The notes under the pieces were generated by a model. That model saw only the letters and a list, made by a program, of their open reading frames with translations, had not been told where the DNA came from and made no database searches. A stretch of DNA of 64,000 bases from NCBI GenBank assembly GCA_045804645.1, contig JBJMMR010000006.1, positions 19,827-83,826 on the forward strand, in the 5' to 3' direction. The translations under genes were made by a program, and so were the position numbers. Source of the stretch: Chloroflexota bacterium. Lineage in GTDB: Bacteria > Chloroflexota > Limnocylindria > Limnocylindrales > CSP1-4. Positions 1-64,000 of the stretch are shown piece by piece (the first letter of the stretch is position 1; the number at the start of each line of letters is the position of its first letter).

Positions 1-40
1 TGATCCAGACGCTCGCGCTGCCGACGGCACGCCCGCGACG

Positions 41-523
41 ATGATCGCGACCCGAGGCCACCACACCGATGCGCTCCGTGCGCTCCTCGACGCCGGTGCC
101 GACGTCGACGCCCAGGACGCCACCCTCGACAACCCACTGCTGTACGCCGGCCGCGAGGGCTTCCTCGACGTCGTCCGCGTCGCGAACGAGGCCGAGGCGG
201 ACCCGACGATAACCAATCGCTACGGGGGCGTCGCCCATATCCCTGCCTCCGAGCGCGGGCACGTCGAAGTCGTGCGCTACCTGCTGAACGAGACCGACAT
301 CGATGTCGACCACGTCAATCGTCTCGGCTGGACAGCACTCCTCGAAGCGATCCTGCTATCCGACGGCGGGCCACGCCACCAGGAGATCGTCGAGCTGCTC
401 CTCGAAGCCGGCGCAGATCCCGACCTCGCCGACGGCGATGGTGTTCGTCCGCTGACCCATGCCCGGGACCGCGGTCAGACCGAGATCGTACGGCTGCTCG
501 AGGCGGCGGACGCCCGTCCCTAG
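41..523 (+). CDS. Ankyrin-repeat protein. The frame stays open back to the window start, so the true 5' end may lie upstream.
   Basis: The translation shows several ANK-like units (GHVEVVRYLL..; TALLEAILLSDGGPRHQEIVELLLEAGADPDLADGDGVRPLTHA). There is no in-frame stop between nt 2 and nt 41. Confidence 0.8.
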   Translation: MIATRGHHTDALRALLDAGADVDAQDATLDNPLLYAGREGFLDVVRVANEAEADPTITNRYGGVAHIPASERGHVEVVRYLLNETDIDVDHVNRLGWTALLEAILLSDGGPRHQEIVELLLEAGADPDLADGDGVRPLTHARDRGQTEIVRLLEAADARP

Positions 524-3180
524 CCGACGAGGTCCAGGTTCGCGAGGCTCGCGAGCATGGTCTTGCGGCCGACGGTCGGGTCCTTGAACGCGACGGTGAT
601 CTCCTCGTCGCTTCGGGTCAGCTTCGACGTGACGACGATCCCATCGCCCCAACGTCCGTGGCGGACGCGATCGCCGTCACGGAACTGGCGCTCCCCAGGG
701 ATGACGGGGCGTGGCGGACGGGTGGGCGCGGCGGTCGCGCCGCCGATCCCGAGAGAACCGGACGGGGCGCCGGCTTCGAACGCGTCGCGTCGCGCGGCGA
801 GGTCTCGGCTCGGCCGGAACGTCTCGCCCTCGCTCGGAGCACCAGGCCGGCCGCTGCCCTGCCGATAGGCCGGCCCGGCTCCACGCGTCGGTGTGTTGAA
901 GCGGGTCGTCCGACGCTGCCCGAACACCAGATCGAGGTCCAGCTCGCGGTCGGGCTCGTCGATGCCACCGAGGCGCGGACCGATCATCAGCTCGGCGGGG
1001 ATCTCGATGAGGAACCGCGACGGGACCGATGCCTGCCCCATCCCCCACGTCGCGCGTCGCCAGGCATGTGACAGGTACAGGCGCCGCTTGGCGCGGGTGA
1101 TACCGACGTACGCCAGCCGCCGTTCCTCCTCGAGCTCGCGTTCGTCGTCGAGCGCACGACTGTGCGGGAACAGGCCCTCCTCGAGACCGGCGATGAAGAC
1201 GACCGGGAACTCGAGGCCTTTCGCGGCATGTAGCGTGATCAGCGTTGCGGCGTCCGCCTCGCCCTCGTACGAATCCTGGTCGGCGACGAGCGCCGTCTCC
1301 TCGAGTAACCGGTCGAGCGCATCCTCCGGCTCGAGATCGTCGTACCGAGTCGTCACCGAGCGGAGCTCGAGCAGGTTCGCCCAGCGGTCCTCGCCGTCCT
1401 CCGAGCCATCGGCGAGCATCGCCCGGTAGCCGGACGCCTCGAGCACCTCGTCGAGCAGCTCGGGGAGTGGCAGCACGCCGATCCGTGTCCGCATACGGCG
1501 CACCAGCCCGGCGAACTCGCCCAAGGCGTTGCGCGTGCGCGGCGCGAGCGTCGGGATGTCGCCGCGTGCGCCGCGCTCGATCGCGCTCCAGTACGTCCCT
1601 GGTTCCCCGGTCTCGGCATCGGTGGCCGCTGCGGCCGCGCGGAGTGCTTCGATCGTCTTGTCGCCGATCGATCTCGCGGGGACGTTGATGATCCGCTCGA
1701 AGCTGACGCTGTCGGTGTCCGAGCGCAGCACGCGGAGGTAGGCGAGCGCGTCCTTGACCTCGCGTCGCGCGTAGAAGCGCGTGCCGCCGATGAGCTGATA
1801 CCGCAAGCCGTACCGAAGGAAGGATTCCTCGATGGCCCGGGACTGCGCGTTCATCCGGTACATCACGGCGATGTCTCGCGCTCGGAACTTGGTGTCCTCG
1901 TCGCTCTCGTCGGCGCGCCGGGTGAGCTCCGTTCCGCGCCCGCCGATCAGCGCCTCCACCTGGCGGGCGATCCACTCGGCCTCCTCATCCTCGTTGTAGG
2001 CCTCGAACCGCTGGATCTTCAGCCCGCCTTTGATGTCGGTCCAGAGCTTCTTGTCCTTGCGGGCCGTGTTGTGCGAGACGACGGCATGCGCCGCATCGAG
2101 GATGAGCTGGGTCGAGCGGTAGTTGCGCTCGAGCTTGACGACCGTCGCGTTGGGCCAATCGCGCTCGAAATCGAGGATGTTGCGCAGGTCGGCACCGCGC
2201 CACGAGTAGATCGACTGGTCGTCGTCGCCCACGACGGCGAGGTTGCCGCGCTTCCGGGCGAGCGCGTTGACCCACAGGTATTGCGCGCGGTTCGTGTCCT
2301 GATACTCATCGACATGGAGGTAGTGCCAGCGATCCTGGTAGCGGGCGAGCACATCGGGCGCCTCGTGGAACAGGCGGACGGCCTCGAGCAGCAGGTCGTC
2401 GAAGTCGAGGGCGCGGGCAGCGCGCAGCCGCTCCTGGTACCGCCCCGCGAGGCGCGCGATGGTCCGCTCGCGATGGTTGGAGGCGTTCTCGGCCAGGAAC
2501 GTCGGGTCGAGCATCTCGTTCTTCGCGCGGCTGATCGCGGCGAGGACGACGCTGGGCCGGAACTCGCCGGTCAGCGGCATGTCCTCCTCGCGGAGGATCT
2601 GCTTCATCAGCGCCTGCTGGTCGTCGGTGTCGTAGATCACGAACCGTCGACTGATCCCGATCGCCTCGCCATCCCGCCGGAGGACGCGGGCGCACAGGGC
2701 GTGGAACGTCCCAGCCTGGACGTCGCGACCACCTTCGCCGACCAGGCTGATGATCCGCTCGCGAAGCTCGGCGGCTGCCTTGTTGGTGAACGTCACGGCG
2801 AGGATCCGGAACGGCGGGACATCCTTGACGCCGACGAGGTACGCGATGCGATGCGCGAGGACACGGGTCTTGCCCGAGCCAGCGCCAGCGAGGATGAGCA
2901 GTGGCCCTTCGGTCGTCGTGACCGCGCGTGCCTGTTCCGGGTTGAGTGCGCGGAGGATCTGCGCCTCGCGGTCGGCGCGCCGTTTCGCGAGGACCTGGGG
3001 ATCGGGACCCTTGGGCGCTGGCGCGGTGGGGTCGCGCCCCGGCGCGTCGGCGCCGGCGTCACGAAGCCAGTCCGGTTCGTCGGGGACCGTGTCCGAGACC
3101 TCGGCCGCTACGGTCCCGGGTGTCCCGAGGGCGTCGTCGAGGGTGGGGTCGCCGGTCCGGCGACGGGTCCTTGGGCTCAC
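520..3180 (-). CDS. pcrA: ATP-dependent DNA helicase, PcrA/UvrD family (886 aa), GTG start
   Basis: Walker A (AGAGSGKTRVLAHR), motif II (VDEYQDTN) and GDDDQSIYSWRGA are present. The C-terminal Tudor-like tail (DGDRVRHGRWGDGIVV) is typical of PcrA. Confidence 0.93.
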   Translation of the reverse strand: MSPRTRRRTGDPTLDDALGTPGTVAAEVSDTVPDEPDWLRDAGADAPGRDPTAPAPKGPDPQVLAKRRADREAQILRALNPEQARAVTTTEGPLLILAGAGSGKTRVLAHRIAYLVGVKDVPPFRILAVTFTNKAAAELRERIISLVGEGGRDVQAGTFHALCARVLRRDGEAIGISRRFVIYDTDDQQALMKQILREEDMPLTGEFRPSVVLAAISRAKNEMLDPTFLAENASNHRERTIARLAGRYQERLRAARALDFDDLLLEAVRLFHEAPDVLARYQDRWHYLHVDEYQDTNRAQYLWVNALARKRGNLAVVGDDDQSIYSWRGADLRNILDFERDWPNATVVKLERNYRSTQLILDAAHAVVSHNTARKDKKLWTDIKGGLKIQRFEAYNEDEEAEWIARQVEALIGGRGTELTRRADESDEDTKFRARDIAVMYRMNAQSRAIEESFLRYGLRYQLIGGTRFYARREVKDALAYLRVLRSDTDSVSFERIINVPARSIGDKTIEALRAAAAATDAETGEPGTYWSAIERGARGDIPTLAPRTRNALGEFAGLVRRMRTRIGVLPLPELLDEVLEASGYRAMLADGSEDGEDRWANLLELRSVTTRYDDLEPEDALDRLLEETALVADQDSYEGEADAATLITLHAAKGLEFPVVFIAGLEEGLFPHSRALDDERELEEERRLAYVGITRAKRRLYLSHAWRRATWGMGQASVPSRFLIEIPAELMIGPRLGGIDEPDRELDLDLVFGQRRTTRFNTPTRGAGPAYRQGSGRPGAPSEGETFRPSRDLAARRDAFEAGAPSGSLGIGGATAAPTRPPRPVIPGERQFRDGDRVRHGRWGDGIVVTSKLTRSDEEITVAFKDPTVGRKTMLASLANLDLVG

Positions 3181-3186
3181 CCTCGC

Positions 3187-3192
3187 ATTCTA
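3187..3192 (-). promoter_or_regulatory. -10-like hexamer TAGAAT, exactly 6 nt upstream of the pcrA GTG. A leaderless transcript is predicted.
   Basis: The minus strand reads TAGAAT-gcgagg-GTG, with no Shine-Dalgarno sequence in between. Confidence 0.5.
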
Positions 3193-3468
3193 GGTCCGGG
3201 CACGCTCCCGAGCCTTCACCCGCGGCCGTCCCCTATGACATCGGGCGGCTCCGACGGATCGCGTAGACGATCGCCTCACCGAGGTAGATCACGGCGAGGA
3301 CGAGGACCTGCTCCGGCCCCGCGATAGGCAGGACCGACACGACGAAGATCGGGGCCAGTAACGCGAACCAGAACGCGTTCTGCCGGACGAATGCGAGCGC
3401 AGCGCGCCGATCTGCTCGATGAGCTCGTCCACACCGGGACGCTACCCCACCGTCGTCGCTTCGGACCG

Positions 3469-4248
3469 CTAGCCCGCTGGTTCGACCTGATCAGCCGGCG
3501 GAGGGTTGATCTGCACGGGTTCGTTCCACTTGGTGAATGTGCCCTGGACGGTCAGATTCCCGAGATCGCCCATGTCGACCACCGCGGTCGCATCTGATAC
3601 GCGGGTCGTCGCCTGGTCGATGTGGAGCGTCAGGTCCACCGTCGAGCTCGACAGATCGGGCACTTGGATCGGAACGGGCAACGCGCTCGGGATCGGACCC
3701 GCGCCAGCACCGCTGCCGGCGGGAGCGAGGTCGCCGGGCTTCAACGTGAGCGTCAGCGTGTAGCACGTTCCGCCGGCGCACGGCGCGTCCGCTTCCTTCG
3801 TCGGTTGGAGATCCGATCGCGCGAGCAGGTCCGTCAAGCCCTTGAGCGGTTGCTGGCGCTCAGCCGATAGTGGCGTGGAACGGTACTTCGGCCCGGTGAG
3901 GGTCGTCTTCACGTACAGCGCGTCCGCGACGATGACGTCGCCCGCCAGGTTGAACAAGCTCGGCGCCGAGAACGCCGCGTGCAGCTTGCCGTTCTGTAGA
4001 TCGAGGTCGGCGTTGGCGGTCGACCCGCTCAGGTCGACCGGCGTCGATGTCCCGGTGCCAAGGGGGTCGACCCCGAGCTTCCCTTCGGCAGTGAGGTCGA
4101 CGTGGACGCTCGTGGCCGCTGCAGTGGATGTGGCCGCGGCGGCAAGGATCTCCTTCGGGTCGGATAGCAGTTTGATCGGGGTGCCCTGGCACGCGGCGAG
4201 GATCAGTACCCCGATGAGCGGCGCGATGGCGAGTCGTGTGAAGCGCAT
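3469..4248 (-). CDS. Secreted lipoprotein, LolA/LprG-like (possibly LppX_LprAFG/DUF1396-type)
   Basis: An internal ATG gives MRFTRLAIAPLIGVLILAAC, with lipobox L-A-A-C. The mature part is beta-rich (..GDVIVADALYVKTTLTGPKY..), reminiscent of LprG-family carriers. The longer 298-aa ORF would overlap the upstream gene. Confidence 0.6.
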   Translation of the reverse strand: MRFTRLAIAPLIGVLILAACQGTPIKLLSDPKEILAAAATSTAAATSVHVDLTAEGKLGVDPLGTGTSTPVDLSGSTANADLDLQNGKLHAAFSAPSLFNLAGDVIVADALYVKTTLTGPKYRSTPLSAERQQPLKGLTDLLARSDLQPTKEADAPCAGGTCYTLTLTLKPGDLAPAGSGAGAGPIPSALPVPIQVPDLSSSTVDLTLHIDQATTRVSDATAVVDMGDLGNLTVQGTFTKWNEPVQINPPPADQVEPAG

Positions 4249-4298
4249 ATACCCAGCGTCCGGGTGGCGCCTCTGGCTGTCAAACGCCTGGTCGCCGC

Positions 4299-4685
4299 CT
4301 AGGGCATCGGCGTCGACGGAGGGCTCGTGGTCGGTGGCGGAGGCGGCGTCGTCGAGGTCATCCACGCCGGTGGCGGGGCGGGGGGCTCGGCGCGGTCGAC
4401 CTCGACCTCGATGCCGCCGACCACGCCAGCCACGAAGTTGTAGAGCAGGCAGAGGATGGCCGTGGCGATCCAGCCGATGAGGCCGTACACGAGTGCGGCC
4501 ACGATCGCCACGACGAGCAGGCCGAAGCCGCTGCCGACAGCCTGTGTCGGCCCTCCGTTGGTCGACACGCCAGCGATCGCGACGAGCAGGAAGAACGGGA
4601 TCGCGAAGACCGCGACGATAACCGTGTACATCAACGCCACGACCGTCGCGGTCTTCACCACGCTGAACCTTCGGATCCGGACCAT
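4299..4685 (-). CDS. Small integral membrane protein (DUF3566-like N-terminus, 3 predicted TM segments, Pro/Thr-rich tail)
   Basis: MVRIRRFSVVKTATVVALMYTVIVAVFAIPFFLLVAIAG.. is followed by two further hydrophobic helices and a PPPPPTTSPPSTP tail. The family assignment is from memory only. Confidence 0.6.
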   Translation of the reverse strand: MVRIRRFSVVKTATVVALMYTVIVAVFAIPFFLLVAIAGVSTNGGPTQAVGSGFGLLVVAIVAALVYGLIGWIATAILCLLYNFVAGVVGGIEVEVDRAEPPAPPPAWMTSTTPPPPPTTSPPSTPMP

Positions 4686-4781
4686 CGCATCCCTCCCTGA
4701 TAGTCGAGGGATCGAGTATGCCGGGAGGCCGAAGCCTATCGGCGCTTTTGCTATCCCGCGCGCCGCCCGGCGCGCCCCGGG

Positions 4782-5078
4782 TCAGTCGTCCTCGACGACC
4801 GTCTCGTTGTCGTTGGCTGCGAGGCGATGTCCTGCGACGTCTTCGTCGTCGACGACGGTCTCATCGTCGTTGCTGGCGAGCCGGTGGGCCTCGACATCAG
4901 CCTCTTGATTTGCGGCGTCCTCGTCGTCGACCGTCTCGTTGTCGTTCGCCGCCAGGCGGTGACCCTCGACGTCCGTCCCCTCGTCCGGGACCGTCTCGTT
5001 GTCATTCGCCGCGAGACGATGGCCCTGGACGTCGTCGTCGTCGATCACGATCTCACGTCCCATCGTTCCGTCGGTCAT
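4782..5078 (-). CDS. Very acidic 98-aa protein with four tandem DV-x-G/A-H-R-L-A-A/S-N-D-N/D-E-T-V repeats; function unknown
   Basis: A GGAGG Shine-Dalgarno lies 7 nt upstream of the ATG at 5078 (MTDGTMGREIVIDDDD..). The four repeat cores are separated by D/E-rich linkers. There is no signal peptide. Confidence 0.7.
   Translation of the reverse strand: MTDGTMGREIVIDDDDVQGHRLAANDNETVPDEGTDVEGHRLAANDNETVDDEDAANQEADVEAHRLASNDDETVVDDEDVAGHRLAANDNETVVEDD
4797..5033 (-). repeat. Four 45-nt imperfect direct repeats (4797-4841, 4854-4898, 4929-4973, 4989-5033) encoding the GHRLAANDNETV cores
   Basis: The plus-strand unit gaccgtctcgttgtcgtt.gc.gc.ag.cg.tg.cc...gacgtc recurs four times with offsets of 57, 75 and 60 nt. 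Confidence 0.85.
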
Positions 5079-5140
5079 CGTGGTCCTCCGCTCCGCATCT
5101 CCCAAGATAGGGATTTCAACGAGTAAGGCGTGCTCCAGTC

Positions 5141-6334
5141 TCAGACTGTTCGATCTGGGTCGCCGTCGACGCCAGCCAGTCGGCCCAGGTTACGTCGCGC
5201 TGCCGACAAGGTGGGGTGGTCCCTCGCAACGACGCCTTCCAGAAGCCTGACGGCGTGCTCGAATGCCGCGCCTGCCTCGTCCGTTCGCCCGCTTCGCCGA
5301 AGCACGGTCCCAAGGTTGACCAGAGTCGTGGCGAGCGCCGGTGCTTCCAGACCTTGCGTGCGCTCCTTGATCGCCAGGGCCCGTCGGTAGCGCTCCTCGG
5401 CGGCGGCCAGATCACCCCGGCGCTGATCGAGCGCAGCGAGATTATTCAACGTGACCGCGTACTCCCGGTGCTCCTCTCCGACGGTTGCGGCAAGGTCGCG
5501 AAGGACGCCTTCGAGGAGTTCGGTGGCCTCATCATCGCGACCGAGATCGGACAGGATCGCAGCAAGGCCGGCCCGATCGAGGATCGCCGCGAGGTGACGA
5601 CGGCCGCTGGTCCCCTCACGGATCTCGACCGACCGTCGTGCAAGCGGCTCAGCGGCTTCGGGATCGCCGCGCGCATGCGCCAGGCCGGCGAGGTTGTGGT
5701 AGATCGCCGCCATGTCGGGGTGGCTCGGGCCATGTCGCGTCTCGATGATCCGACCAGCGCGAGCGTACGCCTCCGCTGACGCGTCGAACTCGCCCGAGAA
5801 CTTCGCGAGGACGCCCTGAGCGTTCAGGACCTCCGCCGCCTCCTGCGACTCGTTCCCGAGCGTCGTACCTGCGATCAGGAGTGCGCGGTCAAGCGTCGTG
5901 CGGGCGCCGCTGTAGTTCCCGCGCAGGCGCTCGCCATGGGCGCGATACATCAGCGCCTTCACCTCCACGCGCCGCGCCTGCTGATCCGGCTCGTCCGCGG
6001 TGAGGTCGAGGGCCTGCTCGAACAGGCGGCGTGCGTCTTCGCCGCGTTCGGTCAGGACGAGACCGCGCTCGCACAGCGCCTCAGCGCGAGCGGTCTGCGC
6101 GACGATGGGCGACATGATCTCCTCGATCCGCTCGAGCTGGACGTCGACCTCGACGGCATTGCCCACGGCGAACTGCACGCGGACGAGCCCGGCGCGCGCC
6201 GTAATCTCGGTCGAGGTCTCGCCGCTCTCCTGCGCGGCACCGACTGCGCGCTCGAAGTCGACGATCGCGCCTTCGTCGTCACCGTCCTCCTCGCGGCGTC
6301 GTGCGCGTTCGACGAGGGCCACTGCGTCCGCCAT
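5141..6334 (-). CDS. Tetratricopeptide-repeat protein (TPR_10/TPR_12-like, 397 aa)
   Basis: Recurrent ~40-aa units read ..A..YHNLAGLAHARGDPEAAEPLARRSVEIRE.., ..TLNNLAALDQRRGDLAAAEERYRRALAI.., ..TLVNLGTVLRRSGRTDEAGAAFEHAV.. Confidence 0.85.
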   Translation of the reverse strand: MADAVALVERARRREEDGDDEGAIVDFERAVGAAQESGETSTEITARAGLVRVQFAVGNAVEVDVQLERIEEIMSPIVAQTARAEALCERGLVLTERGEDARRLFEQALDLTADEPDQQARRVEVKALMYRAHGERLRGNYSGARTTLDRALLIAGTTLGNESQEAAEVLNAQGVLAKFSGEFDASAEAYARAGRIIETRHGPSHPDMAAIYHNLAGLAHARGDPEAAEPLARRSVEIREGTSGRRHLAAILDRAGLAAILSDLGRDDEATELLEGVLRDLAATVGEEHREYAVTLNNLAALDQRRGDLAAAEERYRRALAIKERTQGLEAPALATTLVNLGTVLRRSGRTDEAGAAFEHAVRLLEGVVARDHPTLSAARRNLGRLAGVDGDPDRTV

Positions 6335-6340
6335 CCCGGA

Positions 6341-6346
6341 AGTATG
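6341..6346 (-). promoter_or_regulatory. -10-like hexamer CATACT, 6 nt upstream of the TPR gene ATG (leaderless arrangement)
   Basis: The minus strand reads CATACT-tccggg-ATG, with no Shine-Dalgarno sequence. Confidence 0.35.
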
Positions 6347-6438
6347 CGGAACTGATCGGCTCCACCAGCGCGGATCCGCCGGGTCTCGGCCGGACCTTCT
6401 GCGTGTTCCGGTGGGTCCTACGGGTCGGCCGACCTGCC

Positions 6439-6591
6439 CTAGCGGTCGTGCCGTCGGTGGACGGGCACGTCAGCGGACAATCGCCTTCCCCCGACACGCC
6501 GCGTCCTGCGCATCCCGACCTCCAAGAGCAGCAGCGCGGCGGTCATCACGCTCACGAACGCCACCAGCATCCACGCTTGCAACGGGTCCAT
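6439..6591 (-). CDS. Candidate 50-aa single-TM peptide. It is below the ORF-track length cut-off.
   Basis: The minus strand reads aaGGAGGAcgagcaccagATG, followed by MDPLQAWMLVAFVSVMTAALLLLEVGMRRTRR..; that is a hydrophobic helix followed by a basic tail. No homology was recognised. Confidence 0.3.
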   Translation of the reverse strand: MDPLQAWMLVAFVSVMTAALLLLEVGMRRTRRVGGRRLSADVPVHRRHDR

Positions 6592-6750
6592 CTGGTGCTC
6601 GTCCTCCTTCCCGCGATCTGGAGGCGGTCGACGATAGGTTCAGGCGCGAGTCGTGTCGATACGGCGAATACCGCATAGCACATGCGGCCCTTCTGACGAT
6701 GGGCGCGGTCGGGCGGCGCGTACGGGTACTGAGGCGTCGGCGAGTAACGT

Positions 6751-6785
6751 CAGAGCCGGGTCTCGTTGAAGGAGACCCGGCTCTG
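6751..6785 (-). terminator. Perfect 14-bp stem / 7-nt loop hairpin downstream of groEL
   Basis: CAGAGCCGGGTCTC-gttgaag-GAGACCCGGCTCTG. There is no clear U-tract. Confidence 0.55.
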
Positions 6786-6799
6786 AGCTTGGTTCGTGT

Positions 6800-6820
6800 G
6801 CGTCCGTCGTCGACGGACGC
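6800..6820 (-). terminator. 8-bp GC-rich hairpin 15 nt downstream of the groEL stop codon
   Basis: GCGTCCGT-cgtcg-ACGGACGC. There is no U-tract. Confidence 0.4.
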
Positions 6821-6834
6821 GCCTGGGGCGCGGT

Positions 6835-8517
<1,683 letters not shown>

Positions 8518-8838
8518 CTAGTCGTTGACGATCGCGAGGATGTCCTTCTGGCTGACGATCAGGTACTCGTCCCCATCGATCTTGAACTCGGTGCCCGCGT
8601 ACTTGGCGTAGAGGACCTTGTCGCCCTCCTTGACGTCCATCGCCTCGCGCTTGCCGTCGTCGTTGATCTTGCCGGGACCCGCGGCGATGATCGTCCCCTC
8701 CTGGGGCTTCTCCTTGGCGGTGTCCGGCAGGACGATGCCGCTCTTCGTCATCTCCTCGCGGGGCGTGGGCTCGATGACCACGCGATCGCCGAGAGGGCGA
8801 AGCTTGGTCTTGGTCTTGGTCGCGGTGGCAGTGGCCAA
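8518..8838 (-). CDS. groES: Co-chaperonin GroES (106 aa), TTG start
   Basis: ..[46 protein letters not shown].. GGAGG lies 9 nt upstream of the TTG. Confidence 0.97.
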
Positions 8839-8981
8839 CGTGCGATACCTCCTGTGACGGCCAGCGGACCGACCGGCGTTGGATTACGGGCGGCCGACCG
8901 CTCGGGTTTGCGTCGGTCAGCCGATCCCTCTCTTGTTCGTTCGCATCGCCACCGGACGCCCCGCGGGGCTCCGTCGATGCA

Positions 8982-9008
8982 TTAGCACTCTCTGTGTCAG
9001 AGTGCTAA
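8982..9008 (-). promoter_or_regulatory. CIRCE operator (HrcA binding site), a perfect match to the consensus
   Basis: TTAGCACTC-tctgtgtca-GAGTGCTAA equals TTAGCACTC-N9-GAGTGCTAA. It lies immediately downstream of the -10 box in the groES 5' region. Confidence 0.95.
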
Positions 9009-9013
9009 GACAA

Positions 9014-9042
9014 ATCTAACGAACGCTCGCCGGCTCTGTCAA
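9014..9042 (-). promoter_or_regulatory. groESL sigma-A-type promoter: TTGACA - 17 nt - TTAGAT
   Basis: The minus strand has TTGACA at 9042..9037 and TTAGAT at 9019..9014. The -35 box overlaps the tatD stop codon. Confidence 0.75.
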
Positions 9043-9839
9043 CTCGCGGCCCACGCGTTGCGGAACGCGCGGTCATACGTCGCGACGAGGGCGTCGCCGA
9101 GGGCCTCGGGGTCCCCGTTCCGCTGCTCCGCGACCCAGGTGGCGGTGATGCCGACGTAGCGGGGCTCGTTGCGCGCCTTGGGGGCGCCGGGCGCGGCCAG
9201 GAAGGGTGAATCGGTCTCGATGAGGAGCCGCTCCGAGGGCGTCGATCGGGCGACATCGGCGGAGGCCTCCTCTCCCTTCCGGAAGACGAGGCCCGAGAAG
9301 GAGATGACCGCGCCGAGATCGAGCATCGCATCCGCGTAGTCGACGGGGCCCGAGAAGCTGTGGACGATGATCGACGGGCACGCCGTACCCATCGCCGTGA
9401 GCTCCTTGAGAAGGGCGTCCTGGGCATCTCGCTCACCGCCGCGAGACCGGCAATGGAGGATCACCGGCTTGGCGGTGTCCGCGCCAAGGCGCAGATTCCT
9501 CCGAAGGTTCACGAGCTGATCCGGGATCGGGCTGAAGACGCGGTCGTAGTCGAGGCCCGTCTCGCCGATCGCTCGTACGCGGTCATCATCCGCCCACCCG
9601 CCGATCAGCCGCCATGCGGCGTCGTCGACCTTGGCCGCGTCGTGCGGGTGGACACCGAGGGCGATGTCGATCCAGTCGACTCGTTCGGCCAGCTCGCGGG
9701 CTCGTTCGCACGAAGCGACGTTCCAGCCCGGGACGAGGAGCCGCTCGACGCCGGTCGCGCGCGCCGCCTCGAGGACGACCTCCGCGTCATCGGCGAACCG
9801 CTCCGCGTTCACGTGGCAATGCGAGTCGACCAGGCGCAT
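9039..9839 (-). CDS. tatD: TatD-family metal-dependent DNase/hydrolase (266 aa)
   Basis: The internal ATG gives MRLVDSHCHVNAERF.., with ..AIGETGLDY.. and ..LLIETDSPFLAP.. also present. The 5' part of the 435-aa ORF is Arg/Pro-rich shadow sequence overlapping metG. Confidence 0.88.
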   Translation of the reverse strand: MRLVDSHCHVNAERFADDAEVVLEAARATGVERLLVPGWNVASCERARELAERVDWIDIALGVHPHDAAKVDDAAWRLIGGWADDDRVRAIGETGLDYDRVFSPIPDQLVNLRRNLRLGADTAKPVILHCRSRGGERDAQDALLKELTAMGTACPSIIVHSFSGPVDYADAMLDLGAVISFSGLVFRKGEEASADVARSTPSERLLIETDSPFLAAPGAPKARNEPRYVGITATWVAEQRNGDPEALGDALVATYDRAFRNAWAAS

Positions 9840-9864
9840 CCCGTCCTCGCGTGCGGGCTTCGCC

Positions 9865-11520
9865 CTACGGCGTCGCCGTCTCCGCGGCCTCGACCTCGAG
9901 GCGCGGGAACAGCGGCTCGGGGTCGGCGACGCGGCCGGCCTCGTTCGCCCGGGCGCCCCACTCGAGCTCTCCAAGGACGGACGACTCGCCGTTCCCGTCG
10001 GGGCGGTAGCCATACGCGAAACCGAGTTGACCGAGCACGCGTGGCGCGGCTCCGGGCATGACCGGGGCGACCGCCAGCCCGAGGAGACGGCACGCCTCGA
10101 TGAGGTCGCCGAGGACGCCCCGCAGTCGGTCGCCCGACGCCTCATCGCCGCCCTTCCAGGCCTTCGCCAGATCCCAGGGCTTCTCGGCATCGACCACCCG
10201 GTTCGCTGCGCCGACGAACGTCCACAGCGCCGCCAGCGCATCGTGAAGCTCGCAACCCTCGATCGCGTCGGAGTACGCGTGGACGGTCTCGTCCCAGGCC
10301 TCGGCGAGCGACGAATCGCGCTCGAGACGTGGCGCCGGCCGCACACCGTCGACGTACCGGTTGGTCATGGAGACGGTGCGGTTCAGCAGGTTGCCGAAGT
10401 CGTTGGCAAGGTCGGCGTTGTAGCGACGCACGAAGGAGTCCCAGGAGACCTCTGCGTCGCGATCGAACGGCACTTCGCGCATTACGACGTACCGGGCGCC
10501 ATCGCTCCCGAACGCCGCGACGAAATCGTTCGGGTCGAGGAAATTACCGCGGCTCTTGCTCATGCGCTCACCGCCGCCGGCCAGCAGCCAGCCGTGTACC
10601 CATACCCGCCGCGGGGCCTCGAGACCCGCACTCCAAAGCATGGCCGGCCAGAAGATCGTGTGGAACCTGGCGATGTCCTTGCCGATGACATGAAGATCGG
10701 CCGGCCACCACCGCGCGAACGAGGCCATGTCGTCGGGGAAACCCGCGCCGGTGATGTAGTTGATGAGCGCGTCGTACCAGACGTAGATCTTGCCGGCTTC
10801 GGGATCCCACGAGCCGTCCCCGCGTTGCGCGGTCTCGCCGTCCTCCCGTATTGGGAACGGGATCCCCCAGTCGCCTGGCGTGCGCTCGCGCGAGATCGAG
10901 AAATCCTCGAGTCCGCCTCGGATGAACCCGAGCATCTCGTTACGCCGGAATTCGGGCTGGACGAACTCAGGATGCTCGGCGAAGTGCCGTTCGAGGCGCT
11001 CCTGATACGCCGATAGACGGAAGAACCAGTTGCGCTCGGTCAGCCACTGGAGCGGGACGTCGGGATGATTGGGGCAGATCGTGCCCCGCGCCGTCTCGAC
11101 GACGTCGGTCGCGTTCCGGAAGCCCTCATTGGGGCAGTACCAGCCCTCGTACGTGCCCATATAGATGTCGCCGTTCGCGTACGCCCGGCGGACCATCTCA
11201 TGCGCCGCGCGGACGTGGTCCGGGTCGGTCGTCCGGATGAACCGATCCGGCGAGATCGCGAGGGCGTCTTCGGCGATCTTGAACAGTTCGACCTTCTCAT
11301 CGACGAAATCGCGTGCCGGGCGTCCCTCATCGACAGCGGCCTGGGCGATGTTGATCGAGTGTTCGTCGGTCCCGGTGAGGAACCGCGTGTCGTCCCCCTT
11401 CATGCGGTGCCAGCGCGCGATCACGTCCGCACCGATCACTTCGTACAGCGTGTGGACGCCGGGCTTCGAGTTCGCGTACGCGATGGCCGTCGTCAGGTAA
11501 TACCGGGGACGATCGCTCAT
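9865..11520 (-). CDS. metG: Methionine--tRNA ligase (551 aa)
   Basis: YYLTTAIAYANSKPGVHTLYEVIGADVIARWHRMKG.. and the KMSKS-type loop ERMSKSRGN are present. Confidence 0.93.
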   Translation of the reverse strand: MSDRPRYYLTTAIAYANSKPGVHTLYEVIGADVIARWHRMKGDDTRFLTGTDEHSINIAQAAVDEGRPARDFVDEKVELFKIAEDALAISPDRFIRTTDPDHVRAAHEMVRRAYANGDIYMGTYEGWYCPNEGFRNATDVVETARGTICPNHPDVPLQWLTERNWFFRLSAYQERLERHFAEHPEFVQPEFRRNEMLGFIRGGLEDFSISRERTPGDWGIPFPIREDGETAQRGDGSWDPEAGKIYVWYDALINYITGAGFPDDMASFARWWPADLHVIGKDIARFHTIFWPAMLWSAGLEAPRRVWVHGWLLAGGGERMSKSRGNFLDPNDFVAAFGSDGARYVVMREVPFDRDAEVSWDSFVRRYNADLANDFGNLLNRTVSMTNRYVDGVRPAPRLERDSSLAEAWDETVHAYSDAIEGCELHDALAALWTFVGAANRVVDAEKPWDLAKAWKGGDEASGDRLRGVLGDLIEACRLLGLAVAPVMPGAAPRVLGQLGFAYGYRPDGNGESSVLGELEWGARANEAGRVADPEPLFPRLEVEAAETATP

Positions 11521-11597
11521 GGGAGCGGGAATGGTAGCAGCGGCATCACCTGGCCCGGCCCGCTCGCCTCCTCGGTCCGCTGTCGGCGGTCCGACGA

Positions 11598-13877
11598 TCA
11601 GTGACGGAAGTGGCGGACCCCCGTGATCAGCATCGTAGCGTCGTGCTCATCGGCGATCTGGATCACTTCGGCGTCACGCATCGACCCGCCTGGCTGAACG
11701 TACGCCCGCACCCCGGCGTCGAGGCACGCCTCGACGGCATCGGTGAAGGGATAGAACGCATCGCTGGCGCATGCGGCTCCGGTAGTCGACTCGGGACCCA
11801 GCATCGCGCGGGCCTTGGCGACGGCCTGCTGGGCGGCATCGACGCGCGACGTCTGGCCGCTACCGATGCCGATGAGCCGGCGCTCGCGCACGAGCACGAT
11901 CGCGTTCGATGTGACGCCGCGTACCAGCCGCCACGCCAGATCGAGATCGAGGCGTTCGGCGTCCGTCGGCGTGCGGCGCGTCGCGCACCTCCAAATGGAC
12001 GGGTCATCCGGGGCGATGTCCGGTGCGGTCACGAGGACGGCACCGCCGGCGGTCCGGATCGATCCGAGCGGCGAGAGGCCACTCGACGGAGCCGGCTCCT
12101 GCGAGCCGAGCGCCTCGCCCGAGGCGAGCGGCTCGTCCGAGGCGAGCGGTTCGTCGACGAGCACCCGCAGGTTCGGTTTCGTCGCCAGGATATCGAGCGC
12201 GTCCGTCGTGTAGGCAGGCGCGACCACGATCTCCAGGAAGATCGAGGTGAGCGCCTCGGCCATCACTCGGTCGACTTCGCGCGTCAACGCCACGACGCCA
12301 CCGAACACGCTGACCGGGTCGGCCTCGAACGCGGCGGACCATGCCTCCAGCAGCGTCGATCGTTCCGCGGCGCCACACGGGTTCGTGTGCTTGACGATGA
12401 CGACGGCTGGGCCGCGCAGCGCTCGACCGAGCGCCGAGGCCGCTGCGGCATCGAGCACGTTGTTGTACGACAGCTGCTTGCCCTGGAGCGGTGGACGTTC
12501 GACGCCGAACGGCCCGTCGGCAGCGGTCGAACCAGGGCGGCGATAGCGCGCGGCAGGCTGGTGCGAGTTCTCGCCGTAGCGCAGGGTCTCGACCTTGTCG
12601 AGCGCGATCGAGACCGTCGGTGGGTATGGGTCGTCTGGCGGGTCGACGAGACCCGCCGCGGCGAGTCGCCCGGGCAGCTCGGATGCGATCCGCGCGTCAT
12701 ACGCGGCGGTATGCGCGAACGCCTCGAGCGCGAGGGCCCGCCGGAGTCGATCGTCGAGGCCGGTCGGCTCGTCGAGGGCGGCGAGGATGTCGTCGTAGCG
12801 GGCCGGCGAGGTCACGATCGCGACGTTGGCGTGGTTCTTGGCGGCCGCCCGCACCATCGACGGCCCGCCGATGTCGATCTCCTCGATGAGCTCATCGACG
12901 TTGATCCCGGGACGTTCGAGCGCCGCGGCGAACGGGTAGAGGTTGACGACGACGAGCTCGAACGGGGCGATGCCGGCCGCGATGAGATGGCGGCGGTGGG
13001 CGGCAAGGCGTCGATCTGCGAGAAGGCCGGCGTGGATGCGCGGGTGCAGCGTCTTCACCCGACCGTCGAGCATCTCGGGGCTGCCCGTGACCGCCGCAAC
13101 GTCGGTCACGCGGAGGCCGGCATCACGCAACGCCCCGGCCGTGCCGCCCGTCGAGACCAACTCGAATCCCCGTGCCGCGAGGCCGGTCGCGAGCTCGACG
13201 AGGCCCGTCTTGTCCGAGACCGACAACAGCGCCCGGCGCGGCCGCGGGACGGCAGCGTCCGCGATGTCGAGATCGATCGTGACGCGACCCTTCTCACGAT
13301 CGAACCCGATCGCCCCCGAGGCGAGCAGCGCCACGATCCGCGGCAGCAGGCGATGCTCCACGGCCTGGATCCGCTCTCGGAGCCGCGTCTCGTCGTCGTC
13401 AGCGAGGATCGGCACGGCTTCCTGCGCAACGACGGGACCGCCATCGAGCGTCACGTCGACGAGGTGGACCGTCACCCCGGTGACCATGACGCCCGCAGCG
13501 AGCGCATCGCGGATCGCGTGTCGACCCGGGAACGACGGCAGCAGTGACGGATGGACGTTGAGGATCCGCCCCTCGAACTCGCGGAGCACGCGCGGCCCGA
13601 CGACCCGCATGTACCCGGCGAGCACGACGACGTCAGCGCGGACGCCTGCGAGCGCTTCGGCAAGTTCCTCGTCCTCGCCCCCCGGCAGCAGGGCCGTATC
13701 GATCCCCTGCTCTGCCGCCCAGTCGAGCGCGGGACACGGCCGGTCCGCGAAGACGAGCACGAGGTCGCCGCCGAGCTCGCCACGCGCCGCCGCGGCGTGC
13801 AGGGCCTTCAGGTTGGACCCGGCCCCAGACACACCCGCCGCGATGCGCGTTCGCCCGCCCCGGCCCTCGGCGCTCAT
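11598..13877 (-). CDS. purN-purH: Single ORF fusing GAR formyltransferase (PurN, aa 1 to ~205) to AICAR formyltransferase/IMP cyclohydrolase (PurH, aa ~214-759)
   Basis: PurN part: RIAAGVSGAGSNLKAL..ILNVHPSLLPSFPG..VTVHLVD. The junction ..GRVTIDLDIADAAVPRPRRALLSVSDKTGLVELA.. has no stop codon. PurH part: ..GRVKTLHP..NLYPF..GGPSMVRAAAKN.. and ends ..GVRHFRH. The ATG at 13877 overlaps the purM stop (ATGA). The 5' 177 codons of the 936-aa ORF are shadow sequence. Confidence 0.85.
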   Translation of the reverse strand: MSAEGRGGRTRIAAGVSGAGSNLKALHAAAARGELGGDLVLVFADRPCPALDWAAEQGIDTALLPGGEDEELAEALAGVRADVVVLAGYMRVVGPRVLREFEGRILNVHPSLLPSFPGRHAIRDALAAGVMVTGVTVHLVDVTLDGGPVVAQEAVPILADDDETRLRERIQAVEHRLLPRIVALLASGAIGFDREKGRVTIDLDIADAAVPRPRRALLSVSDKTGLVELATGLAARGFELVSTGGTAGALRDAGLRVTDVAAVTGSPEMLDGRVKTLHPRIHAGLLADRRLAAHRRHLIAAGIAPFELVVVNLYPFAAALERPGINVDELIEEIDIGGPSMVRAAAKNHANVAIVTSPARYDDILAALDEPTGLDDRLRRALALEAFAHTAAYDARIASELPGRLAAAGLVDPPDDPYPPTVSIALDKVETLRYGENSHQPAARYRRPGSTAADGPFGVERPPLQGKQLSYNNVLDAAAASALGRALRGPAVVIVKHTNPCGAAERSTLLEAWSAAFEADPVSVFGGVVALTREVDRVMAEALTSIFLEIVVAPAYTTDALDILATKPNLRVLVDEPLASDEPLASGEALGSQEPAPSSGLSPLGSIRTAGGAVLVTAPDIAPDDPSIWRCATRRTPTDAERLDLDLAWRLVRGVTSNAIVLVRERRLIGIGSGQTSRVDAAQQAVAKARAMLGPESTTGAACASDAFYPFTDAVEACLDAGVRAYVQPGGSMRDAEVIQIADEHDATMLITGVRHFRH

Positions 13878-15031
13878 GCGACCGACTCCAGCGACCCCTC
13901 GCTGTACCGCGCACCGTCGAGGCGATCCGTCTCGACGACCTCGCCGACGACGGCGGCGGGGACGTGGCGTGTCTCGAGGGTCTTGACGGTCGTCGCGATG
14001 GCCTTGGGAGGGACCACGAGCACCATCCCGAGACCTCCGTTGAAAGTGGCGCGCAGCTCCCCGTCGTCGAGGCCGCCGAGCGCACCGAACAGCCGTTGGA
14101 CCGACGGGATCGACCAGCGCTTCGGGTCGAGCCTCGCGCCGAGGGGTTCGGGGAGGGCGCGTGGGACGTTGCCGGGGATCCCGCCACCGGTGATGTGCGC
14201 GGCTCCCCGGATGTCGTGGCCCTCGTCGCCCAGAGCCGCACGGACGGCGAGGACGGCCCTCGCGTAGATCCGTGTCGGGGTCAGCAGGACTTCCCCGAGC
14301 GTCGCCATCGTCTCCTGTGGCGCGTCGTCGATGGCCGCACCCGTCGCCTGATCCCCGAGCGTGCGCCGCAGGCGGGCCTGGTAGGGCTCGGCGAGGTCGA
14401 GATCCCACTGCGCGACCAGCGAGCGGACCAGCGAGAACCCGTTCGCGTGGAGCCCGCTCGCAGCCAACCCGACGATGACATCACCGGCCCGCGCCGCCGA
14501 GCCGTCGATGACGCGCGAGCGTTCGACGACCCCGATGCAGCAGCCCGCGAGATCGAAGGCGTCCGCATCCATCAGCCCCGGGTGCTCTGCGGTCTCGCCA
14601 CCGACCAGGGCAGCCCCGGCCTCGCGACACCCCGCAGCGACGCTGCCGACGAGCTCGGCGACAGCCACCGGATCGAGGCGGCCGACGGCGACGTAATCGA
14701 GGAATGCGAGTGGTTCAGCGCCGGTGCACACCACGTCATCGGCGCACATCGCGACGAGGTCGATACCGATCGTGTCGAAACGACCGACGGCCGCGGCGAT
14801 CGCCGTCTTCGTCCCGACCCCGTCGGTCGAGGCGATCAGGAGCGGTTCCCGGTACCCCGCCGGGATCGCGAACGCGCCACCGAAGCCGCCCAGACCGCCG
14901 ACCACCTCGGGTCGCCGGGTCGAGTCGACGTGCTCGCGCATGAGTTCGACGGCGCGATCGCCCGCATCGACATCCACTCCCGCGTGGCGGTACGCGGACC
15001 GCCGCCGAGCGCCGGCCGTCTGGTCCGTCAC
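13874..15031 (-). CDS. purM: Phosphoribosylformylglycinamidine cyclo-ligase (AIR synthetase)
   Basis: ..YRHAGVDVDAGDRAVELM..GGLGGFGGAF..LIASTDGVGTK.. The GTG at 15031 overlaps the purF stop (GTGA). Confidence 0.9.
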   Translation of the reverse strand: MTDQTAGARRRSAYRHAGVDVDAGDRAVELMREHVDSTRRPEVVGGLGGFGGAFAIPAGYREPLLIASTDGVGTKTAIAAAVGRFDTIGIDLVAMCADDVVCTGAEPLAFLDYVAVGRLDPVAVAELVGSVAAGCREAGAALVGGETAEHPGLMDADAFDLAGCCIGVVERSRVIDGSAARAGDVIVGLAASGLHANGFSLVRSLVAQWDLDLAEPYQARLRRTLGDQATGAAIDDAPQETMATLGEVLLTPTRIYARAVLAVRAALGDEGHDIRGAAHITGGGIPGNVPRALPEPLGARLDPKRWSIPSVQRLFGALGGLDDGELRATFNGGLGMVLVVPPKAIATTVKTLETRHVPAAVVGEVVETDRLDGARYSEGSLESVA

Positions 15032-16491
15032 GGGGTGGTCGTGAGTTCCTTTTCGAGGATGAACTTGCGCCCCTCGACGTCGTACGGCACCGGCTCGGGG
15101 TAGTTGCCGTCGAAGCACGCGAAGCAGAACCGCTCGTACGGCAGGTCGAGCGCAGCGAGGACGCCGCGGATCGACAGGTACCCGAGCGAATCGGCGCCGA
15201 TGAACTCCCGGATCTCGTCGACCGACTGCGTCGCGGCGATCAGCTCGGTCTCGAGCGACGTATCGATGCCGTAGAAGCAGGGGTGGTAGATCGGCGGCGC
15301 GCTGATCCGGACGTGGACCTCGAGCGCGCCCGCGCGCCGAAGGAGTTCGACGATCCGCTTGGTCGTCGTGCCGCGGACGATCGAATCGTCGACGACGATC
15401 AGTCGCTTCCCCGCGACGACGGCGGGCATCGGGTTGAGCTTGATCGTGACGCCGCGGTGGCGCATCCCCTGGGACGGCTGGATGAACGTCCGCCCGGCAT
15501 AGCGGTTGCGGTACATCCCCTCGCGATACGGTAGGCCGCTCGCCTCGGCGTAGCCCGCGGCCGCAGGAGCGCCCGTGTCTGGGACCGGGATGACCAGGTC
15601 GGCATCGACCGGATGCTCCGCGGCCAGTTGCTCGCCCATCCGCCGGCGCGCTTCGTAGAGATTGCGGCCCTCCATGTACGAGTCCGGCCGCGCGAAGTAG
15701 ATGAGCTCGAAGACGCACAGGGCGGGATCCGCGTCGGCGTACCGGATCGAGCGCGGTGGCTGGCCGGGCTCGAGCACGACGATCTCGCCCGGCTCGATGT
15801 CACGGACGTACTCCGCACCGACGATGTCGAGCGCCGCCGTCTCCGACGACAGGCACCAGCCCGCGGCGTCGTCGGTCCAGAGGCCTCCGTCGTTCGGGCC
15901 GCCGGGCTTGCGCGCGGTCGCCGGGAGCTTGCCGAGCACCAGCGGCCGGAACCCGTGGGGGTCGCGGACGCCGATGACGCGCTTGTCGTCGAGGACGACG
16001 AGCGCGAAGGCGCCGCGGACGCGGGGCAGGACCTGCTGGAGGGCCTCGACCGTGTCGGCTGCAGGCTCGTCGGCCAGGAGCGCGGTCAGGAGCTCGGTGT
16101 CGGTCGATGCGGGGAGGCGCGCGCGACCGCCGGCGAGCTGGCCGAGCAGCTCGCGTGTGTTGACGAGGTTCCCGTTGTGCCCGATCGCGATGGCGCGCCG
16201 TGGCCCCTGCCGGTACGTCGGCTGCGCGTTCTCCCACACCGTCGACCCCGTCGTCGAGTAGCGGCAGTGCGCGATGGCGAGCGTTCCGCGGAGGCTCGGC
16301 AGGCGCCGTTCGTCGAGCACGGACCCGATCATCCCGAGGTCCTTGTAAAGCATCAGCTGCTCGCCATCGCTGACCGCGATCCCGGCGGACTCCTGGCCGC
16401 GGTGCTGCAGCGCGAACAGCCCGAGCGTCGCGACCGCCGCCGCCTCCGTCGGTTCGCCATCGGGGAGCACGGCCCCGAACACGCCGCACAT
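15028..16491 (-). CDS. purF: Amidophosphoribosyltransferase
   Basis: The N-terminus MCGVFG carries the nucleophile Cys. Also present: ..LQHRGQESAGIA.., ..VVDDSIVRGTT.. Confidence 0.95.
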   Translation of the reverse strand: MCGVFGAVLPDGEPTEAAAVATLGLFALQHRGQESAGIAVSDGEQLMLYKDLGMIGSVLDERRLPSLRGTLAIAHCRYSTTGSTVWENAQPTYRQGPRRAIAIGHNGNLVNTRELLGQLAGGRARLPASTDTELLTALLADEPAADTVEALQQVLPRVRGAFALVVLDDKRVIGVRDPHGFRPLVLGKLPATARKPGGPNDGGLWTDDAAGWCLSSETAALDIVGAEYVRDIEPGEIVVLEPGQPPRSIRYADADPALCVFELIYFARPDSYMEGRNLYEARRRMGEQLAAEHPVDADLVIPVPDTGAPAAAGYAEASGLPYREGMYRNRYAGRTFIQPSQGMRHRGVTIKLNPMPAVVAGKRLIVVDDSIVRGTTTKRIVELLRRAGALEVHVRISAPPIYHPCFYGIDTSLETELIAATQSVDEIREFIGADSLGYLSIRGVLAALDLPYERFCFACFDGNYPEPVPYDVEGRKFILEKELTTTP

Positions 16492-16494
16492 CGT

Positions 16495-18810
16495 TCAGTG
16501 GCCTCCAAGTCCGAGTGCGCGGTCCAGGCCGTGGTCCCAGGCATGACGAAGGGCGGCCACAGGGACATCGAGGACGTCGGCGATCGTGCTGCCCCGCTCT
16601 TCCGACGCGCCCGTCGAACTCGTCCCGACAAGCTGGATCCGGAGACGGTCACCGCCGACCGTTCCGAGCGTCTCGACCGGCAAGCCATGCTGCAGGGCGA
16701 GCAGCGTCAACGCCGGCGCGTGACGAGCCGTGGCCGTCAGGACCACCCGCGACGGGCTCTCGCAGAACAGCTCGACCGCCGGCGACATCGATGTCGGGAC
16801 GCGAACGCTAGCGCCGATGCCGCCCCACATCGCCGACTCGGCGAGCGCGACGGCGAGCCCGCCGCCCGAGACATCCTGCGCACCGTCCACAAGTCCACCG
16901 GCGATCGCGTCGCGGACGAATGTCTGCACCGCCGCCTCGCGCGCAAGATCGAGCGACGGGAGCCCGTCCTCGACGGTCGTGCCCGCGAGCGCCGCGTACG
17001 CGGAACCGACGAGCCCCGAGGTCGCTTCGCCGACGAGGACGATCGCGTCGCCCTCGGAGACGAACGCCGGGCCGATGATCTTGGCGACGTCGTCGATGAG
17101 GCCGACGACCCCGATCTCCGGCGTCGGGGCGATCGAGCCAGCGGGTGACTCGTTGTAAAGCGATACGTTGCCACCTGTCACGGGCAGACCGAGCGCGCGG
17201 CACGCATCGCCAACGCCGCGGACGCCTTCGCTGAGCTGCCAGAAGGCCTCGGGGCGTGTCGGGTCGCCGTAGTTCAGGCAGTTCGTGACGCCGAGGGGCC
17301 GCGCCCCGGTGATGCTCACGTTCCGCGTCGCTTCCGCCACGCTCATCGCCGCACCGAGGTACGGATCGACGGCGCCGATCGCCTGATTCCCGTCGGTCGT
17401 CGCGACGAGTGCGCGCGTCGTCCCCTTGATGCGGATGACGGCCGCCCCATGACCCGGCCCGACGACGGTGTCGGTGCCGACCGTCGAGTCGTAGCGCTCG
17501 TACACGGAACGGCGGGAGGCGAGGTTCGGCGAGCCGAGGAGCGCCAGCAGGACGGCACCCGGATCCATGCCACGTTCCGGGAGCCGGTCGCTCGCGCCCG
17601 TCGGTGCACCCGGCGCCGGCGCCGCACGTCGATGCTCGGGCGCACGCGCCACCCGTTCGTGGACGATCGCGTCGCTCGTCAGCGCACGAGCGGGGATCCT
17701 CGCCAATTCGGCGTCACCGCTCCTCACGGTGATGTCGCCATCGCCGGTAACGGTCCCGATGACGGCGACCGGCAACCCCCAGCGCTCGGCGACCTCGCGA
17801 ACGTCGTCCCAGCGCTCCGGCCGGACGATCGCGCACATCCGCTCCTGCGACTCCGAGATCATGACCTCGAACGGCGCCATGCCAGGCTCGCGGAGTGGGA
17901 CCGCGTCGAGGTCGACGTCGATCCCGGTACCGGCGCGGTCCGCCGTCTCGGAGGTCGCGCACGTGATGCCGCCGGCGCCGAGGTCCTGGAGACCCTCGAC
18001 GAGCCCGCGCTCGATCAGTTCGAGGGACGCCTCGATCAGGAGCTTCTCCGCGAACGGATCACCGACCTGCACGGAGGGTCGCTTGGAGGGATCCGCATGG
18101 CTGAATGTGGCACTCGCCAGCACCGACGCCCCGCCGATGCCATCGCGCCCGGTCGTCGACCCGAACAGCACGACGAGGTTGCCGAGTCCCGGCGCGGCGG
18201 CACGCGTCAGGTGGCGCTCCTCGAGAACACCGATCGCCATCACGTTGACGAGGGGGTTGCCCTGGTAGCTCGGATCGAACACGAGCTCGCCACCGACCGT
18301 CGGGACGCCCACGCAATTGCCGTACCCGCCCACACCGCCGACGACGCCATCGACGAGGTGCCGCGTGCGGGCGTCGGACGGGTCGCCGAACCGAAGGGCA
18401 TCGAGGACGGCGATCGGTCGCGCGCCCATCGTGAAGATGTCACGCAGGATCCCGCCGACGCCGGTGGTGGCTCCCTGGTACGGCTCGACCGCGGAAGGGT
18501 GGTTGTGCGACTCGATCTTGAACGCGACCGCGAGGCCGTCGCCGATCGAGATCACGCCCGCGTTCTCACCCGGACCGGCGACGACGCCGGGTCCTGCGGT
18601 GGGGAGCGTGCCCAACAGTGGCTTCGAGCTCTTGTACGAGCAATGCTCGCTCCACATCACGCTGAACATCGCGAGCTCGAGCTCGTTCGGCTCGCGTCCG
18701 GCAAGGCGGTCGCGGATCGCATCGAGCTCCTCGTCGGTCAGCCCGAGGCGGCGATGGAGCGGCTCGAGCGAGTGCGCGGCGTCGGCCGCCTGCGGCTCGG
18801 CGATCGTCAT
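16495..18810 (-). CDS. purL: Phosphoribosylformylglycinamidine synthase subunit PurL (771 aa)
   Basis: ..[19 protein letters not shown].., ..ESHNHPS.., ..VGGELVF.. Confidence 0.95.
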
Positions 18811-19559
18811 CGACTACCGACCAGCTCGGTCGCCCGCTCGCCCGCGGCCGCCCGCGCCGCGCTCTCGACGAGGGACCGGATGATCGGCAACCCGTCATCC
18901 GACCCGAGGATCGATTCCGATGCCCGCTCGGGATGCGGCATCAACCCGGCGACGTTGCCCGCCGCATTGAGGACACCGGCGATGGCGTGCAGGCTGCCGT
19001 TCGGGTTCGACCGGCGATCGTCCTCGGCCGCCGCTCGGCCGTCCTCGTCGACGTACCGGAACAGGACCTGGCCGTCCGCCTCCAACGCGTCGAGCGTCGC
19101 CTCGTCCGCGTAGTAGCAGCCCTCGCCGTGGGCGATCGGCATCTGCAACGGCTGCCCCGTCGTTCGGAGCGCGTGCGTGAACGGCGTGTCGATCCGCTCG
19201 GCCACGATCCGGACGTCGCGTCCGAGGAACCGGAGCCCGCGGTTGCGGAGCAGTGCCCCAGGCACGAGGCCGGCCTCCGCCAGGACCTGGAACCCGTTGC
19301 AGATCCCGAGCACGAGCCCGCCCTCCGCGGCGAACGCCTCGACCGATCGCATCACCGGGCTGAACCGCGCGATCACCCCGGCCCGCAGATAGTCGCCGTA
19401 CGCGAACCCGCCCGGCAGGATCACCGCCGCGACCCCGTCGAGCGTCGCCTGCTCGTGCCACAGCACGACCGGCTCCGCGCCGGCGATCTCCAGTCCGTGG
19501 AGCGTGTCGCGATCGCAGTTGCTACCCGGAAAGACGACGACGCCGACGCGCACCGGCAT
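18807..19559 (-). CDS. purQ: Phosphoribosylformylglycinamidine synthase glutaminase subunit PurQ
   Basis: [14 protein letters not shown].., [12 protein letters not shown], catalytic GICNGFQ, ..MPHPER.. Confidence 0.95.
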
Positions 19560-19828
19560 CAGGCGATCGCCTCGATCGGCTCGATCCGTTCGATGGCGTA
19601 TGCCTCGATGAGCGGGTTCGCGAGCAACTCCGACGCCAGGCGTTCCACGACCGCTCGGGCCGACGCGACATCGGCTGCGTCCACGCTGAGCTCGACCCGA
19701 CGTCCGACGCGCACCGCATGGACACCCTCGATGCCGAGGTGGTCGAGACTGCCCTCGACCGCGCGCCCCTGTGGGTCGAGGATGCCCGGCTTGGGGGTGA
19801 CGTTCACGGCGAAACGATGACTGCTCAT
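19559..19828 (-). CDS. purS: PurS subunit of FGAM synthase (89 aa)
   Basis: The internal ATG gives [32 protein letters not shown].., and this ATG overlaps the purC stop (ATGA). Confidence 0.88.
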
Positions 19829-20706
19829 CGGGCGATGACGTCCTCCCTCAGGTAGCGCTCGAAGCTGGCACCAGTGATCCGTTCGAAGGCGGCGACATAC
19901 CGCTCGCGCGTCCCCTCGACGATCCACTCCGGCAAGGCCGGACCAGGTGCACTCTTGTCCCAGGGCTGGGTCTCGAGCCAATCGCGTACGAACTGCTTGT
20001 CGAAGCTCGCCTGCGGTCGACCCGGCTCGTAGATGGATGCGTCCCAGAAGCGCGACGAATCGGGCGTGAGCACTTCATCGATGAGCACGAGCTCGTTCGT
20101 CCCCGGTCGCAACCCGAACTCGAACTTCGTATCGGCGATCAGGATACCGGCGCGGGCGGCCACGCCGATCGCCGCCGCATAGAGGTCCAATGCCGCGCGT
20201 CGCACTCGGCGCGCGAGATCCCGGCCCAGTGTTCCTTCCATCACCTCGAACGACACGTTCTCGTCGTGGGCGCCCTGCTCGGCCTTCGTCGCCGGCGTGA
20301 AGATCGGCTCGGGCAGGCGTTCGCTCTCGCGCAGGCCGCGCGGCAGCCGGATGCCGCAGACGTGGCCCGTCGCGACGTAGCCCTTCCAGCCGGAGCCCGC
20401 GAGGAACCCGCGCACGACGGCCTCGAACGGGATGACATCGACGCGCTCGACGATCATCGAGCGCCCGCGGAGTGCCGGGTCGTCCACGGCGACCGAGCGC
20501 AGATGGTTCGGGAGGATCCCGGCGGTCTCGGCGAACCAGAACCGCGATAGGCCGGTCAGGATCCGCCCCTTGTCAGGGATGTCTGTCGGAAGGACGACAT
20601 CGAACGCGCTGATCCGGTCCGACGCGACCAGCAGCAGGCGACCGTCGGGGAGGTCGTACAGGTCGCGGACCTTGCCCGATCGGACGAACCGATCAGCCGT
20701 CAACAT
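19825..20706 (-). CDS. purC: SAICAR synthetase
   Basis: ..[23 protein letters not shown].., ..[10 protein letters not shown].. Confidence 0.94.
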
Positions 20707-22039
20707 GCGTCGACTCCGTCGCCGGCTCCGGTGAGCGCCGCTCGAGCGCGTCGAGGCGCGCGATGACCACGTGGACGTTGCGCAGGAACGTCGCTTCGTC
20801 GAAGCAGGCGTCGAGGTCGGTCAGCGGCAACTTCTGCGCGACGACCGGGTCGACCGCCAGCAGGTCGCGCAACGGCGCGCGCTCGTCGGCGGCCCGCAGC
20901 GCCGCTCGCTGGACGATGGCATAGGCCTCGTCCCGGCCGACACCACCCTTTTCGACGAGCGCGACCAGTACGCGGCTGCTGGCATGGAGCCCGAGTCCGC
21001 GAGCGATGTTCTCGCGCATGCGCTCCGAGCGGACGACGAGCCCCTCGATGAGCGTGGTCATGCGGACGAGCATGTAGTCGAGCAGGATCGTGGCGTCCGG
21101 CAGGATCACCCGTTCCGCGCTCGAATGGCTGATGTCCCGTTCGTGCCACAGAGGCTGGTCCTCGAGCGCGGTCTGGGCATACCCGCGCAGGAGCCGGGCG
21201 AGGCCCGAGATCCGTTCAGCCAGGATCGGATTGCGCTTGTGGGGCATCGCGCTGGACCCCTTCTGGCCGACCTTGAACGGCTCCTGTACCTCGCCGATCT
21301 CGGTGTGCTGAAGGTTCCGGATCTCCGTGGCGATCCGCTCCAGGCTGCCGCCGAGGATCGCGATCGCCGTGAGCAGGGCCGCGTGGCGGTCGCGTTGCAC
21401 GATCTGGGTGCTGACCGGATCCGCGTGCAGGCCCAGGGCGGCGAGCACGTCCCGCTCGATCTCCGGGTCGAGGTGGCTGTACGTCCCGACCGGACCGGAG
21501 ATCTTGCCCGTGCCGATCTCGTCGACCGCCGCCGCAAGGCGGTGGCGACCACGATCGATCTCGAACGCCCAGCCGGCGACCTTCAGACCGAACGTGGTCG
21601 GTTCGGCGTGGACCGAGTGGGTGCGACCCATCATCGTCGTGTCCGCTTCGGCCCGTGCTCGCGCGACGAGGACGGCGATGAGACGGTCGGCGTCACCGAG
21701 GAGCCGGCTGCCGGCGGCGCGGAGCTGGAGCGCGAGGCCGGTATCGACGACGTCGCTGCTCGTCAGGCCAAGGTGGAGATAGCGCCCTTCCGGCCCGATG
21801 GACTCGGCGACCTGGCTGACGAAGGCGATGATGTCGTGGTCGGTCGTGCGCTCGATCTCGGCGATCCGATCGACGTCGATCGTCGCGCGGCTCTCCATCG
21901 CCGCGAGGGCGGCGGGCGGGATCAGGCCGCGAGCGGCTCGCGCGCGTGCGACCTCGAGCTCGACGCGCAGGATCTGCTCGAAGCGCGCCTGGTCGGACCA
22001 GATCGCGGCCATCTCGGGAAGCGTGTATCGACGGATCAC
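20693..22039 (-). CDS. purB: Adenylosuccinate lyase
   Basis: ..RYTLPEMAAIWS.. and the signature GSSAMPHKRNP are present. The GTG start overlaps the purD stop (GTGA). Confidence 0.95.
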   Translation of the reverse strand: MIRRYTLPEMAAIWSDQARFEQILRVELEVARARAARGLIPPAALAAMESRATIDVDRIAEIERTTDHDIIAFVSQVAESIGPEGRYLHLGLTSSDVVDTGLALQLRAAGSRLLGDADRLIAVLVARARAEADTTMMGRTHSVHAEPTTFGLKVAGWAFEIDRGRHRLAAAVDEIGTGKISGPVGTYSHLDPEIERDVLAALGLHADPVSTQIVQRDRHAALLTAIAILGGSLERIATEIRNLQHTEIGEVQEPFKVGQKGSSAMPHKRNPILAERISGLARLLRGYAQTALEDQPLWHERDISHSSAERVILPDATILLDYMLVRMTTLIEGLVVRSERMRENIARGLGLHASSRVLVALVEKGGVGRDEAYAIVQRAALRAADERAPLRDLLAVDPVVAQKLPLTDLDACFDEATFLRNVHVVIARLDALERRSPEPATESTHVDG

Positions 22040-23394
22040 CGCGTCGCCCCGACCGGTACGGCGCCGGACCCATACAGCGCCTGGAGACCGATGTCGCGCC
22101 GCCGCTGGAGCCCATCGAACGAGATCATCCCGGCGGCCATCTCGGCCTGATCACGCGCCGAGCCGAGGTCCGGCCCACGACCGACGACGGTCAGGACGCG
22201 ACCGCCCGCGGTGCGGTATCCGCCGTCGGCATCTCGCGCGGTGCCGGCGTGGAACACGAGTGCGCCTGAGGCGCGCGCGGCGTGCAGCCCCTCGATCGGA
22301 TCGCCCGGCCGCGGCGCGTCGGGATAGCCGGCGGCCGCCAGCACGACGCCGAGCGATGCGCCGGGGATCACGGGTATGCGATGACCGTCTACCCCGAGTG
22401 CCTTGATCGCCGCCTTGAGGCGACCCTTCGCAGCGGCAAGCAGGAGCGGCCCCAGAGGCGCGGCCAGGCGCGGCAGGATCACCTGCGTCTCGGGGTCGCC
22501 GAAGCGTGCGTTGCACTCGAGCAGGACGGGTCCGTCGGCGGTGAGCATGAGGCCGGCGTACAGGGCGCCACGGAACGGTGTACCGCGACGCGCCAACTCG
22601 GCGAGGATCGGTCGATGGAACCGCTCGACGAGATCGTCGGCGGCCTCGTCCGGTAGGTCCTCGAGGGGGCTGTACGCACCCATGCCGCCGGTATTGGGCC
22701 CCATGTCGAGATCGCCGAGCCGCTTGTGATCGCGCGCGAACGGTAACGCGAGCACGTCCTTGCCGTCGGTCAGCGCGATCAGGCTCGCCTCGCGTCCCTG
22801 GAGTCGTTCCTCGACGACGATCGCGCCCTCGGCGGCCAGCGCGTCGATAGCGGTGACCGCCTCGCCCATGTCGTCGCAGACGACGACGCCCTTGCCTGCG
22901 GCGAGGCCGTCGGCCTTGACGACGATCCCCCTGCCCTCCGCGGCGAGCTGCCGCGCGCATGCGAGGGCCGGGCCGCGCTCGCCGACGTCGAAGGCGGCCG
23001 ACCGTGCCATCGGGACGCGCGCAGCGATGGCAACCTCGTGGCAGAAGGCCTTGCTCGACTCGATGCGAGCGGCAGCCGCGGTCGGCCCGAACACCGCGAT
23101 CTTCTGCTTCTGGAGGGCGTCGACGACACCTGTGGCAAGGGGCGCCTCGGGCCCGACCACGACGAGCTCTGCGGCGATCGCCTTGGCGACGAACACGACG
23201 CGGTCGGCATCGAGCGGATCGACATCCTTGAGGGCGCGGACGCGTGGCTCGGCTCCGATGGCGTAACTACCGGGCGCGACGATGACTTCGTTCACGCCCG
23301 GCTCGACGCTCAGCTTCCAGGCAAGGGCATGCTCGCGAGCCCCGCTGCCCACGACCAGGATGCGCGTCGGCATGACGAGCCCACTGGCGGTCAT
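22036..23394 (-). CDS. purD: Phosphoribosylamine--glycine ligase (GAR synthetase). An alternative start at 23373 gives MPTRILVVGSG.
   Basis: ..RILVVGSGAREHALAWKL.., ..ADGLAAGKGV.., ..EERLQGRE.. The ATG at 23394 overlaps the purA stop (ATGA). Confidence 0.93.
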   Translation of the reverse strand: MTASGLVMPTRILVVGSGAREHALAWKLSVEPGVNEVIVAPGSYAIGAEPRVRALKDVDPLDADRVVFVAKAIAAELVVVGPEAPLATGVVDALQKQKIAVFGPTAAAARIESSKAFCHEVAIAARVPMARSAAFDVGERGPALACARQLAAEGRGIVVKADGLAAGKGVVVCDDMGEAVTAIDALAAEGAIVVEERLQGREASLIALTDGKDVLALPFARDHKRLGDLDMGPNTGGMGAYSPLEDLPDEAADDLVERFHRPILAELARRGTPFRGALYAGLMLTADGPVLLECNARFGDPETQVILPRLAAPLGPLLLAAAKGRLKAAIKALGVDGHRIPVIPGASLGVVLAAAGYPDAPRPGDPIEGLHAARASGALVFHAGTARDADGGYRTAGGRVLTVVGRGPDLGSARDQAEMAAGMISFDGLQRRRDIGLQALYGSGAVPVGATR

Positions 23395-24698
23395 GCCGGG
23401 ACCGCCGGGCGCTGGCGCATCGATCGCCAGGCGCGCTCGATCGTCTGCGTCCGTTCGGGCCCGACCGAGACGAGGACGATGGGCACTCCAGCGTGTTCCT
23501 CGAGTGCCGTCACGTAGCGGCGGGCGTTCTCGGGAAGGTCGGTCAGCGATCGGACGTCGTGGATCGGTTCGGACCAGCCGGGGAACTCGTCATAGATCGG
23601 GACGGCGCGTGCAAGGGCCGCACCACTCGACGGCCACGCGTCGACGCGCCGTCCGTCGATCTCGTAGGCGACGCAGATCCGGAGCCGTTCGATACCGGAG
23701 AGGATGTCGAGCTTGTTGAGCATGATCGAGGTGACGCTGTTGACCGCCACGGCATACCGGAGCGGGACCGCGTCGAACCAGCCCACCCGTCGTGGTCGCC
23801 CGGTGACGGTCCCGTATTCGTTGCCGCGCTCCGCGATGCCATGCCCGATCCCGTCGAGCAGCTCCGTCGGATACGGACCGGACCCGACACGCGTGGAGTA
23901 CGCCTTCATCACCCCGATGACCTCGTCGACCTGGAGGGGGCCGATCCCGCCGCCGGTACACGCGCCGCCGGCGACCGGGTTCGAGGAGGTGACGAACGGA
24001 TAACTGCCGTGGTCGAGATCGAGCAAGGTGCCCTGCGCACCTTCGAGGAGCACATGCTCGCCACGTTTGAGTGCGCCCTGGACGAGCCAGGTCGTATCGT
24101 CGAGGTGGTCGCGCAGCCGCTCGCCCCAACCGAGCGCCTGGTCGACCAGCGCATCCACTTCGAACTCCGGTTGGCCCATCGACCCCAGGATGAGGTTCTT
24201 GTCCGGGACGACCCGTCCGAGCCGATCTCGCAGGACGCTTTCGTCGAGGAGATCTTCCATGCGGAGGCCGAGCCGCCACGCGCGATCGGCGTACGTCGGC
24301 CCGATCCCGCGTCCGGTCGTACCGACGGCCGCTCCCGCGAGGCGCGCCTCGTTCCCGCGGTCGAGCGCCACGTGGTACGGCATGATCACGTGCGCGCTGC
24401 GACTGACGCGCACGCGACGGACATCGATCCCGCGGCCGGTGAGCATGTCGAGCTCGTCGATCAGCGTGGTCGGGTTCACGACCACGCCGCTGCCGATCAC
24501 CGATGTCATGTGCGGATACAGCACCCCCGACGGGGTGAGCCGCAGCTTGAACACCTCGTCGCCCAAGACCACCGTGTGGCCCGCGTTGTCACCGCCCTGG
24601 TAGCGGACGACCATCGACGTCTGCTCGGCAAGGAAGTCGGTCGTCTTGCCCTTGCCCTCATCGCCCCATTGAAGGCCGACGATCACCGTGGCAGGCAT
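23391..24698 (-). CDS. purA: Adenylosuccinate synthetase
   Basis: MPATVIVGLQWGDEGKGKTTDFLAE..GGDNAGHTV.., ..GTTGRGIGP.. Confidence 0.96.
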   Translation of the reverse strand: MPATVIVGLQWGDEGKGKTTDFLAEQTSMVVRYQGGDNAGHTVVLGDEVFKLRLTPSGVLYPHMTSVIGSGVVVNPTTLIDELDMLTGRGIDVRRVRVSRSAHVIMPYHVALDRGNEARLAGAAVGTTGRGIGPTYADRAWRLGLRMEDLLDESVLRDRLGRVVPDKNLILGSMGQPEFEVDALVDQALGWGERLRDHLDDTTWLVQGALKRGEHVLLEGAQGTLLDLDHGSYPFVTSSNPVAGGACTGGGIGPLQVDEVIGVMKAYSTRVGSGPYPTELLDGIGHGIAERGNEYGTVTGRPRRVGWFDAVPLRYAVAVNSVTSIMLNKLDILSGIERLRICVAYEIDGRRVDAWPSSGAALARAVPIYDEFPGWSEPIHDVRSLTDLPENARRYVTALEEHAGVPIVLVSVGPERTQTIERAWRSMRQRPAVPA

Positions 24699-24745
24699 CA
24701 GTTGCCGCGCGGTGTTCGTGCGATGGAGGCCATCCTCCGCCGCCC

Positions 24746-24880
24746 AAAGAAAAAGGCCCCGACCCGCGGGCCTGGGACCTGGTTAGACCTCTCCCGTGTA
24801 GCGCCACCGACGCGGCGGTGGAACGCTGTCCGGAGGTCGCCCGACCGCCTCACGGGACGGCCGATGCGCCCTAGTCGCGC
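24746..24880 (-). promoter_or_regulatory. Structured purA leader ending in a terminator-like hairpin plus U-tract. This is a candidate riboswitch or attenuator, with loose resemblance to the ykkC-type architecture.
   Basis: The minus strand reads ..ACTAGGGCGC..GACCTCCGGACAG-CGTT-CCACCG(ccgcgt)CGGTGG-CGCTACACGGGAGAGG..AGGCCC(gcgggtcg)GGGCCTTTTTCTTT, about 50 nt before the purA ATG. The order of the CUAGGG / CCG.A.AG / ACACGG.G.G / GCCCG.GGG blocks recalls ykkC RNAs. Confidence 0.35.
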
Positions 24881-24935
24881 GATCGTTGACCTCCTGTCCA
24901 CGGGGGTGGACCCGTTTGCGGTCGAGGACGCGGGG

Positions 24936-24941
24936 AGTATA
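24936..24941 (-). promoter_or_regulatory. Possible -10 box TATACT for the pur operon, in a region divergent from the GGDEF gene
   Basis: TATACT is the only good TAnnnT hexamer on the minus strand of the 280-nt intergenic region. No convincing -35 box is present. Confidence 0.3.
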
Positions 24942-24978
24942 GCAGCGGGTCCGGTGTCGACGGGGGCAGCCACCACTC

Positions 24979-26868
24979 GTGGTGCCGTACGGGGTACCAC
25001 CGTTGTCGTCGCTCGGTACCACCGGTCGGGTCAACGCGGACGCCGCCGGACGCAGACTTTCACGCGTGACGCGTCTTATCGCGATCCTGGCTCTCGGCGG
25101 CGCCGTCGGGATCGGGCTCCTGCTCATGTTCGTCCCCGACACGGTGTCGACCTGGCTACCAGCACCGATCCGGCTGGTGGTGTCGGCGATCGCCGCCTCG
25201 ATCATGGGGGTCGCGCTGACATCGGTCGTCGTGCGCTCGCATTTTGCGTACCGCTATGGATACTTGATCAAAGCCGCCGAGCGCCTGGCGGCGGGTGACT
25301 ACTCCGGATACGTCGAGCCGCAGGGAACCGCGCAGGAGCGGCGTTTCGCGCGAGCCATCAACGACATCGCGACGGCATTGGTCGATACGCACGATCGGGC
25401 GACGTACGACCGGCTCACGGGTGTCGCCAACCGCCAGTCGTTGCTCGCCGCGTTGTTCAACGAGGTCGAACGAGCGACCCGCTACGGCCGCCCGCTGTCG
25501 GTGGCGTTCGTCGACATCGACCACTTCAAATCGGTCAACGACACGTACGGCCACGCTGTCGGCGACGTCGTGCTTCGGGGTGTCGCTCAGACGATCGCCG
25601 AGAGCCTCCGAGCGTCTGACATGATCGGCCGCTACGGTGGCGAGGAATTCATGCTTATCCTGACCGAGACCGACGTCGAGGAGGGCTCGGTCCTGACCGA
25701 GAAGCTGCGCGCGGTCGTGGGCCGTCAGCGCTTCTCGATCGAGGGCGCGCCGGAGATCGCGGTCACGATCTCGATCGGCATCGCGGGTGGCGTCGGCACC
25801 AAGTTGCGGATGGAGAACCTCGTCCGCGACGCCGACGCCGCGATGTATTCGGCGAAGTCGCTCGGCCGGAACCAGACGTATATCTTCGCCGAGCCCGACG
25901 ACGATGCGCGCGTCCCGCGTGCGCCCATCTCGGCCGCGGGACGAGCCCGCGCGGTCGAGATCGGCCAGCGCGCCCGAGATGCCGCGACCGCCGCACTCGC
26001 ATCGGTCCTCGCGCCGATGCCGCATTACCGCGGCCAGCCCTCACCGCTCATCGCTTCGATCGTCGTCACGCTCGGCCGCCAGCTCCAGCTGTCGGACACC
26101 GAGATCGATCGGCTGCGCGTCGCGGCGCTGCTGCATGACGTGGGCAAGATCGCGGTACCCGAGGAGATCCTCGAGAAGCCGACGTCGTTGACGACGTCAG
26201 AGTGGCGGGCCGTCGTCCAGCACCCGCGCATCGGGCAGGTGATCCTCGAGCAAGCTGCGGCACTCAAGGACGCGGTGCCGATCATCCTCCACCACCACGA
26301 GCGCTACGCGGGCCACGGCTACCCGTTCGGACTGCGTGCGCACGAAATCCCGCTCGGCGCGCGGATCGTCGCGATCGCTGACGCGTACGACGCGATGACC
26401 AACGACCGGCCGTACAAACGGGCGATCACCCATGAACAGGCGATCTCGGAGCTGCGTAGGCACGCGGGAACGCAGTTCGATCCCGAGCTCGTCGAGCTCT
26501 TCTGCGATCTGTACGCCGACCACGCACCGGAGCCGGACCAGACGGTGCTCGCCATGGGCGCCGCCGATCAGGCCCATAGGAACCCGCCGCTGATCGTGCC
26601 CGACAGCGCGCGGGCGCGACCAGCCGCCCGAAAGCGCCGGGTCAACGGGGAGCGGCCGCAGAGCGCGAGCTTCGGGGCCGATGGTTCGGCGCGTGCCAGC
26701 GAGGCGGCCGCGGCCGCGCCCGTCCCCCAGTCGCGGACTATGGCGTCCGACGGCTCGCTCGGCCTGGCGCCTCCGGTGACGCAGGTGATCCCGACGTTCC
26801 CGACGGTCCCACCCTCGTCGCCACGGTCGACGTCACGCGGACGTCGCTCCGACTCCGCCGCGGGCTGA
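24979..26868 (+). CDS. Membrane-anchored GGDEF diguanylate cyclase fused to an HD-GYP phosphodiesterase domain. The start is uncertain; a GTG at 25067 is also possible.
   Basis: There are two N-terminal TM helices. The I-site RASD sits 5 aa before the active-site GGEEF ([14 protein letters not shown]). HD-GYP part: [38 protein letters not shown]. The C-terminus is a ~120-aa low-complexity tail. Confidence 0.88.
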
Positions 26869-27041
26869 TCCCAGTCGCGGGCTGATTCGCCGCCCGGAGG
26901 TCGTCCTCGTCAGTCGAGCGAGCGGCGGGTAAGCGGCCGATACGTGACAGTGCAGAGCCCCTCGCTAGCGTCCGGCTGACACCCCGCCGTAACGCAGGGT
27001 CGGGACCGGAGCATCCGGCCGACCGGGAAGGAGATCCGACC

Positions 27042-27518
27042 GTGAACAAGGTCTTTCTCACGGGTCGCCTGACGCGGGACCCCGAGATGCGCAGCCTCGC
27101 GAGCGGGAAGAACGTCACGACCTTCACCGTGGCGAGCAACGAGTACCTCAGCGGCGGCCGGGAGAAGGCCGAGTACGCGAACGTCGTGACCTGGGACCGC
27201 CTCGCCGAGATCGCGGGCACGTATCTCGGGAAGGGCCAGCAGGTCGCGGTCGAGGGCCGACTCCAGACGCGATCATGGGATGACGAGCGGGGCACGCGGC
27301 ACTGGAAGACAGAGGTCGTCGCGTCCCACGTTGAGATGCTCTCCGGCCGCCGCAAGAAGGACTACGAGGCGCAGCAGGCCGCCGACTCCCTGGTCGCCCA
27401 GGCCGAGCGGTACGGCGAGGCGCCGCCCACCGAGCCGATCCCGGAGAGCGCTGAGCCCCTTGTCGACGAGGACGGCGAGCTCGGGGACGACGACGAGGCC
27501 GAGGGCGCCGCGGCCTGA
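27042..27518 (+). CDS. ssb: Single-stranded DNA-binding protein (158 aa), GTG start
   Basis: OB-fold: MNKVFLTGRLTRDPEMR..VVTWDRLAEIAGTYLGKGQQVAVEGRLQTRSWDD. The tail is acidic. GAAGGAG lies 8-9 nt upstream of the GTG. Confidence 0.9.
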   Translation: MNKVFLTGRLTRDPEMRSLASGKNVTTFTVASNEYLSGGREKAEYANVVTWDRLAEIAGTYLGKGQQVAVEGRLQTRSWDDERGTRHWKTEVVASHVEMLSGRRKKDYEAQQAADSLVAQAERYGEAPPTEPIPESAEPLVDEDGELGDDDEAEGAAA

Positions 27519-27539
27519 CGCTGACTTCCCTCCTCCCCC

Positions 27540-27577
27540 GCGGCGGCGACGCGTTCCCCCTCCCGCGTCGTCGCCGC
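27540..27577. terminator. 14-bp stem (one mismatch) / 10-nt loop hairpin between the convergent ssb and cax genes
   Basis: GCGGCGGCGACGCG-ttccccctcc-CGCGTCGTCGCCGC. There is no U-tract on either strand. Confidence 0.45.
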
Positions 27578-27593
27578 GTCATCTCGATGGCCG

Positions 27594-28733
27594 TCAGGCC
27601 GGCTTCACCTCGAAGAACGAGATCGCCAGGATGATGTAGACGAGCGTGAGGAGTGCGCCCTCGAGCCAGTTCGATTCGCCGTCGAGCGCGATGAGCGCGC
27701 TGATCCCCACCGCCGCTGCCACGGCTGCCACCTCGAGCGGTGTGAAGACGAGGTCCATGGGCTGGCCGAGGATCGCGCCGACGATGACCAGGACCGGGGC
27801 GACGAAGAGCGCGACCTGGAGGCTCGAGCCGAAGCTCACGGCCATCGCGAACTCCATCTTGTCCTTCGCCGCGAGCTGCACCGCCACGAGATGCTCCGCG
27901 AGGTTGCCGATCGTCGGAACGAGCACGACGCCGACGAAGAACGCGGAGAGTCCGAAGGACTCGATGAACGTCTCGATCGAGTCGACGAGGATCTCGGACA
28001 GGACAGCGAGCAAGACCGCCGCGACGATCAGGACGATGATCGCCGTCCGCATCGCCCAGGCCGGGCCGCCGTGGCCTGCCGCTTCGCCACTGCCGCCCAG
28101 CGTCTCGTCGGGATTGGTGAACTGGTACACGAGCGACAGGACGTACCCGGCGATGAGCGCGAAGGCGATGAGGACGGACTCCTCGGTGAGCGTCCCCTGC
28201 GCCGGATGGCCGGTCGTGAACGCGAAGACCGCCGGCACGAACAGGCCGATGACGGCGAGCACGAGGAGCGACGCGTTCGACGACGCGACCCGCGCGCTGA
28301 ACGTCTGGATCCCGTGGCGCAGCCCACCGACGAGGATGCTCGCCCCCAGGACGAGAAGCAGGTTGCCGATGATCGACCCGGTCAACGACGCCTTCACGAC
28401 CTCGATCAGTCCGGCCTGCAGGGCGAAGAACGCGATGATCAGCTCGGCGATGTTGCCGAACGTCGCGTTCAGGATCCCACCCACCCGCGGGCCCGTCAGC
28501 GACCCGAGCCGCTCGGTCGATAGCCCGACGACCCACGCGAGCCCGAGGATCGCGACCGCCGATACGATGAAGACGACGTTCTTGTCGGCGTGGACGCCGA
28601 AGTCGAGCGCGATGCCGAGCGCGCTCATGAGCAGCGTCGCGATCAGCGCGACACGGCTTGTCGGGGAGAGCTTGTCGAGGACGGGTAGGCCTCGTCCGAC
28701 CGAGGGTGGGACCGGCGAGCTGTGAGCCGTCAT
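27594..28733 (-). CDS. cax: Ca2+/H+ antiporter, CaCA/CAX family
   Basis: There are two alpha-repeat signatures: GNIAELIIAFFALQAG and GNLAEHLVAVQLAAK. About 10-11 hydrophobic helices are present. Confidence 0.88.
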   Translation of the reverse strand: MTAHSSPVPPSVGRGLPVLDKLSPTSRVALIATLLMSALGIALDFGVHADKNVVFIVSAVAILGLAWVVGLSTERLGSLTGPRVGGILNATFGNIAELIIAFFALQAGLIEVVKASLTGSIIGNLLLVLGASILVGGLRHGIQTFSARVASSNASLLVLAVIGLFVPAVFAFTTGHPAQGTLTEESVLIAFALIAGYVLSLVYQFTNPDETLGGSGEAAGHGGPAWAMRTAIIVLIVAAVLLAVLSEILVDSIETFIESFGLSAFFVGVVLVPTIGNLAEHLVAVQLAAKDKMEFAMAVSFGSSLQVALFVAPVLVIVGAILGQPMDLVFTPLEVAAVAAAVGISALIALDGESNWLEGALLTLVYIILAISFFEVKPA

Positions 28734-28739
28734 CGCCGC

Positions 28740-28745
28740 ATCCTA
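28740..28745 (-). promoter_or_regulatory. -10-like hexamer TAGGAT, 6 nt upstream of the cax ATG (leaderless arrangement). It contains the rbsK stop codon.
   Basis: The minus strand reads TAGGAT-gcggcg-ATG. The TAG of the hexamer is the ribokinase stop codon at 28743..28745. Confidence 0.45.
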
Positions 28746-29672
28746 GGTCGCGACCCCTTGGAGAAGGCTGTCGGCCGTGGCACCGTCGGCGTACGAGGCC
28801 TGCGTCCCACGGCGGGTGACGCTGTCCGCCGCGGCAGCGCAGCCGAGACGGACCGCGTCGACCGGCGACCAGCCACTCGCAAGACCGACCGCGAACGCAC
28901 CGACGAACGCGTCACCGGCGCCCGTCGTATCGATCGCCTCGACGACCGGCGCCGGGACCCACTCCGCGCCTCCGTCGCGCGGCACGAGGAGCGCGCCTCG
29001 CTCGCCGAGCGTGACGATCAGCGAGACCGCCAGCCGGCTCGCGAAGGCGCGAACAGCGCGCGCATCGTCTTCACGTGAGCCACCCAGCGGCACCCCGGCG
29101 ATGAGCGCGAACTCGGGCACGTTCGGGACCAGCCAGTCCGTCACCGCGAGGAGACCTGGATCGACGGTTGCCGCCGGCGCCGGGTTCAGCACCGTGGTCG
29201 CCCCGACCCGGCGCGCCGTCTCAAAGGCCGCTGCTGTCGTCGGTTGCGGGATCTCGAACTGGCCGACGACCACATCCGGTCGGAACGCGTCGACGGCCTC
29301 GGCGGCGACCTCGGCGAGGACGTGCTCGTTCGCGCCCGGCACGATGATGATCCGGTTGGTGCCCCGGGCGTCGACCCAGATCGGCGCGACGCCCGACGAG
29401 CCCGGCACGCGGCGCATGAACCGGGTCTCGATCCCCTCTGAAGCGAGCTTCTCGAGATACGCGGTCCCGTGGTCGTCGTCGCCGAGCGTGTTGACCATGG
29501 CGACGTCGGCCCCGAACCGCGCTGCCATCACGGCCTGGTTGGCGCCCTTCCCACCGAAGCCGGTCAGGAAGCTCGTACCGAGCACGGTCTCGCCGTCCCC
29601 CGGGAGGCGATCGGCGTACGCGACGAGGTCGATCATGGTGCTGCCGACCACAACGATGCGGGGCGACGCCAT
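28743..29672 (-). CDS. rbsK: Ribokinase (PfkB family)
   Basis: ..RIVVVGSTMIDL..GGKGANQAVMAAR.. and ..DTTGAGDAFVGAF.. are present. GGAGG lies 8 nt upstream of the ATG at 29672. The ORF-track start at 29690 is a TTG that overlaps this Shine-Dalgarno sequence (29681..29685), so 29672 is the better start. Confidence 0.88.
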   Translation of the reverse strand: MASPRIVVVGSTMIDLVAYADRLPGDGETVLGTSFLTGFGGKGANQAVMAARFGADVAMVNTLGDDDHGTAYLEKLASEGIETRFMRRVPGSSGVAPIWVDARGTNRIIIVPGANEHVLAEVAAEAVDAFRPDVVVGQFEIPQPTTAAAFETARRVGATTVLNPAPAATVDPGLLAVTDWLVPNVPEFALIAGVPLGGSREDDARAVRAFASRLAVSLIVTLGERGALLVPRDGGAEWVPAPVVEAIDTTGAGDAFVGAFAVGLASGWSPVDAVRLGCAAAADSVTRRGTQASYADGATADSLLQGVAT

Positions 29673-29714
29673 CAGGAAGGCCTCCGGCAACGAAGCTGTG
29701 GCATCGCCGCCATC

Positions 29715-30530
29715 CTACGGTCCACGCCGGGCGGCGACGGCGTCGACGAAGGCGCGCTCGGTCGGCGTCGAGCCCAGCCCGAGACGGGCACCGAGCCGCG
29801 CCGCCAACGGCGGTTCGATGAACGTCGAAGCGAGCGTCGGCCAGGCCTCTTCGGCAAAGACATCCGCCGCCGAGCCGTCGAGGACGATCCGGCCACGGCG
29901 CATGACGACGACCCGCTCGAACGTCTCGGCGACGAAGCGCATGTCGTGGCTTATCGCGATCACGGTCCGGCCTGCCTCGAGCAGCGCTGCGACGAGCCCA
30001 CCGACCCGTCCGACGCCGCGAGCGTCCTGCCCGGTCGTCGGCTCGTCGAGCACGACGACCGGCGTCTCCATCGCGTAGACCGACGCCAGCGCGAGGAGCT
30101 TGCGCCGCGAATAGCCGATGTCGTACGGATTCTGATCGGCGACATCCGCCAACCCGACGAGCTCCAGGGCCTCGGCGACGGACGCGGCCACGCGCTCTGA
30201 GGTGCGACCGAGGATGCGTGGCCCGAACGCGACCTCGTCGCGGATCCGGCGCGAGAAGATCTGGCGTCCCGGGTCCTGGAACGCGATCCCGACCGCCGAG
30301 GCCAGCGCGGCAGTCCGTCGGCCCGAGGTGTCCACGCCGTCATGGAGCACGCGTCCCTCGGTCGGGCGTAGCAGCCCGTCGAGATGCCGCACCAGCGTCG
30401 ATTTGCCACTGCCGTTCTGACCGATGATCGCGACCGATGCCCCCGCACCGACATCGAGGTCGACGGCCTCGAGCGCGCGCGTCCCGTCGGGGTAGACGAA
30501 GCCGACGCTCTCGAGCGACACGCGGGTCAT
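29715..30530 (-). CDS. ecfA: ECF-transporter ATPase subunit (EcfA')
   Basis: The internal ATG gives MTRVSLESVGFVYPDG.., with Walker A GQNGSGKST and ..VVLDEPTTGQD.. also present. The start overlaps the upstream stop (ATGA). Confidence 0.88.
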   Translation of the reverse strand: MTRVSLESVGFVYPDGTRALEAVDLDVGAGASVAIIGQNGSGKSTLVRHLDGLLRPTEGRVLHDGVDTSGRRTAALASAVGIAFQDPGRQIFSRRIRDEVAFGPRILGRTSERVAASVAEALELVGLADVADQNPYDIGYSRRKLLALASVYAMETPVVVLDEPTTGQDARGVGRVGGLVAALLEAGRTVIAISHDMRFVAETFERVVVMRRGRIVLDGSAADVFAEEAWPTLASTFIEPPLAARLGARLGLGSTPTERAFVDAVAARRGP

Positions 30531-31327
30531 GTCCGAACGACCTCGGGATCGAGTCCGCGCTCGACGAGCGCCCGCTCGAGTCGGACCCGGCTCGGTGGCT
30601 CGACCCCGAAGCCCTCCAACGCTGGGTCGCCGAGGATATCGCCAGTCGGGCCTCCCGCGACCACCCGGCCGGCGTCGATCACGACGACCCGATGACACAT
30701 CTCGGCGAGCAGGTCGGTCTTGTGCTCCGCGACGAGCAGCCCCGTTCCGGCGTCCGCGAGTCGACGGAGGGCCTCACCGACCAGCCGCGTCCCTTCGGGA
30801 TCGAGCTGGGCCGTCGGTTCGTCGAGGACGAGGTAGGGCGGGCGCATCGCCAGCAGCGAGGCGAGCACGACGAGCTGCCCCTGACCGCCGGATAGCCGCC
30901 GCGGCGCTCGTTCGGCGAGCTCCTCGATACCGAGGGTCGCGAGCGCCGCCTTCGTCCGAGCGACCGTCTCCCGTGCGGGGAGGCCAAGGTCCATCGGACC
31001 GAGGGCGACCTCCTCGAAGACCGACCCGGCGACCCCGGACAGTTGTGTCGCCGGGTTCTGGAACCCGATGCCGACCTCGGTCGCGATCTCATGGAGCGGT
31101 CGCCCCGTCGTGGCCCGGTCGTCGATCTCCACAGCGCCGCTCGTCAGTTCGCCACCGATCGACCCCGGGGCGAGTCCCGACGCGACGAGACACAGCGTCG
31201 ACTTGCCGGACTCATTAGCGCCGACGACACCCACGATCTCGCCAGGAGCGAGCTCCAACGTGACGTCGTGCAGCACCGGCGTCGCATACCCAGGGTACCG
31301 ATAACCGACGCCTGAAAGTCGCAGCAT
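30527..31327 (-). CDS. ecfA: ECF-transporter ATPase subunit (EcfA)
   Basis: Walker A GANESGKST, signature LSGGQGQ, Walker B LVLDEPTAQLD. Confidence 0.9.
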   Translation of the reverse strand: MLRLSGVGYRYPGYATPVLHDVTLELAPGEIVGVVGANESGKSTLCLVASGLAPGSIGGELTSGAVEIDDRATTGRPLHEIATEVGIGFQNPATQLSGVAGSVFEEVALGPMDLGLPARETVARTKAALATLGIEELAERAPRRLSGGQGQLVVLASLLAMRPPYLVLDEPTAQLDPEGTRLVGEALRRLADAGTGLLVAEHKTDLLAEMCHRVVVIDAGRVVAGGPTGDILGDPALEGFGVEPPSRVRLERALVERGLDPEVVRT

Positions 31328-32145
31328 CAGCCGACGATGGGCAGCGGGAACCCCGCCACGCGGACGGCGACGGCCGCCACGAGTGCGAGGACCAGCACGG
31401 CCCGGAGGACGCGCTCACGACCTGAGTCCGGCATCGACCACAGGAGATGGCGGCGACCCGGACGGCTGAACGCCCGGGACTCGAGGGCGAGGCTTCGCTC
31501 TTCGACGTCAGTCAGCGACGTGATGACGGCCGGACCGACGAGCGGTAGGAGGCCGCGCAACCGCGCACGGACGCTCCCTTCCGTATCGAGCCCGCGGGCG
31601 CGCTGGCTCTCCGCGATCGTGGCCGCCCGCTCGACAAGCGTCGGGACCGCCTCGATCGTCGCGAGAGCCACGAACGTGAAGCGTGGCGGGACGCCACGGC
31701 GTTCGAGGTCGAACACGAATGCGCGCGCCTCGGTCGTCAAGATGAACAGCCCGATCGAGAGCGAGATCGTCAGAAGCCGGACGAGCGTCTGGGCGGCGAA
31801 ATCGACGCCCTCGAGCGTCGCATCGAACGGGCCGATGGTGAACAGCACGGTCGAGCCGGGTCGCGTGAAGACGCTCACGAGGACCACCGACACGGCGATC
31901 GGGAGGCTCAGCAGCAAGCTCGCCCGAAGGAGGGCTCGGGCGACGCCGGCCGCCCGCGCGGCGAGCAGCATCGCGACGCTGATCGCGATCGGGCCGACGT
32001 AGCCGCCAAGGACGAATGCGCCGATCGACGCCACGGTCGCGATGACGGCCTTGGTCAGCGGGTTCAGCCGGTGATAGGCGGATGGGGTCGGCGGGACCAG
32101 CCGGGCGATGAACGACGCGTCGACCGGGTCGAGATCGTCGGCCAG
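31327..32145 (-). CDS. ecfT: ECF-transporter transmembrane (T) component, CbiQ/EcfT family. The start is unresolved; 32145 is a CTG.
   Basis: ..SAYHRLNPLTKAV.. lies near the N-terminus, and the coupling-helix motifs ..ESQRARGL.. and ..ALESRAF.. are present. No ATG, GTG or TTG exists between the upstream stop (32172) and the conserved N-terminal motif. Confidence 0.75.
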   Translation of the reverse strand: MADDLDPVDASFIARLVPPTPSAYHRLNPLTKAVIATVASIGAFVLGGYVGPIAISVAMLLAARAAGVARALLRASLLLSLPIAVSVVLVSVFTRPGSTVLFTIGPFDATLEGVDFAAQTLVRLLTISLSIGLFILTTEARAFVFDLERRGVPPRFTFVALATIEAVPTLVERAATIAESQRARGLDTEGSVRARLRGLLPLVGPAVITSLTDVEERSLALESRAFSRPGRRHLLWSMPDSGRERVLRAVLVLALVAAVAVRVAGFPLPIVG

Positions 32146-32171
32146 GTCGGCCCAGACCGACGGCGGGCGGC

Positions 32172-33026
32172 CTACGCGACCTCCAGGCTGACCGCCTTCT
32201 CGCCCTGCGGGAACCGCGCGATGAAGCGGCGGGACAGCGTCTGCAGCAGAACGAACACGACGAAGAACGTGACGGTCTTGTCGATCGGGTCGGAGAGGAG
32301 GCCCTGCTGGAGGACGGCGGTCCTGAGGTCCGAGCCGGCCTGCTGGAAGGCGGCGACGAGGAAGTCGGTTCCGGACCCGGTGACGCCACCGAACACCCCG
32401 GCCGCGATCGGCGCCGAGATGATCGCCGAGATGATCCCGCACACGAGGCCGGCCACCGCGACGAACGCGACGCCGAGGTCACGACGGACGATCAGCAATG
32501 CCATCAGCCCGACGATCGCCCCGATGATCAGGATCGCGATGAGGTAGGCCAGGATCGTGAAGAAGGTGTCGGCCTGGGCCGCCGGGTTGAAGAACGTGAA
32601 GTCTTTGCCAGCGTAGAACGGGATGAATCCGTAGAAGCCGATCGCGCCGAGCACCAGCACGACGATGACTGCCGCAAGGACGACGCGGACCCAGTCGGCG
32701 TTCGGGCGGCTGCGCATGAAGCCCCACTGCGCGACGAGCCCCGAGTAGAAGCCGATGAACGATGCCGTGATCGCGAACGGCGCCGCGAAATCGTTGTGGA
32801 AGGGCGGCGGCAGCACGTATGTCCAGAGCAGGTTCGACAGCAGCCCAGTCGCGAGACCCGGGATCGGACCGGCCAGGACGCCGACCAGCACCGTGCCGAT
32901 CGAGTCGAGGTAGATCGGGATCTTCAGCACCGACGCGATCGTCTGCCCGAGGACGATGTTGACGGCGATCGCGATCGGCATGAGGACGAGCGTCCTCGTA
33001 TCGAACCGGCCCCAGCTGACGCCCAT
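32172..33026 (-). CDS. ECF-type substrate-capture (S) component of unknown specificity, unusually long (284 aa)
   Basis: MGVSWGRFDTRTLVLMPIAIAVNIVLGQ..IYLDSIGTVLVGVLAGPIPGLATGLLSNLLW.. resembles PF12822-type S components. GGAG lies 8 nt upstream of the ATG at 33026. Confidence 0.65.
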   Translation of the reverse strand: MGVSWGRFDTRTLVLMPIAIAVNIVLGQTIASVLKIPIYLDSIGTVLVGVLAGPIPGLATGLLSNLLWTYVLPPPFHNDFAAPFAITASFIGFYSGLVAQWGFMRSRPNADWVRVVLAAVIVVLVLGAIGFYGFIPFYAGKDFTFFNPAAQADTFFTILAYLIAILIIGAIVGLMALLIVRRDLGVAFVAVAGLVCGIISAIISAPIAAGVFGGVTGSGTDFLVAAFQQAGSDLRTAVLQQGLLSDPIDKTVTFFVVFVLLQTLSRRFIARFPQGEKAVSLEVA

Positions 33027-33125
33027 CCGCGCTCTCCTTGCCCTGCCTTGACGACCCATCGCGGCCGTTCGGCGACCTCCCGCCGTAGCGTGCCACAGCG
33101 CTCACGCGTCGGCGCGGCGAGCCGG

Positions 33126-34007
33126 TCAGGCGCTCTTCGACGCGTCCGCGGCGGTGCCGTACAACTGGCGACGTGGCAGACCCGTGTCGGCGGCGACGCG
33201 TCGGGCAGCTTCGCCACGGGCCACGCCCTCCGCGACGAGTCGTTCGACCGCCGCCCTGGCAGCGACGAGATCGCCGCCGCGCCCGCTCGTGCCTGATGCC
33301 ACGTCGCCCATCCCGACGACGATCACGAATTCGCCACGCGTCGGGATGTCCCCGTCAGCGACCGCGGTCGCCAGCGCGCCAAGCGTCCCGCGCTCGATCT
33401 GCTCGTGCACCTTGGTGAGTTCGCGCGCGACGGCGCCCGAGCGGTCCTCGCCGCATGCGGCCGCGAGATCCCGAAGCGTGGCTGCTACCCGGCTCGGCGC
33501 CTCGAACAGGACCGTCCCTCGTGGGTCGCCGGCGATCGCCGCCATCCGCTCGCGGCGTCCGCGGCCGCTCCTCGGCAGAAAGCCCTCGAACGCCCAACGT
33601 GGCCCGGTGACGCCGGACGCAGCGACAGCAGCCAGCACCGCCGACGCGCCCGGGATCGGGACCACCCGTCCGCCGTCTGCGGCCCACGCCGCGACGAGAT
33701 CGCCGCCGGGATCGCTGATAGCGGGTGTCCCAGCGTCGGTCACGAGGGCCAGGTCGTCGCCCGCACGCAGATGGGCGAGGAGCTCGTCCAGGCGGGCGGG
33801 GGCGCTTCGGGCATGGAAGCTGATCGAACGCGTCTGGATCGCGTGTCGCTCAAGCAGCCGGCGGGTGAGGCGAGTGTCCTCGGCGGCGATCAAGGGAACG
33901 TCGCGCAGCACGTCGATGGCGCGCAGGGTGATGTCGGAGAGGTTGCCGATGGGTGTCGCGACGACGTAGAGGGTCCCGCCGCCGTGGTCCGTGTCAGACG
34001 ACGACAA
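33126..34007 (-). CDS. rsmI: 16S rRNA (cytidine1402-2'-O)-methyltransferase, TTG start
   Basis: GTLYVVATPIGNLSDITLRAIDVLRDVPLIAAEDTR.., ..LVTDAGTPAISDPG.. Confidence 0.9.
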   Translation of the reverse strand: MSSSDTDHGGGTLYVVATPIGNLSDITLRAIDVLRDVPLIAAEDTRLTRRLLERHAIQTRSISFHARSAPARLDELLAHLRAGDDLALVTDAGTPAISDPGGDLVAAWAADGGRVVPIPGASAVLAAVAASGVTGPRWAFEGFLPRSGRGRRERMAAIAGDPRGTVLFEAPSRVAATLRDLAAACGEDRSGAVARELTKVHEQIERGTLGALATAVADGDIPTRGEFVIVVGMGDVASGTSGRGGDLVAARAAVERLVAEGVARGEAARRVAADTGLPRRQLYGTAADASKSA

Positions 34008-34010
34008 CCG

Positions 34011-34880
34011 TCAGGTGCGGGGCGTCCGCGCCGAACCCGGCCGTCGGCGCGGATAGAGATAATCGACACCGGCCGTCCGCGGCCCGAGCTTCGCGATCGG
34101 CGGGACCTGTCGCTTGAACTCTGCCCCGGCGACCATGAGGTCGACCCGCTCGACCGTGTCCTTCGCGAACCCGAGCGCGGCCATCTCGTCGATCGAGCGG
34201 CGCTTGTCGATCCGCCAGAAGAGCATGCGATCGAGCGTCGGGTAATCGAAGCCGGCCTCGGTCTCGTCCGTCTGACCGGGCCACAGATCGGCCGACGGCG
34301 CCTTCCGGATGATCTCGTCGGGCACGCCGATGGCGGCCGCCAACTGGCGGACCTGGCTCTTGTACAGGTCACCGATCGGGTTGAACGCGCACGCGTTGTC
34401 CCCGAAGACCGTCGTGTACCCGATGAGTGACTCCGTCTTGTTGCCGGTCCCCACGACGAGGCCACCCCACGTCACGGAGCGGTCGTACAGGACCGCCATC
34501 CGCTGGCGAGCCATGAAGTTGCCACGGCGCAGCGAGGAGGCGTCGCTCTCAGGACCGAAGAACCCATCGACCATCGGCGTGATATCGACGAGCTCGGACG
34601 GCGTCCCCAGGCGACGGACGACCTCCTCGGCGTCCTCGCGCGAGGCTGGCGACGAGGTGCGATACGGCATCAGGACGCACAAGAGCTGTTCGGCTCCGAT
34701 GGCGTCGGCGACGAGGAACGCGACGAGGGCCGAGTCGATGCCCCCCGACAGACCGAGGACTGCCCGCTCGAATCCAGCCTGCCGTAGCTGGCCACGGACG
34801 AACTCGCCGATGACCCGCCGCGCGACATCGGTATCGATCGCGAGCTCGGTCGGCAGCTCGAAGGCCACTGGTGCGGTCAT
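34011..34880 (-). CDS. nadE: NAD+ synthetase, synthetase (ATP-PPase) subunit
   Basis: The PP-loop GLSGGIDSALVA and ..GTGNKTESLIGYTT.. are present. The ATG overlaps the stop of the upstream CN-hydrolase gene (ATGA). Confidence 0.9.
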   Translation of the reverse strand: MTAPVAFELPTELAIDTDVARRVIGEFVRGQLRQAGFERAVLGLSGGIDSALVAFLVADAIGAEQLLCVLMPYRTSSPASREDAEEVVRRLGTPSELVDITPMVDGFFGPESDASSLRRGNFMARQRMAVLYDRSVTWGGLVVGTGNKTESLIGYTTVFGDNACAFNPIGDLYKSQVRQLAAAIGVPDEIIRKAPSADLWPGQTDETEAGFDYPTLDRMLFWRIDKRRSIDEMAALGFAKDTVERVDLMVAGAEFKRQVPPIAKLGPRTAGVDYLYPRRRPGSARTPRT

Positions 34881-35866
34881 CCGCCGGAGCCTCCGCTCGC
34901 GCGCCGGAACCCGATCGGATGTGGCGTTCGGTCGCCCGGTGCGACGTCGAGCCCCATCTCCGCTTCGGGATCGCTCGTCGAGTCGTGCGCAAGTCCCGCC
35001 CGTTCAGCCACGATCCGCGACAGCTCTCGGACCTGGAACTCCGGCCGCTCGTCACGTAGCAGTGGCAGCGCCACGCGCTCACGCCGGATATCCGCCGTGG
35101 CGAGGTCGGTGACGAACAGCCCCTCGTCGTACAGCGGCGCCGTGAAGATCGCTGCTCCGGACGGTCCGATGACCTCTGAGCCGCCCCAGAACGAGATCGA
35201 CTCGTCCACGCCGACCCGATTGCAGAACACGACGAACGTCGTCGTCAGCTGGGCGTAGGTCCGCATCAGCGTCCGCCACGACGTGGCCGTCCCGAGACCG
35301 ACCTCGTTCGTCGCCGCGAGGTCTCGGCCGGGCGACGACGAGACATTCACGAGGATCTGCGCGCCGTCGAGCGCGAGGATCTGCGGCACCGTCAGATGCC
35401 AGAAGTCTTCGCAGATCGCGATGCCCATCCCGACGCCGAGTCGCGATGGCACCGCGCGGAGGACATCGCCGTGGGCGAAGAACCGCCGCTCATCGAACAA
35501 CCCGTAGGTCGGCAGGAAGAGCTTGCGATGGACGTGCCGGACCTCCCCGTCCTCGAGCAGCGCCGCGGCGATGAACAGCCGGTGGTCGGCCGATTCCTCG
35601 ACGAACGACACGATGACCGACAGGTCCTCGGTTGCAGCAGCAAGGTCGGCAAGCCGGGGGTCGTCGAGCCGGATCGAGACCTCGGCGGCGAGGTCCTGGA
35701 GCTGGTAGCCGGTCAGCCCGAGCTCCGGGAAGACGACGAGGTCGGCTTCCTTCGAACGGGCCTCGTCGATCAGCTCGTGGTGCCGCGCGAGGTTGGCGTC
35801 GAACTGGCCGAGCGCGGGCGCGATCTGCGCGAGGGCCACGCGCACCGTCTGCATGCGGCCGAGCAT
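34877..35866 (-). CDS. Carbon-nitrogen hydrolase (nitrilase superfamily), probably the glutaminase partner of NadE. An alternative ATG lies at 35854.
   Basis: ..VRVALAQIAP..ADLVVFPELGLTGY.. (Glu) and ..GIAICEDFWH.. (Cys) are present. The gene is translationally coupled to nadE. Confidence 0.82.
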   Translation of the reverse strand: MLGRMQTVRVALAQIAPALGQFDANLARHHELIDEARSKEADLVVFPELGLTGYQLQDLAAEVSIRLDDPRLADLAAATEDLSVIVSFVEESADHRLFIAAALLEDGEVRHVHRKLFLPTYGLFDERRFFAHGDVLRAVPSRLGVGMGIAICEDFWHLTVPQILALDGAQILVNVSSSPGRDLAATNEVGLGTATSWRTLMRTYAQLTTTFVVFCNRVGVDESISFWGGSEVIGPSGAAIFTAPLYDEGLFVTDLATADIRRERVALPLLRDERPEFQVRELSRIVAERAGLAHDSTSDPEAEMGLDVAPGDRTPHPIGFRRASGGSGG

Positions 35867-35882
35867 ACGCGAACCCGACTGC

Positions 35883-35888
35883 TAGGCT
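35883..35888 (+). promoter_or_regulatory. -10-like hexamer TAGGCT, 8 nt upstream of the SBP1 ATG (leaderless or near-leaderless)
   Basis: TAGGCT-acgcgccg-ATG. The whole divergent intergenic region is only 30 nt. Confidence 0.35.
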
Positions 35889-35896
35889 ACGCGCCG

Positions 35897-37675
35897 ATGT
35901 CACGACCCCCACGGCCCGGCCGCCTCCTCGCGGCCGGCTTGGTGACGATCAGCGTCATCGTCGGGTGCGCCGGTCCATCGCCCTCGACGAGCCCCGATGC
36001 ATCCCTCCTCCCTGGCCCGAGCGGGAGCTCAGCGTTCCCGACGGCGCCGCCGACCACGGGCGTGTTCACGCCGATGAAGTACCCAGCGGGAGGGCCAGCG
36101 CCGTGCGAGGAGCCCGCGAGCGCGGACGCCGCGTACGGCCCGTATGCCGGATCGCTCCGGCGCGTCTTCGCGCGGGATGCGTCGACCGTCGTCTTCGAGC
36201 TATGCGATGCCGATCCGGCGTTCCTTTCGAAGATCGCGTCGCCCGCCCTCGCCATCGATGACACTGCGTGGCTGCAGAGCCACGTCGATCCGACCGCGCA
36301 GCAGCAGCCCATCCTGACCCAGGTGAACGGGACCGGCCCGTTCCGACTCGATGCCTGGGACGGCTCTGGCGATATCACCCTGCGCCGGTCCGACACCTAC
36401 TGGGGCACGCCCGCGTTGACGCCATCGATGATCTTCGTCGGCGAGCCGGACGCCGGCCAGCGACTCTCGAAGCTGCGCGAGGGGTCGGTCGATGCGGTCG
36501 ATGAGCTGGCACCAGCCGACGTCGAGGCCGCCGAGGCGAACCCCGACCTGACCCTGACACCGCGCCAGGGTCTCAACACCGGGTACATCGGGTTCGACAA
36601 CCGGTTCGCGCCGTTCGACAACGAGACCGTGCGCCGGGCGATCGCGATCGGCATCGATCGAGCGGCGATCGTGAACGCCAGCTTTCCCCCGGGAGCGCAG
36701 CTCGCGACCCATTTCCTGCCGTGCGCGATCCCGGCCGGATGCGGTGGCGACCCGTGGCCCGAGATGGACGCCGAGGCCGCCCGTGATCTCCTCGCCGATG
36801 TCGGCTTCGGCGACGGCTTCCGCTCCACGATCAGCTTTCCCCAGGAGCCGCGGGACTACCTCCCCGATCCGAACGCGACAGCCGTCGCCCTCCAGTCGCA
36901 ACTGAAGGACCAGCTCGGTATCACGACGACCTTGAACCCGATGCCGTTCGACGACCTTGTCGCGGCGGCCGACTCGGGCAAGCTCGACGGGTTCTACCTG
37001 CTCGGCGCGCGCGCGCGGTACCCCGATGCTGGACTGCTCCTCGATAGCCACTTCGGTCCGGGAGCCAGCCTCCAGTTCGGCAATCGTTTCGATGACATCG
37101 GGCGGTGGCTCGGGCGCGGCCGGACGGGGAACGCCAAAGCGCGCGCCAAGGGCTACGCCGGCGTCAACGACCTGATCCGCAGGCACGTGCCGATGGTCCC
37201 GCTGGCCCACGTCGGCACTGTCGGGGCATTCCGCACCGACGTCACCGGCAAGCAGGCGAGCGCCACCGCGACGGATCGCTTCTCGACGGTCCTCCCCGGC
37301 GACCGCACCCAGTTCGTCTACATGCAGCACGACCGCCCCGGCAGCCTGTTCTGCGCCGACGAGACCGACGATGTCGCGCTGCGGATCTGCGCTCAGCTGT
37401 CGGAGTCGCTCTACCGGCACGACATCCCGGACCCTGCGCTGACTCCGTCCCTCGCGACGGCGTGCAAACCGGACGCCGACCTGACGGTCTGGACCTGCAC
37501 ATTGCGCGACGGCGTGACGTTCCACGATGGGTCGACGCTCGATGCGAACGACGTCGTCCTCTCCTATGCGATCCGTTGGGATGCGGCGCATCCGTTGCAC
37601 CACGGTCGGGAGGGGACGTTCCAGGCCTTCGTCGATCGCTTCGGCGGCTTCCTCCACCCGCCCGCGGAACCCTGA
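35897..37675 (+). CDS. ABC transporter solute-binding lipoprotein, family 5 (DppA/OppA-like), with a circularly permuted domain order
   Basis: Signal peptide and lipobox: MSRPPRPGRLLAAGLVTISVIVGC. Family-5 core: ..NGTGPFRLDAW..YWG... The normally N-terminal module (..LTVWTCTLRDGVTFHDGSTLDANDVVLSY..) sits at the C-terminus. Confidence 0.88.
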   Translation: MSRPPRPGRLLAAGLVTISVIVGCAGPSPSTSPDASLLPGPSGSSAFPTAPPTTGVFTPMKYPAGGPAPCEEPASADAAYGPYAGSLRRVFARDASTVVFELCDADPAFLSKIASPALAIDDTAWLQSHVDPTAQQQPILTQVNGTGPFRLDAWDGSGDITLRRSDTYWGTPALTPSMIFVGEPDAGQRLSKLREGSVDAVDELAPADVEAAEANPDLTLTPRQGLNTGYIGFDNRFAPFDNETVRRAIAIGIDRAAIVNASFPPGAQLATHFLPCAIPAGCGGDPWPEMDAEAARDLLADVGFGDGFRSTISFPQEPRDYLPDPNATAVALQSQLKDQLGITTTLNPMPFDDLVAAADSGKLDGFYLLGARARYPDAGLLLDSHFGPGASLQFGNRFDDIGRWLGRGRTGNAKARAKGYAGVNDLIRRHVPMVPLAHVGTVGAFRTDVTGKQASATATDRFSTVLPGDRTQFVYMQHDRPGSLFCADETDDVALRICAQLSESLYRHDIPDPALTPSLATACKPDADLTVWTCTLRDGVTFHDGSTLDANDVVLSYAIRWDAAHPLHHGREGTFQAFVDRFGGFLHPPAEP

Positions 37676-37845
37676 GATCGCCCTTCTTCGAGCCGCAGCG
37701 AGCCCCTAGCAAAGGTGGGGAAACGGGTGCTAAGGTTCCCGCGCACCGTCGCCGGAACGGACGCCGGCGTCGATCCATGTCCCAGGTTGGTCGGCTCAGG
37801 GAGGATGACGGGCGACCCTCGGGACTTTTAGAGGAGAACCAGCGC

Positions 37846-39582
37846 ATGACTCGTTCTTCGAGCCTGTCGCGCCGGTTGGTGGCCGTCGTCGGCATCGCAG
37901 CGATCGTCGCTGCATGTTCGGGCAGCACACCGTCGGCCAGCACGGCCCCGTCGAGCGCTCCATCGGCCAGCGAGCCGGGCGCGTCGGCATCCGGAGAGGC
38001 ATTCACCGGGATCTCGTATCCCGAATCAGGTGACGCCCCCTGCGGCGTCGCGCCGTACACGGGGACCATCAAGAAGATCACGGCAGTCGACAAGCTGACC
38101 GTCGAGTTCCAGCTCTGTGGCCCTGACGTCGCGTTCCTGCCGAAGGCGGCGTTCTCGACGTTCGGGATCCAGGATTCGGCGTACCTCGAAGCCCACGCAC
38201 CGGACAAGTCGTACCTGACCCAGCCCAATGGGACGGGCCCGTACAAGCTCACCCAGTGGGATACGGGTAACAGGATCGATTTCGAGGCCAACCCCGACTA
38301 CTGGGGCGATGCCCCGAAGGCGCCGAAGGCCGAGCTCCGCTGGAGCGATACCGGCGCGCAGCGACTCGTCGAGCTCCAGTCGGGCTCGATCGACGGGATG
38401 GATAACCCGGGTCGCGAGGAGATCACCAAGATCAAGGCCGACTCGTCCCTGCAGTTCATGGCCCGCCCGCCGATGAACACGATGTACATCGGGATGAATC
38501 GCGCCGTGAAGCCGTGGGACGACGAGAACGTCCGCAAGGCGATCGCGATGGGCATCAATCGGCAGCAGGTCGTCGACAACTTCTATCCGGAAGGCTCGGA
38601 GGTCGCGACCCACTTCACGCCGTGCCCGCCGCTCGTGCCGTTCGGCTGCGAGGGCGACGCCTGGTATGACTTCGACGCGACGGCGGCGAAGAAGCTACTG
38701 ACCGACGCGAACTTCGATTTCTCGAAGACCTATCCGCTGTCGTTCCGCGCGGCGGTCCGTCCATACAACCCCGATCCGCCGGTCATCGCGACCGAGATCC
38801 AGCAGCAGCTCGAGACCAACCTCGGCATCAAGACCTCGATCGACCTCCAGGAGTCGGGCGCCTTCACCAAGGCCGTGACGGCCGGTGAGATGACCGGTCT
38901 GTTCATCTACGGCTGGGGTGCCGACTATCCGGATGCCACGAACTTCCTCGACTTCCACTTCGGTTCGGGGTCGGGCAAGAAGTTCGGAGGACCGTTCGAC
39001 GACATCGCCGCGGCCCTGACGAAGGGTGCGACGTCGGCGGCCGACGCCGACCGGCAGGCTGCCTACAAGGAGGCGAACGACCTCGTCAAGCAGCACGTCC
39101 CGGTCGTGCCGATCGCCCATGGCGCCACCGGCACCGCCTACAAGGCGGATGTCGAGGGCGGCCAGGCATCACCGCTGACCACCGAGATCCTCGCGGACAT
39201 GAAGCCCGGCGACCGCGACACGATGGTCTTCATGCAGAACGCTGAACCGCTCAGCCTCTACTGCGGCGACGAGTCGGACGGCGAGACGCTGCGCGCCTGT
39301 GAGCAGCTGTTCGAGTCGCTGTACGCGTACGAGATCAACGGGACCAAGCCGGTCCCGTCCCTCGCGACCGAGTGCACGCCGAACGACGACCTGTCGACGT
39401 GGACGTGCAAGCTCCGCGATGGCGTCACGTTCCACGACGGCGCGACCCTGGACGCCAACGACGTCGTCACGACGTATGCCGTCCAGTGGGACGCGAAGCA
39501 CCCGCTTCACGTCGGTAACTCCGGCGCCTTCGAGTACTGGGGTGGCCTGTTCGGGGGCTTCCTGAACCCGCCCGCCTCGTAA
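37846..39582 (+). CDS. Second ABC transporter solute-binding lipoprotein, family 5, a paralogue of SBP1 with the same circular permutation
   Basis: GAGGAG lies 9 nt upstream of the ATG. Lipobox: ..AAIVAAC. Core: ..NGTGPYKLTQW..YWG... The C-terminal module reads ..LSTWTCKLRDGVTFHDGATLDANDVVTTY.. Confidence 0.9.
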   Translation: MTRSSSLSRRLVAVVGIAAIVAACSGSTPSASTAPSSAPSASEPGASASGEAFTGISYPESGDAPCGVAPYTGTIKKITAVDKLTVEFQLCGPDVAFLPKAAFSTFGIQDSAYLEAHAPDKSYLTQPNGTGPYKLTQWDTGNRIDFEANPDYWGDAPKAPKAELRWSDTGAQRLVELQSGSIDGMDNPGREEITKIKADSSLQFMARPPMNTMYIGMNRAVKPWDDENVRKAIAMGINRQQVVDNFYPEGSEVATHFTPCPPLVPFGCEGDAWYDFDATAAKKLLTDANFDFSKTYPLSFRAAVRPYNPDPPVIATEIQQQLETNLGIKTSIDLQESGAFTKAVTAGEMTGLFIYGWGADYPDATNFLDFHFGSGSGKKFGGPFDDIAAALTKGATSAADADRQAAYKEANDLVKQHVPVVPIAHGATGTAYKADVEGGQASPLTTEILADMKPGDRDTMVFMQNAEPLSLYCGDESDGETLRACEQLFESLYAYEINGTKPVPSLATECTPNDDLSTWTCKLRDGVTFHDGATLDANDVVTTYAVQWDAKHPLHVGNSGAFEYWGGLFGGFLNPPAS

Positions 39583-39604
39583 CCTCACGGTTCGGACATC
39601 GATC

Positions 39605-39635
39605 GGACAGGGACGCCCTTGCGGCGTCCCTGTCC
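39605..39635 (+). terminator. Perfect 13-bp stem / 5-nt loop hairpin between the SBP2 gene and the permease genes (intra-operon attenuator or mRNA stabiliser)
   Basis: GGACAGGGACGCC-cttgc-GGCGTCCCTGTCC. There is no U-tract. Confidence 0.55.
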
Positions 39636-39672
39636 GCTATCAACGGCACACTGAGGGGACCGAACTCCCCGG

Positions 39673-40749
39673 ATGACCCGATTCATCCTCCGTCGCCTGG
39701 CGCTGACGATCCCGGTGCTGTTCGGGATCTTGTTCCTCGTGTTCGCCCTCGCCCGACTCGTCCCCGGGGATCCGTGCAGAGCGGTGCTCGGCGAGCGCGC
39801 GACCGACGTCGTCTGCGATGCGTACGCGAAGCGCAACGGGCTCGACCAACCGATCCCGGCCCAGTTCGCGATCTATGTCGGCCAGGTGGCGACGGGCGAT
39901 CTCGGCAACTCGTTGAAGCTCTCGCGGCCGGTCGGCCAGATGCTGATCGACCGGCTCCCGACAACGGTCGAGCTGACGCTACTGGCGATGTTCTTCGCCG
40001 TCATCGTCGGCATCCCGCTCGGGCTGTGGTCGGCCGTCCGCCACAACTCGAAAGCGGACGTCGGCACGATGGTCTTCGCCAACCTCGGCGTGTCGATCCC
40101 GGTCTTCGTTCTCGGCCTGCTGCTGGCCTATCTCTTCGGTGTCGTCTTCAAGGAGACGCCGTTGGCGCTACCGCCATCGGGTCGCCTGAGCTCGGGCGTC
40201 CGCGTCGAGACGATGGTCCAGGTGTGGGGCCTGAAGGGGCTGACCGGACCGCTGAAGGGCCTGCTTGACTTCCTGTCGGGGATCTACATACCGACCGCCA
40301 TCATCACCGGCCAGTGGAACGCCGCCGTGGACGCGTTCCGTCACCTGCTGCTTCCGGCGCTCGCGTTGTCGACCATCCCGATGGCGATCATCGCGCGCAT
40401 CACCCGCTCGAGCCTCCTGGACGTCCTCGGTCGCGACTACGTTCGAACCGCTCGCGCCAAAGGACTCAAGGAGCGCTCGGTCGTGCTTCGCCACGGCGCA
40501 CGAAACGCGCTCCTGCCCGTCGTGACGATCATCGGTCTGCAGCTCGGCGCACTGCTGTCGGGGGCGGTCCTCACTGAAACGGTGTTCAACCTGGCAGGGG
40601 TCGGCCGGACGCTGTATGAGGCGATCACGGGCAGGGATTACGTCGTGATCCAGGGCTTCACGCTGGCCATCGCGGTCATCTACGTGGTGGTGAACCTGCT
40701 CGTGGACCTGTCGTACGGCATCCTCGACCCGCGCGTGCGCCAGCAATGA
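39673..40749 (+). CDS. ABC peptide/nickel-type permease (DppB/OppB-like)
   Basis: MTRFILRRLALTIPVLFGILFLVFAL..LVPGDP.., with the EAA-loop region ..YVRTARAKGLKERSVVLRHGARNALLP.. Confidence 0.9.
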   Translation: MTRFILRRLALTIPVLFGILFLVFALARLVPGDPCRAVLGERATDVVCDAYAKRNGLDQPIPAQFAIYVGQVATGDLGNSLKLSRPVGQMLIDRLPTTVELTLLAMFFAVIVGIPLGLWSAVRHNSKADVGTMVFANLGVSIPVFVLGLLLAYLFGVVFKETPLALPPSGRLSSGVRVETMVQVWGLKGLTGPLKGLLDFLSGIYIPTAIITGQWNAAVDAFRHLLLPALALSTIPMAIIARITRSSLLDVLGRDYVRTARAKGLKERSVVLRHGARNALLPVVTIIGLQLGALLSGAVLTETVFNLAGVGRTLYEAITGRDYVVIQGFTLAIAVIYVVVNLLVDLSYGILDPRVRQQ

Positions 40750-41705
40750 GCGGCGGCGGGCCGATCGCGGGCGGTGTGACGACGACCGACGGCCTCCTCG
40801 AGACGGGGCGGCCGACGAAGCCTGCGAGCCTGTGGCGCGACACCGGAGCGAGCATCCTCCGGCAGCGCTCGGCGGTGGTCGGCCTCATCCTGCTGATCGC
40901 GCTCGTCCTGATGGCGATCTTCGCCCCGGTCATCGCCACGCACGACCCGAACAAGTCGCTTCTCGGGCAGCCGGGCGAGCAGCGTCGCGTCGGGCCGTGC
41001 ATCCATCTCCTCGGTTGCCCCGCGGACCAGGCACAACACCTGTTCGGGACCGACGGCAATGCCCGGGACGTGTACAGCCGGGTCGTATACGGAGCTCGCA
41101 CGTCGCTGACCGTCGGCCTTGGCGCTGTCACCTTCGCCATCATCATCGGCACCGCCATCGGCGCGATCGCCGGGTTCGTGACCGGATGGGCGGATAACGG
41201 TTTGATGCGTCTCATGGACGTCGTCCTCGCCTTCCCATCATTGCTGCTCGCGATCGCGATCGTCACCGCCGCCGGGAGAAGCCTGTTCAACGCGTTGGTC
41301 GCGATCGCGATCGTGTCGATCCCCGTCTATGCCCGGATCGCCCGTTCCGCCGTGCTCACGACCCGCGAGCAGGACTTCGTCACGGCCTCGCGGGCCCTCG
41401 GTGAGTCCTCGATCGGCATCCTGACCCGGCGGATCCTGCCGAACTCGTTCACGCCGCTCGTGGTCCAGGGCACGCTCGACATCGGGACAGCGGTCCTCGG
41501 CATCGCCGCCCTTGCCTTCATCGGCGTCACGGGCGACCTATCGAATCCGGAATGGGGCTCGATGATCGGGCTGGAGAAGGACCAGCTATTCAACGCGCCG
41601 CACATCATCCTGGCGCCGGGTATCGCGATCACGATCACCGTGCTCGCGTTCAACCTGCTCGGCGACGGGCTCCGCGATGCGCTCGATCCGAGGCTCAATC
41701 GATGA
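40746..41705 (+). CDS. ABC peptide/nickel-type permease (DppC/OppC-like)
   Basis: ..DPNKS.., ..[21 protein letters not shown].., ..[12 protein letters not shown]... The ATG overlaps the upstream stop (ATGA). Confidence 0.9.
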
Positions 41706-42955
41706 CCGACGAGCAGCCGCCGCCCGGCACGCCGCTGCCCGCCACGCCGCTGCCGGGTAGCGCGCCGACGCCCGGTGCCGCGATCCCCGAAACCACGGAC
41801 GGGGCCGAGCCGACGATCGTGGTCAAGCCGAACGCCGCGACATCGATCCTCGACCCGTCGGCCCAAGGCAATGTCATCGAAGAACTCGTTCCGGCCTCGC
41901 ATCGCCGCCCGAAGCACGAGCGCGGCGAGCGACCGCTGCTCGAGGTCGACGGGCTGCGGACGTCGTTCTACACGCGCGAGGGCGTGGTCCGAGCGGTCGA
42001 TGGCATCGACTTCCATGTCGATCGCGGCGAGATCATGGGGCTCGTCGGCGAGTCCGGCTGCGGCAAGAGCGTCACCAGCTTGTCGATCATGCGCCTCGTC
42101 GCGAACCCGGGACGCATCGAGGGCGGCCGCATCCTGTTCGACGGGCACGACCTGCTGACGATGTCCGACGAGCAGATGCGCCACATCCGCGGCGATCGGA
42201 TCAGCATGATCTTCCAGCAGCCCCAGTCCTCGCTGAATCCGGTGTGGGATGTCGGCAAGCAGATCGGCGAGGTCCTCGAGCTGCACCGTGGGATGAAGAA
42301 GGGTCCGGCGCGAGACCGGGCGCTCGATCTGCTGCGGATGGTCGGCATCCCGGATCCAAAGCGGCGCCTCGACTCGTTCCCGCACGAGCTGTCGGGCGGC
42401 ATGGCCCAGCGCGTGATGATCGCGATGGCCCTCGCGTGTGAGCCCGAGCTGCTGATCGCCGACGAGCCGACGACCGCGCTCGACGTGACGATCCAGGCGC
42501 AGATACTCGACCTGATGCGCAACCTCCGCGACGAGACCGGGACGGCGATCATCCTCATCACCCACGACCTCGGTGTCGTCGCCGAGATGTGCGATCGCGT
42601 CGCGGTGATGTATGCCGGCGAGATCGTCGAGCAGAGCGACGTCACGTCGCTCTTCCGTCGTCCCAAGCATCCATACACCCAGGGTCTCATCGCGTCGATC
42701 CCGGTGGTGGGGTCCGTCCAGGACGAGCTGAGGGTCATCCCCGGTACCGTCCCGAACCTGATCGACCTCCCGCCGAGCTGTCGGTTCGCGCCACGCTGCC
42801 TGACGCGCATCGAGAAGGACGTGACGCTCGCGACCGAGCTCCATCCCGAGCTGCGTCCGGTGGGTCCGGGTCATGACGTGCGGTGCTGGGTCTACCACGA
42901 CGCCGACGGCGACCCGATCGCAGAGGATGTCGGGGCCGTGGGAGCCGAGACGTGA
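41702..42955 (+). CDS. ABC ATPase (DppD/OppD-like) with a ~80-aa Pro-rich N-terminal extension
   Basis: Walker [26 protein letters not shown], and the C-terminal oligopeptide-ATPase Cys motif ..[10 protein letters not shown].. are present. The ATG overlaps the upstream stop (ATGA). Confidence 0.88.
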
Positions 42956-44001
42956 CCGCGTCCGCGCCGCTCGTCGAGGTCACCGATCTCGTCAAGCACT
43001 TCCCGATCGCTGGCGGCGTCATCCATCGGACGCAGGGTTGGGTGCAGGCGGTCGATGGCGTCACCTTCGACGTTCAACGAGGCGAGACGCTCGGCCTGGT
43101 CGGCGAATCGGGCTGCGGCAAGACGACGGTCGGCCGGCTGTTGCTCCGGCTCATCGAGCCGACCTCCGGGACGATCCGGTTCGACGGCCAGGACATCACG
43201 ACGTTGAAGGGGTCGGCGCTCAAGCGCTACCGCCGCCGTATCCAGATCATCTTCCAGGACCCGTATGCGAGCCTCGACCCGCGGACACCGATCGGCGACA
43301 GCATCGGCGAGGGCCTGCGGATCCACGGGATCGGCACCCCGACCGAACGACGCGCCAAGGTCGCCCGGATGATGGACATGGTCGGGTTGCAGCCTTACCA
43401 CGCCCGACGCTATCCACACGAGTTCAGCGGCGGCCAGCGCCAGCGGATCGGGATCGCTCGCGCACTCGTCCTGGAGCCGGAGCTCGTCGTTTGCGACGAA
43501 CCAGTCTCGGCGCTCGACGTGTCGATCCAGGCGCAGGTCCTGAACCTGCTCAAGTCGCTCCAGCGCGACCTCGGGCTGACCTACGTGTTCGTCGCTCACA
43601 ACATGGGCGTTGTGGAGCACATCAGCGACCGGGTGGCGGTGATGTACCTCGGCCGCATCGCGGAGATCTCCGAGCGTACGGCGCTCTTCCGACAGCAGGA
43701 ACACCCCTACACCGTCGCACTCATGTCGGCGATCCCGGTCCCCGACCCCGAGATCCGCCGTCAGCGGGTGATCCTGACCGGTGACGTCCCGAGCCCGGTC
43801 AACCCGCCGTCGGGTTGTCGGTTCCATCCGCGCTGTCCATTGCGGGCGGCACTAGGGAACCCGGAGATCTGTGCGAGCGATGAGCCGCAGCTCGACGATG
43901 TCGGGGGCGACCACCTGGTGGCGTGCCACTTCCGGGGTCAGAAGGCGCCCGCCCGTATCGCGCACACGTCGACGGTGGAGGCGATCGCAGCCGGCGGCTG
44001 A
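42952..44001 (+). CDS. ABC ATPase (DppF/OppF-like), GTG start
   Basis: [33 protein letters not shown] and ..[10 protein letters not shown].. are present. The GTG overlaps the upstream stop (GTGA). Confidence 0.9.
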
Positions 44002-44070
44002 CAGTAGCGGTAGCGGCGAACCGAGACGCCCGCGGCGACGGCGGAGTCCGCGGAAGACCGATCACGCAAG

Positions 44071-44158
44071 ATGCGCCGGGGGCATACGGACCCCTTCGTT
44101 CGGAGGGCATGCCCCCGCTGCATGATGAGCAAGTGGGCGACGCGTAAGTCGCATCATG
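44071..44158. terminator. Two adjacent long imperfect hairpins in the gap between the convergent ABC operons
   Basis: Hairpin A: ATGCgcCGGGGGCAT...ATGCCCCCGctGCAT (44071..44123). Hairpin B: CATGATG..GCGAC-gcgtaa-GTCGC-ATCATG (44121..44158). Confidence 0.45.
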
Positions 44159-44168
44159 GGCAGTCGCC

Positions 44169-45497
44169 CTACTGCAGCGGCGACTCAGGCGGCTTGGCCG
44201 CTCCGTCCGTCCCTGCCGAGGCGTCTGTCCCATCGCCGTGGCCAGCGCTTGTCGTTGCCGCGCCACCGCTCGTTCCCGCGCCTGTGCTCGTTGCCCCGCC
44301 GCCGGTCGGCGGACCGCCGATGACGGTCTCCGCGATGTCGACGGTCTGCTCGAGCGCCTGCGCCCCAGCGAGCTCGGGTCGGATCGTCTTGAGCGCCGCC
44401 TCGGGGGTGCCGCGCCGGACCGGGCTCATCTCGATGTGGCTGACGCCGACATCCGAGGCTTGGGCCTGCTCTGCGAAGTGGCAGGCAGCCCCGTGGTCGC
44501 CGGTAAGCGTCCGGAGTGGCGGATCGATCGTCCGGCACTGCTCCGGCTGTCCGAGCCGCTCATAGAGCCAGCACCGGGTGTGGAAACGGCAGCCTTCGGG
44601 TGGGTTCACAGGGCTCGGGACATCGCCGGTGAGGATCACCCGCTTCCGCTTGCGCTCCAGCTCCGGGTCGGGGACCGGCACGGCAGAGAGCAGTGCCCGC
44701 GAATATGGATGGCCGGGGTTCGCATACATGACGTCGGGCGGACCGATCTCGACGATCTTGCCGAGGTACATCACCGCCACCCGGTCGCTGATGTGCTTGA
44801 CGACGGACAGGTCGTGGGCGATGAACAGGTAGGTCAACCCGAGCTGGTCACGCAGGTCAGTCAGCAGGTTGAGGACCTGCGCCTGGATCGACACATCGAG
44901 CGCCGAGATCGGCTCGTCGCAGACGATGAACTCGGGCTCGACGGCGAGGGCGCGCGCGACCCCGATGCGCTGCCGCTGGCCACCGCTGAACTCGTGGGGG
45001 TAGCGGTTCACGTACTTCGGGTCGAGGCCGACGATGCGCAGCAGGTCCTGGACGCGCTGCTTCTTCGCGTCGCCGGACGCGAGGTGATGCACGTCGATAG
45101 GCTCGCTGATGATCGAACCTACGGTCATCCGCGGATCGAGCGACCCGTAGGGGTCCTGGAAGATGATCTGCATCCGGCGGCGCATCTTCCGCAGCGCGTC
45201 GGACTTGAGGGTCCCGAGATCGATACCGTCGAAACGGACGGTTCCCGAGGTGACATCGCGGAGTCGGATCAACGCCCGCCCCGTCGTGCTCTTGCCGCAG
45301 CCGGATTCCCCGACGAGTCCGAGCGTCTCGCCTTGGCGGACCTCGAACGTGACGCCGTCGACGGCCTTCACCGTCCCGACTTCGCTCTGGAAGATCCCCT
45401 GGCGGATCGGGAAATGGACCTTCAGATCCTCGACCTGGATGAGGTCCGGCTGGTCCGCGGTCGGGGCGAGGCCAGGCTCGGGCATGCTGACGGTCAC
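44169..45497 (-). CDS. ABC ATPase (OppF-like) with a ~100-aa Gly/Thr/Ala-rich C-terminal tail. Start candidates are 45497 (GTG, GTGA overlap), 45506 and 45485.
   Basis: [33 protein letters not shown] and ..[10 protein letters not shown].. are present. The tail reads ..[49 protein letters not shown]. Confidence 0.88.
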
Positions 45498-46600
45498 GGG
45501 ATCCATCCATCTGGCTGCGTCGCCCAGCACCGCGCGTAGTGTGATGCGCCACGCTCGGTCAGCTCGGGCTCGTCCTCGCGGCAGATGTCGCGCGCGAACC
45601 GACAGCGCGGCTCGAACCGGCAGGCGTCAGGCGGCTGGATGAGCAGGGGCGGGAGTCCCTCGATCGTCCGGAGGCGATCGCCTCTGACATCGTCGAGCCT
45701 CGGCAGCGAGTCGAGGAGACCCCATGTGTAGGGCATCCGCGGCCTCTCGAAGAGCTCGTCGACGGTGGCGGTCTCGACGATCCGGCCGGCGTACATGACA
45801 TTGACGCGGTCGCACATCCCGGCGGCGATGCCGAGATCGTGGGTGATCATCAGGACGGCCGTGTGGAACTCGTCCGACAGCCGTTCGATCAGCTCGAGGA
45901 TCTGTGCCTGGATGGTCACGTCGAGGGCGGTCGTCGGCTCGTCGGCAAGGATGAGCTTCGGGTCGCAAGCGAGAGCGATCGCGATCATGACGCGCTGGCG
46001 CATCCCGCCAGAGAACTGGTGCGGGTAGTCGTTCAGCCGATCCTTCGCCCGCGGGATTCCGACCTTGCCGAGCAGCTCAGCCACGCGGTCCCGCGCCGCC
46101 GAGCTCGAGAGCCCCATGTGCTGACGGATCGACTCGGCGATCTGGTAACCGATCGTGAGCGTCGGGTTGAGGCTCGTCAGCGGGTCCTGGAAGATGAAGC
46201 CGATCTCCTTGCCGCGGAGATGGCGCATCTCGTCGTCGTTCATCTTCAGGACATCGATCCCGTCGAAGATGACCTCGCCGGCAACGATGCGGCCCGGTGG
46301 GTTCGGCACGAGGCGAGCGATCGACAGCGCCGTGACGCTCTTCCCGCAACCGGACTCCCCGACGAGCCCGAGCGTCTCACCGTAGCCGAGCTCGAACGAC
46401 ACGTCGTCGACGGCCTGGACGACACCGTCAGGCGTGAAGAAGTGCGTCGAAAGGTTGCGGACCGTCAGGAGCTTGTCAGCCTTCTGGCCCGACTCGGCTC
46501 GCGGCTCGGTCGGTGTCTGCGTCCGCCGTGCATCGTCCGGCGAGACCTCGATGATGCTCGGGGCGTCCGGCTCGGTCATCGTGTCGTCGACGGCACCCAC
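45494..46600 (-). CDS. ABC ATPase (OppD-like)
   Basis: [27 protein letters not shown], ..[10 protein letters not shown].. Confidence 0.9.
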
Positions 46601-47545
46601 CTACTGCTTGCCCTTGAGCTTCGGGTCGAGCGCATCGCGCAGACCGTCGCCGAGGAACGTGAACCCGATGAGGGCGAGTGCGATCGCGATCGCGGGGAAC
46701 GTCACGAGGTGGGGCTCCGAGCGGATGAACTTCTGACCTTCCGCGATGAGGCTGCCCCACGACGCGCGCGGCGGCTGCACGCCGATGCCGATGTACGCGA
46801 GCGTGGCCTCGGCGAGGATCGCTGCCGGGATGCCGAGCGTGATCGCGACGATGATCGGCCCCATGCCATTCGGCAGCAGGTGGCGGGTCACGATCTTCCG
46901 GTCGGACACGCCGATGGCCCTCGCGGCCTCGACGAACTCGGTCTCCTTGAGTGCCAGCATCTGACCTCGGACGAGCCGCGCCACGGTGACCCACGACGTG
47001 ATTCCGATCGCGATGAACACGAGCAGCAGGCCGTCGAGTGCCTGTCCGAACGGCGTCTCCCGGAACGCGACCGAAAGCAGGATGATGAACAGCAGGTCGG
47101 GGAACGCGTAGATGATGTCGGTGAACCGCATCAGCAGGTTGTCTGTTCGTCCACCGAACCAACCGGCCAGCGCGCCGACCGGGACGCCGATGAGGATGAT
47201 GACGACCTGGACGACGAACGCGACGCTGACGCTGATCCGCGCCCCATCGAGCAGCCGGCTCAGCAGGTCGCGGCCGAGCTGGTCCGTGCCGAGGATGTGG
47301 CCCGGTGAGCCGGGTGGTAGCGGTCCGTGACCTCCCGCGAGCACGGCCTTCAGGTCCTGCTGGGAATACGGGTACGGCGCGAGCAACGGCCCGAAGACGC
47401 CAAGGAACACGAGCGTGATGACGAGGATCAGGCCGACGATCGCGAGCCGGTTCTTGCGAAGCCGACCCCATGCGTCGCGCCACAGGCCGGTCGCCGGCCG
47501 GGCACGAACGGCACCTACCTGGGCGCTGGCAGCTTGAGTGGTCAT
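46601..47545 (-). CDS. ABC peptide-type permease (OppC-like)
   Basis: ..GTDQLGRDLLSRLLDGARISV.., ..EFVEAARAIGVSDRKIVTRHLLPN.. Confidence 0.9.
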   Translation of the reverse strand: MTTQAASAQVGAVRARPATGLWRDAWGRLRKNRLAIVGLILVITLVFLGVFGPLLAPYPYSQQDLKAVLAGGHGPLPPGSPGHILGTDQLGRDLLSRLLDGARISVSVAFVVQVVIILIGVPVGALAGWFGGRTDNLLMRFTDIIYAFPDLLFIILLSVAFRETPFGQALDGLLLVFIAIGITSWVTVARLVRGQMLALKETEFVEAARAIGVSDRKIVTRHLLPNGMGPIIVAITLGIPAAILAEATLAYIGIGVQPPRASWGSLIAEGQKFIRSEPHLVTFPAIAIALALIGFTFLGDGLRDALDPKLKGKQ

Positions 47546-47561
47546 GGTGGTGCTCCCGTCC

Positions 47562-48479
47562 CTAGCTGTACCGGATCCGCGGATCGATGTAGGCGTACAA
47601 CACGTCGACCACGACGTTCAGGAAGGCCACCGTGAAGGCGTACAGGATCGTCATCGCCATCAGCAGGCTGTAGTCGCGCTGGCTGATCGCCGAGACGTAG
47701 AAGCGGCCGATCCCCGGCACGCTGAAGATGGTCTCGATGATGAATGAGCCTGTGACGAGGAACGCGAGCGTCGGCCCGAGGATGGTGACGACCGGGATGA
47801 GCGCGTTACGGATCATGTGGCGCGAGACGACGTCCCGCCCACCGATGCCCTTGCTCTGGGCCGTCCGGATGTAGTCCTTGCGGGTCACCTCGAGCATCGA
47901 GGCACGTGTGTACCGCGCGATGACGGCGATCGGGAAGCCGGCCAGGGCGACGGTCGGTAAGACCCAGTATTGCGGCCCCTTCCAGCCGCCCGTCGGGAAC
48001 CAACCTAACCCGATACTGAAGACGACGATGAGGAGGATCGCCAGGACGAAACTGGGCGTGGCGATGCCGATGATCGAGATCGACGTCGAGAGGTAGTCCG
48101 GCCAGCGGTTGTGACCGAGAGCCGCGAATATCCCGAGCGGTATCCCGACGAGGACCGACAGCGCGAAGGCCATCACGCCGAGCTGGAACGTCACGCCGAT
48201 GCCGTCGCCGATGATGTCGTTGACGCGGCGGTCTCGGGACCGGTACGACGGGCCGAGATCGCCGGTGACGAACCCACCTGCCCACTGGACGTACTGCTCG
48301 TAGAGCGGCTTGTCGAGCCCGTATTGGGCGTTCAGGCGAGCCTGGACGTTGGCGGGCAAGCGCTTTTCAGCGTCCCACGGCCCACCGGGCACGGCGTGCA
48401 TGAGGAAGAACGTGATGACCGAGACCGCGAACAGCACCGGGATGATCCACAGGATCCGCCGAGCGAGGTAGTTGATCAC
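47562..48479 (-). CDS. ABC peptide-type permease (OppB-like), GTG start
   Basis: MINYLARRILWIIPVLFAVSVITFFLMHAVPGGP.., ..YIRTAQSKGIGGRDVVSRHMIRNALIP.. Confidence 0.9.
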   Translation of the reverse strand: MINYLARRILWIIPVLFAVSVITFFLMHAVPGGPWDAEKRLPANVQARLNAQYGLDKPLYEQYVQWAGGFVTGDLGPSYRSRDRRVNDIIGDGIGVTFQLGVMAFALSVLVGIPLGIFAALGHNRWPDYLSTSISIIGIATPSFVLAILLIVVFSIGLGWFPTGGWKGPQYWVLPTVALAGFPIAVIARYTRASMLEVTRKDYIRTAQSKGIGGRDVVSRHMIRNALIPVVTILGPTLAFLVTGSFIIETIFSVPGIGRFYVSAISQRDYSLLMAMTILYAFTVAFLNVVVDVLYAYIDPRIRYS

Positions 48480-48529
48480 GGTCTCACCAGCTTTGTGTCA
48501 GACCCCAATGTGTTCGGTCGATGATGCAC

Positions 48530-48561
48530 GATGGGCCGGCCCCGTGTGGAGCCGGCCCATC
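48530..48561 (-). terminator. Perfect 11-bp stem / 10-nt loop hairpin between the SBP3 gene and the permease genes
   Basis: GATGGGCCGGC-cccgtgtgga-GCCGGCCCATC. It occupies the same position in its operon as the hairpin at 39605..39635. Confidence 0.5.
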
Positions 48562-48580
48562 ATCTGGTCGTCGGTGACGA

Positions 48581-50347
48581 CTAGTGCGCGAGGATCCGGA
48601 TCGTCTCCGGGAACTCGTCGCCTGGGTTGTTGTGGTCGATCGGGGTGACCTGCTCGCCGTCAACCCAAGGCTTGACAACGGTCGCGAACGTCCGATAGAG
48701 GAGCGGTAGGTACGCCGCATCTTCTGACAGCATCTTGTCCGCCTGTGCGTAGAGCTGCGCCTGCTTGTCGGCGTCCTGCTCGACGGCCGCCTGCTTGAGC
48801 AGCTCGTCGAAGGCGGGGTTGCAGTACTGGACGTTGTTGTTGCCGCCACCGCAGGTGAAATTGCCATCGAGCTGGTTATTCGCGTGCGGGTAGTCGGCAC
48901 CCCAGGCGTCCCTAGCGAGGTCATACTCACCGGCGGTCCGCTGGGTCAGGAAGACGCTGAACTCGCTACCGACCTGGTCGGTCTTGAGCCCGAACGCCTG
49001 GTTCCACGCCTCGGCCAGGAAGGCGACGCGCGGTTCATGGCCGGCGCCGGTATTGAAGCCGAACTTCAGCGCCGGGATGTCGGCCGCACTCGAGTAGCCG
49101 ATCGCCTGCAGCGCCTTGTCCATGTGCGCCTTGGCGTCGTCGAGGTTGAAGGGGTACGGGTTGATCGAGTCATCGTGACCCGGCAAGCCCGGCATGATGA
49201 AGCTGTTGGCGACCTGGCCGATGCCAGAGAACGTGGCGTCGATGAACGCCTGCTTGTCGATCGCCTCAGTCAGCGCGATGCGGAAGTCCTTGTTCACGGT
49301 CGGGCACGTGTGCTCGTCCGGGCAGCGCTTGAGCTTGCCCTTGCCGGACGGATCGACGCCGTTGTTGAAGTCGTACTGGGCGATGCCGAGGGTCGGGATC
49401 TCCGAGTACTGGTCGGCGAACGCGGGGTCGTTCTTGATCCGGTTGATGTCTTCGTCCGGAACCGGATAGACAGAGTCGACTTCGTCGGCCTCGTAGGCAC
49501 GCTGTGCGTCGGCGAGCTCAGCGAAGATCGGCATGTCGATCTCAGTCAACGTCGGCTTGGTGCCGATCCAGTTCGGGTTCGGCTTCAGGACGATCTGGGC
49601 GTTGTGGTCCCAGCTCTCGACCGTGAACGGGCCCGACGCAACGTAGTTGCCGGTCTCGGTGGCACCCTTCGAGGTGATCCACTTCTCCTGCATCGGGACC
49701 GTCACCCACATCCCCGTGACAGCAAGGAAGTACGTCGCGGGGATGGCGAGCTTCACGACGAAGGTCTTGTCGTCCGGCGCCGAGACGCCGACCTTGTCGA
49801 GCATCCCTTCGATCTCGGAGTCCGACGGGAGCTTCTTCGGGTCGATGCTGAGTAGGTCACCGGCCCCTTCGACTTCCTTGAGGACGTAGTTGTAGGGAGC
49901 CGGGTTGCGTGGGTCGAGCAGACGCTTCCAGCTGAAGACGTAGTCGCCAGCGACGATCGGGTCGCCGTTGCTGTACTTGGCGTCCTTGAGATGGAACGTG
50001 AGCGTCTTCGAATCCGGCGAGACGTCCCACGACTCAGCAAGCTCCGGGACGATCTTCAGATCCTTGTCGACGTAGGTGAGACCGCGCTGGACCGCGACGA
50101 GGACCGCGGTCGACTGCGAGTCCTGCGCCAGGTTCGGATCGAGCGTCGCGGGATCCTGGATCAGCGGCCAGCGGATGACCTGATCCTCGGCGAGATCCGC
50201 CGAGGCAGCGGGCGATTCGCCGCCGGAGGCGGCCGGCGACTCTCCGGGCGCCTGGCTGGCAGGCGCTTGCGTCGCGCTCGAGCCACCGCACGCGCTCGCC
50301 ATGAGGGCGAACGCGCCCAGGAGGGCGAGCAGACGTTTCTGTGTCAT
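48581..50347 (-). CDS. ABC transporter solute-binding lipoprotein, family 5, with canonical (non-permuted) domain order
   Basis: Lipobox: MTQKRLLALLGAFALMASAC. The N-terminal module ..DPATLDPNLAQDSQS..VPELAESWDVSPDSKTLTFHLKDAKYSNGDPIVAGDYVFSW.. comes directly after the signal peptide. Confidence 0.92.
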   Translation of the reverse strand: MTQKRLLALLGAFALMASACGGSSATQAPASQAPGESPAASGGESPAASADLAEDQVIRWPLIQDPATLDPNLAQDSQSTAVLVAVQRGLTYVDKDLKIVPELAESWDVSPDSKTLTFHLKDAKYSNGDPIVAGDYVFSWKRLLDPRNPAPYNYVLKEVEGAGDLLSIDPKKLPSDSEIEGMLDKVGVSAPDDKTFVVKLAIPATYFLAVTGMWVTVPMQEKWITSKGATETGNYVASGPFTVESWDHNAQIVLKPNPNWIGTKPTLTEIDMPIFAELADAQRAYEADEVDSVYPVPDEDINRIKNDPAFADQYSEIPTLGIAQYDFNNGVDPSGKGKLKRCPDEHTCPTVNKDFRIALTEAIDKQAFIDATFSGIGQVANSFIMPGLPGHDDSINPYPFNLDDAKAHMDKALQAIGYSSAADIPALKFGFNTGAGHEPRVAFLAEAWNQAFGLKTDQVGSEFSVFLTQRTAGEYDLARDAWGADYPHANNQLDGNFTCGGGNNNVQYCNPAFDELLKQAAVEQDADKQAQLYAQADKMLSEDAAYLPLLYRTFATVVKPWVDGEQVTPIDHNNPGDEFPETIRILAH

Positions 50348-50539
50348 CTAAGTTCCTTTCACGTACCCCGTCGCCGCGGTCTCCGTACCGCGACATCCGG
50401 TTGGTTCGAGCACGCCACGGTCGTGTCCACCGACCCTGGCGCCTTGACCGACTCGACGCCGCGATCCTCCCATCGATGGCGCCGTGCGCGGGGGCACCCG
50501 CGGTCACGATGACGAGCCGCGGGCCTCAAGATGGCGCAT

Positions 50540-50576
50540 ATCATTCACAGGAAGGTAGTACCCGTCAACTTGACGG
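50540..50576 (-). promoter_or_regulatory. Candidate promoter TTGACG - 17 nt - AATGAT, with a 7-1-7 palindrome CCGTCAAcTTGACGG over the -35 box, about 190 nt upstream of SBP3
   Basis: On the minus strand, the -35 box is at 50568..50563 and the -10 box at 50545..50540. The palindrome spans 50562..50576. Confidence 0.4.
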
Positions 50577-50591
50577 AAGTCCCGCTCGCGC

Positions 50592-52091
50592 TCAGTCCGG
50601 GCAGGGCATCTCCGCACCCGCCATCGGTCGCCAGCGCAGGTTCGGCTGGCGCGCGGCCGTCGCCTCGTCCAGGCGCCTGACGGGTGCCGTATGCGGCGCT
50701 GAGGTGACCACCTCGGGGTCGCGTTCCGCCTCCGCCACGATCTCGGCAAGCGCGTCGGCGAACGCGTCCAGCGTCTCGACCGATTCGGTCTCGGTCGGCT
50801 CGATGAGCATCCCTTCGTCGACGATCAATGGGAAATAGATCGTCGGGGGGTGGAACCCGTGGTCGATGAGGCGCTTCGCGACATCGAGCGTCCGCACGCC
50901 GGTCCTTGCCTTGAGGCTTGCGCCTGAAGCCACGAACTCGTGCTTGCACGGCCGGTCATACGGCAGGTCGAACGTGTCCGCGAGGCGCCATTTGAGGTAG
51001 TTCGCGGCGAGGACGGCGTCGTCGCTCACCTCTCGCAAGCCCGAACCCCCATGCGCGCGGATATACGCGTAGGCGCGCACGAGGACGCCGGTGTTCCCGA
51101 CGAAGCTGCGCAGCCGTCCGATCGAGGTCGGCCGTTCGCCTGGTCGTTCAAGCCGAAACGTCCCGTCGTCGAGCCGAAGGACGCGCGGTGTCGGGAGGTA
51201 CGGGAGCAGTCGCTCCCCTACCCCGACCGGTCCCGCACCGGGCCCGCCACCGCCGTGCGGGGTGCTGAACGTCTTATGCACGTTGAAGTGCATGACATCG
51301 AAGCCGGCCTGGCCCGGGCGGAACCGTCCGAGGATGGCGTTGAGGTTCGCGCCGTCCATGTAGGCGAGCGCGCCGGCGTCGTGGACCGCGTCGAGCAGCT
51401 CCCCGATGCGTGACTCGAAGAGCCCGAGCGTGGAAGGGTTGGTGATCATCACCGCCGCGGACCGCGGTCCGAGTGCTGCCTTGAACGCGTCGAGGTCCAC
51501 GCCACCGTCCGCGGCCGACGGGATCGTGATCGTCTTGAACCCGGCCATCGATGCGGTCGCGGGGTTCGTGCCGTGCGAGCTGTCCGGAACGAGCACCTCG
51601 TCCCGGTCGGTATCGCCCCGTTCGCGGTGGTACGCGCGGATCATCAGGATCCCGGTGAGCTCACCCTGGGCGCCGGCCGCCGGCTGGAGCGTGACGGCCC
51701 GCATGCCGGAGATCTCAGCCAGCGCCGCCTCGAGCTCCCAGAGCAGCTGCAGCGTGCCCTGCGCGACCTCATCGGGAGCCAGCGGGTGCAGCTCCGCGAA
51801 ACCCGGCAGCCGCGCCGCCCACTCGTTCAACTTGGGGTTGAACTTCATCGTGCACGACCCGAGCGGATAGAACCCGGTATCGACGGCGTGGTTGAGCTGG
51901 CTGAGGTTGACATAGTGGCGGACGACGTCCGGCTCGTTCATCTCGGGCAGGGCGGGCGGTGTCGCGCGCCGCGCGTCGGCGGGTAGCCGATCGAGGGCGT
52001 CCTTGGGCGGGTGCGGGATCTTGCCGCCTCCACGTCCGGGGCGGCTGCGTTCGAACAGCGTCGGCTGGAGCTTCTCGCCGGTGACGCTCAT
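50592..52091 (-). CDS. gcvPB: Glycine dehydrogenase (decarboxylating), subunit 2
   Basis: ..LGSCTMKFNP.., ..HFNVHKTFSTPHGGGGPGAGP.. (the PLP-Lys region). Confidence 0.95.
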   Translation of the reverse strand: MSVTGEKLQPTLFERSRPGRGGGKIPHPPKDALDRLPADARRATPPALPEMNEPDVVRHYVNLSQLNHAVDTGFYPLGSCTMKFNPKLNEWAARLPGFAELHPLAPDEVAQGTLQLLWELEAALAEISGMRAVTLQPAAGAQGELTGILMIRAYHRERGDTDRDEVLVPDSSHGTNPATASMAGFKTITIPSAADGGVDLDAFKAALGPRSAAVMITNPSTLGLFESRIGELLDAVHDAGALAYMDGANLNAILGRFRPGQAGFDVMHFNVHKTFSTPHGGGGPGAGPVGVGERLLPYLPTPRVLRLDDGTFRLERPGERPTSIGRLRSFVGNTGVLVRAYAYIRAHGGSGLREVSDDAVLAANYLKWRLADTFDLPYDRPCKHEFVASGASLKARTGVRTLDVAKRLIDHGFHPPTIYFPLIVDEGMLIEPTETESVETLDAFADALAEIVAEAERDPEVVTSAPHTAPVRRLDEATAARQPNLRWRPMAGAEMPCPD

Positions 52092-53515
52092 CGCGCCGCT
52101 CCGACCGGGTTTGCTGCCTGTTCTGAGCCCGCACCGGTCTCGACGCCCACTGGCGGCCGGCCGCTGAGGACCTCCTGCAGTGCGGCGACGAACCGAGCGA
52201 TGTCGCCGGGTGTCGTCAGTTCTGTGGTCGCGAGGAGGAGACCGTCGGCGAGCGTTGGATCCTCTGGCTCCGCATCCGCGAGGACGAGCCCGGCAAGGAA
52301 TCCACGCTCGATGAGCCGGCGATGGACCGTCCGAGCGTCGGCGACCCTGATCGCGAATTCGTTCAGGTAGGGCCCGCTGTGCACCCGCTCCACACCGACG
52401 GCAACAAGGCTCGCCTCCAGCTCGGTCGCACGCGCCGCACCCGTCGCGGCGACGTCGCGCAGCCCGTGCGGGCCGATGGTCGCGAGGTAGATCGACGCCG
52501 CCAGCGCGAGCAGCGCCTGGTTCGTGCAGATATTGCTCGCCGCCTTGTCCCGCCGGATGTCCTGCTCACGCGCGCGTAGCGTCATGACGAAGGCGCGCTT
52601 CCCGTCGAGGTCCGTCGTCATGCCGACCAGCCGACCCGGTATCTGACGCACGAGGGCGTCGGTCGAGGCAAGGATGCCGAGATACGGACCGCCGTACTGC
52701 GGGGCTATGCCGAGCGGCTGCCCCTCACCGGCGGCGATGTCCGCGCCGTACGCACCCGGTGGCGTCAGGACCGCCAGCGAGACCGGCTCGACGACGGCGA
52801 CGAAGAGCGCGCCGGCCGCATGGGTCAGCTCCGCGATCCGCGGCATCGGTTCGAGGAGTCCCAGGAAGTCCGGGTTCGCGGCGATCACCCCGGCCACCGG
52901 CCGGCCCTCTTCGGCGAGCATCTGGGACAGTGCGTCGAGATCCGTCGTGCCCGCGCCGTCGCCTTCGGTGATGAGCGGGATCTCATCAAGCTCGAGGTTC
53001 TGCATGTACGTCCGCAGCGTCTCGCGGTACTGGGGATGGACGCCGCGGCTCACGAGGACGCGGTCCCGCCGCGTCGCGCGACACGTCATGAGCGCGGCCT
53101 CGGCTGTGGCGGCGGCGCCGTCGTAGTGCGACGCCGAGACCACGTCCATGTCGACGAGCTCGGCGATCAGCGACTCGTACTCGTAGATCGACTGGAGCGT
53201 GCCCTGGCTGACCTCGGGCTGGTACGGCGTGTACGCCGTGTACCACTCACCACGAAGCAGCAGTTGATCGACCGCGGGTGGCGTCCAATGACGGTACACG
53301 CCGGCGCCGAGGAAGGACACGAGGTCGGTTCGGTTCCGCCCGGCCATCTCCCGAAGGCGTGCCGACAGCTCGAGCTCGGGCTCGGGCGGCGGCAGGTCGA
53401 GCGCGCTCGCGCGGAGATCGGACGGGATATCGGCGAAGAGGTCGTCGATGCTTTCGAGGCCGAGGGCGGCGAGCATCCGCTCCCGGTCGGCCGGGGTGTG
53501 TGGACCGTAGGGCAT
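52088..53515 (-). CDS. gcvPA: Glycine dehydrogenase (decarboxylating), subunit 1
   Basis: ..FLGAGVYRHWTPPAVD..YTPYQPEVSQGTLQ.. The stop overlaps the gcvPB ATG (ATGA). Confidence 0.95.
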   Translation of the reverse strand: MPYGPHTPADRERMLAALGLESIDDLFADIPSDLRASALDLPPPEPELELSARLREMAGRNRTDLVSFLGAGVYRHWTPPAVDQLLLRGEWYTAYTPYQPEVSQGTLQSIYEYESLIAELVDMDVVSASHYDGAAATAEAALMTCRATRRDRVLVSRGVHPQYRETLRTYMQNLELDEIPLITEGDGAGTTDLDALSQMLAEEGRPVAGVIAANPDFLGLLEPMPRIAELTHAAGALFVAVVEPVSLAVLTPPGAYGADIAAGEGQPLGIAPQYGGPYLGILASTDALVRQIPGRLVGMTTDLDGKRAFVMTLRAREQDIRRDKAASNICTNQALLALAASIYLATIGPHGLRDVAATGAARATELEASLVAVGVERVHSGPYLNEFAIRVADARTVHRRLIERGFLAGLVLADAEPEDPTLADGLLLATTELTTPGDIARFVAALQEVLSGRPPVGVETGAGSEQAANPVGAAR

Positions 53516-53522
53516 CGTCCGA

Positions 53523-53906
53523 TCAGCCGGCCGCGACGAGGTCGTCGTACGCGGGACCGTCGAGGAGATCGTCCATCTCCGAGCTGTCGCTGACCGTGAT
53601 CTTGATCATCCAGCCGTCGCCGTACGGATCGCTGTTGACGAGCTCCGGGTTGGCCGACAACGCGCTGTTGCTGGACGTGACCGTGCCCGTCAACGGCGCG
53701 AACAGGTCGCTGACCGCCTTGACCGACTCGACCACGCCGAACGGCTTCGCCTCCTCGAGATCGCGGCCCTCGTCGGGCAACTCGACGAACACGATGTCAC
53801 CGAGCTGGTCGGCGGCGTACTGGGTGATCCCCACGGTCGCCTCGCCGCCGTCGACCCGCACCCACTCGTGGTCGCGGGTATAGCGCAAGTCGGTCGGTGC
53901 GCTCAC
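53523..53906 (-). CDS. gcvH: Glycine cleavage system H protein
   Basis: ..YTRDHEWV..GITQYAADQLGDIVFVELP..ESVKAVSDLFAP.. (the lipoyl-Lys motif). Confidence 0.96.
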   Translation of the reverse strand: MSAPTDLRYTRDHEWVRVDGGEATVGITQYAADQLGDIVFVELPDEGRDLEEAKPFGVVESVKAVSDLFAPLTGTVTSSNSALSANPELVNSDPYGDGWMIKITVSDSSEMDDLLDGPAYDDLVAAG

Positions 53907-53907
53907 G

Positions 53908-55029
53908 TCAACTGGTCCTCCGATAGAACGGCAGCGGTACGACCCGCGCCGGCACGCGGGCGTCGCGGATCTCGATGTCCACCATGGTGCCCGGTTCCGC
54001 GTCAGCCGGTGCGACGTACGCCATAGCGATCGGGACGCCGAGCGTCGGCGACTGCGTCCCGCTGGTCACGACACCCGTTCGGCGGTCACCGGCGTGGACC
54101 GGATACCCGTGCCGCGCGATGCCGCGTCCCTCGACGATGAGGCCGACAAGATGACGCTTCGGTCCCTCGGCCGCGGCGCGCTCGAGGGCGGCTCGGCCGA
54201 CGAAATCGACACCCTTGTCGAGCTTCACCACGCGCCCCAGGCCGGCGTCGTACGGCGTGGTCGTCGTATCGAGTTCGTTGCCGTACAGCGGCATGCCGGC
54301 CTCGAGGCGGAGGGTGTCACGTGCGCCGAGGCCGACCGGGCGGCCATCGACGCTGCGAACCGCTTCGATCAACGTGTCCCACAGCTCGCCGGTCCGGCCC
54401 GTCTCGACGAAGACTTCGAAACCATCCTCACCGGTATACCCGGTCCGGGCGATGTGTGCCGGGATCCCGGCGACCTGCCCGTCCGCGATGCCGTAATAGC
54501 GCAGGGACGGCAGGTCCACGTCGGTGTGCGGCGTCAGGACGTCGATCGAGCGCGGACCCTGGATCGCGACGAGACCCGTCGCGAGCGAGTGGTCGTCGAG
54601 GACCGCCCGCGAGCCGTCGAGTCGCTCGGCGAGGGCATCGGACACGATCTGGGCATTGGAGGCGTTGGCCACGACCATGAACCGATCGGCGGCGAGGCGA
54701 TAGACGATGAGGTCGTCGAGGATCCCGCCATCCGACGCGCAGATCATCGAGTAATGCGCGCGACCCACGGCGAGTGCCGGCGGGTCGGAGACGAGGGCGC
54801 GGGCGAGCGCCTCGCCGGCGTCCCGGCCCTCGACGAGCAGTTCACCCATGTGCGACAGGTCGAACAGGCCGGCGCGTTCGCGCACGCACCGATGCTCCTC
54901 GAGGATCGAGCTGTACTGCACCGGCATGTGCCAGCCGGCGAAGTCGATCATCCGCGCACCGAGCGCCTCGTGACGGGCTGCGAGTGGCGTCTCGTGGATG
55001 ACCGTGGCGACCCCCTCCGGGTCGGTCAC
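53908..55029 (-). CDS. gcvT: Aminomethyltransferase (glycine cleavage T protein), GTG start
   Basis: ..TPLAARHEALGARMIDFAGWHMPVQY..LFDLSHMGEL.., ..RTGYTGEDGFE.. Confidence 0.95.
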   Translation of the reverse strand: MTDPEGVATVIHETPLAARHEALGARMIDFAGWHMPVQYSSILEEHRCVRERAGLFDLSHMGELLVEGRDAGEALARALVSDPPALAVGRAHYSMICASDGGILDDLIVYRLAADRFMVVANASNAQIVSDALAERLDGSRAVLDDHSLATGLVAIQGPRSIDVLTPHTDVDLPSLRYYGIADGQVAGIPAHIARTGYTGEDGFEVFVETGRTGELWDTLIEAVRSVDGRPVGLGARDTLRLEAGMPLYGNELDTTTTPYDAGLGRVVKLDKGVDFVGRAALERAAAEGPKRHLVGLIVEGRGIARHGYPVHAGDRRTGVVTSGTQSPTLGVPIAMAYVAPADAEPGTMVDIEIRDARVPARVVPLPFYRRTS

Positions 55030-55484
55030 GAGGCGCGCTCCACGCCCGACGTCGCGAGGCGGTCGGCCGCCTGCGCGACGAGTCCGCGTTCTGTCTCGAA
55101 GGTCAGCATGGTGGGCGCCTCATCGAAATCGATCCAGCGGACCTCGTCGAACTCGTGATCGTGCCGTTCGAGGTCGCCCCCCACGGGCTTCATCATGAAG
55201 TAGTGGACGGTCTTGTGGATGCGGGTACCGGACTGGACGAACGTGTATTCGATCGAACCGAGCGGGCCGGTGATCCGCACTTCCAGCCCGGTCTCCTCCG
55301 CGACCTCACGCAGCGCCGTCTCCTCGATCGTCTCGTGCGGATCGGGAGTCCCCTTGGGAAGGGTCCACGTCCTGTTGTCACGGTCGCGTCGACGACTGCC
55401 GACGACGAGCTGTGGACGCCCATCGGCGTAGCGGACCACGATGCCGCCCGCGGAAGTGGCGGTGGCGTTCCTCAGGCGTGCCAC
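55026..55484 (-). CDS. Nudix hydrolase (152 aa), GTG start. Its stop overlaps the gcvT GTG (GTGA).
   Basis: The Nudix box is GTPDPHETIEETALREVAEETGL. Confidence 0.85.
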   Translation of the reverse strand: MARLRNATATSAGGIVVRYADGRPQLVVGSRRRDRDNRTWTLPKGTPDPHETIEETALREVAEETGLEVRITGPLGSIEYTFVQSGTRIHKTVHYFMMKPVGGDLERHDHEFDEVRWIDFDEAPTMLTFETERGLVAQAADRLATSGVERAS

Positions 55485-55811
55485 GGAGCCGCGGCGGCGC
55501 TGGGACGTCGGCTCGTCCCGGAACGCCCGGAGCGAGCCCAGTGCATCGTCACCAGCGGCCGGACTCGGCGATCGCGCAGATGCGACCGGATGGGTCGGGG
55601 GCCGCGCCAGCCCGAGCGAAGTCGCTCGAATGGGCCGGCATCAAGGGCTCGCAGCAGGGTCTGGGATCCGCTCACCGGGTAGAACGATGCGCGCGCTCCG
55701 AGACCGAGACGCCGCTCTTTCACGCGGCTCGACGAACGCACGAATCGCGCCGCCGGTCGCGCCGCGTACTTTGCGGCGATGCTGTGTCCCATGGCCGGCA
55801 ATGGTACTAGG

Positions 55812-56816
55812 TCAGTCCTGCCTTGCAAGCGCGTTGCTGAGTGAATCGCGCATCGCAGAGGCCGTCTCCGGTGCCAGCGCGCCACGGTCGAGGGCCAGTT
55901 CGATCTCCCGGTGCGCGGCGGCCACATACAGCGGCAGGACGCCGGGTGCGTGCTTCCGCAGCGCGGCGAGGTGGGCGGTCAAGGTGCCGACGTCGCCACG
56001 CGTCATGGGACCGGTCAAGGCGGCACGGATCCCGAGCGCGCGCGCGTTCCCCAGCGTCCCTTCGATGAGCGGGCCGTAGATCGCCAACGCGCCGGCCTCG
56101 TCGAGACCGGCGACCGCGCCAAGCTCTGCGATGGCATCGAGCAGCGCGACGAACCCGCCGGCGGCGAGGACCGCCGCCGCGTGGTATGCGGCCTTGGTCC
56201 CGGGCGCGAGACGTACCGCGTGCGCGCCGATCCGGGCGGCCATCGACGCGAGGAGCGCAGCCAGGTCGTCATCGCCCTCGACCGCGACCGTCGCGCCGTG
56301 GAGCGCGGCGATCGCGCGTTCGGTGTCGGCAAAGGCGACGAGCGGGTGGAACGACCCGACCTGGGTCCCGGCCGCCATGGCCGGCGCGAGCACCTCCGCG
56401 CCGAGCGCACCACTCGTGTGCACCATGGCCTGGCCGCTGTACATCCGGATGTCGCGCGCGAGCGGCACGATCGCGTCGTCGGGGATGGCCAGGATGATCA
56501 GCTCGACCTCCTCGATCAGGGCCTGCGCTTCGGCGAACGCACGCGCCCCCTCGACCGAGCTCGCGAACCGGTTCCGACGTTCCTCGTCCCGGCTCGCGAC
56601 GGCCTGGATCGGCCAACCAGCGCGGCTCAGGGCAAGGCCGAGGGCCGTCCCGACAGCTCCTGCCCCAACGATGCCGGTCGATGGGATATCACTGGGTCCC
56701 GAGCGCTGATGGGGATGCGCGTGTCCGTCCGCGTGGACCTCGCCATCGCCGTGCCGGTGGTGGCCCGGCGGGACGGGGTCGAGATCGATGCCTGCCTCCT
56801 TGATCGCGGCGTCCAT
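55812..56816 (-). CDS. Rossmann-fold oxidoreductase with a DUF2520-like C-terminal domain and a His-rich N-terminal extension. The start is placed at the internal ATG.
   Basis: GIVGAGAVGTALGLALSRAG.. is the dinucleotide fold, and ..AAYHAAAVLAAGGFVALL.. is DUF2520-like. The full 410-aa ORF would overlap the divergent acnA start by 59 nt. Confidence 0.7.
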   Translation of the reverse strand: MDAAIKEAGIDLDPVPPGHHRHGDGEVHADGHAHPHQRSGPSDIPSTGIVGAGAVGTALGLALSRAGWPIQAVASRDEERRNRFASSVEGARAFAEAQALIEEVELIILAIPDDAIVPLARDIRMYSGQAMVHTSGALGAEVLAPAMAAGTQVGSFHPLVAFADTERAIAALHGATVAVEGDDDLAALLASMAARIGAHAVRLAPGTKAAYHAAAVLAAGGFVALLDAIAELGAVAGLDEAGALAIYGPLIEGTLGNARALGIRAALTGPMTRGDVGTLTAHLAALRKHAPGVLPLYVAAAHREIELALDRGALAPETASAMRDSLSNALARQD

Positions 56817-56985
56817 CTCGGCGCGGTCGCGCTCGGGGTCATCACCAGGCAGACCGCCCCACGGCTTCACCGACCGGACTCCCAAAGCGTCGTCGAGATA
56901 CGGCGGCCTCGGTCGACGCGGGCGGCACGCCGAGCGGGGTACGCTTCCATCGATCGAGTCTAGCGAGCGAACGGAGTAGGACGCG

Positions 56986-59814
56986 TTGCCATCATCCGAT
57001 CCCTTCGGCGCCCGGGGATCCCTCGGCCCGGGCCTGCCCGACATCTATCGCCTGGGAGCCGTCCAGAGCCTGACTGCAGAACCCCGCCTGCCCGTCACCG
57101 TCCGCATCCTGCTCGAGAATCTGCTGCGTCACGCCGGAGGCGTGGTCGGCGCGGCCGATGTCGAGACGCTCGCCTCGTGGCGTCCCGGGATCGCCGCCGA
57201 GGCCGAGATCCCGTTCATGCCGTCGCGGGTGATCATGCAGGACCTGACCGGCGTCCCGGCGGTCGTCGATCTCGCGACGATGCGCGACGCGATGGCCGAC
57301 CTTGGCGGTGATCCGAGCCTGGTCAACCCGCTCGTCCCGGCCGACCTCGTCATCGACCACTCCGTCCAGGTCGACCGCTTCGGTACCGGTGACGCATTCG
57401 CCTTCAACGTCGAGCGCGAGTACGAGCGCAACGGCGAGCGCTACCAGCTGTTGCGCTGGGCACAGACGGCGTTCCGCAACCTGCGCATCGTCCCGCCGGG
57501 GACCGGCATCGTCCATCAGGTCAACCTCGAGTTCCTGGCCCCGGTCGTCGACGACCGCGAGGGCGTGGCGTTTCCTGACACACTCGTGGGGACCGACTCG
57601 CACACGACGATGATCAACGCGCTCGGCGTCCTGGGCTACGGCGTCGGCGGCATCGAGGCGGAGGCCGTCCTGCTCGGGCAGCCGCTGTATCAGCCGATGC
57701 CGCACGTCGTTGGCGTCCAGCTCACGGGTGCCCTGCCCAGCGGCTCGACCGCGACCGACCTCGTCCTCGTCGTCACCGAGCTGCTTCGGAGCCATGGCGT
57801 CGTCGGCGCTTTCGTCGAGTTCGCGGGGGACGGCATCGCCGGCTTGTCGCTCGCGGATCGGGCGACGATCTCGAACATGAGCCCCGAGTTCGGGGCGACG
57901 GCCACGCTGTTCCCGATCGACGACGAGACGCTCGCGTATCTGCGACTCACCGGCCGCACGCCCGAGCGCGTTGACCTCGTCGAGCGCTACGCCAAGGAGC
58001 AGGGACTGTGGCGCGAACCCGGCGAGGGTCCGGCCTTCGACGAGATCTTGACCCTCGACCTCTCGACGGTCGAGCCGTCCGTGGCCGGTCCGCGGCGGCC
58101 CCAGGATCGTGTCCCGATCCGAGAGCTGCGCGAGAACTTCCGGTCCGCGTTCCCGGACGGACTGATGTCGCCAGGCGGCGAGCCGCCAGCGCCCGAGATC
58201 GAAGCCGACGGTGACGTCGTGCACGAGGCATCTGCGGAATCGTTCCCGGCATCCGATGCTCCCGCGTTCGCGAGAAGCGAGGTCGTCGATGCCCCCGCTC
58301 CTCCCGTCCCCGCGACGTCCTCTGCCCCGGTGATCGATGACCGGATGTACCGGTCCGTGACCGTCTCGATCGGTGACGAGAACGTACCCGTCAGCACAGG
58401 GTCGGTGGCGATCGCCGCGATCACGTCGTGCACGAACACGTCGAACCCGACCGTCATGGTCGGCGCCGGACTCCTCGCGCGGAACGCCGTGGCACGCGGG
58501 CTGCGCGTCCGCCCGACCGTCAAGACATCCCTCGCTCCTGGGTCGAAGGCCGTCACCGGCTACCTCGAGGCGGCGGGGCTGATGGCGCCGCTCGAACAGC
58601 TCGGTTTCGCGCTCGCAGGGTATGGATGCACGACGTGCATCGGCAACTCCGGCCCGCTCGACACCGCGGTCGCGACCGCGATCGAGGAGAACGACCTGAT
58701 CGTCGCGGCGGTGTTGTCCGGAAACCGGAACTTCGAAGGACGGATCCACCCCCTCGCGCGAGCGAGCTACCTCGCGTCGCCGCCGCTCGTCGTCGCCTTC
58801 GCGCTGGCCGGCCGCGTCGACACCGACCTATCGTCGGAACCGCTCGGCGATGGCGCCGATGGACGGCCGGTCTACCTTGCCGACATCTGGCCGACCGCCG
58901 ACGAGATCCGCTCGGTCATCGGCACGGCCATCCATCCCGAGCTGTTCCGACGAACCTATGGCGTCGTGTTCGAAGGTGACGATCGCTGGCGAGCACTGCC
59001 GATCCCGGAGGGCGACCGGTACGCGTGGGACGGGTCGTCGACCTATGTCGCCCGCCCGCCGTTCTTCGAGGGCATGACGTCCCGCGATCGGGGCGTCGGG
59101 GACATCACCGGCGCGCGCGTCCTGGCCGTCCTCGGCGATTCGGTGACGACAGACCACATCTCGCCGGCCGGCGCGATCCCGCATTGGTCACCTGCCGGCC
59201 AGTGGCTCCAGGCGCACGGCGTGACGCCGCTCGAGTTCAACAGCTACGGCGCTCGGCGCGGTCATCACGAGGTGATGATGCGAGGCACGTTCGGGAACAT
59301 CCGACTGAAGAATCGCCTGGTCGAGGGCAAGGAAGGTCCATACACCGTCCACCTCCCGGATGGCGAGCAGACCTTCATCTACGACGCCGCGATGCGCTAC
59401 CAGGAGGAGGGCGTGCCGCTGCTCCTGCTCGCGGGTCGCGAATACGGGTCCGGCTCGTCGCGGGACTGGGCCGCCAAGGGCCCGGCGTTGCTCGGCGTCA
59501 AGGCCGTGCTGGCCGAGTCATACGAACGTATCCATCGCTCGAACCTCGTCGGTATGGGCGTCCTGCCGGTCCAGTACAAGCCTGGGGATACCGCTTCGTC
59601 GTTGGGCCTCGATGGGCGCGAGACGTACTCGATCCTGGGGATCGGCGATCGGCTCGCCCCGCGCCAGTCGGTCACGGTCGTCGCCGAACGTGATGCCGGC
59701 CGCCAGATCAGGTTCGAGGCCATCGCGCGGCTAGACGGCGCGATCGAGGTGGACTACTACCGCGGCGGCGGGATCCTGCCCGCCGTGCTGAGGCGGCTCG
59801 CCCGGGAGAGCTAG
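56986..59814 (+). CDS. acnA: Aconitate hydratase A (942 aa), TTG start
   Basis: ..LPVTVRILLENLLRH.., ..ITSCTNTSNP.., ..GCTTCIGNSG.., ..GSSRDWAAKG... GGAG lies 9 nt upstream of the TTG. Confidence 0.95.
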   Translation: MPSSDPFGARGSLGPGLPDIYRLGAVQSLTAEPRLPVTVRILLENLLRHAGGVVGAADVETLASWRPGIAAEAEIPFMPSRVIMQDLTGVPAVVDLATMRDAMADLGGDPSLVNPLVPADLVIDHSVQVDRFGTGDAFAFNVEREYERNGERYQLLRWAQTAFRNLRIVPPGTGIVHQVNLEFLAPVVDDREGVAFPDTLVGTDSHTTMINALGVLGYGVGGIEAEAVLLGQPLYQPMPHVVGVQLTGALPSGSTATDLVLVVTELLRSHGVVGAFVEFAGDGIAGLSLADRATISNMSPEFGATATLFPIDDETLAYLRLTGRTPERVDLVERYAKEQGLWREPGEGPAFDEILTLDLSTVEPSVAGPRRPQDRVPIRELRENFRSAFPDGLMSPGGEPPAPEIEADGDVVHEASAESFPASDAPAFARSEVVDAPAPPVPATSSAPVIDDRMYRSVTVSIGDENVPVSTGSVAIAAITSCTNTSNPTVMVGAGLLARNAVARGLRVRPTVKTSLAPGSKAVTGYLEAAGLMAPLEQLGFALAGYGCTTCIGNSGPLDTAVATAIEENDLIVAAVLSGNRNFEGRIHPLARASYLASPPLVVAFALAGRVDTDLSSEPLGDGADGRPVYLADIWPTADEIRSVIGTAIHPELFRRTYGVVFEGDDRWRALPIPEGDRYAWDGSSTYVARPPFFEGMTSRDRGVGDITGARVLAVLGDSVTTDHISPAGAIPHWSPAGQWLQAHGVTPLEFNSYGARRGHHEVMMRGTFGNIRLKNRLVEGKEGPYTVHLPDGEQTFIYDAAMRYQEEGVPLLLLAGREYGSGSSRDWAAKGPALLGVKAVLAESYERIHRSNLVGMGVLPVQYKPGDTASSLGLDGRETYSILGIGDRLAPRQSVTVVAERDAGRQIRFEAIARLDGAIEVDYYRGGGILPAVLRRLARES

Positions 59815-59825
59815 CCCCCCAGTCG

Positions 59826-59877
59826 GGTAGTCCGCGGGCCCGATGCGACGCGCCCGATGCCGCCCGCGGTGACTACC
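59826..59877 (+). terminator. Long interrupted hairpin just downstream of acnA
   Basis: GGTAGTCCGCGGGC-(22 nt)-GCCCGCGGtgACTACC. There is no U-tract. Confidence 0.4.
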
Positions 59878-60159
59878 AGTCAGCACCCGATGCCCGAAGG
59901 TCCATTTCCGATGTCCCCAGCGGTCGGCGGTGCTTGCCGGACACTGGCTGCGGGCCGTACGGACGTTCGAAGCGAGCTTCGGGCCATTCGTGCTGACTCG
60001 CAGCCACCGCCGGCGTCGTCCGCGCCACGGGAAAACGAATGAACCCCCGGGGGAGGACCGGAGGCTCATTCGCGGAGGAGGTTGTCGCTCGTCGAGGGTG
60101 TGACGCCACAACATCCGATGACGTGACGCGCGGTCCGGACGTCGCGTCGCAGGCGACGG

Positions 60160-60165
60160 TAGGCT
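60160..60165 (+). promoter_or_regulatory. -10-like hexamer TAGGCT, exactly 6 nt upstream of the MFS gene ATG (leaderless arrangement)
   Basis: TAGGCT-cacgcg-ATG, with no Shine-Dalgarno sequence. Confidence 0.45.
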
Positions 60166-60171
60166 CACGCG

Positions 60172-61413
60172 ATGGCGCTTCCGACCGCCAGGACGATCCA
60201 GCGCACCTACCTCGTTCTGACGACCGTCACGACCCTGGCGACGTCCTTCATCTGGGGCGTCAACACCCTGTTCTTGCTCGACGCCGGGCTGTCGAACACC
60301 GAGGCGTTCGCGGCAAACGCCTTCTACGCGATCGGGCAGGTGCTCTTCGAGGTCCCGACGGGTGTCGTCGCAGACACCCGCGGTCGGCGCTTCTCCTACA
60401 TGCTCGGCGCCGCCACGCTGCTGGCGTCGACCGTCCTTTACCTCGTCATGTGGCAGATCCACGCACCGTTCGTCGGCTGGGCCCTGGCTTCGGCGCTGCT
60501 TGGACTCGGGTTCACGTTCTTCTCGGGGGCGACCGAGGCGTGGCTTGTCGACGCGCTCCGCGCGACCGGGTTCTCTGGCGAGCTCGACACGGTCTTCGGA
60601 CGTGCCCAGACCGCCTCCGGAGCGGCGATGCTGCTCGGCTCTGTGCTCGGCGGGGTCGTCGCCCAGGCGACCGACCTTGGTGTCCCATACATCCTCCGTG
60701 CTGGGTTCCTCGGTCTGACGCTCGTGATCGCATACCGCTTCATGCACGACATCGGGTTCACCCCACGGCGCGGCGCCGACCCGATCACTGAGGTGCGAGC
60801 TGTCCTCGAGGGCTCGATCGAGGCGGGGTGGCGCAACCCGCCGGTCCGCGCCTTGATGCTGGGTGGGCTGTTCACGGGTGGCGTGACCTTCTTCGCCTTC
60901 TATGCGAGCCAGCCGTACCTGCTCCAGTTGTACGGCGACCCGAATGCCTACAGCGTCGCTGGACTGACGGCTGCCGTGTTCGCGGGTGCCCAGATCGTCG
61001 GCGGCATGCTCGTCCCGTACGTGCGGCGGCTGTTCAGGCGGCGGACGGACGGCGTCCTCCTGTCCGTCGTCGGGACGGTCGGGATCATGGCGGTGATCGG
61101 CGTCACAACCAGCTTCGTGATCGCCCTCGTGCTGCTTGCGGCCTGGGCGATGCTGTTCGCGGTCACGTCCCCGCTCCGCCAGGCGTTCATCAACGGGATC
61201 ATCCCGTCCGAGCAGCGCGCGACCGTCCTGTCGTTCGATTCGTTCATGAGCTCGATCGGCGGCGCGGTGTCGCAACCGGCGCTCGGTCGCGTCTCGGACG
61301 TCTTCGGATACGGCCCCGCCTACGTGGTCACGGCCGTGATGCAGGCGTGCGCGATCCCGTTCGTACTCCTCGCCCGTCGCGAGCGTGCCGCCTCCGATCC
61401 GATCGAGGCGTGA
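60172..61413 (+). CDS. MFS transporter (413 aa, ~12 TM segments)
   Basis: ..FEVPTGVVADTRGRRFSY.. is the MFS loop 2-3 motif. Hydrophobic helices run throughout the protein. Confidence 0.85.
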   Translation: MALPTARTIQRTYLVLTTVTTLATSFIWGVNTLFLLDAGLSNTEAFAANAFYAIGQVLFEVPTGVVADTRGRRFSYMLGAATLLASTVLYLVMWQIHAPFVGWALASALLGLGFTFFSGATEAWLVDALRATGFSGELDTVFGRAQTASGAAMLLGSVLGGVVAQATDLGVPYILRAGFLGLTLVIAYRFMHDIGFTPRRGADPITEVRAVLEGSIEAGWRNPPVRALMLGGLFTGGVTFFAFYASQPYLLQLYGDPNAYSVAGLTAAVFAGAQIVGGMLVPYVRRLFRRRTDGVLLSVVGTVGIMAVIGVTTSFVIALVLLAAWAMLFAVTSPLRQAFINGIIPSEQRATVLSFDSFMSSIGGAVSQPALGRVSDVFGYGPAYVVTAVMQACAIPFVLLARRERAASDPIEA

Positions 61414-61447
61414 CGGTCAACACCGTCGTCAGGAGGAGGGGCGAAGG

Positions 61448-61523
61448 TGGTGGGCGATACTGGATTCGAACCAGTGACCCCGCGGATGTGAACCGCGTGC
61501 TCTAACCACTGAGCCAATCGCCC
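61448..61523 (-). tRNA. tRNA-Val (anticodon CAC), 76 nt, with genomically encoded CCA
   Basis: The minus strand reads GGGCGAT-TG-GCTC-AGTGGTTA-GAGC-A-CGCGG-TTCACAT-CCGCG-GGGTC-ACTGG-TTCGAAT-CCAGT-ATCGCCC-A-CCA. The cloverleaf was folded by hand. Confidence 0.93.
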
Positions 61524-61566
61524 ACGAAGCCCTGACGCCGGTCGGCGGCATCCGGACGGACCGCGA

Positions 61567-61848
61567 TCATACCCGCAGCCCCGGCCACCGGGCAACGATC
61601 GCATCGGGGTCTCCGCCGTCCACGACCACCAACTTCTGGCGGCTCGAGGCGCCGGCCACGATCCGTACCGACGATCGTGCGACCCCGAGCTCTTCGGCGA
61701 TCAGCCGGATCAGCGCGTTGTTGGCGGCGCCTTCCACGGCCGGCGCGCCGACGCGCGCTCGGAGTATCCCGTCGGTGACGCCATCGACCTGGTCGAGCGC
61801 CGCCCTCGGCGTGAGACGGACGGCGAAGCGGACGTCGCTCGGACTCAA
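61567..61848 (-). CDS. DUF167 (YggU-like) protein
   Basis: ..RLTPRAALDQVDGV..LRARVGAPAVEGAANNALIRLIAEELGVARSSVRIVAGASSRQKLVVV.. Confidence 0.8.
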   Translation of the reverse strand: MSPSDVRFAVRLTPRAALDQVDGVTDGILRARVGAPAVEGAANNALIRLIAEELGVARSSVRIVAGASSRQKLVVVDGGDPDAIVARWPGLRV

Positions 61849-61852
61849 GACC

Positions 61853-62098
61853 TCACAGCATGCGCCAGAGGAAGCTGAGGATGATCAGGACGATGAACCC
61901 CGACCAGTCGATCATCCCCGACTGCGGCAGCATCCTGCGCACGGGCGCGAGCAGCGGTTCGGTCGTCTGGTACAGGAACGCCGATGCCCGAAACCGCCCA
62001 GACGGATCGATCCACGACATGATCATCCGCCCGAAGACGAGCGCCCAGAGCGCCATCAGCAGGAACTGGATGAAGTTGACGAGGAACGCCCCAGGCAC
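61853..62098 (-). CDS. yggT: YggT-family membrane protein (81 aa)
   Basis: ..FGRMIMSWIDPS..LYQTTEPLLAPVRRMLP..GMIDWSGFIVLI.. Confidence 0.82.
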   Translation of the reverse strand: MPGAFLVNFIQFLLMALWALVFGRMIMSWIDPSGRFRASAFLYQTTEPLLAPVRRMLPQSGMIDWSGFIVLIILSFLWRML

Positions 62099-62121
62099 GG
62101 CCGGAGTTTACCAGTCGGTGT

Positions 62122-62889
62122 TCAGGAGCCAGCGGGGGCATGGAGGTGCTCCGGTTCGTCTGGCACGTCCCGATGCGGACGCTCGCCGAAGATCGCCCGA
62201 CCGACCCGGACGATCGTCGCGCCCTCCTCGACCGCGACCTCGAAGTCGTCGGTCATGCCCATCGACAGTGCGGAGCCGACCGGGGCACCGCTCGAGTGCA
62301 GCTCGTCCAGGAGGGCGCGCAGGTGCTGGAACGTCGGGCGCGCCGCGTCTGGGTCGCCGACCAATCGGCCGATCGTCATCAGGCCTTGGACGTCCAGTCC
62401 GTCCAGGCGAGCCAAGGCGTCGAGCGCCCCTCGCAGCTCGACGGGTGCGAACCCGGCTTTCGATGGATCGTCGTCCACGTTGACCTGGGCGAGGACCGGG
62501 TAGCGCGCCGCGGGTCCCGCGCCTCGGACTTCCCTCCCGAGCCGATCAAGGCGCTCCGCGAGCGCGATCGAATCGACCGTCTGGATCACGTCGAACGTCT
62601 CGAGAGCGCGGCGTGCCTTGTTGGACTGCAGCGGACCGACGAGATGCCAGGTCACGCCAGACAGCTTCGCGACCTTGCCTTCAGCCTCCTGGACGCGGTT
62701 CTCGCCGAGCGTAGTGATGCCCGCGTCGACCGCGGCCGCAAGTCGTTGCGCGTCGACGGTCTTGGATACCGCGACCAGCGTGACGGTCGACCGGTCACGG
62801 CCGGCGCGCTCGCACGCCGCGGCGATGCGCTCCTGGACGGCCTCGTACGCCCTGCGGAGGGCGTCCACCTCGGCAGGTCTCTCGGTCAT
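62122..62889 (-). CDS. yggS: YggS-family pyridoxal-phosphate homeostasis protein
   Basis: The internal ATG gives MTERPAEVD.., with ..TLVAVSKTV.. (PLP-Lys), ..LGENRVQE.. and ..WHLVGPLQSNK.. also present. Confidence 0.88.
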   Translation of the reverse strand: MTERPAEVDALRRAYEAVQERIAAACERAGRDRSTVTLVAVSKTVDAQRLAAAVDAGITTLGENRVQEAEGKVAKLSGVTWHLVGPLQSNKARRALETFDVIQTVDSIALAERLDRLGREVRGAGPAARYPVLAQVNVDDDPSKAGFAPVELRGALDALARLDGLDVQGLMTIGRLVGDPDAARPTFQHLRALLDELHSSGAPVGSALSMGMTDDFEVAVEEGATIVRVGRAIFGERPHRDVPDEPEHLHAPAGS

Positions 62890-62920
62890 CGATCGCTCGC
62901 CGGCCGCTTGCCGGCGCGGA

Positions 62921-64000
62921 TCACTTGCGGCGCAGGAAGCTTGGGATCTCGAGGTCGTCGGCGTCGTACGTCGTCGGACGTCGAGCCGCGGCCGGCTCGC
63001 CTGCGGTGCGCTCGACACGCGGCGCAGCGGCTACCGCCGGCTCCTCGTCGCCGGCGGGCGCCGGGCTGAACATGCCGTCGTTCCCGTGCTCGCGCTGGCG
63101 CTCGAGCTCCTGCAGGAAGTCGCGTTCGTGGGAGACACGACTCGCAGCTGCGCCTTCCATGACACCTGACGCTTCGCGCTGGACCGCTGGCTTGCGCTTG
63201 CCGCCGTCGAAGCCGGTCGCGATGACGGTGACCATGACCTCGTCGCCGAGACGTTCGTTGAAGCTCGTGCCGAAGATGATGTTCGCCTCGGGATCGGCGG
63301 CCTCCTTGATGGCCTCGGCCGCCTCGTTGACCTCGAACAACGACAGCGTCGACGAACCCGTGATGTTCCAGAGGATGCCCTGCGCGCCGTGGATGTCGAG
63401 CTCGAGCAGCGGACTCGCGATCGCCTGCTGGGCCGCCTCGACCGCACGGTTCTCGCCGCTCGCACGACCGATGCCCATCAACGCCGAACCGGCGTCCTTC
63501 ATGATCGCGCGAACGTCGGCGAAGTCCTGGTTGATCAGTCCGGGCATCGTGATGATGTCGCTGATGCCCTGTACGCCCTGGCGCAGGACGTCATCGACGA
63601 CCCGGAAGGCGTCGAGGATGCTGGTGTTCTTCTGGACGACGTCCTTGAGCCGATCGTTCGGGATCGTGATCAGGGCGTCGACCTGCGTCTTGAGCTCCTC
63701 GGCCGCCTTCTCCGCGACGAGCTTGCGGCGGTTGCCCTCGAAGGTGAACGGCTTCGTCACGACGCCGATCGTCAGAGCGCCCGAATCCTTCGCGATCTGC
63801 GCGACGATCGGCGCGGCACCGGAGCCCGTCCCGCCGCCGAGACCCGCTGTGATGAACACCATGTCGGAGTCCTGGATCGCGGCCGCGATCTTGTCCGAGT
63901 CCTCTTCCGCGGATCGCTGACCCATCGCCGCGTCGCCGCCGGCGCCGAGCCCGCGCGTGACCTTGTCGCCGATGCGGATCTTGTGCGGTGCGTCCGACTG
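62921..64000 (-). CDS. ftsZ: Cell-division GTPase FtsZ. The 5' end lies beyond the window; only the C-terminal ~359 aa are present.
   Basis: The tubulin signature GGGTGSGAAP, ..TKPFTFEG.. and the C-terminal peptide DDLEIPSFLRRK are present. The frame is open to nt 64000 (..GDKVTRGLGAGGDAAMGQ..). Confidence 0.95.
   Translation of the reverse strand, partial: QSDAPHKIRIGDKVTRGLGAGGDAAMGQRSAEEDSDKIAAAIQDSDMVFITAGLGGGTGSGAAPIVAQIAKDSGALTIGVVTKPFTFEGNRRKLVAEKAAEELKTQVDALITIPNDRLKDVVQKNTSILDAFRVVDDVLRQGVQGISDIITMPGLINQDFADVRAIMKDAGSALMGIGRASGENRAVEAAQQAIASPLLELDIHGAQGILWNITGSSTLSLFEVNEAAEAIKEAADPEANIIFGTSFNERLGDEVMVTVIATGFDGGKRKPAVQREASGVMEGAAASRVSHERDFLQELERQREHGNDGMFSPAPAGDEEPAVAAAPRVERTAGEPAAARRPTTYDADDLEIPSFLRRK

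Follow-up and report, generated by a model that had tools for sequence, protein, structure and literature searches.

The solute-binding proteins that match SBP2, one of the two proteins described here, best in sequence and fold are DppA of E. coli and Yersinia, HbpA (GbpA) of Haemophilus and SapA (1DPP, 1DPE, 5F1Q, 3M8U, 3TPA, 7OFZ). In DppA, R355 binds the carboxylate of the dipeptide and D408 its amino group (PMC8566422, PMC12136057), while a scoop-loop role is described for E41 and R42 of the partner permease DppB (PMC12136057). Classification and annotation of cluster C proteins, to which family 5 belongs, take one fixed order of the chain for granted. Natural permutation of an ABC binding lipoprotein is already known from TpMglB-2 of Treponema pallidum (Tp0684), the founder of a proposed 'Cluster Bc', a tethered protein in which the N-terminal strands of the canonical N-lobe lie at the C-terminus (PMC4990184). 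Periplasmic binding proteins have also been permuted by engineering, as biosensors, and these constructs show that bilobed binders tolerate new termini. Here we report that two adjacent genes in the window, i.e. the whole stretch of 64,000 nucleotides of Chloroflexota DNA that was analysed, encode circular permutants of the family-5 (cluster C) DppA/OppA-type fold, and that the rotated order is the standard form of this peptide-transporter receptor across a whole Chloroflexota clade.

Results

The two proteins, SBP1 and SBP2, are 42% identical and collinear over their full length. Both carry a hydrophobic stretch followed by a lipobox cysteine (Cys24), as read from the sequence, and thus have the features of exported, tethered proteins. 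The genes, coordinates and peptides quoted in an earlier note on this DNA, which placed the start of the relocated module at residue 469 (nt 37301) in SBP1 and at residue 456 (nt 39211) in SBP2, are all present. The features are collected in Table 1.

Table 1 Features of the permuted receptor genes and of the transporter genes that follow them.
Feature	Nucleotides	Strand	Residues	Remarks
SBP1, permuted family-5 solute-binding lipoprotein	35897..37675	+	592 aa	
SBP1 signal peptide and lipobox IVGC (Cys24)			1-24	Read from sequence
SBP1 body			from ~87	
SBP1 relocated N-module	37301-37672	+	469-592	
SBP2, permuted family-5 solute-binding lipoprotein	37846..39582	+	578 aa	
SBP2 signal peptide, lipobox VAAC (Cys24), then Ala/Ser/Pro-rich tether	37846..37995	+	tether 25-50	Read from sequence
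SBP2 N-terminal extension, 24 aa	37996..38067	+	51-74	Family-specific; contains Cys66
SBP2 body	38068..39180	+	75-445	DppA 124-496; PF00496 59-366; has R305, D360
SBP2 connector	39181..39219	+	446-458	From canonical C-terminal strands to canonical first strand
SBP2 relocated N-terminal module	39220..39579	+	459-578	DppA 2-118; Pfam 1-53 plus flanks
DppB-type permease	39673..40749	+		GER at residues 40-42 (nt 39790-39798); synteny
DppC-type permease	40746..41705	+		Synteny in related loci
DppD-type ATPase	41702..42955	+		Likely ATG start 41702, inferred; overlaps permease stop codon
DppF-type ATPase	42883..44001	+		ORF limits

Both proteins belong to the family modelled by PF00496, with scores of 195 bits (SBP1) and 250 bits (SBP2) against a gathering cut-off of 32.4 bits. 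Neither matches the model (positions 1 to 368) collinearly; each whole protein aligns in two stretches, the best of which joins protein residues 71-377 to model positions 59-366, so that the body comes first and the start of the model last. The window's canonical protein SBP3 (48581-50347, minus strand) gives, by comparison, one collinear stretch (HMM 1-367). When the C-terminal 133/134 residues were scanned alone, they matched PF00496 positions 1-53 in SBP2 (E 1.8e-14, 54 bits) and 2-49 in SBP1 (E 2e-12). The same arrangement is seen against E. coli DppA (1dpe, mature numbering), where SBP2 75-444 aligns to 124-496 and SBP2 486-568 to 30-118; a profile of the family around the junction lengthens the second match (SBP2 459-568) to DppA 2-117/118 (E ~1e-28). 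Among the PDB chains matched by this profile, the match lies in the module alone or falls into two stretches, which the one alignment shown has in reversed order, and no single stretch spans the junction. In HbpA, profile positions 2-54 match residues 459-511 and position 58 matches residue 7, and the few positions left unmatched indicate that the connector of SBP2 is short. When aligned directly to SBP3 of the same window, the module gives only a weak match (E 0.076), and its homology rests on the DppA-like proteins and the profiles; the two-part matches to PF00496 and DppA are far beyond chance.

That the permutation is exact is seen in comparison with tandem-fused canonical doubles, P0225 (1202 aa) and P0341 (1208 aa). 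SBP2 93-578 is collinear with P0225 203-669 (32% identity, E 2e-62), across the junction between the two copies, and SBP1 113-585 with P0225 206-663 (E 9e-53); P0341 likewise aligns to the permuted order across its copy junction. SBP2 578 corresponds to P0225 669 and SBP2 75 to P0225 671, which fixes the breakpoint to within about one residue. Two homologous segments are thus swapped, nothing is lost or duplicated at the breakpoints, and the permuted chain is collinear with a tandem duplicate, as expected of natural circular permutants. These alignments, together with those to Pfam and DppA, bear out what the earlier note had concluded from the sequence alone, namely that SBP1 and SBP2 are clean permutants with common breakpoints whose C-terminal end would match the start of the Pfam model. 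Its further statement that nothing is duplicated or missing holds for the canonical parts; the proteins have in addition gained a conserved N-terminal extension of 24 residues (SBP2 51-74), which has no canonical counterpart and lies outside both the DppA and the P0225 alignments.

Structure prediction, which had been proposed as a check, gave a single confident fold for SBP2 (AlphaFold2, mean pLDDT 87, pTM 0.83). Confidence is below 50 for residues 1-50, about 91 in the extension 51-74, mostly 90-98 over residues 490-550 of the module and 81-88 at 471-480 and past 551. The top Foldseek matches of the model in the PDB are DppA, HbpA and SapA, at a probability of 1.00. This alignment is sequential only, and the roughly 390 of about 507 columns that it covers (target-normalised TM-score 0.60-0.70) are what a permutant is expected to give.

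Apart from the lipobox, SBP1 and SBP2 have eight cysteines in common, four of them inside the module, as had been noted earlier. Co-occurrence across 222 family members resolves four local pairs (SBP2 66-91, 260-268, 473-485 and 510-521), at which disulfides would probably form. Of these, only 66-91, which lies at the new N-terminus, is found in nearly all members: both cysteines are present in 206 of the 222 members, and in 31 it is the only pair. No pair joining module to body was found by co-occurrence in these 222 members. The suggestion that disulfides staple the new topology is therefore not supported, as the pairs are local and many relatives lack them.

The rotated order is widespread. 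More than 100 full-length homologues have 63-93% identity, and a probe spanning the junction detects 119 clusters (50% identity) at E<=1e-30; among the best 150 cluster representatives, 64 are full-length proteins in which the match spans the junction and reaches the C-terminus. Relatives are encoded at no fewer than 570 stretches in species genomes, and the best 80 of these at least 570 loci are nearly all collinear with the query over most of its length, 79 of them being labelled Chloroflexota. The homologue survey that the earlier note had called for thus finds the permuted order as the usual form in several hundred species of Chloroflexota, and in different assemblies. The permuted proteins are currently annotated plainly as 'ABC transporter substrate-binding protein', and Pfam shows them with a split domain.

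Two permeases and two ATPases, the partners of an Opp/Dpp-type importer, lie directly downstream of SBP1 and SBP2 (39673-44001). This setting is conserved: among the best 80 of the at least 570 loci, DppB and DppC follow the permuted gene in nearly all that reach far enough, DppD and DppF usually come next in the longer ones, and the permuted gene usually has no second binding-protein gene beside it. The Gly-Glu-Arg motif at residues 40-42 of the DppB-type permease occupies the same positions as the scoop-loop E41 and R42 of E. coli DppB. In SBP2, R305 and D360 are the aligned equivalents of DppA R355 and D408 (mature numbering) and both anchors are kept; across the family, Arg is found at the first position in 167 and Asp at the second in 185 of 222 members. 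SBP1 keeps the anchor Arg and has Arg at the position of Asp408 (motif GARARYPD), which makes 'peptide' an uncertain description of its ligand. Against the NCBIfam DppA equivalog NF043070 (cut-off 1005), SBP2 scores 163.7 bits and SBP1 84.5 bits, and with the equivalogs for OppA and NikA, too, the scores are far under the cut-offs; SBP1 and SBP2 are therefore not DppA orthologues.

Discussion

We propose, with a probability of about 0.87, that SBP1 and SBP2 are lipid-anchored, permuted cluster C receptors of the downstream Dpp-type importer, which arose by duplication, fusion and truncation and whose function is unchanged in kind. From the lipobox cysteine and a flexible tether, the chain would enter the fold at about DppA 124 and run on to the canonical C-terminal strands, from where a connector of about 13 residues would lead into the canonical first strand, leaving the canonical first ~120 residues as the C-terminus. 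SBP2 would probably capture a small peptide through Arg305 and Asp360 and dock on the DppB-like permease with its Glu41-Arg42 scoop loop, whilst SBP1, with Arg instead of Asp, may supply this permease with another ligand. As judged from the sequences, the most likely route is that a canonical gene was duplicated in tandem and fused in frame, after which the first N-module and the last body were lost. The permutation would have occurred once, in an ancestor within the Chloroflexota. The breakpoint common to both paralogues, and the presence of an SBP1-SBP2-type tandem at only 7 of the best 80 of at least 570 loci, most loci having one permuted gene, place the duplication into SBP1 and SBP2 after it. 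The tandem that had been thought to fit this route is thus not its relic; the route itself is supported by P0225, P0341 and a second permutation in the family.

Several other readings have to be weighed against this one. The module could be a 5' fragment that misassembly or a frameshift has joined on from a nearby binding-protein gene, or a gene-calling error, as the genes lie in tandem, high-GC metagenome assemblies give frameshift fusions, and four representatives (P0144, P0147, P0163, P0178) do leave the frame after the module. However, both paralogues have the same order and an in-frame stop directly after the module, the order recurs in the >100 close homologues, the 64 full-length representatives and the best 80 loci, which come from varied assemblies and methods, and at most loci there is a single binding-protein gene and so no neighbour to borrow a module from. 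This reading, which had been thought unlikely from the start, is in practice refuted, with a probability close to nil. It is also conceivable that the N-module of the ancestor was lost and replaced, by fusion, with the 5' part of a paralogous gene, a possibility raised for TpMglB-2 by its authors (PMC4990184); tandem family-5 paralogues are many in Chloroflexota, and a self-duplicate and a close paralogue are not strictly separable by sequence. We consider such a mosaic improbable, since the same proteins are closest for module and body (among the closest canonical relatives found, P0328, 710 aa, has 43% identity to SBP2 in the module and 32% in the body, and P0225 has 36% and 32%), since the breakpoint is so exact, and since the second permutation reuses parts of the same gene, at 84% and 73% identity.

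The remaining alternatives concern function. The permutation may have been adaptive, moving the site at which the lipid tether, or a fused transmembrane or signalling domain, is attached from the canonical N-terminus to a loop of the accessory domain, and thereby altering how the protein faces the permease in a monoderm envelope. Every member seen is either a lipoprotein or carries an N-terminal fusion, and Ser/Thr kinases and TIR, caspase-FHA and Peripla_BP_6 proteins have permuted domains at their C-terminus; a tethering rationale has been proposed for TpMglB-2 (PMC4990184), and throughout a large clade the permuted form has taken the place of the canonical one in this operon. Family-5 domains of canonical order are, however, also lipoproteins (SBP3) or fused to kinases and to domains of other kinds (P0368, P0370), and in an orthologous operon the permuted form has given way to a third order, whose N-terminus is different again, which speaks against the site of the terminus being critical; we regard an adaptive origin as rather unlikely. 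That one or both proteins no longer serve transport, but work as sensors or as modules that bind non-peptides, would accord with the Arg that SBP1 has for the amino-group-binding Asp, with the low equivalog scores and with the relatives fused to signalling domains. Against this, the two genes stand at the start of a full DppBCDF-type operon whose arrangement is conserved in related loci, SBP2 keeps both anchors and the permease keeps its scoop-loop Glu-Arg, and we give this reading a low probability.

The family also holds material on how permutation proceeds. Let N be the canonical first ~120 residues, A the equivalent of SBP2 71-290 and B that of SBP2 298-445. In the sister clade P0136/P0381 a second, recent permutation is derived from the same family, in an orthologous operon. 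On balance we lean slightly towards a natural permutation series, canonical N-A-B, A-B-N here and B-N-A in P0136/P0381, all of them working binding proteins, with the doubles as surviving intermediates. P0225 is found on one contig only, outside any ABC operon, and is 32% identical to SBP2; it is an analogue of the fused intermediate and not the ancestor. If the series is real, the latest rotation is so recent that the orders are still 73-84% identical, in orthologous operons, and the origin and cost of permutation in a large multi-domain protein could be reconstructed and replayed experimentally. With relatives of canonical order, doubles and two permutations in succession, the material that the family provides for the model of duplication, fusion and truncation is unusually complete. 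A three-domain fold of about 500 residues tolerates new termini within its accessory domain and, in the sister clade, within the second lobe too; such sites, validated by nature, indicate where peptide-binding proteins can be given new termini or inserted domains, which is of use in designing biosensors. Domain-architecture filters will misjudge permuted family-5 genes.

Comparison with known systems

No permuted family-5 protein was found in the PDB sequences or in the literature searched, in agreement with the earlier note, and a permuted member of cluster C appears, from the sequences compared, to be new. TpMglB-2 is a type I/cluster B sugar binder, not a cluster C/family 5 protein; its permuted part is only ~13% identical to the canonical N-terminus and contains a large insertion (PMC4990184), whereas the module of SBP1 and SBP2 is clearly homologous and the breakpoints are exact. 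Membership of 'Cluster Bc' was considered and rejected, as all sequence and fold matches of SBP1 and SBP2 are to family 5/cluster C. The engineered permutants were made in the laboratory, mostly from maltose-, ribose- or amino-acid-binding proteins, and are neither natural nor of family 5. With DppA, our proteins have in common the same two homologous segments spanning the whole fold, the Arg and Asp anchors (in SBP2) and DppBCDF-type partners; they differ in that the equivalent of DppA 124-507 comes first and that of 1-118 last, and in being lipoproteins with 24 additional residues at the N-terminus and as many as four local pairs of cysteines. The closest canonical relatives found are the family-5 proteins and doubles of Chloroflexota themselves (P0328, P0225, P0341), which have the canonical order or two canonical units per chain, and the doubles contain the order of SBP2 internally.

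The permuted order of SBP1 and SBP2

The two tandem family-5 (PF00496, cluster C) binding lipoproteins SBP1 and SBP2 had been described in the earlier note as clean circular permutants, in which the canonical first ~120 residues (the module) follow the remainder of the fold (the body) at the C-terminus. Our analysis confirms this observation and supports its main interpretation with three corrections. All the quoted coordinates, and the eight cysteines common to the two proteins, were correct on re-check. As had been predicted, PF00496 is matched in two stretches by SBP1 and by SBP2; the larger stretch of SBP2 aligns protein residues 71-377 with model positions 59-366, and the canonical-order SBP3 gives one match, to model positions 1-367. 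When scanned alone, the last 133 residues of SBP2 match PF00496 positions 1-53 (E 1.8e-14, 54 bits; cut-off 32.4) and the last 134 residues of SBP1 match positions 2-49 (E 2e-12), and SBP2 residues 51-445 match positions 59-366. Direct alignment of SBP2 with SBP3 recovered the body with E 2e-15 and the module with only E 0.076, the pair being too distant to be probative, so that DppA-like structures and profiles were used instead to establish the homology of the module. Against solved structures, SBP2 75-444 aligns with residues 124-496 of mature E. coli DppA, and SBP2 486-568 with DppA 30-118. A profile of the junction, derived from 22 diverse fragments of that region, matches DppA 2-117 with its positions 60-168, equivalent to SBP2 459-567 (E about 1e-28), and matches the related HbpA twice, positions 2-54 to residues 459-511 and positions 58-167 to residues 7-123. 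These matches indicate that the canonical C-terminal strands lead into the canonical first strand via a few residues only. Among the PDB chains searched with this profile, none aligned in a single collinear stretch across the junction and none had the order of SBP1 and SBP2.

The position of the breakpoints is best seen against P0225, a metagenomic database protein of 1202 residues in which two canonical-order units, mutually 57% identical, are fused in tandem. SBP2 93-578 is collinear with P0225 203-669 over the junction between copy 1 and copy 2 (32% identity, E 2e-62), SBP2 75-455 aligns with copy 2 (671-1043), and SBP2 455-578 aligns with the first module (55-178). SBP2 ends at the equivalent of P0225 669, its first alignable residue is the equivalent of P0225 671, and SBP1 behaves in the same manner. 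As judged from these alignments, the permutation is exact, with no canonical part lost or duplicated. The earlier claim that nothing is duplicated or missing thus holds for the canonical parts and fails in one respect, since the proteins have gained a small extension at the N-terminus. This sole addition, SBP2 51-74, is a conserved stretch of 24 residues that is predicted by AlphaFold2 to be ordered. That it might be a remnant copy of the C-terminal tail was considered; the similarity is visual only and the stretch lies outside all alignments to canonical proteins, and support for such an origin was not found.

Genes of the window and their conservation

The genes concerned are listed in the table below. 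At the N-terminus of both SBP1 and SBP2, a hydrophobic signal sequence leads to a lipobox (Cys24) and then to a low-complexity Ala/Ser/Pro stretch, and the two proteins are 42% identical and collinear across their full length. The CN-hydrolase and NAD synthetase genes look like a split glutamine-dependent NadE, and in many Limnocylindria loci the pair is conserved beside the permuted SBP operon, in divergent orientation. A promoter and terminator scan of 35400-44600 gave nothing exceeding the shuffled expectation.

Genes in the window and, in the last three rows, at loci elsewhere
Feature	Position	Strand	Remarks
NAD synthetase gene	34011-34880	-	separate gene; overlaps CN-hydrolase gene by 4 bases
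CN-hydrolase gene	34877-35866	-
SBP1	35897-37675	+	592 aa; family-5 solute-binding protein; lipobox IVGC
SBP2	37846-39582	+	578 aa; family-5 solute-binding protein; lipobox VAAC
Opp/Dpp-type permease	39673-40749	+	directly 3' of SBP1/SBP2
Opp/Dpp-type permease	40746-41705	+
ATPase	about 41702-42955	+
ATPase	42883-44001	+
Second Opp-type operon	44169-50347	-	convergent; two ATPases, two permeases, SBP3
ATPase of second operon	44169-45530	-	Gly/Thr/Ala-rich C-terminal tail of ~60-80 residues
SBP3	48581-50347	-	canonical-order lipoprotein; binding protein of second operon
tRNA gene	61451-61523	-	sole Rfam match in whole window (gathering threshold)
P0225	L081 1609-5217		between SHMT gene and family-B DNA polymerase gene, outside any transporter operon
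P0381	L082 7001-8737		B-N-A order
P0433	L083 7001-8722		A-B-N order

The permuted order is widely conserved. More than 100 full-length homologues of SBP2 were found at 63-93% identity and 100% coverage, the named ones being from Candidatus Limnocylindrales, and the relative at locus L001 is 97% identical. A junction-only probe (SBP2 400-578), run against 1.84 billion cluster representatives, matched 119 clusters with E<=1e-30, a number that grew to 484 with E<=1e-10. Of the 150 best representatives, 64 are full-length proteins whose junction-spanning match reaches the C-terminus, the remainder being mostly fragments. When one genome per species was scanned with the full-length alignment, at least 570 stretches were found to encode a relative, and nearly all of the best 80 are collinear over about residues 1/71-578. 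These 80 come from Chloroflexota MAGs labelled Limnocylindria, Anaerolineae, Ardenticatenaceae and Chloroflexales, with one exception (L044, contig DATLVO010000201.1) labelled Verrucomicrobiia. This contig has the NadE, CN-hydrolase, SBP, permease layout, with 82-84% identity to the flanking genes of the window; its flanking genes look Limnocylindria-like, and it is probably a mis-binned Limnocylindria contig. The breadth of conservation rules out an assembly artefact or a frameshift as the origin of the permuted order, which, on the evidence of these homology searches, is the norm in a large clade. The source annotations of the permuted proteins are the generic 'ABC transporter / peptide-nickel substrate-binding protein'.

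Among the best 80 of these loci, those that are long enough nearly all carry DppB- and DppC-type permeases 3' of the permuted gene, the longer ones usually both ATPases as well, and in most the operon has no binding-protein gene besides the permuted one. SBP1-type and SBP2-type genes occur together in only seven of the 80 (L002, L003, L012, L013, L014, L018 and L049), and the SBP1/SBP2 pair of the window therefore stems from a lineage-specific duplication that followed the permutation.

The permuted binding domain was also observed at the C-terminus of long proteins (P0137, P0158, P0241, P0123, P0184, P0168 and P0222), some of which have extra C-terminal domains. Their N-terminal parts include a Ser/Thr kinase (P0137, P0158), zinc-ribbon repeats (P0241), TIR, caspase with FHA, and a Leu/Ile/Val-type binding domain. 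The N-terminus of P0241 appeared kinase-like by eye; Pfam reported no kinase domain in it.

Predicted fold and cysteine pairs

The AlphaFold2 model of SBP2, based on a 32-sequence alignment, has a mean pLDDT of 87 and a pTM of 0.83, with disorder confined to the signal peptide and tether (residues 1-50). The relocated module is modelled with pLDDT mostly of 90-98, and its elements run strand, helix, four strands, two helices, which we take to be the order expected of the canonical N-terminal region. The top Foldseek matches in the PDB are DppA, HbpA/GbpA and SapA (probability 1.00), with about 390 of about 507 columns aligned by this sequential aligner and a target-normalised TM-score of 0.60-0.70. 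Such a partial alignment is the expected outcome if the last 120 residues fill the place of the first 120. By the domain definitions of OppA and DppA, the new termini presumably lie within the accessory domain ('domain II') and at a distance from the hinge.

The distribution of cysteines at eight columns, tabulated for 222 aligned family members, points to four local disulfides, as judged by co-occurrence.

Co-occurrence of cysteines in 222 aligned family members
Cys pair	Both	First only	Second only	Neither
66-91	206	10	3	3
260-268	164	0	0	58
473-485	189	0	1	32
510-521	156	0	0	66

None of the four pairs links module and body, and 31 of the 222 members have the 66-91 pair only, which indicates that the new topology is independent of the module disulfides. 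The suggestion that disulfides staple the new topology is therefore not supported, the pairs being local and dispensable. From the covariation, we infer that the near-universal 66-91 pair would hold the added N-terminal stretch against the first hairpin.

Likely ligand binding and docking

In DppA, Arg355 binds the carboxylate and Asp408 the amino group of the dipeptide (R383 and D436 in the precursor), and in the assembled transporter both residues also contact the DppB scoop loop at its Glu41 and Arg42 (PMC8566422; PMC12136057). In the DppA alignment they correspond to R305 and D360 of SBP2, and these columns hold Arg in 167 and Asp in 185 of the 222 family members, respectively. In the permease at 39673, residues 40-42 (39790-39798) are Gly-Glu-Arg, so that the Glu-Arg of this DppB-type protein has the same numbering as that of the E. 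coli scoop loop (PMC12136057). Because R305 and D360 are kept and the Gly-Glu-Arg is present, we infer that SBP2 would be a working receptor for small peptides, docking like DppA. In SBP1, residues 370-377 read GARARYPD (37004-37027), placing Arg at the position of DppA Asp408, with the equivalent of Arg355 kept; the motif recurs in the orthologues of SBP1 at L014 and L049, while Asp is retained in SBP2 and most relatives. This substitution suggests that SBP1 probably supplies the same permease with a different ligand. Both proteins score under the cut-off of every curated NCBIfam equivalog, including DppA, OppA, NikA, SapA and GsiB, and for this reason we do not name them DppA. The C-terminal regions of both ATPases (42700-42955 and 43700-44001) contain Cys motifs, with four Cys in the second (CRFHPRC...C...C) and only three in the first, that resemble the [4Fe-4S] sites reported in DppD and DppF of E. 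coli (PMC12136057).

Origin of the permutation and a second permutation

If the canonical first ~120 residues are called N, the equivalent of SBP2 71-290 A and that of SBP2 298-445 B, the canonical order is N-A-B and that of SBP1 and SBP2 is A-B-N. Chloroflexota is also the source of the closest canonical-order relatives among those found. One of them, P0328, shares 43% identity with SBP2 478-576 in its module (87-182) and 32% identity with SBP2 in its body (186-543). Doubles in which two canonical units are fused in tandem into a ~1200-aa chain occur in at least two clusters (P0225 and P0341). Both the canonical relatives and the fused doubles fit a route in which a canonical gene would have been duplicated, the copies fused in frame and both outer parts subsequently lost. 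P0225 is only an analogue of the intermediate, since it is found on one contig and in no transporter operon. The duplication-fusion-truncation route proposed in the earlier note therefore stands as a route; the tandem SBP1/SBP2 pair, which arose after the permutation, is not its relic.

A further order, B-N-A, is found in P0136 and P0381 (575-578 aa), in which a lipobox signal of their own is followed by the equivalent of SBP2 298-574 and then by that of SBP2 71-290. It is represented by at least about 60 clusters (90% identity), collinear at 100% coverage and on contigs of up to 594 kb. P0433, a near relative with the A-B-N order, is 84% identical to these proteins over B-N and 73% over A. 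Both orders occupy orthologous operons (ATPase, ATPase, SBP, permease, permease, with a ferritin-like gene further downstream), between which the ATPases are 79-81%, the permeases 78-80% and the ferritin-like gene 75% identical. The internal join of P0136 keeps the A-B-N-type N-terminal extension including its Cys, which indicates that B-N-A derives from A-B-N through another round of this process. On these identities, the second permutation, in a sister clade, is very recent. The AlphaFold model of P0381 has a pLDDT of 62 and a pTM of 0.64, a low confidence of which the shallow alignment of closely related sequences is the probable cause.

Comparison with known systems

A permuted family-5, OppA or DppA protein was not found in the full-text literature searched, from which most subscription journals were out of reach, so that a prior description is possible; the earlier note, which knew of no described case, agrees with this and with the PDB chains. 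The fold, family and function are known, and as far as our searches reach the topology is undescribed. Its relevance is to protein evolution and transporter structural biology, mainly via the fused doubles and the very recent second permutation in orthologous operons, which, though outside the window, bears directly on mechanism. Engineered permutants exist for other binding proteins, whereas SBP1 and SBP2 are natural. A naturally circularly permuted binding lipoprotein is TpMglB-2 of Treponema pallidum, the basis of a proposed 'Cluster Bc' class (PMC4990184); TpMglB-2 is a cluster B sugar binder (PMC4990184), whereas SBP1 and SBP2 belong to family 5.
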